A stretch of DNA of 61,655 nt, counting the filler, from Hausera hauseri (Eukaryota): assembly GCA_046269625.1 (NCBI GenBank). It is 10 parts of 10 records of this genome, joined end to end, with 100 filler letters (N's around TTAATTAATTAA, not from the genome) between each part and the next. Parts side by side here need not be neighbours in the genome. Positions count along the whole stretch, not along the records: positions 51,792 to 61,655 come from JBJURY010276617.1; 9 more parts are not named here. One strand, 5' to 3'. This document shows positions 1 through 61,655 of this stretch, in pieces. Numbering within the stretch: position 1 is the first letter of the stretch; the number at the start of each line of letters is the position of its first letter. A program made the position numbers and the translations under genes. The notes beneath the pieces were generated by a model. It saw only the letters and a list, made by a program, of their open reading frames with translations. It was not told where the DNA came from and ran no database searches.

Positions 1-14740: not shown

Positions 14741-15291
14741 AACATACCTATCCCACTTCTGACACCAATTTAGTTCCGTAAAGTAGATAAAATGAATGCA
14801 AAAGAAAATAAGTCCAAAAGCCTTGATATATTGTAATTAATTTCTTTTTTAAACATTCAAAATGTAATCATTAACAAAATTCAATTTTTTACAATCAATT
14901 AATTTCCATATGAAGAATAAAAATAATAATTAACAGAAAAACGTCCACAGAATGTTTATGAGTGTTCGAAATAATGTTATGGTATAAAATTGGCAGGTCC
15001 ACCTATTGGCAATTGTAATTTCATTTCAATGTCATTATTAACTTTCTTAAGTAGATCACTCCTGCCTGCTAGGAGGGAATGTTGAAGAAGTATGAGATGA
15101 CATCAACATTTCAATTGCCGGATATTGACGAAAATGAAGTAACTGTTGTATCTTTTGTATGGAGTACGATTCACCCCGAATTGGGAGACGAATAAGAGTG
15201 ATTTAATGATCGACAACTGGTACATTCCATTGATGGAATTGTGTCCGTACCCGGCCAAAATGGACCAGGGGCCGCAACGGACGGTGGTCAC

Positions 15292-15396
15292 TGTGGTGCC
15301 CACAGCGGCTGGCGCCCTTTGGTCCATTTGGTTGGACACGGCCGGGCATCCGCTGCCGCCGCGTCGGGCCCATAGGCGGGCCCCGATCTTTCGCCT
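15292..15396 (+). repeat. 105-nt GC-rich retroelement terminal module (TGTGG...TCGCCT), copy 1
   Basis: Alignable by eye with 17245-17350 and with the reverse complement of 33742-33846. Confidence 0.85.
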
Positions 15397-16379
15397 ATAA
15401 ATTTTATTTTACGATGCTTGAATTTGCATCAACAAGGTAAGAACAGTTAACAATTTTCTGCATGTGTTTAAATAATAGCAATGTATTAAGCATAGAAAAT
15501 CATGCAGCAAAGTAAAACATATTACCCGTGTAATGTTATAATTTTATCCCATGTATGGGGAGTAAGAGCTAGCACTTTTTACCATAGCGGTACTCTCTGA
15601 CCATGGAGATAGGGCTCAGTTATTCTTCTCTGGATTTGAACAGCAGATTTAATTCATTTCTAACATGCAGAGTCTATGACTAATTGTAGCATTTTTTAAA
15701 GCAGTGTTAGATATAATATTGGTGACATGTTCCAGCTGGTGTTTGTTTAACCAGAAAGAGACGTTACTAAGGTCATAAAAGATTTGATCATGTTTGTTTG
15801 ATTTGTATAAAATGACCCACCTGAGTGGAAACACGCAGCTGCGCGGATCAGGACAGGCGGGCCGTGTCTTTGTGTTTTCTGCATTCATTTATGAATGCAT
15901 CACTTTTATTTATTTGCTTTTGATTGGGCTCCAGTAGAAGAATAACTCTGATTCTGCCTCTTTATATAACAGATGGTAAAAACAACGGGGGGACCGGCTC
16001 TCGGAGCGTCAGTATCCAGCCCCGCCATGACCACCTCTGCTGTGTCTCTGCTGCAAGACACCCTGACTGATGAGGAACGAGAGCTGTGGACGGCTCTGGG
16101 GTCCAACTGGACACTGTCTCGGTCAGCATCAACAAACCCAGACACATAAAATCAGAGCTTACAGTTTACACTAAACATGACAATGAATCCAGTTTTACTT
16201 TCTTCTTCTGTAACAACACAACAATGAAGTAGAATTAAAATTAGTCAAAAATAACTCTTGCTTATTTAGTTCTTCCTTTNNNNNNNNNNNNNNNNNNNNN
16301 NNNNNNNNNNNNNNNNNNNNNNNTTAATTAATTAANNNNNNNNNNNNNNNNNNNNNNNNNNNNNNNNNNNNNNNNNNNN

Positions 16380-17020
16380 ATTTAATTGCTGAGGCAGACA
16401 TTTTCTCGGCAAGAATGCGTATATTATCAGGCTGAAGACCTAGTTGTTTAAGGATTGAGTTGTTAGTTGGCAGCCAGCTTCCTAAACTGCAGACCACAAA
16501 TGTGGTGACATGTATTTTATCTTCACCTAATCCGAGTTTTGTCCTATACATCGATTTTAGAGGTGTGTATTTTATTACGTTGTGTTTAGCGACAGCCAGG
16601 ATGTTTTCTAATTTGTCGAAGGATAATTTGACATCTGTAATATAGATGTGTTTATCTTTTTGTACTACAATATTAGGCACATAGACTGTACTCTTCCACT
16701 GGTGCCTTTTTTCACGGGCAACGTTAAGTTCTATTGATATTAGAGTTTCTGTAAGTAGTTCTAGGATTTGGTCGTGCCTATAGGTGATTAGTAGTTCATG
16801 ATTCCTACAATTGTTGAGTACATGCGTTTCGCTTTCCTTGTCCGCATGACAGAGGCGACAGAGTCTACTGAGACCTAGCCCTTCCCTAAAGGACCTATGG
16901 TTTAGGGAAAGGAGATTGTTCCTGGCGAGGTAGGCAAATCTCCGGGCGTCAGGGCTGAGAGCAATTGAGGACATCATTATGTTAGAGAATCTGTGTCGTG
17001 CTAAGATATCTGTACACTTA
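16380..17020 (-). mobile_element. C-terminal fragment of an RLE-type (R2/R4/NeSL-like) non-LTR retrotransposon ORF
   Basis: CRLCHADKESETHVLNNC (CCHC) followed by RHDQI, P(N)IVV, DVK and KY motifs of the restriction-like endonuclease; the PD motif reads PN. Confidence 0.88.
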
Positions 17021-17244
17021 CCTTGATGCGTCGACTGTGGCCCTCTGGCCCATTAGGTTGTGCACATTCTGTACATTCACAACAGCCGTTGCATTTTTTA
17101 AAATATTTAAAACAATATGTCAATTCAACATCTGATGATAAAATGTTTACATTAACCAGTGAATTTTGTCGCTATGCGTATGATGATTATGCCCTTTGAA
17201 TGGGTAAATATTAAACATTGACATTTGGTGTATATATAACATAC

Positions 17245-17350
17245 TGTGGTGCCTGCGTCGACTGTTGCCCTCTGGCCCATTCGGTTGTGCACAGCCGGGT
17301 TTACCGCTCCCGACGCGTCGGGCACATAGACGGGTCCCGATTTTTCGCCT
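17245..17350 (+). repeat. 105-nt GC-rich retroelement terminal module, copy 2 (partial copy also at 17027-17066)
   Basis: TGTGGTGCCTGCGTCGAC...CCCGATTTTTCGCCT; same start and end as the other copies. Confidence 0.85.
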
Positions 17351-17699
17351 GGAAAATGAATTGGTGGCCAAGAATGGCGTTACCAAGTTTACAGTAACCA
17401 AACTTAAATTGAATGACATTATTTATGATAATTCTAGCGTAGAAAATATTCATTTTAGGATATCAAATGTGACATCCATTCAGTTTATTTACAAGGGCGC
17501 AAGTCCTGAACCACTCCGGCTTAGATGAAATCGAAACAAAATTCTGAAATTTTAATGAAAAAATTTAATTGTCTGTTTTCTCTCTATGGTCCAGAAGGTC
17601 TTTGACACAACAAAGTCTTCTTGCAATTTTGAACCCAAAGCAAAACACCTCTGATGAACTGTGATGTTTACATTGAATTCTTATGCTTTTAGATTGAAC

Positions 17700-18120
17700 G
17701 TTCAACAGCCGATTTATATTAGGTACAGCAACATAGTGAAAATGATTATCATTCTATAAAATCAAGAAGTTAACTGCAGTACTATTCGGATTTTTGCTTC
17801 TATATGAAATATAAACTAATGGATTTTACCATTTTCTCATCAAATTCAACATCATCCTCATTAAGCAAAAAGACATTAATTGACAACTGTGGATTCTGTC
17901 TCTGAAATTTGCCTATGTTACATATTTTCATTGGCATATTTAAAGAATATTTAAGCTCGGTTAAATAAGGAATGTAATTCCCAACGTTACACCTATTAAT
18001 GTCAATAAAAGAATACTTGGTGACTGCAAGAATGGAGTATAAGAAGCACAAATTGTCGTCATTCTGTACATTCACAACAGCCATATCATTTTTTAAAGTG
18101 TCAGGTGTTGGAAAACTTTT
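17700..18120 (-). pseudogene. Second copy of a Polinton pPolB N-terminal segment
   Basis: VVNVQNDDNLCFLYSILA...LSINVF is homologous to the segment at ~20150-20570. Confidence 0.75.
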
Positions 18121-18122
18121 AT

Positions 18123-21100
18123 TTATACAACATATACAAATAAATCGAAATAATTACAATTAAATACAATAATGTCTGTAATCAACTGATTTGTTTTTCT
18201 CAATCCACTGTCGTTTTCATCGAATGGATTCAATGCTTTCTTTTTTGTGATGATCGGCATAAGTTGATGGTTTTTAGTCCCGATTCGTTCCTGGTCCACG
18301 ATAGTTCCACAACCGGATTCATAAGCCTGTAAATAGCTGTCAAATTGCAAGTCTGTCTGCTTGAGATTTACGCCCTTGCATTTGAGAACTGGTTTGCATT
18401 GGGTTTTGAGGGCATAAGATTTCGGCCGTAGAAAAATCCCCTCTTCATACTGAACGCAGCCCTTACATTCGTCTTTAAATTTCCCAATTACAGCTGCGAA
18501 GCGAGTCGAGTAGAGCGGATCACTCTTGTCGTACTTCGATGTATCTAGCTGTTCATTAGCTATCATTGCTCGTAACAGTTGTGATTTTAAGTCAACACCG
18601 CGACACTCAAGGAAGAAACTGTCAGTGTCACCAGCAACAACATTAAGTTCGCAATTAAACTGGTGCTAGAGGCAGTTAGTCCAACTTATCACGTTTGTCA
18701 GCTGGAATGCTTAAGTCAACTTCAAAGACTAAGCCTCTTTTTTCCTTAACACAGTCAATGTAGGGTAATTGTTGGATCAGACTAGTCAAGACGTCCTCAT
18801 CGTAATTCCAAGTCAGATTCGCAAATGGCAGAGATTGTTATAAAACCCAACCGTACAAATTATTTACATCTATGTACAGGAGACTGGTGTTTTCATCAGC
18901 GGTAACCCTGTGCTTATTTACAAAAGTCATACCGCCGCGAATACCTGATTGAAAGAAATTGTACATCTCAGGATCCTGAATGAGCTCAATCTTCAGTAAC
19001 TGGATTTCAGTGCAGTTGTCCAAGATAAACCGGGAACTGAAAGGAAATTAATCGCCTCTGAACCATCCTGTAACTTAACCTCCTTTCTAAACATTTCAAA
19101 GACCGCCTAACAAGTATACGTCGATCCTCATGTATACCAACATAAAATTTAAAAGTCAAATAGAACAGCATTTTAACCAACCCGTTTGTGCTTCCTGATA
19201 ATCACTATCCAATTTCGATGGCAACTCCTTAATAGACTGCAAGTCACTGAACGATTTGGCTGCAGTATATGGAAAAATACCTTTTCAATTAATAATGTCA
19301 GAAGAAAAATCTGACTCAGTCAAAGGATAACTATCTAAGTTGGAAGCCAAAGTCTTCAGTGAAGCCGGTAGAAACTGGAACAAATCCAGAAACCGAATAG
19401 ATACTGACTTTTTAGCTGAACAGCGTATTATTGCCTGTATTGTTAAAATCTTTTTAGTTGTTTGCGGAATAACATTTAATTTCCAACTTCCAAATTTACT
19501 TAATGCGTGTTTTAAGATATGATGAAGATCATATCCACGCCAATTATGGAAAATAGCAGGTAAAGTATCCCTAATCTTACAAGCAAAGTTACACCGATTG
19601 CATGCTGCGCCTAAATTTTTACCTGTAACATGAGTGATCCCGAACAAATGTGCCCTTTTCATGGCATAAGTAACATGATGTTGCATTTTTGAAAAGATAC
19701 TATTCAGCTAGTGTTAATGGGATCATTGGCTTTTTGTCATTTTCATACCATGGGAAAACAAGCTTTTTGACGATTTCCTCTAAACAAGCCAGAAACTCAA
19801 CTATACAATTTTCACCAACAAATTGTCTATATTCAATACCTGTTGGCGAAACTAACAAGAGGCCGGCTGCAGCAGGCAAATGAATATACTTGACTTTATC
19901 ATCAAGACACAGAACAGATTCAAAGTCGGCATATACGACAAAAGGAAGACGTATTGATTTGGTGCAGTCCTTAAACTCACAAAACTTATTTTCGGACATT
20001 TTGTACAATGTCATACACTTGGCAGAAGAATCGCACATAGGCAAATGCTAAAAATATCCCGTGTCATACCTAAATCCATGCAAACATTTTTCACACCAAT
20101 GTTTACATTGAATGCGGAATTTTTACCATCTATATTTAATAGTCGTTTAAGTTTGGGTACAGGAACATATTGAAAGTGATCAGCATTCTCCAAAATCAGA
20201 AAATTCACTACAGTACCATTCGGATTTTTGCTACGGTACAAAATATCGACGAATGGACTTTTTACTATGTCCTTGTTAAAATCCATATCATCCTCCTCAT
20301 GGAACAAAAAGACATTAATTGACAACTGAGAATTCTCCCTCTCAAATTTGCCTATATTGAGTATTTTCATAGGCATGCCATGCAAAGAATACTTCAACTC
20401 GCTTAAATAAGGAATGTAATTTCAAACTTTGTTCCTATTCCTATAATGATCAAAGAGAGAATACTTGGTCACTGCAAGTATAGAGTACAGAAAACACAAG
20501 TTATCATCATTTTGCACGTTAATAACGGTCGTTGCATTTCGTAAGGCTTCAGGTATTGGAATATAGGACTTACCAGACAAGTATGGTAGTGGGCTAGTTT
20601 TGTCTATATGAAAGCAGTATTTCAGAATCTGAACTATTTTTCAACTACTACCCATTTCAGCAAAATTCTCTATTTTCTGTAAACTATCGACTATAGATTT
20701 TGAAAAGATTGCTCATAAGGCACGGCTCGATGAGAAATATAAGCTTCCTTAACGTCACCCTCAGCATTCTCAAGTACCATTTCTATATCATATTAAACCT
20801 TACAAGAAGAAAGTCGAGACTCATACAAGTCCAAAGTAGTCAGAATCTCTTCAGGTGGTCTAGTAGAAATAAGAAGGTCGGGCGCAACATCAAAACAAAG
20901 ATTAACATATTGTGAACAGCACATTTTTTATTGAGTCTGATCTTTTTACAGTCCTTTTAGTTAAACAGAATGATCAAGTTTTTGTTTCTTGGCAGTCTTC
21001 TTATTTTCTTTTATTGTCAGCTTAACCGGTTGCTGTTGTTGATGGGATGATGTTGGCAATTGTTGGTCTGCTACGAATTGTTTGGCAATGTTTATCATAT

Positions 21101-21273
21101 CTTTTTGTTCTTGAACAATTTTTTTTTCTGTTTCTTGAAGTATGAGATGATGTTGATGTTGTTGTCGAAAGGCATTGAATTCCAAGCTGGAAATCACTTC
21201 GCAGTTTGGGCATATGTAAAATTGACAGCCGTCGATTTTTGCGCCATAGTATTTTTGCATAGTTTCTTCGCAT
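18123..21273 (-). pseudogene. Polinton/Maverick protein-primed DNA polymerase B, frameshifted
   Basis: In order: PFVVYADFES (ExoI), FHNWRGYDLHHI (ExoII), FLDLFQFL, GIRGG, YIDVNNLYGW, GDTDSFF (~18610-18635), IGKFKDE, LRPKSY, KCKGV. Confidence 0.9.
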
Positions 21274-21426
21274 GATTCTGGTGAATGAACGTCACTGGTA
21301 CAATAATTGAAGTTGAAAGTCTATACATTGATATTAGAATAAAAAGAATTAAAAATAAAAATATACCATTTTGTCAAGTAGAAAAATGTTTCAAAAATAA
21401 TATCAGCCCTTTATTTATAGTAATAA

Positions 21427-21479
21427 TCAGCCAATCAAATTTCAACCAATCAAATTTCAGCCAATCAAATTTCAACCAA
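21427..21479. promoter_or_regulatory. 15-bp tandem repeat (x3.5) containing CCAAT boxes upstream of the Polinton polB region
   Basis: TCARCCAATCAAATT repeated; regulatory role inferred. Confidence 0.5.
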
Positions 21480-22776
21480 ATAAATTGCATGGAATAAGTG
21501 GATTAAAATAACTTATTTAAGTGTTGTAATACTTCGTGATACAAGAAACTTCAAACACCAACTGAAAACAAAGAACTTATATTAAACTGAAATGTGATAA
21601 ACAAAACAACATAAATATCAAGTAACATTTTCAATTGGTATTTAAAGTATTACTTATATGTAAAAGTAAATGTAACAAGATATAAAGACATTTATTATAC
21701 AGCAACAGATTAAATATCTTCTGCATCACCCGAATCCAACCAAGTTTCCAGACCAACTTTTCCTAAATTAGAAATTAATGGTAAATATAGAATGTAATAT
21801 GTGTAATATATGTAAAATGTATGTAACAATAATATGTATATATTTATATCTAACGTTAAACGTATTTTTGTCTAAGATCATTGCTAAGAATATTGTTACA
21901 TTTTTGCTCAAGTTGAAAATTTGTCATCTATACACAAACATATTTTCAACCAGTGACTTTACAATTACAGTGCTTGTTCATTAAATTATCTTTATTAAGT
22001 AAATTACATGCATCACGGAGTCAATAAAAAGATATAAAAATGTGCTTCTATCATGTTATCATTATTTTTTTAACGAGTGTTAATATTAGTTCGTACGTTA
22101 GATTTGATTGTTTTGCAGTACGAATATATCATGCATAGAAAAATGTATTGTCTAGTTTTGTGTCTCGAACACCAAAGGTGGTGGAACATTAGTTACAAAC
22201 ATGTGTAAAATTACTTGGAATTAGACAATCCAAACACTATTTCAAATGAAAGTCTAATGAAAGGACATGGAAAGATCTAGTCACTGAAAGGACTCGGACA
22301 AATGGAAACGTAAATGGATACGACATGCATTTGGACAGAGAGCAGAGTAAAGTGACAAGGCATGTTGTACGGAACAGATACGGAGGGGAACAAGCTGGTG
22401 GAGATTAATGACAAACTGAAGAAAATTAGTACAAGTTTGTCATGGGAGAAAGTAAAAATAAATAACCTGTATCCGGATGAATGGAGATCTTTAATAATGG
22501 CCCTATGTTCTGCCAAAGGAATTAACAGGATATTATAGTGATGGTAGTGAAAAACATTCTCATTTCTTTATATATTCGATTATGACAATCGGCAAAAAAC
22601 AACAATTACAATTACAAATGAAACGCTGCGATTACGGTAATGAAATTAAACTGAGATTTGCAATAGCAAATCAAAANNNNNNNNNNNNNNNNNNNNNNNN
22701 NNNNNNNNNNNNNNNNNNNNTTAATTAATTAANNNNNNNNNNNNNNNNNNNNNNNNNNNNNNNNNNNNNNNNNNNN

Positions 22777-23655
22777 ATTGCCAGTCATGACACAACCGCG
22801 ACAAGAAGTGGCCTCTTTCTTGCAAGACTCCCTGTCATCAGATAATGCCTACATACCAAGAGTTGATTGAAGAGAACTTATCAAATTGTACACACTAATT
22901 CTTGATGCACTACATGTCGCCAAACAGTGCATCTTTGTAAAACGTAGTTGAATCTTCGAGTATGTTGTAAATCACGAGTTCTGTCCGTTGCAATGGGTAA
23001 CAGGCATTTTGTGTTTCCAAGCCCAATCAATGTTCCATTGAGCACTAATGGTTCTACCTTTACACGACGTACGTATAATCGTGCCTCGGTAATTTTCAGT
23101 ATGGGTTTCAGATTTGCAATTGCAGTTTTCAAACAAAAGACACTGTCGTTGCGTTTGAACCGAATCATGGTTCTAACATCGGACAGTAGGTATTTCGGCT
23201 GATCGAGAAGTCAAAGTACAGCATTCCACACATTGTAAGCGCTTTTGATTCTGCTACGTATGGCTGACGGTTTGCTGCAATGGCGTCGTATTCGATGGTT
23301 TTCGTCAAATGAGTCGTTTTCGTTTTTGCACTGTAATTCAGATCGTTTTAATGAGTGCTTCGATACTGTACAGACTGGTGTTGCCTTCGATTTTGACGCT
23401 GTTTATAGTCAGCGAAGCCTCTTGGAACAGTGACAGGAAAAGGCAATTGATCGCAGCGACGACCGTTGATGCACCTTTTTTAACAATGACTTTTGTATCG
23501 TTCAAATCGAGATATTCATTATTCGATGCCATAATGTTGAACTGAATGTCAACATTATTGTCCGTTAAAAGAGAATCAGCGAGGTACATTTCTGCAAATT
23601 CCGCATTGTCAATAACACAATTGTAAATATACAATTTAGATTTTGCAGATGCCAT
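22777..23655 (-). pseudogene. Polinton/adintovirus-like major capsid protein (double jelly-roll), disrupted
   Basis: IQFNI..NEYLDLNDT..SLFQEASLTINS..YSIEALIKTI and LKITEARLYVRRVKV resemble Polinton capsid motifs; position next to penton and integrase. Confidence 0.75.
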
Positions 23656-23814
23656 TTGCCTATCAATCGAAAATCGTGCGACAACGACGTTTGTTTACAG
23701 TTGAAAAGCTAGTTGATCTACAACATTTTCTCAAGCCGCTACCAGCGAATTGTTTTTTGACTCATTCAACGACTACCGGTGCAGCGCTTTTTATTTCTGT
23801 CAAGGTGTGTTCCT

Positions 23815-24018
23815 TCAGTAATGGTAAAATCGATTTGCATTCATATAGTACATCCTGTGCTGTTTTGCTGCCACGTCTCCTATACGCTTCAACACCGGAA
23901 ATGGTAAACGTGCCAATGTACACAACCATTCAGAGACATATTGTTTACCAACGACATGCGGCAGTTCACCGCCCTGCTGAGGTTTACTGTAAATGGAAAC
24001 GATTTCAGAATCAATCAT
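23815..24018 (-). CDS. Small Polinton protein with QxGG motif (putative core protein)
   Basis: QQGGELPHVVGKQY; lies between penton and major capsid genes. Confidence 0.45.
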   Translation of the reverse strand: MIDSEIVSIYSKPQQGGELPHVVGKQYVSEWLCTLARLPFPVLKRIGDVAAKQHRMYYMNANRFYHY

Positions 24019-24019
24019 G

Positions 24020-24981
24020 TTGGTTCGACGGAAATCAAGAGTTAGAGTGGTTGTGGCACCTTACAGAAATTCTAATATTGACATCAACATTGTTTATAGA
24101 TGTAGTTACCACAGCCAGGTACATTGGATTATCGAGCTTGACAGGGACATTGTCACCAGCAATATACTTGCTACTTTCCGGATAAATTACACGGAGTAGC
24201 GGTACACGTACTCCACCAACCAAAATCGGTTCGTGACGTTCACGTAAATGTACATTTGACTTAGGCCAGTTTTTATTTTGGGTTTAAGTGTTGTAACATG
24301 TGCCGTTTTCGTATTTGATGCCTCAAACTGATGTTTTTCAAAACCCAATACCATAGCAAAAGCTTTGTCCAATGAAATGTCGACAATCTGATTCAAAAAC
24401 TTTACATATTTCCTTGCACTTTTGATTTTAAAAGTATTGACAGGCATGTGATACAGAATCGATATGTATGATGTTGACACCCTTTGTTCTGTGTAGGTAA
24501 ATTTCACCGTTGTCTGGTAATGTACAGGACTTAATCTTGAAGCAACTGCATATGCACTTTTAATATCTCTACCTTTGTACTCTGTATTTTTGAATCCAAA
24601 TTTCTGCGCCATCTCAGAGGACATAAAGGTAACAGAAAATTCAAAATCTGTCTAAAATCTAAAATAAAAGCACCGATTTTGCCGAGTGGACCGTAATTTG
24701 CTTCGGTCGTACAAGTGGCCGATTTTCCAACTGTTATTTTATTGTTAGTAAGTGTCAGAGGGCAAGAATGTGTTTTTGGTTTTAGTAACAGTCTTGTACG
24801 TTATTTTCACACTATCTTTCAACGTCACCGGTGCATAGGGAAAATTAAATTTTGTCAGTGCAACCTCCCATCGGGCGGAAAAATCTAACGGATTGTCCTA
24901 ATCCACAATGTATTAACTGGCTCAACTGTTCGGTCGAATAGTCGGACAACTATTACTCGGTAACACTATGTAAAGACTCAT
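24020..24981 (-). pseudogene. Polinton minor capsid (penton) copy 1
   Basis: MSLYIVLPSNS..PLDFSARWEVALTKF N-terminus; MYIYVNV..VGGVRVPLLRVI..PMYLAV..INNVDVNI C-terminus. Confidence 0.8.
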
Positions 24982-25023
24982 GATCTCGACGACAATGATG
25001 ATAGTGATGGAGCAGTTTCTTTA

Positions 25024-26036
25024 TTATCGACGACGAAAATGTAGCATCAAATGTGTCTTGGTTTCAAACAGAAATTTAATTGGTTTCCAAAATTCGTCTA
25101 CTATATACACGGAAATATTGTGCACAAAATTGTGAAACAACGATAAATACATAGGCTGGATGATTTTTACATGAGCAGTTTCGCCCGGTGTTTTGTGCGT
25201 GTCCGAATCCAGTCCAATAGAAGGCAATAATTCTTTACAGTCTCTACTAACATATACGGATTAGGTTAGATCCATTAAAATATTGATTCGATGAAATGCT
25301 TCGTAGAGACATGCTTTGTGTTTAACAATAATGGGCCGTCCTCCGCCGGTTTGACCGAATTCTCGTTTCTTAAAATCCAGATTAAGTGCCAATAGTTCAT
25401 CAAATGCAAAATATTTAATATTATCATGTAGTGTAAACGACTATCAGAGTTTAATTCAAATGTCTGGAAAGCCAATTTAGCTAATGCCAAATGGTTTCAC
25501 ACAAGTCTGTTTCCTGTTGTATGACAGTAAAAGAATGATTTAGTCTTTTGGCAGTTCACTATAATATCGGTGATTTTAATGGTGTTCATTTTTTCACTAG
25601 TTATACTATGTTCATCGAGCTGTAGAACTCTTGAGCACATATTGTCAGATTGAAAGCCCCATGCCTGAACGTTGGCCAGCAATTTAAATCACAATTAAAT
25701 TGGACGTTTGTGTTTTAATACCCATCCATTGTTTAAATGAAAAATATAAACCGGCAAATATTGCCGCTTGTAATTGCGAATGTGAAATCCTTTAGAGTCT
25801 CGGACTAACTTCAAAAGACTAGATAAAGGAGATTATCTTAGTAGAGTACAGTATATTCCACTGTTCTCACGTATTGTTATTGGTGAAAATGTAAATGTGA
25901 ATTCCACCAAAGCCACTTCACAGGATTCCTGGGGTAAGTCGAGCGGCTGGTCCAACGCCATGGTAAACCGTTCATTGGTACTGCTGTTGTCATGTTCTGA
26001 TAATCTGTTACTATCAAGTACAAAATAAATGCTCAA
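25024..26036 (-). pseudogene. Polinton minor capsid (penton) copy 2
   Basis: SIYFVLDSN..FTMALDQPLDLPQESCEVALVEFTF; PMYLSL..ISVYIVDEFWKPIKF..LMLHFRRR. Confidence 0.78.
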
Positions 26037-26930
26037 GTCAATATGCGATGCAAATATCCAATTCGGTGTAGTATGTCCGTGCCACTTGACGAGATATCGT
26101 TTATTCGAATCTTTGCAACGTGAACGTAGAATTTCTTGAATACGAAACACATCAGGTTTTCCGGCAGTACTTGCAGTTCCTGTTCGTAAAATTTGCCACG
26201 TAATTCGTCACCATTTTCATCTTCTAAAACGTGCAAAACATGTGTTTGTTTTGTGTTGATTGATGAAATTCGGAAAACCTCATCGCTCTAGTTCTGATTG
26301 AAATTCTTAATGAATGGTGTTGTACTCAGCCTTGAAATACGTACATAACCACCGATTTTATACTTGGGAGGTTTAATTGGTCGTCGTCATCGTCATTGTG
26401 TTCAGTTTTGGTAAAACCACATGTTAAAATCATCGATTACATCCACTGGCCGTAATCCATTGATGCCACAATGTGTCCAATGATTGTATGCATGGGTAAT
26501 ATCCGGCAGTACATCTACCCAACATTTATTGTCTTGCTTCGTAAAGAATTTGTTTAGGCGACTGCGCAATGTTCGATTAAATCGTTCAACGACTGCAGCC
26601 TTGTATTGTGAAAACACTGAGTAGTGGTTTACACCGAATTGCCTCCAAACCAATGTGACATGGGAGTTGTAAAATTCTTCACCCAAATCCGTTTGTACAT
26701 GTTTCAGTGGTTGTTGTTCAATTAACCTGTGAATAGCGTCGGCAATCTCTTTACCGGATTTGGATTTGACGGCAATTGCACGTGCAAAACGACTAAACAC
26801 ATCAATACATGTCAGCACATGCCGATACCTATCGTTGATGCTAGCGTACAGAATCATTTCCATTACATCTGCAGCACGGTATGCACGAGTGAGCAACGTC
26901 TTCTTATCGGTTTGTTTAAGCTGTATTGCT
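26037..26930 (-). pseudogene. Polinton retroviral-like integrase with C-terminal chromodomain
   Basis: LTCIDVFSRFA, VQTDLGEEF, AAVVERFNRTLR (DDE core); GKFYEQELQ; FRIQEILRSR..YLVKWHGH..WI chromodomain. Confidence 0.92.
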
Positions 26931-26989
26931 AACTGTTTCCCCAGTCAGTGTTGGGTTTGTTGCCGACTGTTTGACAGTCTTTGCCAGTT

Positions 26990-27261
26990 TGTCGACGCCA
27001 GTATACCCGACGGGATGACGCTTTTATTATTGCGTCCAGGTCCTGTTTGTCAACTACCCTTTCGAATGAACCGTACGGCAAGGTTTGCAAAAGCGCCCAG
27101 CCGTACAGTTTATTAATGTCGATATACAACAGTGATGCGGTATCATCACTGGTTACGTGATCTTGTTGACAAATGTCATGCCATCACGAATACCAACATC
27201 AAACATTCGGTACATTTCCGGGTCTTGCAATAGCTCGATATCCCGATCCAGTGATATCAGA
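26990..27261 (-). pseudogene. Polinton pPolB fragment
   Basis: IELLQDPEMYRMFDVGIRDGMTFV..YIDINKLYGWALLQTLPYGSF; paralogous to 18838-19023. Confidence 0.85.
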
Positions 27262-27848
27262 NNNNNNNNNNNNNNNNNNNNNNNNNNNNNNNNNNNNNNN
27301 NNNNNTTAATTAATTAANNNNNNNNNNNNNNNNNNNNNNNNNNNNNNNNNNNNNNNNNNNNGTTTGGATATTTTTTATGACAATTTTGGACTCATCTTTA
27401 GTGTAAACTGTTAATATTAAACCGCATTATTTCAGCAGTTGTGAATACAGTTATAATTTAGAATGAAATAATAAATATTGAACAATAATTGATAATGTTT
27501 TTGAATTGTTAATAAAAAGTATAGTTCAGCGGCTTTTTGGATTTAATCTCTGAGATTTAAGTATGCATCAAAGTCACCAATGTCCAACCTGCCATCATCT
27601 CACGATCTAAATCGGGAACTTCATTGGCTATCTGGTACCTTTGATAATGTTTTTAGTAGGAGTTTTATGTTTGCACACCGGCACTGTCAGTCTTCCATTC
27701 CTCTTTGATTGGAAGATCGATGAAACGTATTTTCCTAATTTGGGATTTTCCCATATGTAAGTATTTTCATATACTTCTCTCTTTGGGGTGATTATGATGT
27801 AAAATACTGCTTCTTTTATTTTCCCATGACTGCAATGTTCGGTTGTGA

Positions 27849-28930
27849 TTAACATTCTCGGTAGATCCTCTGTTGTTTCGAAATGTTGATTTCGAGGGAG
27901 TGCCTATTTCTAAAAACGTTTACCTCCGTAAGCCGTTTTGGTTCTTCTGGAGATTTTTGTTTCCTGATTATTGCTTCTTCTGGGTCTTCCATGGTCGTTA
28001 GTCGATTTTCTGCTGGCAATGATTCATTAGTCCCTTCTGTCATCTCGATCGTCCTTAGGGTCTCTCTGGTTCTAGTTTTGTGCGCTCTTTTAAATATAAA
28101 ATCATACAATGAAGTTTTCTTTTTAGTGTTTTGGATGGGTAAATCGACCTTCTGTTTCTTTGGAACCTGGGGAACTCTGAAAGTCATACTGTCGGTCCCT
28201 TTTTTAGTCAGATGTTCGGAAGTCTCCTGACTAGAACTGGGTATTTGGTTGTCACTGATTCTAGGTACCGTAATCTCACTAGATTTATATGGCTGGTATT
28301 GTTTCCGATACTTTCCATTAATTCCATCTGGGTTTGCAGAGCTGATTAAGTTGTGCTCGAGATTCTGGGGAACCCATTCGTGTTCCCATAATAATCTTGC
28401 ATAAATATCTCGAAGGTGTTGGGTACGTTGACCCGCTGTCAATAGCTTACTGACATTAACACGACTATTATTCGCGGCTTCCACCATTAGCTTAAAATAA
28501 GCATCCATAATTTTCGGCATTGGATAGTCTCTTCCCCGCAATAATTTCTTTGCCCGCTCGGTGATAACGGAGTGTGCTGAGTTCTCTTATCCCTGTGAGC
28601 TGTGAATAAGGAAATTCTAATAAAGATATAATTTCTTCCACACGGTATCCAACAAGGATGTACCCATATAGGAAATAAGCTAATTCTGTTTGTACAACCT
28701 TGATATCTTTTCCATTCCTTAGGTTTTCTTTATGAATCTATGTCTGATCGTATAAGGTTCCCCTGACACGTTTTCTGGGACTAATAATTGTGTGATAAGA
28801 TTCTATTCCATTTGTCTCTCTGACTGAAATATCCATTGGGATTTTCTCTGTTTCGCTTCCTTCGCCACAACTTATGGCGATAATTCTTACGTTTCTAGCA
28901 TTCGATACCAGTATATAGGAGTATAAGTAT
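27849..28930 (-). pseudogene. REX4/ISG20-like DEDDh exonuclease-fold accessory protein (acidic ExoI residues lost) plus low-complexity tail
   Basis: RIIAISCGEG..MDISVRETNGIESYHTIISPRKRV..KENLRNGKDIKVVQTELAYFLYGYILVGY follows the REX4 pattern ALDCE..RVSIVN..YDKYVKP..GIRPENLK..VVQKEVAEMLKGRILVGH. Confidence 0.65.
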
Positions 28931-29598
28931 TTTTCCTATTCTGATTCTAACAGTTCATGCCAAAATCTTAGGGGCGGTAAGGAGACATGGTCTTGTTCAT
29001 CTTTCGTTACCTCAATCATCATCTTAACGGGGAGAGCGGTGACTCGAAATTCTAATTTCTTATCCTTCGCTTTGTAATTTAAGGGTACTGAACCTGTATT
29101 ATCTTCCATTTCTCGTGTTCCACTCTTGGTCTTGGAGCCGGTAATAAATTTTTCCATCGGCTAGATGGATATAAAGGTCTCGACCAAATTCGTAATTTAC
29201 TAACTGCCTGCGTGAGTATGCCCTAGCATCTCGGTCTTCTCTCATGGCATAGAGATAGACAACTATAGTTTCTTCTGTGGTTCCCTTTAAATTATTCGGT
29301 ATAGTATGGACCTGGTCATATTTCACGGCTACCTTCCCGTGTAGTTCGTTGTGGATCGCTCGATAGATGGAATTAGAATTCACAATAAGCACGGTAGCGC
29401 AATCTTGCAGAAATTCGTCGATACTACGTCGGCATATTGAAATGTTTCTTTCTTTCGGTGCGTCGATCCTACGTCGTCCGATATTTTATGGTTCTTAATT
29501 CTGAAAAATAAATCATAAGGATTACTCTTACAATAAAGAACGGTTCTAAAATAAAACCAATTCTTCATTTGATGACAGAATATCCCACTCTGTAGTTG

Positions 29599-31000
29599 TC
29601 AGGTTATTTTATCATACGGATCAATAGGGTTTTCCAATTCCCTTAGTTCCCATTCCGTAATTTTAGGACGCTTAGAATGACAATTTTTTGCAACTAACCG
29701 AAAAATCGCAACTAATGTAGTGAGAACAAACGTTGACAGTACAACGATCGATACGATCGGTAAAGTGGTTAATCCCATTGGCGCCGGAGTGGTGATTGGA
29801 GTTGCGTTTTCATCGTCTGTTTTCGTATATTTGTGATTTTGACGAATTTCCTCTAATGTGCGCAATGTAATTGTTTGGTTTTGTTTATTCTTTGCATGTA
29901 CTTGAACTATGTAATCGGATAGTGGTTTTAGCAAGTTGCATTCTGTCTAGTAAGGGTTTTAAGCAAGGATACAATTTGATTATTATACGTTGTTCGGCAA
30001 CGTATGTATATATCGTAATCTAGTTTCTCCTCCACAAAGAACAATTTTGAATCGATGTGCCGAATATTTGATAGGGATATTTCCAATTCTCTTTTAGGCG
30101 TAGTGCCCGGCGTAACGATTCTTGCAAGGGTATTAATCCGACTGGTCGGTCTTTTAGTTGTCATTTCTATCGAAATTTTCCATATTTTATTCTCGGAATA
30201 GTAAGTTCGTAAGTACATACTCTGTTTGTTAGGTTGCACTTTATATAGGTCAAATGTTATTTTGAATTCCTTATTTATTGGTAGCTTACAACATGGATGT
30301 TGCACACCGGCACGGATGGAACAGTATTCTATTTTCGGAGTTTGTCCGTTTACCGTTTCGACGACAATACTAATTTCTTGGCTAATGTTTAGTCCTGTTC
30401 AAGCATCTACTTGGATGCACTGTTTTTCCTTATTTATTGAAATCTTTTTATATTCTCGTCTAATAACCTTATCTCTGGATTGGTGGATTGCAGAATTTCG
30501 ATGGGTTTCCTTCCTAATCACCCCGGCCAAGGGGAAATAACCAACCAAAGTTGTGGATTTACTTCGATGTAGATTTCTGTTGAGGCCGGCAAAAACATGC
30601 GATAAGTAAGGATGTATGTACGTCCAAAATCTATGTCGCAGCACAATGTATAATCTCCGGGTTCAAAATCACATTTTCCCGCTTTTTTGTTGCTTCATCG
30701 TATAGGATAATCTGAAAGTTCCCAAAATCGTGATGTAGCCTCCAAGTTTTAAATCCAACATATACAGCATTTGGCAAAAAGTACTGAACCATCATTGATT
30801 GTAATAATTCAATGTCTTCTGCTCTTTGGTTTCTTCTCCGGTATGGTAATCTTCGCTTTCAGCCCGCTTTTCCGTATTCCGTATACGTCTCCTAGCATAG
30901 ATTCGTCGTCCTACCATTGAGTTTGTGTTTTTGGGATATAGGAAGCAATTAACGATAGTGCTAAAACTATTTGAACGTATGATATTGGCCTAGAAATTAC
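29599..31000 (-). pseudogene. Post-integrase single-pass membrane protein with FN3-like strand(s)
   Basis: Signal-like ISYVQIVLALSLIASYIP; LKPLSDYIVQVHAKN (FN3 L.P...Y.V.V.A.N); TM LPIVSIVVLSTFVLTTLVAIF followed by basic residues. Confidence 0.55.
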
Positions 31001-31049
31001 TGAAGAAGTTTTTATCTCGCGTTGACGCAAATTACAACGTTTATTGGGC

Positions 31050-32652
31050 CGTATCTCCGTCTTTACGATTCTCTGTACTGAGATAACTTCTTCCTTTTCG
31101 TTTTTGTTAATGTACACTGCAGTTGGCGTGGTTCTGGTAATTTCGTATGGTCCTCTGCCTCTACGAGTCAATTTTAATGACGTGTCTTTTTGGCTACCGG
31201 GTAATGTACATAAACCCAATTTCCTGGTTCTAGATTGTGTAGCTTAGCCTTCTTATCGCATTGTTTTTTAAATTTTTCTCGATATTCTCGGGACAACTCC
31301 TTAGCGATTTCCAAACATTTTTGTAGTCGCGTTTGCAATACTTTTGCAAAGTTTTGTTCTAAATCCTCGGGATTTACTATGTATGGCGTCATTTCTAAGT
31401 CTGTAGGTAGAAGAGTTTAACGTCCATACATCATGAAAAATGGCGTAAATCCTGTTGCGGGGTGGTATTAATTGCAAATTGAGTTCCTTCTAGAAATATA
31501 TCCCAATCCTTTTGGTCTTTGGCTACTACAGTCGATAGTATGCGTATAACAGTCGTATTCATTCGTTCAGCCATTCCATTGAAATGAGGATGATACACTG
31601 CTTTAGTTAACCTTTCGATTTCAAATATTTTACGAATCTTTTCGAATAGTTTACTGGTAAAATTTCTTCCTCAATCTGTTATTATTTGATCTGGCGGTCC
31701 ATATCGGCAAATTATTCTTCTGACTACAGCTTCTGCCAAAGTTTCTGCTTTTTGATCAGTCAACGCTACCAAATCGACAAAATGAGTTAGTCGATCAATA
31801 CAAGTCAAGATATATTTATTATTCTTGTGAGTCGTAGGAAGCGGTCGTACGATATCTATTGACATGGCTTGCATAGGCCTATCGGGTACGGCAATTGGTT
31901 TCAGCTCTGCCATGTAATTCTTTGTCTTTTTCTGTTTAGTAGCACATACATCGCAAGCATTTACCCAATTCTTACATCGATATAGATACTGGACCAAAAG
32001 TATTTGTTCAATACTCTTTCCAGTGTTTTCCTCCAGGACGTGTCCTGTCAAAATATGAGTCGTGTTTCGACATCAGAACTTCAGTTCGTAAGTTTTTTGG
32101 AATAACTTTCAATTTTCTTCCTTTTCGTTCATAATATAGAAGGTTTTTTAAGCTCTTGTTGTTTAGAACGCAATATTTGTGCCCGTGTCTACGTAGATGT
32201 TTCTTTAATTGTCGTCCTTTTGGTATTATGTCCTTCTCAGCAAATTTTATAATCTGCTGGATAATCCTATTCTTTCTTTGTTTGGTTGAGATTTTAATCG
32301 CTTTATCCATCCTTAGGACATTGGCGATCTATTATTTCTTCAAGCTGACTTTTCTTCATTACAGTAATTGCACTTGTTTTGGTCTTTAATATTGATGGTG
32401 CATCGGTGTCTACATGTTAATTTCCTGGCTTATACTGAAATTCGATATTAAGTCTAGAGATTTCTTCGATCCATCTGTTAAATGTGCATGTTGGATTATT
32501 CGCTCGTCCTTTTAGAGTCGTGGCGGCTTTATGATCAGTGAAAATTATAATTTCTTGCCCGTGCACGTAAACGTTGAAGTGTTGAAGCGCTTCTTTTACG
32601 GCTAGAGTTTCTAATTCAGTAACGGAATAATTTTTCTTGACCTTCTTCAAGG
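31050..32652 (-). pseudogene. Gypsy RNase H and integrase (family B)
   Basis: NYSVTELETLAV..IFTDHKA (RH); H..GH..CDVC (zinc finger); MSIDIV, YILTCIDRLT, IITD, NGMAERMN (core); GRGPYEI (GPY/F). Confidence 0.93.
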
Positions 32653-32783
32653 NNNNNNNNNNNNNNNNNNNNNNNNNNNNNNNNNNNNNNNNNNNNTTAA
32701 TTAATTAANNNNNNNNNNNNNNNNNNNNNNNNNNNNNNNNNNNNNNNNNNNNCAAATTTGAAGCGATCAAAGAATTGGTATTA

Positions 32784-33201
<418 letters not shown>

Positions 33202-33741
33202 CTAGTAAATCTTTACTCTAATAGACCAAAACACTCAAATAAGAAATACTTGTTTTCACACCATATTCGAAGTCATCGTTGCAAGATTGTGATAAAACTT
33301 TAGCATAACTAATTACAGCATCACCAAGCTTTTTAATTTCCGCTAAATCAAAACTAGTTTCTTTATAACTTCGTCCTTTACGCATGTAACACTGAATATG
33401 ATATCTATCTGACATATGGAGCGGAGAAAACGTCAAAGTTTTAATTTCAAGTATAAGACTTTACAATTTCTATGGTCGGATTGCCTACTGGCGATTGACA
33501 TGAGATTGAAGTAGGTTGCTTGACATGTTGAACTTGAACAGATAACAGCTGATTTATGAATGACTCTGACAAATATGACAAAACCCGTTTTAGCGAGAGA
33601 GCTTACAGTCCTGTCCATGTCATTGGACGCATTACGGTTACGTCATTTTGATACTTATAGAAAAATGTAAATCTCTCTGAAAAATGGATCGATTAAAATG
33701 TTTTAAAACATTTCTGCTGCTAATAAGTCATTGTTGCCTCG

Positions 33742-33846
33742 AGGCGAGAAACCGGGCCCGCTTATGCGCCCGACGTGCCAGCAGCGGAAAACCCGGCCGT
33801 GCCCAACCGGATGGGCCGGAGGGCGACGATCGACGCGAGCAGCACA
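33742..33846 (-). repeat. 105-nt GC-rich terminal module, copy 3 (start of the 3' terminal repeat of family A copy 2)
   Basis: On the minus strand it begins TGTG three nt after a polypurine tract. Confidence 0.85.
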
Positions 33847-33849
33847 TTA

Positions 33850-33861
33850 CCTCCTCCCCCC
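33850..33861 (-). promoter_or_regulatory. Polypurine tract of family A copy 2
   Basis: GGGGGGAGGAGG downstream of integrase, followed by TAA-TGTG. Confidence 0.8.
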
Positions 33862-36800
33862 GTGGCAAAGTTGGAACTATAAAGAATAAAAGATACAGAA
33901 AAACCTCAAAACGAAAAGTGTGTGTTAGTTGAGCTTAGTGTGTATAAGGCGTTGAATACCTTCGACTGATTTTTTCCTACTATATTGGCTGAATGTGGCT
34001 TTGCGTGTTGTGTGTTTGTACAATGTGTTTGTTTACAGATGTTAAGGTTGGGGAAAAAAATTGGTATATTTTGGTGTAGGTGTTATGTCGTGCGAAGGTG
34101 AATCAGAATTAATGGAAGATAAAGACGAAGAAGGAAGAGGGATTGTTGAAGACGGATGATTAAAGGTGTTGTAAAGGGTGTCAGAAGACGAAGGAGTGAT
34201 GAAAGGTGTATTGGTGGATGAAGGAAGAGAAGAAAAGTTGTAGTAGAGATTGGAATTGTGTTGAGTGAAAGAGTTGAAGAAGCAGATGATACAGAGGTAG
34301 TGGTAGAGATAGGAAGACTGATAGGAATAGAAGTAGAAGTGTAGAAAATTATGGAGCAAGACTAGGTGCGGAAGACAAAGGTAAAAGTGGTGCAGCAATA
34401 GATGTAGTGGCAACAGGGAGTGGAGGAGTAAGAAAAGAGTTTGGCATGTCGGTTGGTAAGGTGTCGTCGACAAAGAAAGCGGGCTTGAAGTTAGTAATGT
34501 GTACTGTGAAGTCTTTGCCGTCTTTGGATATGATGGCGTTATGCGAGTGCAGCTGTATAAGTTTATAGGGTCCCAGGAACCTTGGCTGGAAATCGCAAAA
34601 AGCTTGATTCTTCAGCCATACGAATTTTGCCGTGTACAAATCTTCATGTAAGTATGTTTTATCTTTGTGAAGTATCATGCAGAACAAATCTTTACTGACC
34701 TCGACAAAGTGATTTTGCGCCGCCCGTATCGTCTTATCCGTGGAAGTGTCATCTAGGGCGGTTAGTTCGAATAATGATCGGACAGGAGCTCCGAATAAGT
34801 CTTTATTAGGTGAGCATCATGTGGAAGTTGACGGAGTGTTTCGCCATCCGAGAAGAACGAACGGAAGAAGATTCGTCCAACTACTGTTCGACTCTGCGAG
34901 AATTCTTAGTGACGTTTTCGATGTACGATGGAAACGTTCTAGGAGGCCATTCGATTGGGATGATAAGGCTTAGTATTTATGTGATGGATCCCCAATCGGT
35001 TAACTAGGGATTTGAACAGGTTGGATTCAAACTGTGGACCCTGGTCCGTGATGATAAAGCGAGGTGATCCGAACCTGCTAATCCACGTGCGAATGAAAAC
35101 GTCAGCTATGATGTCAGTGTTTGTGCTTCGCAGAGGGATGGCTTCTGGCCATCGTGAGGAACGGTTTATCACGGTGAGGATGAATTTATGACCGTTGTCT
35201 GGAGGAAGAGGGCCAACGATGTCGATATGCACGGATTCGAAACGCGATGTGAAGGGAAAGTGGAATAGTGGTGGATTTAAATGCTTAGTTGTTTTGTATT
35301 TTTGGCATGCCACACACTCCTTAACCCACGCTTGCACATCAGAACGCATTGACGGCCATATTACTTGTCGATGAAGTAGACGAAAAGTGGCTTTAGCACC
35401 AGGATGGTGTAATGAATGCACATGGTGAAATACTTGCCTTTGCAATGAAGGTGCTAGAATTATTACTGAATGGCCTAGTTTGGAGGTGTCCAAGGCCACG
35501 CCGTCAACGATTGTGCAAGATTTAAAAGACTTAAGAATGTCTTGAGGTGGCTGGTTCTCTTGAAGTTGGTTATTCGTGAAGATCGGTAAAATGTTAATCG
35601 AACTAACCGATCTAGATAAAAAATCAGCAACTAAATTGTTAATCCGTTAATATGTTTAATATCGAAGTTAAATGTTAATTAGTATGATATTTGTCGTTCT
35701 TGGCGTCTGGAAGGCTGTTTCATGGCCATGATGTTAAGCAAAAGCTTGTGAACAGTTTATAGAGTGAAATGACGAACGACAAGTAGGTGTGAGATGTGCT
35801 TTAAGGCGAGAACGATTGCCAATAGTTCTCAAAAAAAGTGGAATATCGGGTTTCAGGTGCTGTTAGCTTGCGGGAGAAAAATTCTAAAGGTTGGTTTTCT
35901 CCCTTGTAAATCTGGTGGAGTACAGCGCCTACAGCAGTGGTTGACGCGTCAGTGGTGAGGATGAGCTCTGCATCAGGCTTGGGAAAGGCAAGGATATCAA
36001 CGGTCTGATGTTTTTTGCCGCGACTTGTCAATTCCGAGCAATAGGGTATGTATTTATGTAAAAAGTGTAGTGTGCCAAGGAAGCTACGCATTTCGGTAGT
36101 TGGACGTGGCAATTGGATGTTTTTAAGGGCTTCGACTCGGTCTGACTGGGGAGAATGTCCGTCTGGTGTGATAACGTGGCCTAAAAGTTAATGCGCTTTT
36201 CAAAGAAGTTGAATTTGTCGAAATTGATTTGGAGATTATGGTGGTTGAGACGTTGGCGTATTGCGCGAATGTGTTCTTCGTGTTGTTTGGCGGAAAATGA
36301 AACAACTAAAATATCTTCGATATAAGGGTGTGCAAACGAGAAATCGGAAAGAATGGAATCAATGTGTCGCTGGAAAGTTCTTTCGGCATTTCGCAAACCG
36401 AATGGCATAAAGAGGTATTCATAGAGGCCAAAAGGAGTAGTTACAGCGGTTTTTTCTATGTCTTTGTGTGCCGGCGTACTATGCCGGAACGTTCTAGTTC
36501 GAGAAATTCGGCTTCTACGGTTTGTCTACGGTGAGGTGATAGAGGCCGTACCTTTTGGTGTATTGGACGTTGATGCTGTGTGACTATATGGTGTAAGGTG
36601 CTGTTGGAAGGAGTGAAAGTACAATATTTTTTAAGTACGCTTGGACATGATTTGTTGATGAACTGTTGTAAAGTTGTAGGTAACTGAGAGATTTTGTGAA
36701 GATGGTGAAACGGCTTGAGTGGTAGCGGATGTAATGTGTGAGTTGGTAGGTGATGTGCATTCCAGTGGTATTTGATGTAAGATGGTTAAATTGAAAATGG

Positions 36801-38443
36801 TGTTGCCTGAGGTATTTTCGTCGAATGAGTTGTCGTTGGTGGCAGTACCACAATTATCGACATTGAACTTCAACCGAATGTCAGTATTATTATTTAAAAA
36901 TTTACGGTCGAATGCGCGGCAGTCGAAACGTAATTTATATGTCCAGAAATGTCGCCAACGGTGCCTTTCCTCAAACACCGCTGACTGCAGTCAACCAGTA
37001 AGTTGTAGTGTGTGAGAAATTCAGATCCAAGAATTGCTGACTGGACGTTAGCGACTGTGAAAGTGCAGTGGAGGTTGAAAAAAAATTCAGCAGATTGAAA
37101 GATAATTTGGACGTGTCAGAAATGTGCAGCGGTTGGCCTGAATCAGTGTATAAGTGCTTGATCTTGAATGAAGTATTTTGTGCGGGAAAAGTTGATGGTA
37201 ATAAAGAAATTGCTGCACCTGTATCGATAAGAAAATTAATAGATTGTGTTGAAGGGGCAGTAATTGTAGCCTTTAGAGTAAAGACTGCATAAGAGACGTT
37301 TCGGCGTGCAGAATGTGAAGTAGTGCCTTTGCCAGAGTTTGCCGTGACCTCTGGCGGCGAACTTAGTTTTTTTGGAAAGATGAACTGGGACAACTGTGAG
37401 AAGTGAAGGCAGTACGTCTGTCATTCGTATTGGACTTGAAGGTACAGCCAGAGATACATTTACGTGCTTGATTTTTGAATCTCGCGTGGTAAGTGCAAAC
37501 AACGCTGTCCAAGGAAAACTTCTGGTTATAAAATTGGCAACCCAGGCAGAATTTCTGAGCATTAGTGTTGAATCAGCTGTGATAATAGGAGATCGACGAA
37601 CGCGCAGGCGATGGTGAGCGGTTTCGTGACGTAGAATGGGTACAGGAAGCGGCAAAGCCCCCTTGGCGGGACAGAGACAATTCGTTCAATTTATTATTGA
37701 TGTTATTGATTGTTGCATGTAATGCAATGTTTTCAGCAAGTAGCAGATTAAGTTGTTGTTCAATAGATGTGTTATCGTTAGCGTCAACTGCTGCTGAAAC
37801 GATTGGTGGTGAATTTGCATGTAAGATATCGTGTGTCCTATAGGCCAATTCGGCCAATTTTTCAAGCGGCCTGGAATCTCCCACCACGGTAAGGAGGGCC
37901 TGGATTTGTATATGTAGCGCATTAAGAAAATAGTGGAGTAGAAGATCTGGGTTGTGCTCCTTAGTGACACCAAGAGTACGCATGTGTGCTAATGACGTGC
38001 GTAAGAAGTCACTGGGATTTTGTCCCCATTGCATTTTCATTAAAGAAACGTTGCATTATGGAGTCAATTGAAGGTTCGGTCTGTTTTAATACAGCGTCGA
38101 ATAGTTGGTATAAGGGTCAGGGTGTTGAAAGATGTCTAGCAAATTATGTATTACGGCTTTTATGGAGTTTGGGAGAAGATAAAGTAAGCTGTGGGCTTTA
38201 GATAAGGAGTTTGTGATACCATTAGACTGTAGCGAGTTGATGGAAGTGAAGCCACGTTTTACTGGACTTTTCATTATCTATGAAGTATTCAGTGCAATTT
38301 GTAGAAGTATGAACAGGATTTTTGTTTGAAGAATTTGCGTCGGTAAAAATAGGTGGATGATTTGGTCTGGTGTAGTAGAGAATAGGTATTGACTTTATTG
38401 TGTTGGTAGTATCCGTGGTGTCAGTGATTGGCGGAGAGTTCAT

Positions 38444-38660
38444 TCCACCACGGATACGGAGATGTATGTTGAAGCAAGCGTGATTTGAAAAATAAGATAA
38501 AGTTTCGTTGAGATATATGATAGCGCCGTGATGGCTGAGACAAAAGTCTGAAGAACCAAGGAAAGAAATGCGGGTCCGAAAAGTGGGAATGTGCGGATGT
38601 GGTGAATTGAGGGTGTAGATGTGTATGTTATAAAAAAAGGAAAATGAAAGTGGGAGCAAT
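38444..38660 (-). CDS. Ubiquitin-like domain at the Gag N-terminus (family A copy 2)
   Basis: ~72 aa; FCLSHHGAII..ETLSYF..FNIHLRIRGG followed immediately by Met. Confidence 0.7.
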
Positions 38661-40515
38661 GGTGGGCCTGGGGGTATGATGTGGGGCCAACGCCGAAGGC
38701 GCCGTCCGACCGACCGGCGCACAGTTGGCGGTTGGAACCTCCGCCCGGCGGAGATGGCACCAAAATGCAGGGTGCCCGAATTTCCCCTCAAAAGTAGTTA
38801 TCCAAGGTGCCAGTGGGCAAAACCTCTGTTAGGAAATACAATGTCAAAGAACTTACAGAGGAAATTGGTGGCAGTAATCCAAACTTTTCGAGTTTTGGAG
38901 TCTATCATATCAACATATTCTTTTTTCAAGAGAAACTGTAACTGTAGATGGCGATGGTGGGCCTGATGGTGGAGTGAGAGATGTTTCTTGAGAGTTTGTA
39001 TAGAGAAGTAAATGAATGAGATGTTGCAGTTGACAGACCTAATACAGTTTCTATCACTGTGGAATTTCCGATCTGGCGTTGAACGGCAACTTTATGGGCT
39101 AGACGATTATGCAAACATAAAGTAGGTCCAAAACCGTTTTTACAATCATACAAACGACCTTCGAGTACAACGGCGAAAGTATATTGATCAGCTTTTAACA
39201 GCATATAAAGATCTGTGAAATCAATAAGTTTGGTAGTAAAACGTGTTTCAATAATCGTGTTAACATGTGTGACCGACTTGACAGACACTCGATCACGGAA
39301 ATATTGAATAGTCTGACCAATGATACTGTATATATCGGTTAATTGTGTCACACCAGACGGACTTAGCGCTGGTGGAGTGCTACGAACATCATTCAGGTCA
39401 ATGAACTGATTCTTTTTTATTCGAACTTCGATGGCATCACAAAACGGTAACTATCGTTCTATTAATTGGTCAATATTACGTCTTTCGTATACTTTAAGCA
39501 CAGCGTTATCATTCAATACTCGANNNNNNNNNNNNNNNNNNNNNNNNNNNNNNNNNNNNNNNNNNNNTTAATTAATTAANNNNNNNNNNNNNNNNNNNNN
39601 NNNNNNNNNNNNNNNNNNNNNNNAAGTGTCGTCATGAGATTCTTCGAATAATGCATGCTTGACCGAATATTCGAGTTAGATTAATTAAATATTCGACTTG
39701 TAAGCTCGAATTAAAATATCTATCATAATATTCCGATTGACCATATATGACTTCCTATCCAGCCCCGCTATTAGAATTATCAATTTCCGCTTCACTGAGC
39801 TTTAAATGCACATTTTGATTAATTAGATATATTGATTTTGTATCTATATGAATCATTTGCATGGAATAATTTTTATGTATCAGGTGGTTTTCATATATGA
39901 GGAATCGATTGTCGTTGTTAAAGTTTTCGAATAGTTCGAACTTCGATATTCGAGCTTGAAAATAATCGAATTTCGAATATCTGACTTGAGATTCGTGATC
40001 GCTATATTCGATTTTCTATCTGCCCCGCTAATTATAATATCGAAATTTGACTCAATAGGACCTAAAATACTTATGGAAAGTCTACCGCAGTTGAACTTTG
40101 GATCAATATTAATCGAAAACTAATCAAAAAATTTAAATTTTAATTGCACATTCATGTACTACACCATGTTTGTGTTCGAATGTACCCGGTCACATGTACT
40201 AATCATCAATATTGGAAATATCGGAAAACCGATATTATTGATTTTTGCACACTTGCACATGTGTTTTTGCACTGCACAGTATATATTAAGGTGAATCTCA
40301 ATGTGCTCTATCTATCTGCACTGACCCCAATCGATTCCATCAATCCTACGCTGCACAATGACAAATATGTGAAAAGTGTAAAGTGCCTTGGTAACCGTAT
40401 CCAAGAGCATACCTGACGCGAGTATTTCACTGAATGATAGTACATCAAGTACTGTACCCGCCAGTATATGTGCCATATTAATAATATTGATTTTCAATTT
40501 ATGACGGAAAGTCCT

Positions 40516-40955
40516 ATGGGAAGTCTGTCTCAGTTGGCAATTATTTGAGAACCAATCAATATATTTAAATTCTAACTGCACATTGGCACAGTCCATCATG
40601 TGTGCTATCAATTTCACCCGGTGTCGAGTGATAATCATCAATATTGGGATTATCGGAATTCAGATATTATTAATTTTTGCACACTTGCACATGTGCAGCA
40701 CACCTGCACTGTGCACTAATCCATGTGCACGGATGTGCACTATCGATTTGCATTTTGTCCCGATCAATTCGATCAGTACTGCACTGTGCAGCGGTCTATT
40801 TGTGAAATTTGCAAAAATGTGCATAGCAACGGTGACTAGCGGCAATGTTGCCTAGCTCACTACCGATCGATAGTGCACAGTGTGCACTATCGATTGCCAC
40901 ATGTGTAAATAAATTTATCGATTACCCTCCCCCCGGAGTGAGACAGACTTCCCAT
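40516..40955. repeat. 17-bp inverted repeat pair flanking a TGCA-rich segment with an internal perfect hairpin
   Basis: ATGGGAAGTCTGTCTCA (40516-40532) / TGAGACAGACTTCCCAT (40939-40955); ATCGATAGTGCAC-AGT-GTGCACTATCGAT (40866-40894). Confidence 0.7.
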
Positions 40956-41599
40956 TTTTACACTACTATTAGAGATTACTCATACTCTGTATTGGTATTG
41001 ATTTTTAAAATTTATAATGAAAATAGATAGAATCTGCAGTTAACAGTCAAGTCTAATGTCATATGTTTAATACCCTTTACAATCAATGAATATGCTTACG
41101 ACACTGCAGAGATGGTCGAGCAAAATAGGTGTAATATACCCTTTAATGAATATAAAACAATGGCCAAGCATAACGATCTAGAAATCACCAGCAGGTCTTC
41201 ACAGAAGGGATAGAACAGAATTCAATTGGAACTACCAACTGAACCCACAAAACAAATGGGTTAGTATAACTTATATATATCAACATTATTAACAAAGAAT
41301 TGTTTTAAAAGAAGAACAAAAATATGCTTATTGTACAAGATTAACTTCCGATACCGAATATTTGGTAATAATAAAAAATTGCATTCATTACTATGAATGC
41401 CACATGAGAACGTTACTTAAAACTAATGACAGTAAAGTTCCATTTTAATAAGAATGATGTCAGAAATGATTTATATCGATGTAACCGAAATAAACATAGC
41501 TGTGTGTGCAATATTAATTATCGTCCTAAGTATTTTGTTGATTTTATAGTTGGCTCTAGGCACCTTGCTATTACCCAAAATCTACAGACAAGTTCTTAC

Positions 41600-41775
41600 T
41601 AGCACTAGCACGTGCTATTGCCCTCTAAAATCGCGTGACCAGCCACAGCTGACGTCATTGAAATTAGACATGCACACATACGCGCCACGTACACTAAATC
41701 CAATTGTTACCCTTCTATTGGTCGTGTGATCACAAGGTAATACGTACATCAACAACCACAGGTATATATTTGGTA
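41600..41775 (+). promoter_or_regulatory. Putative Pol II promoter
   Basis: CACGTG, TGACGTCA, GCCACGT, CCAAT/ATTGG and TATATA clustered just upstream of the ORF at 41808. Confidence 0.45.
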
Positions 41776-41807
41776 ATCTTTCTTATTCAGCTCCTTTTTT
41801 AAAAAAA

Positions 41808-43825
41808 TTGTCACAATTCAATTTTCAATTAAGCTCAACGCAACATAAAACGAAATTACAAAAACTCAGAACAAACCAGGAATTCGACCAAAGACAGCAG
41901 TTTAATTTCTTGTTCCCCAATCTCAATCCAGCACAACTACACAAGACTAAAGTGAGAAAAAGTGTAATGGCACGAATTCAGAACCATAAGAAAATATTAA
42001 AGATACAACATCAAAATGTATTAACATCCTTATTTCCACTGTTTCACGCCGAGGTCCTCACTATAGAAGAATTACTATCTCAATATGGAAGCAAAAATTC
42101 ATCCATGTCTCATACTATGGCCAAAAGCTTCTACAACAAAACACGAAGACAAGCCATCCTGTATCCAAAATTGCTTTATCCCCATGTTGCGAAGATCCTA
42201 AATTATCTTAAGTACGGACTCAGACTAAATAGACATACAGAAATAGGAAGCATAACCAAACCGCATCAGTTCGACCTCGCTGAAATAATCACCGAATGTC
42301 CGTCAGTTGAAGGAATCATTATTCATGTTGCCAAGGGCACTATAGTTTTGAAGACACCAAAAAATGTCCTGTACACCATGTCGAACATCGCCATTGTTTT
42401 CGAAGAGGAAACACCTGCAATTAGCACGCCATTAAGTACTAATACTATCCTAATTAGACCAAATAAGATCCCAGCCGTATTAATGATTGAATGGATCCTT
42501 CCAGAGAGACACTTGGCATTACCCAGTGTGGTGCCACGGTCGCGGGCGCAGCTCGTTCTCTTGCCAGAGGGCAGATCGTCAATTCTCAATTTCCGAAGAC
42601 ATCTCCAATTTGCCTCATTTAGCAAGACAGAAGATCAGCAAACCTTCTACTGAGGCAAAAATTCAACTTTAAGCGGAAATAGCAATCTCTCCAGCATGTG
42701 ACTCTCTCCTTTTGAAAGCAAACAACGGATCGATATCTCAATGTTCAGCTTGGCAATTCTGGATACGATGTTAGGAAACTGTTGCATTCACGGTTTCTGA
42801 AATTTACGATGAACAGTACGATGTTAAAAAAGTCCATATGTTGAATATCATACAGTAATGTAAGTTGTCATGAAAGCATTGAGCGGCCAGTTTCCAGATA
42901 TTTTCATGTAATGACAGACAAAATGTTACGGGAAGTCATCACTTCTTGTATCCATCCGTCTTACTTCAACTAATCTTCTTTTCTCTAGATTTTGGATTTA
43001 ACTTTTGGGAATCAATTAAATCATAAAACCCAGGCCAATGATTATTGCTCAAAGCCCACCAGAACTTATCATCGAAACAAAGTTGAATTATTTAAACACT
43101 TTGCAGTCCAATACTATCAGAATATTGACCGTATCATTGGGTTTCATGGCAAACAAACTACAAGTTCCGATAGCAGTAACCATCTCGGACACAAAGCACA
43201 TGATATTCTACAAAGCTTTAATTGTTAATCGGAACAAAATACATACTTGCAATACAGGGCGCCACGGTATAGATTTTCACACTTTGCAAACCACCGAAAT
43301 TGATATATACGAGGTCACAAAGGAGGTAATACAGTGGCTGTTTGGAACAATCGTCGTTGGAGTAGAAACCCATAAAACGTTGCAGTTGTTCGACATACCC
43401 AAAAATTATTTATTTTAATTACCTGCTAAATCAGTCGGAAGTTACCGGTAAAGCATTTTGTGCCATTGATATAATGAACGTTGCCAGAGTTGAAATTATC
43501 CAGGATTAGAAAGCAATGTGTTTATGAACAAGATATTAGAGAAAAATTGGAATTAACCATGGATATACTACAAACTATTAGTGACATAAAACATGTCAGT
43601 TGGACACCGAAGGACCTGAATGCAACTGTTACCGATGTTGGAGAATTGTTTTACGATCGAGATAAGTACTTACAGAATTTTGGATGGACTTATAAAATTG
43701 AAGCCAGTATTAGGAAACCAAATTGGGATCAAATCGTTGACGATCCAGACATAGATGAAATGGACCTCAATATCCCTGAGAATATTGAAGATTGTTTAAA
43801 TATTCAAAAATCAGTGTCGAAATAA
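41808..43825 (+). pseudogene. Unknown long coding region, partly disrupted
   Basis: 281-, 126- and 114-aa co-oriented ORFs; no family recognised. Confidence 0.4.
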
Positions 43826-44181
43826 AACAGAGTCCTTTTTGATAATTGTTATTGTCGGACTGCAGTATTAGCAACTCAGATTGCTGACGTAAATATTCCA
43901 ACAATACGTCTGCAACAACTTCAAAAGCCACTCCGTCAATCCTTTATCGGAACGATTAACATTTGAGACATTAACCATCAGAGATAGGAAAGAGCTTCAG
44001 ATTGATCTGACTAGTTTACTTGTAACTAACCTAGTGATAAAGATGAATGGACCTACAGGAAATGTCAATCGAACCCCAACANNNNNNNNNNNNNNNNNNN
44101 NNNNNNNNNNNNNNNNNNNNNNNNNTTAATTAATTAANNNNNNNNNNNNNNNNNNNNNNNNNNNNNNNNNNNNNNNNNNNN

Positions 44182-47100
44182 AGCAGACAGTAGATTTGCG
44201 TTTAACACTTCGTATGAGAAAATTGGCTCAACTGTGATGGAACCAACCGACCTCGATGGAAAATATGCTACCAAATTATCTGTACCTGAGATGTATTCCA
44301 AAAGAAAGCTGAACGTAGACAGGTATAATATATGTCTCTCTTGCCTCGGTGATGGCTGTTTTAACGACATGATGTGCAGGAAAGACTTGTGATCAGTTTG
44401 AATCACAAAGGGTCGAAAGAAACGTAGGTGTTTAAATGTTTTACTGCCAGGACTATGGCGAGTAAATTACGGTCAAATGTTGAATAAGGGCTTTCGGGTT
44501 GTGTAAGCTTCCTAGAGTAAAATTCTAATGGTTCATCGGTGGCTGTGGTCAAAGCATCGGTGGTAAGTGTAAGATTTGCGTTGGGCTTTGGATAGGCCAG
44601 TATTTCGACGGATTTTAGTCCATCGCGTAAATGATCAAACTTGGTGACTAAATTAGGAGTCCAGTGAATCAATTGCCTCTTTTTTCCGGATGACAAATGT
44701 ACAAAAGGTGCTGTGAGCTCAGAACAATGAGGCACGTATTTGTGGATGAAGTGGAGTGTGCCTAAACACTTCTCATGTCAATGATAGTTGTTGGTAGAGT
44801 TGTGTTCTTTAATTGTTGTAGTTGATCCGGTTGTGGAGAGTGGCCGTCCGGAGTGATGACGTGACCTAGGAAATTTACACGTTTTTGAAAGAAATAACAA
44901 TTGGAGAAGTTGACTTGCAAATTACTGTGATGTAGTCTGTGAAAGATAATACGAAGGTGTTCTTGATGTTGTTTGACAGACGTACAGCAACTAATATATC
45001 ATCAATATATGGATGAGCGAAGTCAAGGCCTGAGAGTACGGTATCAATGTGCCGTTGAAAAGTTTGGGAAACACTACGTAAGCCAAATGGCATAAAGATA
45101 TATTCGTAGAGGCCAAATCGAGTAATTATAGCAGTTTTGAAATATTATCAGGTGCAATAGGAATTTGATGATATGCTTTATGCAAGTCAATTGTGGAGTA
45201 CGTGTTATTGTTGGTAAGGCTGCACAGGATGTCATTTATGAGAGGTAAAGGGTAAGTATCCAGGACTGTTTGATTATTTAACTGACAGTAGTCACCACAT
45301 GGTCTGTAAGTGCCATCTTTCTTTGTTACTACATGCAATGATGAAGCCCATAGTAATTTGGATCTTCGAATTATGCCAGCCTTTTCGAGTTCATTGATCT
45401 CTGATTCAATGGCTTTTCGTCTGCGAGGTGACAGTGGCCTTACCTTTTGTCTGATAGGTCTTTGGTGTTCGGAGACTGTGGTGATAAGTTATGGAGTGCG
45501 GCTTGAAATTGATGTCCTTCTTAAGAGTGCGGAAGCAAGAAGTTTTGATAAAGGATTTAAGATTGGATTCCAGCGATAAGAATGATGAGGGCATATTAGT
45601 GGAAGAGTCGGTGGCTGTAATTGATGTAGAATCACGCAACACTTTGTTAATGACATTCGGTTCAATCTATTGTTTCAAGATTGATTTGTTCTCACTTGAT
45701 GAAATTGAAAATATTGATGAATTATTAAGCGTCTTGTTATCAGCCGATAAGGCGCATGTCAGATTGACATTTGAATGAACAGAGGAAGACAAAGTGTCCG
45801 ACTGGTAATTTGGTGAGCATTTGTTAGAATTTGCAACGACCTTTCTGGGCAGGAGGCATTTATGCTTGCAGTCGACTAACAAATAGTATGCAGCCAGGAA
45901 ATCGGAGTCTATTACGGGCTATCTAATATTGGCTATATGAAATTCCCAAGAAAATTTCCCTGGTAGGTTGTAGAATATGAAGGACAGTTTTATGGTACCT
46001 ACAATGTTCAAGGGTTGATCACAAGTAGTGAAGAGTGGAGGAGAGAAAACTGTGTTAGATGTTGGAGTGAAAGACAAAGTACGAAGTGAAAAGGCAGCTC
46101 CCGAATCAATAAGGAAGTCTATGTGTGATGTGTCTCCAAATAGCAGATCAGCTTTCAGCAGAAAGACTGCAGAGGCGGTGTTGAAACGGCCAGAATATTA
46201 AACGATATTGCCTGTACCAGAATGTGCCGTGGCATCCGGTGGCATTATTGGCTTTTTGAGACTAGTTGGGAGAAAGAAGAGCAATGGTGAGTGCGAGGAG
46301 GTGAAGAAAAATGAGAGAAGCTAGAATTCTTTTTATAATGTTTACAACCAGGCACACATGATCTAGCCCGTGACTGAAAATTATTGTGATAGACATAAGT
46401 GGAGTTGTCTACAGCGTACCGTTCGCTGTAGAACCGACAACCCAAAAACACTTCCTAGCATCCATTCGAAATCGCGTGTGATAAAACAAGTCATGCGTCC
46501 GACATGTGAAATGGATCGAGCAGTGTCTGGAAGTGGTTCTCTCCCTTAGAGGTCTGGTTTTGCTTCGTCGAGGCCTATTAAGATTATTTAATTGGGTAGT
46601 AATGGCTAGAATCAACTTCTATAACTAGTCAAACTATCGCTGCACCAATTGCAATTGTTGTCAGAATGAAGTGTTGTCGGTGTGTGAAAGTGTGTGAGCG
46701 GTTGCTGCAGCTAATGGTTGTTGACAATTAGACTGAAAAATGTCAAAACTTTTGTCTGCCAATAAGGCGAGCTTTTCAAGGGCTGTTCAGTCATCTACTA
46801 CAGTGAGCAGCGCCCTGATGGAGGTAGGTAAAGATAAAAGAAAATACCGACGAAAAAGATCGGCATTGTTTATGGTAGTGACGCCTAAAGAACTCAGTTG
46901 AGATTGCAGTTTTCAGGAAGTCCGATGGTTTTTGATTTCCGATGGCGTGTTCCTTGAAGTATTTCTGAATTATGCTGTCAATGGAAGAGTCGGTGATATG
47001 CAGAACTTATTCATAAAGCATATCATATGGAGTCGAAGAAGTGAGTATGTCAGCAAGGTAGTTGATTTGCTGCTTGATGTTAGCTGAAAGTAATAGCAGC

Positions 47101-48790
47101 AAACTATTCGCCCGCAAAAAGGAGTCTGTGATATGATTGGCTTTAAGCCATTGCAAATGGAACTGTAACCAAGTGCGACTCGACTTGGTTTTATTAAGAA
47201 AAAAGTCTGTGCAAGGAAGATTTGGGAATGTAATTGGTGTGGGGTCGGCATGGCGACGACCAAATCTGATATTTGTGGGGTTTTCCACATAAGAAGGATC
47301 AGGGTCCGACCCACCCCGTAAGCGAAAATGAAGCATGAGACAGGTGTCTGGACGTTTGTGGCATACGAAAGATGAAAGGGAGTCTGAAGGATGTACTATA
47401 AGTCCTTGATATGTGAAATAAAAATAAGAGATGCTATATGATGAGGCAGTGTTATATAAGAACTGTGCTGTCTCGTTGAGTGGAGCTTGTAAGGTTGTAA
47501 TGTGTTGGTTGTAGCTAAAGACCAGGTAAGATAATTGTGGTAAGGTCATCCCAAGGGAACGATGAAATGCAGGGGGCTTGGGCGGTTACCTTTTGGAATT
47601 AAGAAGCGGTTCGAGTGTACAGCCGGGATAGCGGTGGCAAGTGATGATTGGGACAAAGGAAGATCCAAAGATGTTAAGCTTACAAACCCTTTAAAATAAA
47701 AAATGGTTTTAGCCAGGAAGGGCTTGCATATGCGCGAAAAATGGTCACACTGGTAGGCGCGAATAAATGAAAGAAATCTCACCCACGTGTTTAGATGCCG
47801 CTGATGATGGAATATCTGCCGATCGATCGGTAAGGTTGCTGTAGTCTCACAGTACGTCCATACAATCAATACGGTGGTCTGATCCGGAAGGTTCGAAGTG
47901 CAACATTTGACAGTGAGCGGCGATTGGACAGACAGACACGTATTTCTGGTGTATAGAGTTTGCTTGGCACTAACTTCATCGTCTTGCAGGACGCGCATGC
48001 CCATTTATCATCGTTCAGCGATTCATGTTGCGAGCGATCAGCCCCATTCACAATGATCCCGACGGAATCACAGTTGTACCACTGGTTTTAAACGTGACAC
48101 AAATCGTTTGAATCTTCTTTAGACGTATTTCGAAGAACGTGTAAATCGTCTTTAGAATCTGCCTCTACAGAAAGCACTTCAAATCGCCCTTTCAACTTAT
48201 GTTGTTCATCAATTGAGCAGCACTTAATTAGACAAATAATCTCTGTCCGACAACCGAAAAATTGACAGTTTACTGTATACGTTATTGTCGCACTCTTTCG
48301 TCAGGATGTGAAGCTTCCTTTTAAGTTCGTTATCATTTAACCGAAAGATGTTCTTGACAACCTTCGGAAATGTTTTTGCTACTAAATCAATTAACTTTCC
48401 ATCGTGGTCGGACAACTTTTCGTAGTCAGTGGTTATTAGATATTTAAACAAGTTTATCCAAAGGATTTCATCTTCCTGAGACTTAAATACACGATTTAAT
48501 ATGCACCACGGCAATGAATACAACATGACTGCGTTATTGCTTGAAAACCTTTTCCAACTGCTATATGACGATGATCGACTAGAATTCTGTGAGGAATTTT
48601 CTGTACTCTGACAATTAAATGCATTAAGAGAATGAATTTGAGAATTAGTTGTTGAACAAACGTCATTAGTTTGATTGTTTGTCAATTCGGAATTTTCGTA
48701 ACCATTATTTAGGGGCAATTTCGATCGGCACTCAATGTTTGCTTTGAATTTCTGTTTGCTCGATCTGGCAACACTCTTTTTGTTGTCCAA
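44182..48790 (-). mobile_element. Ty3/Gypsy family A copy 3 (upstream ORF, UBL-Gag, PR, RT, RH), decayed
   Basis: LMLHFRLRGG; Gag near-identical to copy 1; FLIDSGAAFSL (PR); KKDGTYRPCGDY, TIDLHKAYHQIPI, MPFGL, YIDDIL (RT); LTTDA, TDHKS (RH). Confidence 0.93.
47310..47549 (-). CDS. Ubiquitin-like domain (80 aa, Met to LRGG) at the Gag N-terminus (family A copy 3)
   Basis: MTLPQLSYLVF..FYFTYQGLIVHPSDSLSSF..LMLHFRLRGG versus ubiquitin RLIFAGKQLEDGRTLSDY..LHLVLRLRGG. Confidence 0.8.
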
Positions 48791-48879
48791 GAGGTCCTGT
48801 TCTGCTCGGACACCTGAACCTTAGTTCCAATTTCTATTTAAAGACCCGAGAGTAGTCGTTTCATTTGGCGCTGTAGGAA

Positions 48880-51117
48880 CCGTCAACTGTTTTGAACTTC
48901 TTCGCCAGTTGTTTTATTCTGTCTCTGTTGAGTTGTTAATACATTCTGAATTAGCTCTCCATTGATGTACGTATTTGGGGAATTGTGCTGACACGTATCA
49001 TATATGGGCGACAACGATGACACAGTAACAACTGGGATTTTTATGCTATAATGGGATTCTGTGCTACCATTGGAAATCACACCACCTACTTCTAGATCTC
49101 TAACTTTACCGATTTGATAAGGAGGACTTATATCAACTCCACAAACAATGACTGATTTATCAGACACATCTTTGACGGTATCATTGTACGAAAATTTTTC
49201 TGTATAATGAGATGAAAAACACGAAAGAGACGTCACACTATCCGTTAAGATGTAGTTCATATATTCAGCACCACTCGTTCCTGGATAGACCAGCCACATT
49301 ACTTGAATGGGAGCCGGTCTTAATGCAAATATCTCATTTCTGGCACCCTTTGTGTATCCGTTCTTGTTGACAAGAATGTATTTTATCAGAAGTTATTTTA
49401 TCGGCAGCTTTAACATCGCATTGTATGGTGTGCAAGTCAAAGAAATGCTCGGTTTCTCGGAGAATTTTAACACGGAATGTCGTTCCATTGTCCGACGTTA
49501 ATGAATAACAGAAAATTTCCACTTTTGAACTATCGTGTTAACCAAGAATGCTCTGCATCAAATGACTGGTGGGGTAATTACAAAAATCGGAACTGACATA
49601 GCCAATTCGTAATCGTTCACCGAGTAATAATTTTGAATTGAATTTATACTTTGTTTTACGAAGTAGAGAAACTTTTTCAACGCACAGATTTGCGTGCTTT
49701 TCTGCGATATGTCTTCGTTGTTCTGGTGTTAAAGGATACAACATGGTGTGGTGAGGATGGACAGATGGAAGGCATCTCATTTCTAACTGCTCTTGAACGA
49801 TAGCTTCCAATCGTTTCATTTTATCATTATAATCTTGCGAGTCGCAAATAATCTGTAAACAATGGGCTAAATTACAAAATGCGTCAAGATAATTTGGCTT
49901 AATTTTTAATGCGGAACGATAAGAATTAATTACTTCATTTATGTTCCCTGTGTCTATAAATGCTATCTAAATTCGAGTGAGTATCAGCAAATGTTGGATT
50001 GATTTGAATAGCTGTCTGATAACATTGCATAGCTGCATTTACGTCCTGCATTTCCTTCACAGTGTTTTCCATATTGGAATGAACATCGGCGAAATTCGGT
50101 GAAATTCTAATCGCTTCTCGATATTGCATTAAGGCTTCATTTAACTTTCCTTGCAATTGCAACATGCCAAATTTGAATGTGCAGCTACAAATTCCGGATA
50201 TACAACTGCATACGCATATACAACTGCATTGCTTCTTCCGAATGACCTTGCTCTCGTTTAATATTGGCAAGATTATTTAATGAGTCGGCATGACTTGGTT
50301 GCAATCTTAATGCCGTATTATAGCATTCCTCAGCTTCTGATACTTTTCCTTTCTCTTTCAGAGCATTTGCAAGATTACAATAAGCGTCAGGAAAATTCGG
50401 CTGCAATTCAATGGCTCTTCGATACGTATCTATCGCCAAATCAACAAGATTTTGTTCGTAATAAACACAAGCCAAATTCCCATGAATTATGGCATTATTC
50501 GAAGCTAAATTCAACGCCTTTAAATATGCTGTAACGGCTCTATCGAATATCCTTGCTTCCTTAAAAACATTTCCTAGATTTATATAGGCGTCTAAAAATT
50601 TTGATCGACAGTTTTTTTAATGATGAATGGCAAGCCATATTTCTGATTGTGCGTTAAAAACATCCAAGGTTACTCCAAGCAACAGAAACTTGTAAGCACG
50701 TTTCTACTGCTTTTAAATATCAGCTATTCGCTACATCCAATCTTTCCAAAGCCTTAAATAAATTGCCTAAATCACTACGAATGTGGTACAAATCGGGATT
50801 ATTATTCAACACGGTCATATGTTTGCTGATAGCTGATTCTATATGACCGGCTGCAACAAATTCCGCTGCCAAATTCAGGAAATAATCGATAAATTTCGGT
50901 TTAACCCGAAGAGTGTGTTTGTAATTTTCAGTGGCATCGGCCAGTTGGCCTTTTTCTTTTAAAATATTACCCGAACTGGAGTAGGCTTCGGCCATTTTGG
51001 GATTTTGTTTAATTGTCAAATGGCAGAAAAATATCAATTTGTAGAATTTTCTTATTAGGAGTCGATCGAACTGAGTAATAATAAAACTGCATTATTGTAC
51101 GGTTCTGATTTCCACAG
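48880..51117 (-). pseudogene. OGT: O-GlcNAc transferase, intronless, disrupted and 3'-truncated
   Basis: VLLLLSSI; AEAYS..GNILKEKGQL; [46 protein letters not shown]; [14 protein letters not shown]; [22 protein letters not shown]; MWLVYPGTSGAEYMNYILTD; many stops and frameshifts. Confidence 0.95.
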
Positions 51118-51150
51118 ATCAAAAAACTGACCGTGGACATCACCACAAAT
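51115..51150 (-). pseudogene. 12-codon fragment of a PPP-family (PP2A/PP4/PP6-like) phosphatase
   Basis: ICGDVHGQFFDL matches the GDxHGQ motif. Confidence 0.65.
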
Positions 51151-51259
51151 GGAGTTGCGGGGTGGTTTAATGCAATAAGTCAAATCCACCAACCTGGAAT
51201 CTACATGGTGGCCGCGGCATGCGCAGCCCACCACAAATAAATTCAACTGTATCACCGAG

Positions 51260-51691
51260 CCTGGCATCGAGGAGAATGGTTCATCATGGTGAGTATGAAA
51301 TTATGGCCGTGGTCTGGACGAATAGGACCGACTAAATCAATATGCATGGACTCAAAACGCGACGTAAAGGGGAATTGATATACTTGTGGCTTCAGATGCT
51401 TGTTGATTTTGAATTTTTGGCAGGCCACATTCCTTAACCCAAGCCTCTACGTCTGAGCACATCGACGGTCATACTACTTGGCGTTGAAGATGACGGAAAG
51501 TTGCCTTTGCACCCAGATAATGAAGTGAGTAAAAGCTGTGAAATGCAGTTTTCTGCAAAGATGAAGAAAGTATTGGTTTGCTATTACCGGGTTTAGATGT
51601 ATCACAGGCAATTCCGTGATGATCTGATGAAATTTGAAAGACTTAAGAATGTCAGTAGTAATAAAATGGAGATTCTGCCCCACCCTCGGGG
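51260..51691 (-). pseudogene. Gypsy family A integrase fragment
   Basis: RFESMHIDLVGP..GHNFILT; similar to 35150-35560. Confidence 0.85.
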
Positions 51692-51791
51692 NNNNNNNNN
51701 NNNNNNNNNNNNNNNNNNNNNNNNNNNNNNNNNNNTTAATTAATTAANNNNNNNNNNNNNNNNNNNNNNNNNNNNNNNNNNNNNNNNNNNN

Positions 51792-52050
51792 ATGATTGCA
51801 AATTTATTTAGAAATGTTTGCCCAACTAATTGGACTTTTGGGTTCCATTTAAACATTGGTTTTGACATTTGGCCAAAGGCTCCTGTACTACCTGGATCTT
51901 TCGTAGATGGCGAATATAACTGTCCTCTTATAGTTTGAGGTATTAAATCATTTTTGATGTAAGACATCTTGGAACCCGTATCAATTAACGCATAAACGTC
52001 CAAATCCTCGATGATGATTTTGGCTAAGGGTCTTCCTTCGATCACGGTTC
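51792..52050 (-). CDS. Retropepsin aspartic protease domain (truncated at contig end)
   Basis: RPLAKIIIEDLDVYALIDTGSKMSYI. Confidence 0.88.
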
Positions 52051-52729
52051 CAAAACAGTTTGATGTTAGTTTAGAACGTTTAGTCACCGATATTTTGTGT
52101 CCGGTTATTCTTACTTCTGAAGCGGATACTATGTTTTCCAATAACTGTCTTAATTCTCCGTTTGGATATAATTCGTTATTTTCCACGTGCAATTCTTTTA
52201 TTTCATGAGTACTAATTAGCGGTTCCCAATTGTTAGTACGTAGTTCGGTATGTTGGAAGGTTTTTAATTTTGGGTTGTCCCAAACTGTCGATCTAGTTTC
52301 AATATTCTTAGATTCTCTTGGTGAATATATCATCTTAGGATCATCCGTGGATTGGCGATAAAACATTTTCCGTAAAATTCCGTATAGTTTCGTTCCTTCG
52401 TAAGGGTCTTCTACATTAATTGTCCTTTTACAAATTTCTGCCTGATATAAACTCATGGATCGTTTGTCACAATATTCGTAGAATGGAGCGGTAGGAGGTA
52501 ACATGGGCAATGGCGCTTTAACGACAGAGTACATCCTATGTCTATTTATTCCTGAAATTGCTTCTCCTCCCTTAGGCTTGTCATCATCTAAGTTATTTCT
52601 TCGTGTAGTGGATTTTGTAACTTTTCGTTTTTGTTGAAATATAGGCCTTCCTCTTCGTTTATGATTATGATATCTGACATGACGTTCTACGTCTGATTTC
52701 CACCTACTTTCTTCGTATGCCTTTAAAAA

Positions 52730-54545
52730 TTTTCCAAAAGGCGTTATGATTGCGGTCAATATTTTACATGAAAATCCAGTTAGTGGAAATATTTCGTATC
52801 CATTTATTACTGCTGGGATGACTGCCTTAATCATTTGTATTAGAAAATATATCGCCAAAAATCCTGATGCGGCCTATCCGAAAATCAAAAATCTTCCCCA
52901 AATTTTGTAGAGTATTTCTGTTGTTACTATCTGATAATGATTTACGCCAAGTAGTGAATCCCATCTAGCCTAATATCTGGTGTCGTCTACTACAGATGCC
53001 ATAGCCCGATTTAGCTCATGTGTTCGTTGTCGTGAGAAGGCAAGGAATTGTCTAAAGGACTCGATTTTCTTTGGCCTGTATATACTTTTTGACGAGGTGT
53101 CTTTAAATTTGCCGTCTGTAATTCCTTTTGCAAGATTCGTCCCTGTTAGCTTGTTGGGAGCTGCAGTAATACCTCCATTAGGTAAACTAACCCAGTCGGT
53201 TTTGCTCCGTCTAAACATCGGTTCTCCTAAGCTTGCTTTACAGTCCTTAAGAATGGTTGGTTGTGTCGCGTTATCCAATAACACCCTCGTTAACGGCGTA
53301 GCTAATCTCGGAATATTCTGATAGATAACAGGGCGTTCCTGGATACAACGTTTTTCTTCTACGTTGATGGGAACTTCTCTCTTTTCACATTCATATGTTA
53401 GCAGTACTTCGCCTGTGACCCGACCGAAGATTCCTTCTCTCATGGGAATTATTGGAGAAGCTAATTCTGGGTTTGCATATATAAGAGCCATTTTGGTTCT
53501 CATAATCTCTGTATCCAATTTGCAGTCATTCATTATCATTTTGTGATATAATTCCGTTATTCCGACTTGTCCTTTATAGTAGAAGTAATCGTCTCTATTT
53601 TTCAGGTAATCTTCAATCCGAACATCCTGCGTTTGCAATTTGTAAATTTTTACTTTTATTTTTGTTTCGGCTACGAAGAACGCTTCATAGTTAGTGGCGA
53701 ACATCACAACATCACAACGAGTCATCATCTCCTTTTTATGATTTTAAGTCCGTGCGGGTCCGAGATTAATATAGTAGGTGTAGGGTGTTCCGATACATCT
53801 TCACGTGTCATTGAGTTAGTTTCTGATTTATCTACATATCTTTTTCCTGTAGTTTCATTGAACTTTAGTTCTTTACTTTTAATAAAATTACAATTTCTTC
53901 CAGAAGGAGGTTGCCATATTATGACCGAGCTTCTAAAAGCACATGTTCCGTCTTGTATATGACATTTCTGATTCTCAGTGTATAATTTCCGGATACTATG
54001 GAACATTACCTATTGTGATCGCATTTCTGATTCATAGAAATCCACAATCACAACGTTTGATTCTAATCCTTTTCCGGTATCGTATTCTGCTCCATTACAA
54101 TGTCCGCTATGCATATCCAACCTTTTAGCTACTACTTTGTGTGCTCTGATTATTTTTCCGGGTTGCATTTCCAGTCGCATGCTGTCCCATTGTATCCTTC
54201 CGGTTTCCTTAGCTTGTTTGCAATGCTGACGCTCTAAGTTCATCGGAATTAAAGGAGTGGTAGGCTTAATTATGGAGGAGTGTCCGTGTATCAGTCCACA
54301 GTGAAAAATATCGCGTGACCGTTTTAGCATGCACTCCATTCCATCTAACGATACCAATTCTTGTTGCTGATATAGGAAGTAACTTTTCTCTTGTGTTTCT
54401 AGTTTGTGCGGTCTAGCATCCTTGCAGGCTTCTAGGTCCATTAAGGAATATTTCTGTCCTAATTTAAACTTGTCACAATCATAGACGGTTACTGCACTTA
54501 TATGCTTTATTAACCTCATCAATATAAGTAAGCTAATTAGCCAAT
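52730..54545 (-). pseudogene. Chuvirus-like (class III) envelope fusion glycoprotein
   Basis: Signal WLISLLILMRLIKHISA|VTVYDC..YSLMDLEAC..ECMLKRSRDIFHCGLIHGHSS..C; GEVLLTYECEKREV..C..PV..TPLTRVL..C; C-terminal AASGFLAIYFLIQMIKAVI..INGY hydrophobic anchor. Confidence 0.82.
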
Positions 54546-55259
54546 TTGATTCATTTTTCCGACCCCCAACGTCTGAAATTGTCAGGCTACGTAGCATATC
54601 GTCGAGTTTATTGTTGCTTCGTTTGTCTTCCTCCTTGTCAAATAGTTTTGCCCAATTTACTTCGCAAGGCATTCTTCTTGCTGCTTTCCGCGCTAAGCTT
54701 ATAGCTCGATTGATTTTATTTCCTCGGTTTGGATTTATTTTGATGGCTAAGTACAGCAAAACTTTTCTCAATTCTTTATTCATGTTTTCTACCATGATCT
54801 TTTCTATTACTGACTCATCGGTTAAGTTACTTTTTGACAGTTTGAAACGTGAACTTTTCATCATTTTGGCTGCATCAAATATTATTTTTTCTTTGTCGTC
54901 TAACACATCTCCTCGAAAACTAGAATAATTTACAATTCGTATAACATTTTTTATTAGCTCGTTTAATTCTTCGTTATCTGGGCTAAGAGTCGGAATCGAC
55001 ATATGTCTAAACTCTCTAATTATTTCTCCGTTATAGTCCACTTCATTCCGCATCTTTCTAGGTCTACTTGCTGGACTTTTTGGTCTTGGGTCTCTGGCGG
55101 TTATTTCACTCAATGGTACTAAATTTATATCGTATTGTTCCTTATCTTCGTCCGTTTATAAATACTCAAAATATAATGCAGCGTCTCGGACTACCATGAT
55201 TTGTCCTACGCATTGTTCTGTTTTGGCTTTACGTGTAGCTTCTTCTTTAGTCTGTTCGT

Positions 55260-55490
55260 TAGCTGTCACTACCACTATGCGATTTGTTTCGTCAGGAATA
55301 ATCCCGACGTCTATTAATTGTTCTAAGTCGTCGAGTATTCTATCTCTAAAGTAAAATCTGTAGTTTAACTCGTTGGTTCCACCATTGTTTATCAGCCATT
55401 GTCTTACGTCCCTTACGTAGGAATATGTAGTCAACTCGCATTCTTTTTTGTCCATCCACTAGGATGATATCATTACTTTTATCGCCAGCG
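55260..55490 (-). pseudogene. Internal ubiquitin-like domain in the family B polyprotein
   Basis: IKVMISS*WMDKKECELTTYSYVRDVRQWL..YRFYFRDRILDDLEQLIDVGIIPDETNRIVVV follows the beta-grasp pattern; no terminal GG. Confidence 0.6.
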
Positions 55491-58329
55491 CAGGTTTAGC
55501 CCTCAACATTTTAGCATATTCCCTTATCAAAAGTTTCGGCACCGTACCATAGATTGTGCCTTCGCTGGATAATTTAGTTAGAGTTGGAATAAGTTGTCGT
55601 AGTTTTATTTCAGTAATATTTACATTATTTAACTCAATTAAATCCTCTTCAGTTAGCGCTGAATCCAGTAGCATCTCCTCATTAAACCTCTCGTCCTGCG
55701 GATATGTTTCGATTTCGTTTAGTTGTACTGGCATCGTAGTCCTTGCAGCAGGTATCTCATCGAAGTATGCATCCCATTCTGGCTCATTTGCAACATTTGG
55801 AAATATGGCGTCTGTCCCAATTGTTTTTGCTCTCTGTACATTTTCCCTAATATATTTCAATCTTGGTGGTATTTCTTTCATTTGCGTAGTTTGGAAACCT
55901 ACTGCGTTTCCACAGGCATACTGTATCATTTTCAGTAATTCTCCTAGTTTGTTAGAGTCAACCAGCCCTTTCTGGTGATAACCTGTCGTCTTTGTACAAA
56001 TTCTCGTTTGTTCTTAATTTCATATTCGGTAAAAGCATATTTATTTTGGTAGACTTCAAGTTCTTTTGTTATTTCATCTAACCTTATCGTTCTTTGTTTC
56101 GTTTTGATACATGTTTCTTATACTTTATGTATCCTGGGCATCAATTGCCTCATCTGCTCATCACTGATTTCTGCCATTTCCACCAATAAATAGGCTAACT
56201 CGTACATTTCATTTACAACTTTTGAATCAGGGTCCATTGCATCCGATAATTTCTTTACGAACTTGTGTTTCTGAAAACTGAAATGTGGGTCGTTTCCTAT
56301 TTCTATCAACTTGGTATGGAAATTCTGGTCTGACCCGGCCATCCATTCTTGAGGTTTGTGCAAAAACTTTATTGCGTCCGTTAACGTATCTCGAAGCCTT
56401 GGACAAATGTCCAGAATTTCAATGTCTTGTGCAGAAATTTCGTCGATTGGTTGTTCTGTTAAGTATTGTACTCCTTCTAGTCTAACAATTTTTAACTTTG
56501 AGTTTACATCGTGAATTATGTTCTGTTTTTCCGCAAAATTCGTCTCTGCGATCAGTTTGTAGATTTCCTTCATCAGTGACGCTTCCCGTTCCTTTTCCAA
56601 AAATTTTAGATGTCGTAGCGCTTCAAATTGGGTACGGACGTCTATTTCTATCCGTATCGTGCCAAGGTCATGCGCATTCTCTTCTAATTGTTTCTTTACC
56701 GCTGGCTCGCTTTGTGGAAATTTGGTTTTGCGGTTTTCTAGCAACTTGCTTAATCGCGTTATTAATTCGCACCATTCTGACAGTTGATTTGCGATTACCG
56801 ATTTCGCCATTATGGCTTTATCTAGCATTTTATAGGCATCTTCTAACTCATCATCCGGTCCTTTTAGGAAATTTATAACTCATCCAATATAGCTAAACTC
56901 GTCCTTGCATTCGTCCAACTCTATGATACAAGCCTTTATTATATATTAAGTCTCCTCATGGTTTGTGGACATCATTCGGTTCTTCAAGCTATAAATTTGT
57001 GCTCGATTTTCATTTTCTATCTTCTGCCGATTTTCCATGTTTGTATATTGTTTGGGCGTAGCAAATGCGACTTTTATCATCTCCGTTAGGGGAGGAATAT
57101 CGAACGGGTCTATACCCAATACTTCCAGATCGATATTACTGCGATGGTTAACCGGTTTTTCCCTAAGCCTTTTAATCATTGCATACCGAATTTCGTTCAT
57201 GATACGTTCTAAGTTACAAACTACTCTCTTCGGTTTTGGGTTCTATTCTAGAGTAGACAATAGCGTTTGAGCCTCAGTGACTTTTACGTCAACTCTATCT
57301 TTCTTCTTATTCCATCCTTCTAAAAACTCGATTCCACTTTTAATCCACGATTCCAATTCGTGTTTTTATTTTAATACTATTTCCGGGGACACCTCTTCAG
57401 GCTGCCTCACATCGATTGCTTCAACGAACTTCCGTTCGCTACGTAATTTCAAGCTTTTATATAACTTCTGGGCGTATTGCTGCTCTTTCCCGGATATGTC
57501 GACTTGTTCATTAATCTGCTTGAGCTTCTCTAAATTTTGCTGTAATATTTCAGGCTCTAAACAATAAATTCTCATTTTCTTTAATTCGTCGGCGTTTTTC
57601 TATGAGCGTCGGATTTTCCACTTTTTTGAATTAAAATCGTCATTTATCTGCCGTTTCTTCCTCACTAATGGGAAGTGGGCAGATTTCGTTAATTTCATTA
57701 ATTAACTCTATCGGCTCGGCTACTCCTACCGGTGTGTATGAACCAATTTCTGGTGTATCAAAACTATGCTCCGTATCACCTTCTTCAACGACATTCGAAT
57801 TTTCCGTTTTTTCAATTTTCTCTCTGGTTATTTTGGAACGTGAACGACTTCTACGTTTGGTTTTTAGTGAAGGGCTACGGCCTCTATTTTTCGTAATTTT
57901 AAGTATTAGTGGCTCCATAAATTCTTTTTCCGCTGTATCATCTTCCGTAAGCTCAGCTACTTTTCCAACTGCAAATTCAGGCTCTGCGTCTAAGTCGACC
58001 GCCGTCGATGTGCCTGGTTTATCAGATGGCTTATTGCCTGTCGGAACACTCTTCTTCCGAGTCATATCACTTCGTTTAGGTGCTATTGTGCGTTCGTATT
58101 CGGTCTCGGGCTCTGCTAAGCCATGATATACTTCTAGTAACCTCAACTTATCTGCGTACTCTCTTCTGGCCATCAAGATTTGTAAGTTCGCAGTGGCTGG
58201 CTGAGCATCTAAGAATTTTCTCAAATCTTGTATATCGATGATGGTGCCTGTATCTCCACGAACGCCGTATTTTGCTTCCAACTTTTCATTAATTCTAATC
58301 ATACTAGCCTTATTTGGTTCAGTAAATGA

Positions 58330-59558
58330 AACGCTACGTGGGTTTGGACATGACCTTGAAATGTGTCCTTCTTTGCCACAAGTAAAACAAACCAAATTCC
58401 CATTTCTGCCGACTATCTGTCGACCGCCTTCGTTCACTGGTGACTTAGATCTATTTATACCCTTACTATACTCATTTGATAAACTTTGCACATTGTCGGC
58501 ACTTCGTCTATTTTCGTTATTTCGCTTATCACCGTTTTGATTCGAGTAGTTCGAGCCTTTATAATTTCCTCTATTCTTATCCCAGTTAAAATCTGATCTG
58601 TTCGTATTAGTATAATTATTACTTTGACCATTTCTGTGACTGCTATTATTATTTCGGTTCCCGTAATTTTTGTTACCCGTAAATCGTCTGTCATCTCTTC
58701 CACGATTATCATTCCGTTTTCTATCGTTACGATCGTTTCAATCGTTATTTCTATCGCTTCTATCGTTGTGTCTGACGTATCTATCCAGCGCCATTTCTAA
58801 GTCTTGAGCTAATTGTAAAGTTCCTTCAAAATGTTCAGGTCTAGCCAAAATCAATTGTTTAACTAAATCTCGTGACCAAATATCAAGGATTAATTGAGTC
58901 GTCATCATAACGTCTAGATCTGGCGGTGTTGCCTTTTCTGCGGCTTCGCATTCCGCATTTGTTTTGGCTCTAGCTACGTTGGCTATTATTGACTAACTAT
59001 TAGCAAGTTTTTTTTAACGCGAATGCGAACTGGTTTACCGATTCACCCTTTTGTTGTACTCTATTTTGATATGCCATAAGTTTCTATTGTGGCGTTACTG
59101 TCGGCAACAATTTACGGTTCAATGCTTCTACCAGGGAGGACCAAGATTTCTTCTCATCATTAGTGAGCTCATTATAAGCGTCAGCGGGTAAGTTTTTCAA
59201 ATACAATGACAAACGTTTAATCATTACTTCGGTAGTGAGACTAGCACCTTCCGTCTGGGTTTCCATCATATGCCGGCAGGTTTAGAGAATCAAAGGTAAA
59301 GATGTCCAGTTTCTGCGCTACTGGTGGGTTATCTGCTGGCATATTTATCTCTAAATTTGCTTTATTGGTCTTATGCTTTTCAAGTGGGATTTTAAATTGC
59401 TTGTTTTGCTCAGTGACGTCTAACTCAACGCTATTCTCTGAATTTGAACGACTATGTAATTTCTGTGTATCTCTATATGTATTTCTGAGGGTTTGACGTA
59501 TGGGCGAATTATACTTTAATACTAAGTTTACTTTTGACTTATCAATATTTGTTCTCAA
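58330..59558 (-). pseudogene. Gag with CCHC zinc knuckle (family B)
   Basis: LPAYDG; LSLYLKNLPADAYNEL..SWSSLVEAL; R/N/D-rich linker; VCFTCGKEGHISRSCP. Confidence 0.88.
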
Positions 59559-59708
59559 TTAAAATTAGCGTTATTTATCTCGTTCAATAACCTATACACC
59601 CAATTTAGTTTTCAGTTCGAACTATATCAGATTATTTGGTGTAATGGCGCTATTCGCCGGTAATTATTTATTTAACTCTCAATAGTAAAGTCTAGCGAGG
59701 TACAATCT

Positions 59709-59726
59709 GTCCTCGTGTGGTCGTCA
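59709..59726 (-). promoter_or_regulatory. Primer-binding-site-like sequence
   Basis: TGACGACCACACGAGGAC two nt after the LTR end ...TAACA; one mismatch to TGGCGACCAC. Confidence 0.6.
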
Positions 59727-59728
59727 AA

Positions 59729-60422
59729 TGTTATATATTGGGGTGGCTCTTACTCTTCTCCCACTATATAACAATATTTATGCTGAAATTATTCTTTATT
59801 CACAGGTAAGGTCTACCGTAATCGAGTAGACAGATTGTGCCTTTTATTTTAAAATGTGTTCTGATTGCTGCGCCGTGCAAGTTACAAATTCTCCTCTTAA
59901 CTATTTAAGGTTTAATATATTTTAAAACCCTAGGGGAGTCTAATTACCCTTATGGGGCAATGCAAAACTAGAGAAATTTTAAAACGTATACAAACAATTT
60001 AATAAAGAAAAACCACAATTACCAGTACTGAACGGATACAACACAATAAATCACTCAGTAAATATATCGTCAATAGGTTAAGCAATACTTTCAAATCTTT
60101 GACCTTCTCGTTTTCAGCTGATCGCTAACTGTCCTCTGTTCATTTTTTGGTCTCTGTTTATATATTTTTAGCCTTTCCGTTCAATTTCCCTTTTATAGAT
60201 TAATTTTCGTTTTAATTTCCGTTCTTTTCAATTTGTTATTCTTTTATTGATATTCTAACTACATATACGATTATTTTAAATTTAACATACAATCTATTGA
60301 TAATTTCGCTATACAGAAATTTTCTTCCAAATCAATAATTATCTACAATTAAACTGCGAGGAAATGATTTATTTACAGACGTGCTTGTTCATCAATTTTC
60401 TGCTTATTCCATTCCTACAACA
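59729..60422 (-). repeat. LTR of family B (~694 bp, TGTT...AACA)
   Basis: Starts right after PPT AGGGAGGAGAAA (60423-60434), ends before the PBS-like site; TATATAAA near 60160 and AATAAA at 59795-59800. Confidence 0.75.
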
Positions 60423-60489
60423 TTTCTCCTCCCTGAACGGCATTCTCGGAGGTGCCCATTGCGTCCGAAGAAGTGCCGCCAGTCTCGCG

Positions 60490-61394
60490 TTATCTTAACA
60501 AGTTCATCCGTCGGCGTAAACTAGCTTCGGAATCCGTATCAGTATGATCTTGTCGGGTTTCGATCTCATAGCTATAATGAGGTTTTATACGTACCTCTCT
60601 TGTATATCCTCCATTTGAAAAGTACTTTAAATCGGTCGCTTCGGCTCTACACACTGGGCAAGTGGTCTTACCATTTTCTAGGGTCCACTTTTCTAGGCAT
60701 TCCCGGCAGTATTTATGTCTGCAATCTTTGTTATCTAGGGTGACATATCCTTTTTGGAGGTTGGCCCCACAGACTGGGAACTCAATTTCTTCTCTTTCCC
60801 ACTTCTCGTCATCCAAGTCTACTCTGATGGTAATCTCGATTTGTTCAAATATTAGCCCTTCTTCGTCTCGATACAAGTATCCATGGATTCGTTTCTGTTT
60901 TGGGTCCACGACGCTTCGTCTTGGGTCACAACTTACTGCCACTAATGTCCAATCGGCCGTAGTCTTGTAGTTCATAATCCTCTGCATCGGGTAGTCTCTA
61001 TCTCGTAATAATTTCTTTGTTTTCTCGGCGATAAGTGGATGCATATTAATCTCTCTTATTGCTGCTATTCCTGAATAAGGAATTTTTAGTAACGATATAA
61101 CTTCTTCTATCCGATATCCGATAAGGATACATCCATATAGGCAATGGGCCAATTCATTTTGTACCCTTTTGATATCTTTTCCTTCTTTCAAGTTTTCTTT
61201 ACGGATTCCTGTTTGGTCAAAAAAGTCTCTCTGATTCGTTTTCTTGGGCAAATCATCGTGTGATATAATTCCGTTCCGTCTGTTTCCCTGATTGAAATTT
61301 CCATCGGGATCTTGTCCGCTTCATTGCCTTCACCACAGCTTACGGAAATAATTTTAGTATTCCTAGCGTGTGGAACCAATCTATAGGAGTACAA
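60490..61394 (-). CDS. REX4/ISG20-like pseudo-exonuclease fused to a C3HC4 RING finger (one frameshift near 61230)
   Basis: KIISVSCGEG..GIRKENLKEGKDIKRVQNELAHCLYGCILIGY; (F)PVC..CRHKYCRECLEKW..TCPVCR. Confidence 0.75.
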
Positions 61395-61655
61395 GGATTT
61401 TACTATCTCCGCTTCCTATGGCCTATGTCGAAATTCTAGGGGTGGTAACAGGGTTTTTCTCAGTTCCTCTTTTGTTACCTCAATAATTATTTTGACGGGG
61501 AGGGCAGCGACTCTGAATTCTAATTCCTTATCTTGTAAGTTTTCGCCTGGGATCATTAGGGTGCTAAACCTGTATTGTCGTCATTTTTGTGTAATCCATT
61601 CTTGATTTTGTAATCTGTAATAAATTTCTCCATCTGCAAAGTGGATATACAAATC

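Follow-up and report, generated by a model that had tools for sequence, protein, structure and literature searches.

The locus analysed here raises the question of how the ends of a Ty3/Gypsy element family are built. LTR retrotransposons are defined by direct repeats, which are rebuilt with the help of a tRNA primer and of two strand transfers guided by homology. In this DNA, a GC-rich module of 105 nt follows the polypurine tract (PPT) of one element, and a diverged copy stands inverted before its gag gene. The window, i.e. the whole stretch of 61,655 nucleotides from Hausera hauseri (GCA_046269625.1), consists of 10 contigs joined by N spacers. Two Gypsy families are present, one bearing env and the other, family A, represented by three decayed copies; satellites, Polinton-type pieces, and part of a non-LTR element are found as well. 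The preliminary description had offered two options for family A: LTRs with long inverted arms and a variable interior, or a Gypsy element bounded by inverted repeats. Our analyses confirmed that the module is a real feature and that it is inverted, on better evidence than that given before, drawn from decayed copies and one supporting sequencing run.

The other parts of the window have their own contents. Positions 1-11194 hold two distinct tandem satellite arrays with copies about 70-85% alike. The Polinton-type pieces (17664-27200) include a protein-primed polymerase B, in which a 450-bp segment is duplicated, and an integrase frame (26405-26944). The second Gypsy family (51792-61655 and 27362-32652) has a broken gene for a Monjiviricetes-type fusion glycoprotein, a zinc-knuckle Gag, and a RING-finger frame. 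The 3' part of a non-LTR element (16381-17052, minus strand) shows zinc knuckle and restriction-like endonuclease motifs by eye, and a weak zf-RVT match. Three open frames (307, 132, and 115 codons) on the plus strand of 41730-43822 have no Pfam match. The cellular gene pieces in the stretch, such as that of OGT, have AT-rich third positions (GC3 0.30-0.31), which makes an invertebrate the probable carrier.

Three diverged copies of module A had been reported at 15292, 17245, and 33742. All were found there (Table 1), with pairwise identities of 76-81% (blastn E 4e-11 to 9e-20) and a GC content of 63-70%, against 35-40% in the background. The fixed ends were also borne out: 3/3 copies begin with TGTG, and the alignment ceases after TCGCCT. 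The PPT beside the 33.7-kb copy is present as well. The att motifs of CsRN1 are given in Table 3 of PMC3601003 as TGTGGYG (5') and MSYYAMA (3'). The 5' motif is matched at 6/7 positions by the 33.7-kb copy and at 7/7 by each of the other two. Since a PPT precedes the module, the att motif matches, and the LTRs of relatives start with TGT(G/C)(G/C)TG, the TG end of the module is the LTR start of the clade. Overlooked before were the inverted copies at 38680-38788 (module B) and 47578-47681, the direct partial copy at 17027-17066, and the inverted half-module at 15242-15291. No match to the module was obtained by a pattern search of viral contigs, by nhmmer on 86 loci, or by a covariance model in 100 loci or 3 genomes; compared with the loci and genomes searched, this stretch alone has the GC-rich 105 nt. 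Polinton ends read AG...CT, and module A was also considered as a Polinton terminal repeat; this was rejected, as no target-site duplication (TSD) is present and the module goes together with the PPT.

Table 1. Positions of the family A parts and of the adjoining DNA within the window
Feature	Position	Strand	Remarks
tRNA primer-binding site, 18 nt	14750..14767	-	followed by gene fragments, then copy-1 gag
Inverted half-module (module positions 5-52)	15242..15291	-	lacks the four terminal bases; 34-nt arms, 71% complementary
Module A	15292..15396	+	no PPT; head to head with the half-copy
Flank beyond CGCCT, intron-like DNA	15397..16279	+	intact teleost EPS8L1 exon at 15973-16122, sense to module
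Direct partial module copy (module positions 10-49)	17027..17066	+	95% over 40 nt; nhmmer E 3e-7
Module A	17245..17350	+	neither PPT nor body; unrelated DNA adjoins the TG end
Flank beyond CGCCT, decayed, coding-like	32753..33741	-	sense to element
Module A	33742..33846	-	start (U3 side) of 3' LTR of family A copy 2; follows PPT
Polypurine tract (PPT)	33847..33861	-	between copy 2 body and module A
Copy 2: ubiquitin-like Gag, protease, RT, RNase H, integrase; decayed	33934..38640	-	Pfam; colinearity with P0001/P0100
Mirrored PPT in the expected place of the primer-binding site	38670..38679	+	GGGGGTATGA precedes TGTG
Module B, diverged inverted copy	38680..38788	+	directly upstream of gag, 40 nt away
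Flank upstream of module B, 174-codon frame	38789..39523	-	sense; 58 codons on the other strand
Degenerate inverted module with mirrored PPT	47572..47681	+	directly upstream of copy-3 gag
OGT gene fragment, decayed, intronless	48886..51091	-	residues 69-579 on 1,511 bases; sense to copy 3

The best evidence for the inversion comes from copy 2, where A and B stand on one contig at opposite ends of one gag-pol. The body of copy 2 gave Pfam matches to RVT_1, RT_RNaseH, rve, and Integrase_H2C2, with many stops and frameshifts. Module B is 56-60% identical to the three A copies from end to end. Its global score of 62.7 was reached by 0/8821 GC-rich background windows from other loci (maximum 51.7), and its local score of 47.7 by 0/500 shuffles. 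Among 14,346 windows from unrelated loci, the highest-scoring ones equal that local score (43-49 vs 47.7); only the end-to-end score sets module B apart from the GC-rich background. The nhmmer and covariance model searches miss both module B and the copy-3 module. In the coding direction, module B ends in the exact 3' att motif of CsRN1, and the mirrored PPT next to it is a pyrimidine tract; no tRNA primer motif (TGG) was found there. Module B would thus be the U5 end of a 5' LTR. Between the two ends of copy 2, a pairing of about 120 nt is possible, PPT and mirrored PPT included (-119 kcal/mol, 0/300 shuffles). At the CCT and AGG ends of copy 2, no TSD of 4-6 bp was found at nine end offsets. 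No direct repeat was found in the contig (32753-39523), which may end inside the LTRs, and no further module-like match above background was found inside the element body. A complete LTR with A and B together, or a full-length element, was not seen in the window.

The module of copy 3, with a mirrored PPT at 47572-47577, is more degenerate. It is 45-54% identical to A, with a local z of 4.9 (0/500 shuffles) and a global score that 7/6619 background windows reached. Its pairing with module A of copy 2 is not beyond chance (167/300 shuffles as good), and no tRNA primer site was found after it. No module was found before the gag of copy 1 (17/500 shuffles); the inverted module therefore stands at 2/3 of the family A gag starts.

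The inversion had previously been drawn from the 15.3-kb copy, which does lie 3.4 kb from the copy-1 gag and in the orientation inverted to it. This was the wrong copy to cite; the inversion holds through 38680-38788, on the same contig as its A copy, and through 47578-47681. The minus-strand order is the half-module, 470 bp, the primer site, 2.8 kb of gene fragments with weak colinear Nup160 matches, and the copy-1 gag. The 15.3-kb copy is therefore not the terminus of copy 1, and the earlier caveat that it may be an independent insertion was well placed. The primer site, which we take to be of the tRNA-Leu type, is the sole one in the family A contigs; its first 12 bases recur in 9/86 loci. 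The head-to-head join at 15242-15396 keeps the TG-proximal halves, and the hairpin of the half-module with the 15.3-kb copy has a z of -2.5. The half-module resembles a U5/U3 (CA/TG) junction of two LTR ends; alternatively, an ordinary LTR that has a primer site and carries cargo may begin there.

The proposed hairpin (YYGGTTG-NNCA-CRGCCGG) can pair in 24/24 cells, but the changes are one-sided only, with no compensatory pair. The folding energies of single module copies do not surpass those of shuffles (z -1.1 to +1.1 in 6/6 folds). In a rival consensus fold, positions 1-84 make up a long rod, to which a terminal hairpin is added; of the two strands, the TG-to-CCT one gives the more stable form (-38.3 vs -33.7). 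Both-sided changes were found in 4/35 of its pairs (6/500 shuffles), in three related sequences from which the structure itself was derived. Structure and covariation of the module RNA are thus suggestive only, resting on these three sequences. Known structured RNAs of Rfam (ribozyme, tRNA, 5S) were rejected, with nothing at gathering score and a best E of 0.4 in three local scans. ARAGORN found no tRNA, and a resemblance to the tRNA D-arm/A-box is a judgement by eye.

Read depth was taken from one public run, X1, in which the stretch is present (share 0.35), with its contigs placed at 80% likeness. Their summed depth, which is not a copy number, is 10,142 in the bin with module A and 10-50 in four bins beyond CGCCT; the body of copy 2 has 1,568-196,203, the module B bin 898, and the three bins past it 82-190. 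The 33.7-kb module itself has a mean depth of about 21,500 (arithmetic on the depth table). This contrast indicates that beyond the CCT ends of copy 2 no LTR interior is held in common. The flanks past CCT have nothing in common by blastn (E<0.1) or tblastx. Ordinary LTR homology past TCGCCT, which the preliminary description had named as evidence against its proposal, was thus not seen in the stretch or in the X1 depth, although relatives elsewhere do have ordinary LTRs. The TG ends at 15292 and 17245 adjoin foreign DNA without a PPT. In one X1 contig, a TG end is joined to integrase DNA near 34699 (a weak case, with 28 letters on the short side). Among 15 of the 45 X1 joints, none links two element ends or folds back.

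The flanks are pieces of genes that have no relation to one another. The flank at 32753-33741 looks spliced, because a 42-nt stretch present in one X1 contig (depth 3.2), beginning with GT and ending with TTTCAG in the direction of the element, is absent here. The flank at 38789-39523 may be unspliced, since it keeps a 45-nt GT..AG stretch that is missing from another X1 contig; its frame has no family match. Both candidate introns are in-frame multiples of three. A 198-codon frame also lies upstream of copy 3. The EPS8L1 exon is 89% identical to the Nematolebias protein and 88% to that of Austrofundulus, with a GC3 of 0.62. This killifish-like exon, joined to an invertebrate-type contig, could be a chimera, a capture from a host fish, or a horizontal transfer. 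The flank runs in the sense direction of the module next to it in 4/4 orientable cases, for which the random expectation is 1 in 16, as judged from the EPS8L1 exon, OGT, the direction of the GT..AG intron, and the frame of 174 against 58 codons; the fifth flank (from 17351) is not orientable (58 vs 62 codons). Searches for the gene identity of the flanks at 32784-33131, 38929-39450, 48227-48820, and 14297-14767 gave no match. A BAR domain at 11936-12979 is a lead only. In P0099, from another source, Rrp44-like and CNOT1 pieces precede the same Gag; this may be a joined gene model.

Family A has the order PR-RT-RH-IN with a DDE integrase, and copy 2 has the CHCC motif (CX2HX9CX3C) at 37497. Primer sites in the integrase tree (65 rows, with no named CsRn1 reference among them) were sorted into classes that we presume to be Leu-type and Trp-type. 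Copy 2 was grouped with its closest relatives, P0001 and P0002 (100/100), within a 21-row clade (100/99) that stands beside elements with Trp-type sites; this clade holds all 7 Leu-type rows and 0 Trp-type rows. A tRNA-Trp primer site is absent after module B and after the copy-3 module. The CHCC signature of Gag is that of the CsRn1 clade (PMC2582038). With three CsRn1 features present and the tRNA-Trp site absent, family A may be called a CsRn1-like Ty3/Gypsy family with a ubiquitin-like Gag.

A profile of the three window Gags reached 6 proteins, of which four are Gags and two bear ubiquitin; the Pfam ubiquitin cut-off was passed by 3/4 related Gag frames. The N-terminal ubiquitin-like domain ends in RGG (RGK in copy 1) and lies at 38440-38640, 47310-47550, and 11670-11905, all on the minus strand. 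A ubiquitin-like Gag start is also found in L005, L007, L010, and L015, and near-canonical ubiquitin in metagenome relatives. This suggests that the domain might be cleaved by host deubiquitinases. A ubiquitin-Gag fusion was not described in the literature searched.

Among the 86 loci compared for LTR layout, 8 show, in succession, a PPT, the clade's LTR start, a single LTR about 340-690 bp long, and a primer site. The first 110 bases of these LTRs have 10-20% GC, and 10 stretches preceding the gag of near relatives gave no inverted LTR start. Six loci of G001 (L114, L117, L119, L120, L122, and L123) have no tRNA primer motif in the 250-600 bp of sequence available before gag, and the LTR starts of this set have only 15-45 nt in common. 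A frame that opens inside the LTR and crosses the primer site into the ubiquitin-Gag occurs in L005 (1110-2597), L007 (1309-2739), L008 (2038-3753), L058 (2489-4060), and the window (14297-14836). In several related LTRs, the primer site is not preceded by a terminal CA. In P0105, from a public contig, a bacterial DUF5777 protein is fused to the second half of the family A Gag, probably as a chimera. No related locus was found in viral contigs. A translated inverted module upstream of gag in P0099 and P0100 was rejected (best 9/300 shuffles among 20 comparisons).

The reading that we favour, with confidence and doubt about evenly balanced, is that the LTR of family A consists of arm A, a variable captured RNA, and the inverted arm B. 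Of the two options offered earlier, LTRs with long inverted arms and a variable interior fit best, with the reservation that a complete LTR was not seen. The LTR would run TG-[A]-CCT, an interior varying from copy to copy, and AGG-[inverted B]-CA. The element RNA would begin with AGG and end with CCT, with little or no terminal redundancy (R), and pairing of its two ends might give a panhandle, about 120 nt long, in which the PPT is included. Priming of the minus strand could then start at the pyrimidine tract with no tRNA, the simplest primer being an RNA fragment of PPT type. Because homology could not guide the first strand transfer, the reverse transcriptase would jump from end to end; during this jump, co-packaged cellular RNA might often be copied and become the LTR interior. 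The integrase would act on normal TG...CA ends, so TSDs would be expected at the TG and CA ends and not at CCT. The anatomy can be read directly from the window, and every priming and strand-transfer step is what that anatomy might imply. The favoured reading is supported by the arrangement of A and B around one gag-pol, by the weaker repeat at a second 5' end, by the published att motifs at the start of A and the end of B, by the depth contrast in X1, by flanks that are mutually unrelated and sense, by TG ends that adjoin foreign DNA, by the pairing of the two ends of copy 2, by the absence of a TSD at the CCT ends, and by the head-to-head join that resembles a CA/TG junction. Against it count copy 1, which has no module and follows a genuine tRNA primer site, the ordinary LTRs of relatives, and the 10 gag-upstream stretches without an inverted LTR start. 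The model searches that miss both 5' modules, the GC-rich windows that equal the local score of B, the chance-level pairing of the copy-3 module, and the 15 X1 joints, none of which links the two ends, also count against it. So do the two flanks that look unspliced (the fish intron DNA and the 45-nt stretch), the in-frame length of both candidate introns, and the depth of 3.2 of the one contig behind the spliced flank. A doubtful further step would make family A a high-copy animal Gypsy that lost its tRNA site and R, primed both strands with PPT RNA on the 120-nt panhandle, and captured a new interior over many cycles, including RNA or DNA of contacting fish.

The strongest competitor, itself unlikely in our judgement, is an ordinary LTR family. 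Its active form would have an LTR, a tRNA site, a leader, gag-pol, a PPT, and an LTR, and the copies in the window would be chimeric retrocopies. A would represent the conserved beginning of the LTR and B a structure in the leader, paired with the PPT and A; the reverse transcriptase would have switched to host RNA at the structure edges (LTR-mediated retroposition). Its main support is the order of half-module, 470 bp, primer site, host fragments, and gag on contig 3, a layout as in Tan et al. 2016 (PMC5131818). The 8 loci with PPT, AT-rich LTR, and primer site also speak for it, as the window integrase falls in their clade. Under this explanation, the reverse transcriptase would need to have switched at one and the same base in the three A copies and both 5' modules, and to have done so in two distinct zones (leader and U3); B has the exact 3' att motif and the mirrored PPT, 40 nt from gag, and nothing is common past CCT in the window or in the depth. 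The depth of the module, about twice that of the neighbouring body, fits this explanation and the favoured reading alike. Less probable again is an element bounded by inverted repeats, a unit of 5.05 kb (AGG-[B]-gag-pol-PPT-[A]-CCT) that would insert into genes by its outer ends in a Ginger- or DIRS-like manner. The fall in depth at both outer ends and the flanks resembling unspliced genomic DNA agree with it, and the CA after B lets B be read as a short TG...CA repeat. The nine end offsets gave no TSD of 4-6 bp, the att motifs point inward, the arms are only 56% identical, and the element frames hold no tyrosine recombinase match; at 15292 and 17245 the TG ends lack a PPT, and the sense bias of the flanks would be left unexplained. 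The second option offered earlier thus describes the high-copy DNA correctly and fails for integration, with no TSD and inward att motifs. The least probable explanation is chance or artefact, with B a GC-rich leader resembling A by accident and the foreign joins assembly or amplification chimeras or random truncations, for which the fish DNA in an otherwise invertebrate-like contig, the model searches that miss B, and the short, repeat-rich contigs could be cited, against the end-to-end score of B that no background window reached, the identical break point in three copies on three contigs, and an independent-looking run that holds the flanks of contig 7.

If the favoured reading is true, a family with 105-nt complementary arms, a mirrored PPT, and an unshared interior would be missed by LTR finders, and would provide a routine route for making retrogenes. 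If the family is ordinary, its 5'-3' pairing would still be of unusual length, and its copies would clearly exemplify LTR-mediated retroposition. No description of this architecture was found in the full-text literature searched, and none of the known systems compared here shows the whole combination.

Comparison with known systems places family A near several of them. It is like the CsRn1 clade (CsRn1, PwRn1, and AgCR) in the CHCC Gag, the PR-RT-RH-IN order, the att motifs, and the PPT; unlike this clade, it showed no tRNA-Trp site and no direct LTR pair of about 330-380 bp in the contigs at hand (PMC2582038, PMC3601003). The complementarity of its LTR ends is about 105 nt, against about 7 in CsRn1, and its Gag has a ubiquitin-like domain (PMC2582038, PMC3601003). 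LTR-mediated retrocopies also join partial chimeric host RNA to an LTR element by template switching; their cargo replaces internal ORFs between intact LTRs and shows scattered microhomologies, whereas that of family A lies outside gag-pol and has fixed edges (Tan et al. 2016, PMC5131818). Inverted repeats at the element ends are known from DIRS-1 (PMC5006619, PMC6681497) and Ginger (PMC2836005). The DIRS elements use a tyrosine recombinase and an internal complementary region (PMC5006619, PMC6681497); for family A, 47 frames gave no tyrosine recombinase match, with rve and Integrase_H2C2 instead, and no such region above background was found in the body. Ginger has no RT, outward TG ends, and 4-bp TSDs (PMC2836005), whereas family A has an RT and inward TG ends, and no TSD was found for it. 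DIRS-like split repeats have been described in a Klebsormidium Gypsy (PMC5890265). Copies of PBS and PPT that lie at cDNA ends drive integrase-independent insertion (PMC11042837), which is a possible source of the odd junctions in family A. In the self-priming of Tf1 and Tj1, as may hold for family A, priming is free of tRNA through pairing within the element RNA; their primer site pairs with the RNA 5' end, whereas the tract of family A faces the PPT at the 3' end (PMC4600332). In Skipper, a Ty3/gypsy element of dictyostelids, a pyrimidine tract likewise replaces the primer site beside the left LTR, and non-canonical priming was suggested (PMC5006619). Skipper has identical direct LTRs and a chromodomain, whereas in family A the tract mirrors the PPT inside a long inverted repeat (PMC5006619). 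The tracts at 38670-38679 and 47572-47577 may thus resemble that of Skipper in their manner of working, and if the favoured reading is true, they would supply a testable sequence hypothesis for the priming of such pyrimidine-tract elements.

Follow-up and report, generated by a model that had tools for sequence, protein, structure and literature searches.

The closest described counterparts of the element reported here are Burro/GYPSM1, giant Ty3/gypsy LTR retrotransposons of the planarians Schmidtea and Dugesia (Arkhipova and Yushenova 2019, PMC6431247, where earlier work by Jurka 2007 and Grohme 2018 is cited). According to the description given there, ORF1 of Burro is one 4,873-aa frame in which Gag, a Ubi2/SUMO-like domain, a BCL2-like domain, a mononegavirus-like Env and a protease (PR) follow one another in that order; two or three CCHC knuckles are given for the two published species, the internal region reaches up to 25 kb, the cargo includes dUTPase-like, BIR and ankyrin domains, and some copies in Dugesia japonica are described as decayed, carrying stops and frameshifts.

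A second group of precedents comes from the survey of GAG-ENV-POL elements with gB-type envelopes in Nematoda, Bryozoa and Platyhelminthes by Chary and Hayashi (2026, PMC13524379), whose Platyhelminthes C1a group contains Smed_errantivirus_1-6, called 'ancient errantiviruses', with ENV of HSV/gB type. Its POL tree does not recover the GAG-ENV-POL elements as monophyletic. The paper also cites the nematode endogenous retroviruses, NERV (Sacco et al. 2022), and records a glycoprotein of the same Pfam family as that discussed below in mosquito BEL/Pao elements. Troyka (PMC12440569) and the rotifer ORF3 elements (PMC5408684) were also considered and, as far as their available descriptions go, do not fit.

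The contig and the state of the copy

The window, that is the whole stretch of DNA analysed (61,655 nucleotides from Hausera hauseri, assembly GCA_046269625.1), consists of concatenated contigs, of which the one of interest is about 9.9 kb long. All the parts from gag to protease lie on this single contig and on its minus strand, as do the other features of the contig given below. It holds roughly 8 kb of the element; the contig edge, at 51792, falls inside the protease, and positions 51692-51791 are an artificial N44-TTAATTAATTAA-N44 spacer. It follows that the ORF shared by membrane anchor and protease cannot reach 51740, as had been proposed in a sequence-only reading of this DNA, although the shared frame itself stands (52873-51794, free of stops, holding both the anchor core and the LIDTGS motif). 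It also follows that no RT, RNase H or integrase belonging to this copy falls within the window.

The copy carries stops and about five frame changes, and is unable to make the polyprotein. Four of the frame changes are upstream of env (near 59255, 59000, 57640-57480 and 55990) and one is within it, between about 53758 and 53737; an earlier claim of a single frameshift at about 53727 corresponds to the one in env. The accompanying claim that 55929-53725 is one frame broken only by stops agrees with what is found, namely that 56013-53728 is a single frame with three stops (55461, 55158 and 54012).

From sequencing run X1, 20,542 variant contig pieces could be placed on the stretch, covering 30 of its 30 bins, so that repeated sequence makes up gag and spacer as well as env and protease; no piece spans the whole, summed contig depth does not amount to a copy number, and X1 is perhaps from the same species and gives no independent support. 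When the env piece of the window was used as the query in a scan for related loci nothing was obtained from viral or metagenome contigs, while a five-protein alignment gave two loci in metagenome contigs but no locus among genome contigs. When longer relatives of the anchor-protease ORF were sought by word search, 0 of 1562 candidates scored. As a separate observation, an OGT copy on a neighbouring contig is 80-88% identical to sequences from many phyla, with cestodes at ranks 9, 10 and 20 of 120.

Gag and the spacer upstream of env

Membership of Ty3/gypsy is indicated by the presence of both a Retrotrans_gag-type capsid and a CCHC knuckle. Part of the capsid, in broken form, lies at 59003-59260. 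A profile based on four Gag-Env-Pol relatives reaches 37.7 bits there (E 6e-11) and has no other site in the window with E<=1; the single knuckle is at 58342-58392 (Pfam zf-CCHC, E 1.5e-06).

Between the knuckle and the signal peptide there is a spacer, X, of about 3.8 kb. A gap of roughly this size had been noted earlier as unknown sequence; the gap is real, but it contains a helical and ubiquitin-like module (55255-55620, with one internal stop), recognised by a profile made from P0011, P0017, L001 and L002, which gives 33.6 bits in the window against 6.5 for the best of 1000 shuffles. The L002 copy of this module matches Pfam ubiquitin weakly (E 0.0047, below the cut-off), while the window piece has no direct Pfam match and no match in a PDB sequence search. 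The upstream part of X (55621-58341) is made up of low-complexity and helical stretches with two frame changes and has no family match: a Pfam scan covering 56121-56879 and 56949-57242 gave nothing, and the best score in an Atlas search, 0.83, provided no usable lead.

A helical domain at 54619-55038 occupies the place held in relatives by a Bcl-2-like domain and is a putative counterpart of it. Among the relatives, P0009 matches Pfam Bcl-2 (E 0.00096) and Bcl-xL chains (E 0.01), and a GGW motif occurs at this position in P0004, P0017, L001 and L002. The window domain gives 3.5 to 6.5 bits, a score exceeded by 3 of 1000 shuffles, and has no counterpart of the relatives' W..xGGW motif, so that the impression by eye of a Bcl-2-like domain is not borne out statistically. 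A five-row model of the domain is all-helical at low confidence (pLDDT 45), and a fold search with it returned nothing at E<=0.001; in the PDB sequence search the piece itself had no matches and a three-row profile had none to Bcl-2, and an Atlas search gave no usable lead. A single-sequence AlphaFold prediction for 56013-53728 reached a pLDDT of 31.

Signal peptide, glycoprotein, anchor and protease

An internal signal peptide is predicted at 54493-54546 (hydropathy peak 1.9 over 11 residues), with cleavage near 54490; judged by eye, all 11 of the relatives displayed have a hydrophobic stretch ahead of the conserved [AV][YF]DC start of env. The ectodomain that follows (52877-54492) is assigned as a class III fusion glycoprotein of gB/chuvirus type through its Pfam matches, its identity to intact relatives (26-33%) and its place in the env tree. 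A profile search bears out the chuvirus-type glycoprotein suggested earlier, in that PF24664 (Monjiviricetes-type) matches both 54531-53878 (E 2.8e-16) and 53731-52652 (E 8.7e-40); a PDB sequence search with the env alignment gave no matches. Stops within env are found at 54012, 52972 and 52876, the last just ahead of the anchor, and through the latter two the ectodomain of the present copy is severed from its anchor.

The anchor, with the amphipathic/hydrophobic helix that follows it (52727-52873, core at about 52870-52814), has a hydropathy of 2.15 and aligns with the anchors of the relatives. The stop-free cytoplasmic tail or linker from env to protease (52037-52726, from the reading frame) puts the anchor 305 aa from the DTG, as compared with 130-390 aa in 12 relatives. 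The aspartic protease itself (51794-52036), cut by the contig edge, has a clear LIDTGS motif at 51988-51971, while its Pfam RVP score of 18.3 bits (E 0.0029) is below the cut-off of 20.7. The order given in the sequence-only reading (gag, CCHC, spacer, signal-peptide-like stretch, glycoprotein, anchor, LIDTGS) is therefore found as described, except that the LTR placed at its head is a candidate.

Relatives and the env tree

Relatives of env were taken as the best matches from 1.84 billion proteins, the best one of all being only 34% identical. Of the 10 best, eight continue past env into a domain of the Pfam aspartyl protease family on one and the same chain, and a ninth has a DTG motif at that place, while the chain of the tenth stops at the anchor. 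A knuckle or Retrotrans_gag domain precedes env in P0003, P0010, P0011, P0012 and P0021; RT-RNase H lies downstream of env in P0007 and in P0003, P0006, P0019, P0021, P0153 and L001, the last six of which have the order protease then RT-RNase H-integrase; and P0003 and P0021 have everything from knuckle through env, PR, RT and RNase H (RH) to integrase (IN) in one chain. L001 is an open frame of 3426 aa that runs from ubiquitin-like and Bcl-2-like domains through signal peptide, env, anchor and three proteases to RT, RH and IN, while L002, with gag, CCHC (one Pfam stretch), ubiquitin-like and Bcl-2-like domains, one stop and env, is collinear with the window. P0153 has an ankyrin domain. Free chuvirus-like glycoprotein genes are also common among the env matches.

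The env tree (FastTree, 135 rows, with 17 of 151 candidate rows omitted as covering under 240 query residues) puts the window next to P0003 with a support of 95, supports being local only, and on a long branch (1.46). The 19-row branch to which the window belongs (support 94) holds 14 of the 15 relatives labelled env-then-protease, a label assigned by a regular expression whose matches include P0149, a row unrelated to the others. Rows with env after pol (P0075, P0022 and P0043) fall outside it. Searched as a regular expression, the N-terminal pattern of env occurs in the window and also in 8 of 150 matches, all eight within the best 14. On this sequence evidence the native place of env is between gag and protease.

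Several relatives (P0003, P0006, P0153 and L001) also have, in frame within or behind pol, extra proteins consisting of a signal peptide, an FN3-like part and a membrane anchor, and the decayed element at 32652-27362 of the window likewise has one or more. The likeness to FN3 is weak, with 4 of 6 units above or near the best shuffles and 3 of 6 giving the top score; among nine PDB matches the top one is a dsRNA-binding domain, and three are FN3-containing proteins, at best with E 0.045. The several proteases of the relatives, together with these extra membrane proteins within pol, are possibly undescribed.

Ends of the element and the RING ORF

A candidate short LTR can be read off at 59729-59886, running from TG at 59886 to CA at 59729, with two AATAAA signals and an inverted repeat at its 3' end. 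A purine run at 59889-59898, immediately before the TG, may be the polypurine tract. No second LTR copy was found on the contig, and no LTR pair or target-site duplication was seen there. A PBS-like stretch at 59717-59726 fits a tRNA-Arg primer site, taken from one supplement row of PMC13524379, at 9 of 12 letters by eye, which is a weak match.

An accessory ORF at 60493-61655, broken upstream of 61320, ends in a C3HC4 RING finger (60777-60646; Pfam zf-RING_2, E 3.6e-08). Over 61649-60973 it shares 71% identity with 29173-28506, a stretch lying 3' of an integrase on another contig, and it weakly resembles the 3' DEDD-exonuclease ORF of L001 (E 0.01, with 8 of 1000 shuffles equally high). It is likely to be the 3' accessory ORF of a copy that either adjoins this one or was assembled as a circle.

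Comparison with known elements and alternative explanations

Taken together, these results are best read, with a probability of roughly 85%, as a decayed Burro-like Ty3/gypsy element with the order gag, spacer, fusion glycoprotein, protease, the intact form of which likely made one Gag-X-Env-Pol polyprotein. A flatworm is the likely host. As in the published description of Burro, a CCHC gag, a ubiquitin-like module, an env and a protease occur in the same order, the mononegavirus-like env is between gag and protease, a RING motif accompanies the element and decayed copies exist; the parts share one reading frame in intact relatives, though not in the window copy. The differences are that the window has one knuckle and Burro two or three, for which reason the element is named Burro-like and not filed as a member of Burro, that no MATH, BIR or ankyrin domain was seen in the part of the element within the window, and that the candidate LTR is short. 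The BCL2 likeness of the window domain is unproven, and the comparison with Burro is with its description and not with its sequence.

The C1a errantiviruses share with the window the gene order, a class III env before pol and, in the Schmidtea supplement rows compared by eye, the N-terminal cysteine/motif pattern of env; the window copy differs in being broken, and the available text of PMC13524379 mentions neither a polyprotein nor spacer cargo. NERV, as described there, are likewise metaviruses with an RNA-virus-type glycoprotein before pol, but the nematode env row Clat_errantivirus_1 is, by eye, without the window's N-terminal pattern. The gene order is thus real yet already published, and the suggestion of a new, independent retrovirus-like lineage is not supported, nor is that of BEL/Pao chuvirus captures as the nearest precedent, Burro/GYPSM1 and the GAG-ENV-POL errantiviruses matching instead. 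NERV reportedly have a continuous gag-env-pro-pol ORF.

It is unlikely, though it deserves some weight, that the same layout belongs here to a Gag-Env-Pol lineage of its own, from a host other than a flatworm, with only env in common with Burro. The non-monophyly of GAG-ENV-POL elements in the published POL tree would suit this, as would the mere 34% identity of the best relative, the origin of the close relatives (metagenome records or one bacterial MAG label) and the similarity of the OGT copy to many phyla alike. However, the collinearity with relatives takes in gag and the ubiquitin-like module as well as env; these relatives also bear Bcl-2-like and ankyrin domains, the cargo set of Burro, and the env pattern, compared by eye with the supplement rows, fits those from Schmidtea but not those from Bryozoa or Nematoda.

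That env might be a chuvirus-like endogenous element or a second element nested in a gag-pol retrotransposon, or that the contig might be an assembly chimera, is suggested by the decay of the copy, the shortness of the contig, the concatenated nature of the window and the frequency of free glycoprotein genes among the matches; it is a very improbable explanation and already largely refuted, since anchor and protease share one stop-free frame, nine of the ten best matches have the same fusion, the tree places the window env with these fusions and not with free glycoproteins, and no internal repeat bounds env on the contig. Barely credible is a BEL/Pao (Anakin-like) element with a captured chuvirus glycoprotein, for although that glycoprotein family is shared with mosquito BEL/Pao elements (PMC13524379) and in particular, as far as described, with Anakin (Dezordi et al. 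2020, PMC7642597), an element of a different superfamily, no BEL/Pao-type Pfam domain was found in the window pieces or close relatives scanned, nor BEL/Pao gag-protease domains with env after integrase, the window gag matches relatives with Retrotrans_gag, and the pol of the relatives has RVT_1, RT_RNaseH and Integrase_H2C2, as in Ty3/gypsy. In the env tree the BEL-type rows branch apart from the window, among them P0043, in which env follows DUF5641. The latter we take to be the tail of a BEL/Pao integrase, and in Anakin elements env is said to follow pol.

Predicted topology and significance

Returning to the Burro-like reading, the proposal that such elements encode a Gag-X-Env-Pol polyprotein agrees with the intact relatives, which read Gag-X-Env-PR-RT-RH-IN with an internal signal peptide; because this is a single polyprotein, Pol follows the cytoplasmic tail of Env, as had been suggested. 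The intact polyprotein is predicted to be split by the host signal peptidase together with its own protease. Gag and X would be synthesised in the cytosol, after which the internal signal peptide would thread Env into the ER lumen and then be cut. The cut signal peptide would keep X tethered to the membrane, which would be fitting for a Bcl-2-like domain, since these are normally tail-anchored. The Env anchor would stop transfer, so that protease, RT, RNase H and integrase emerge on a cytosolic tail, and the protease would release Gag, the accessory domains and Pol. Such an arrangement would amount to a built-in route by which Gag, Env and Pol all reach the same budding membrane. Host ubiquitin and cell-death pathways are the likely targets of the ubiquitin-like, Bcl-2-like and RING domains.

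A more ambitious and distinctly tentative view would make Burro-like elements multi-pass ER polyprotein viruses with two-part entry and a battery of proteases; jointly, the signal-peptide/FN3-like/anchor proteins would be attachment proteins beside the class III fusogen, up to seven protease-like domains would perform the cutting, and the env signal peptide would also serve a captured Bcl-2 homologue as its tail anchor.

As one decayed multi-copy family added to a published kind, the element will be a small surprise for specialists. In the literature surveyed, as far as it was available, there is no test of how the polyprotein is cut or of whether particles infect. Where env lies in frame between gag and pol, the topology at the membrane has to differ from the retroviral one. 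The intact relatives L001, P0003, P0021 and P0153, in which the internal signal peptide is conserved, proteases are repeated and further membrane proteins occur, turn the cutting of the polyprotein and the infectivity of its particles into concrete questions.

Gene order and reading frames of the copy

The element lies on the minus strand of the last contig of the window (51792-61655; all its coordinates below refer to that strand). When its frames were translated with stops written as X, 56013-53728 was found to be a single frame with three internal stops, and 53743-51794 a second with two. Pfam places the Monjiviricetes fusion glycoprotein (PF24664) at 54531-53878 (model positions 9-228, E 2.8e-16) and 53731-52652 (positions 266-622, E 8.7e-40), together with a CCHC knuckle (58392-58342), a RING finger (60777-60646) and, with a score that falls short of the cut-off (E 0.0029), a retroviral protease (52036-51932). 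A profile built on four relatives matches the gag capsid (37.7 bits). Since the membrane anchor core and the LIDTGS motif share one stop-free frame (52873-51794), and given where PF24664, protease and knuckle fall, the gene order proposed in the sequence-only reading, with a chuvirus-like env between gag and protease, is right.

That reading had also described 55929-53725 as one frame broken by stops, in agreement with the three-stop frame. Its single frameshift at ~53727 holds within env, where one change lies between about 53758 and 53737 (intact relatives align across that point), but there are four more frame changes upstream; the ORF end that it placed at 51740 does not hold, as that position falls in an N spacer (contigs are linked by N44-TTAATTAATTAA-N44), and its LTR 5' of gag is only a candidate. 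At its 3' end, just before the PBS-like stretch, this candidate has an imperfect inverted repeat of 15 bp (TGTTATATA...TATATAACA, 59729-59773). The copy is broken and unable to encode a polyprotein.

Gene order in relatives

A HMMER search of 1.84 billion representative proteins with the env-protease piece gave 415 matches at E<=0.001, 150 of them listed; 21 of these 150, with three cluster members, were scanned against Pfam. Aspartyl-protease domains stand behind env in the same chain in 8 of the best 10 matches; of the other two, P0010 has a DTG motif behind env, and P0009 is a chain that stops at its anchor. Env-protease is followed by RT and RNase H in P0003, P0006, P0007, P0019, P0021 and P0153, and in P0003 and P0021 a single chain holds knuckle, env, protease, RT, RNase H and integrase. 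Two loci agree with this: L001 has an open frame of 3426 aa with a ubiquitin-like module, env, three proteases, RT, RNase H and integrase in that order and, 3' of it, a separate DEDD-exonuclease ORF, and L002 has gag, knuckle, ubiquitin-like and Bcl-2-like parts and one stop, then env. Counter to this general order, env is 3' of pol in three weaker matches (P0022, P0043, P0075).

The env phylogeny (FastTree, 135 rows) separates these cases: a 19-row branch (support 94) unites the window with 14 of 15 env-then-protease relatives and leaves the three weaker matches outside. P0003 is sister to the window env (support 95), which sits on a long end branch. The scanned protein relatives are metagenome proteins, one labelled Flavobacteriaceae MAG; this is P0003 (HBK71150.1), whose entry reads hypothetical protein although it is the polyprotein of a retroelement. 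The label is wrong, and the bin probably holds animal DNA.

Two sequencing runs bear on whether env is a one-off nested insertion. Run X1, which may be from the same species, gave 20,542 contig pieces over 30 of 30 bins (1315 at 99+% identity, 3842 at 95-99%, 8899 at 90-95% and 6486 below 90%), and run X2 gave 1361 over 29 of 30, no piece from either spanning the whole stretch. Gag, spacer, env and protease are therefore all repeated sequence with many variants, which makes such an insertion unlikely.

The spacer between gag and env

A profile from four relatives, with the window left out, finds a helical and ubiquitin-like module at 55620-55255 (33.6 bits, against 6.5 for the best of 1000 shuffles); the copy in L002 has a weak Pfam ubiquitin match (E 0.0047). 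In relatives a Bcl-2-like BH1-BH2 region comes directly before the env signal peptide (P0009 9-80, L001 773-1255, L002 2539-3021, also P0004 and P0017). That of P0009 matches Bcl-2 (Pfam E 0.00096; Bcl-xL chains E 0.01), and a GGW motif precedes the signal peptide in P0004, P0017, L001 and L002. The env signal peptide could be usable as a tail anchor of this region. For the helical domain in the same place in the window, successive scores were 1.6, 3.5 and 6.5 bits (3 of 1000 shuffles exceeding the last), pairwise comparisons gave no significance (between 43 and 896 of 1000 shuffles reached the score), and structure modelling with fold search gave no support for a Bcl-2 identity. The likeness to Bcl-2 is treated as positional only.

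Comparison with published elements and proposed mechanism

In Arkhipova and Yushenova 2019 (PMC6431247), planarian Burro/GYPSM1 is described as having a 4,873-aa ORF1 in the order Gag, Ubi2/SUMO-like, BCL2-like, env, protease, dUTPase-like, RT, RH, IN, with RING, BIR and ankyrin motifs besides; its env matches mononegavirus fusion proteins, it is called the first instance where env lies in frame between gag and pol, and decaying copies are mentioned for Dugesia japonica. Chary and Hayashi 2026 (PMC13524379) report GAG-ENV-POL gB-type elements, not monophyletic, from Nematoda, Bryozoa and Platyhelminthes, citing Sacco 2022; the Schmidtea env rows of their supplement have by eye the N-terminal env pattern of the window. 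A regex of this pattern hits the window and 8 of the 150 listed matches, all within the best 14. The window element is probably kin to Burro and would work like it. It differs in having one knuckle; it is called Burro-like because of this, and because pol, length and host lie beyond what the copy shows.

In all 11 of the 11 relatives displayed, the start of env at [AV][YF]DC has a hydrophobic stretch before it, and anchor and first protease are 130-390 residues apart in 12. By analogy with ER translocation and flavi-/alphavirus polyprotein processing, the internal signal peptide would lead Env into the lumen, to be cut there by signal peptidase; past the Env anchor the chain would be on the cytosolic side again, where precursors tethered to the membrane would be cleaved by the element protease to set Gag, cargo and Pol free. 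Any action of the ubiquitin-like, Bcl-2-like and RING domains on the host is putative. Relatives show polyproteins in one frame. The inference of a Gag-X-Env-Pol polyprotein, proposed from sequence, is sound; both it and the env-before-protease order are already published and not new.

The RING ORF and the window setting

The RING-ORF region (61649-60973) shares 71% identity with 29173-28506, a stretch of another contig that comes after RNase H and integrase and an ORF with signal peptide and anchor. The RING ORF is weakly like the 3' exonuclease ORF of L001, and a purine tract and TG...CA stand between it and gag. With these features it is most simply read as the 3' accessory ORF belonging to a copy in tandem or one collapsed in the assembly. 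That it is an accessory ORF upstream of gag, such as one Burro-like element is reported to have (PMC6431247), is less likely.

The counterpart is part of a related element, decayed and present as its 3' half (27362-32652, minus), with RNase H and integrase, the latter closest to L001 and P0003 (39%); the ORF that matches the RING-ORF region weakly resembles a DEDD exonuclease (a score reached by 0 of 1000 shuffles).

The window DNA is animal and rich in repeats. There are two satellite arrays (1-5000 and 5100-11200; a 6/12-bp microsatellite-derived array and a repeat of roughly 200/240 bp). A decayed, apparently intronless OGT (O-GlcNAc transferase) copy is spread over several frames at 49541-51091 (minus), its TPR part 80-88% identical to animal OGTs, which does not tell the host apart. 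Three related, decayed gypsy-type elements (11246-12979, 34800-38800 and 44250-47600, minus) have no env in view and each, by eye, a short ubiquitin-like stretch ending in RGG/RGK just 5' of gag. Polinton/Maverick-like pieces, also by eye, lie at 17800-26950 (minus), among them duplicated B-type DNA polymerase fragments (17700-20560, minus), an rve integrase (26405-26944, minus), capsid-like ORFs and a chromodomain-like stretch. A separate contig has broken long ORF(s) with no obvious motif at 41730-43822 (plus).

Extra proteases and membrane proteins

Behind env, relatives have between 1 and 7 motifs of DTG type (P0004 3, P0006 3, P0011 4, P0153 7; L001 has three Pfam protease stretches), and some repeated protease domains stand behind integrase. 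Further signal-peptide/ectodomain/anchor units lie in frame behind integrase in P0003, P0006, P0153 and L001, the last (positions 2-10282) having one also between two proteases; P0019 has a signal-like stretch there. The decayed element at 32652-27362 has the same arrangement behind integrase, where a stretch like a signal peptide (near 31000) is followed by an ectodomain and a membrane anchor (near 29750-29670). A CxxLxPxTxY-like motif common to the extra units suggests, with weak statistics, an FN3 fold. More of the cargo may be described in Sacco 2022, Grohme 2018 and Jurka 2007. The passages covered in the Burro and GAG-ENV-POL literature, apart from the primary Burro descriptions, and further literature searches yielded no mention of either feature, and the repeated proteases and extra signal-peptide/anchor units of these relatives may be new.
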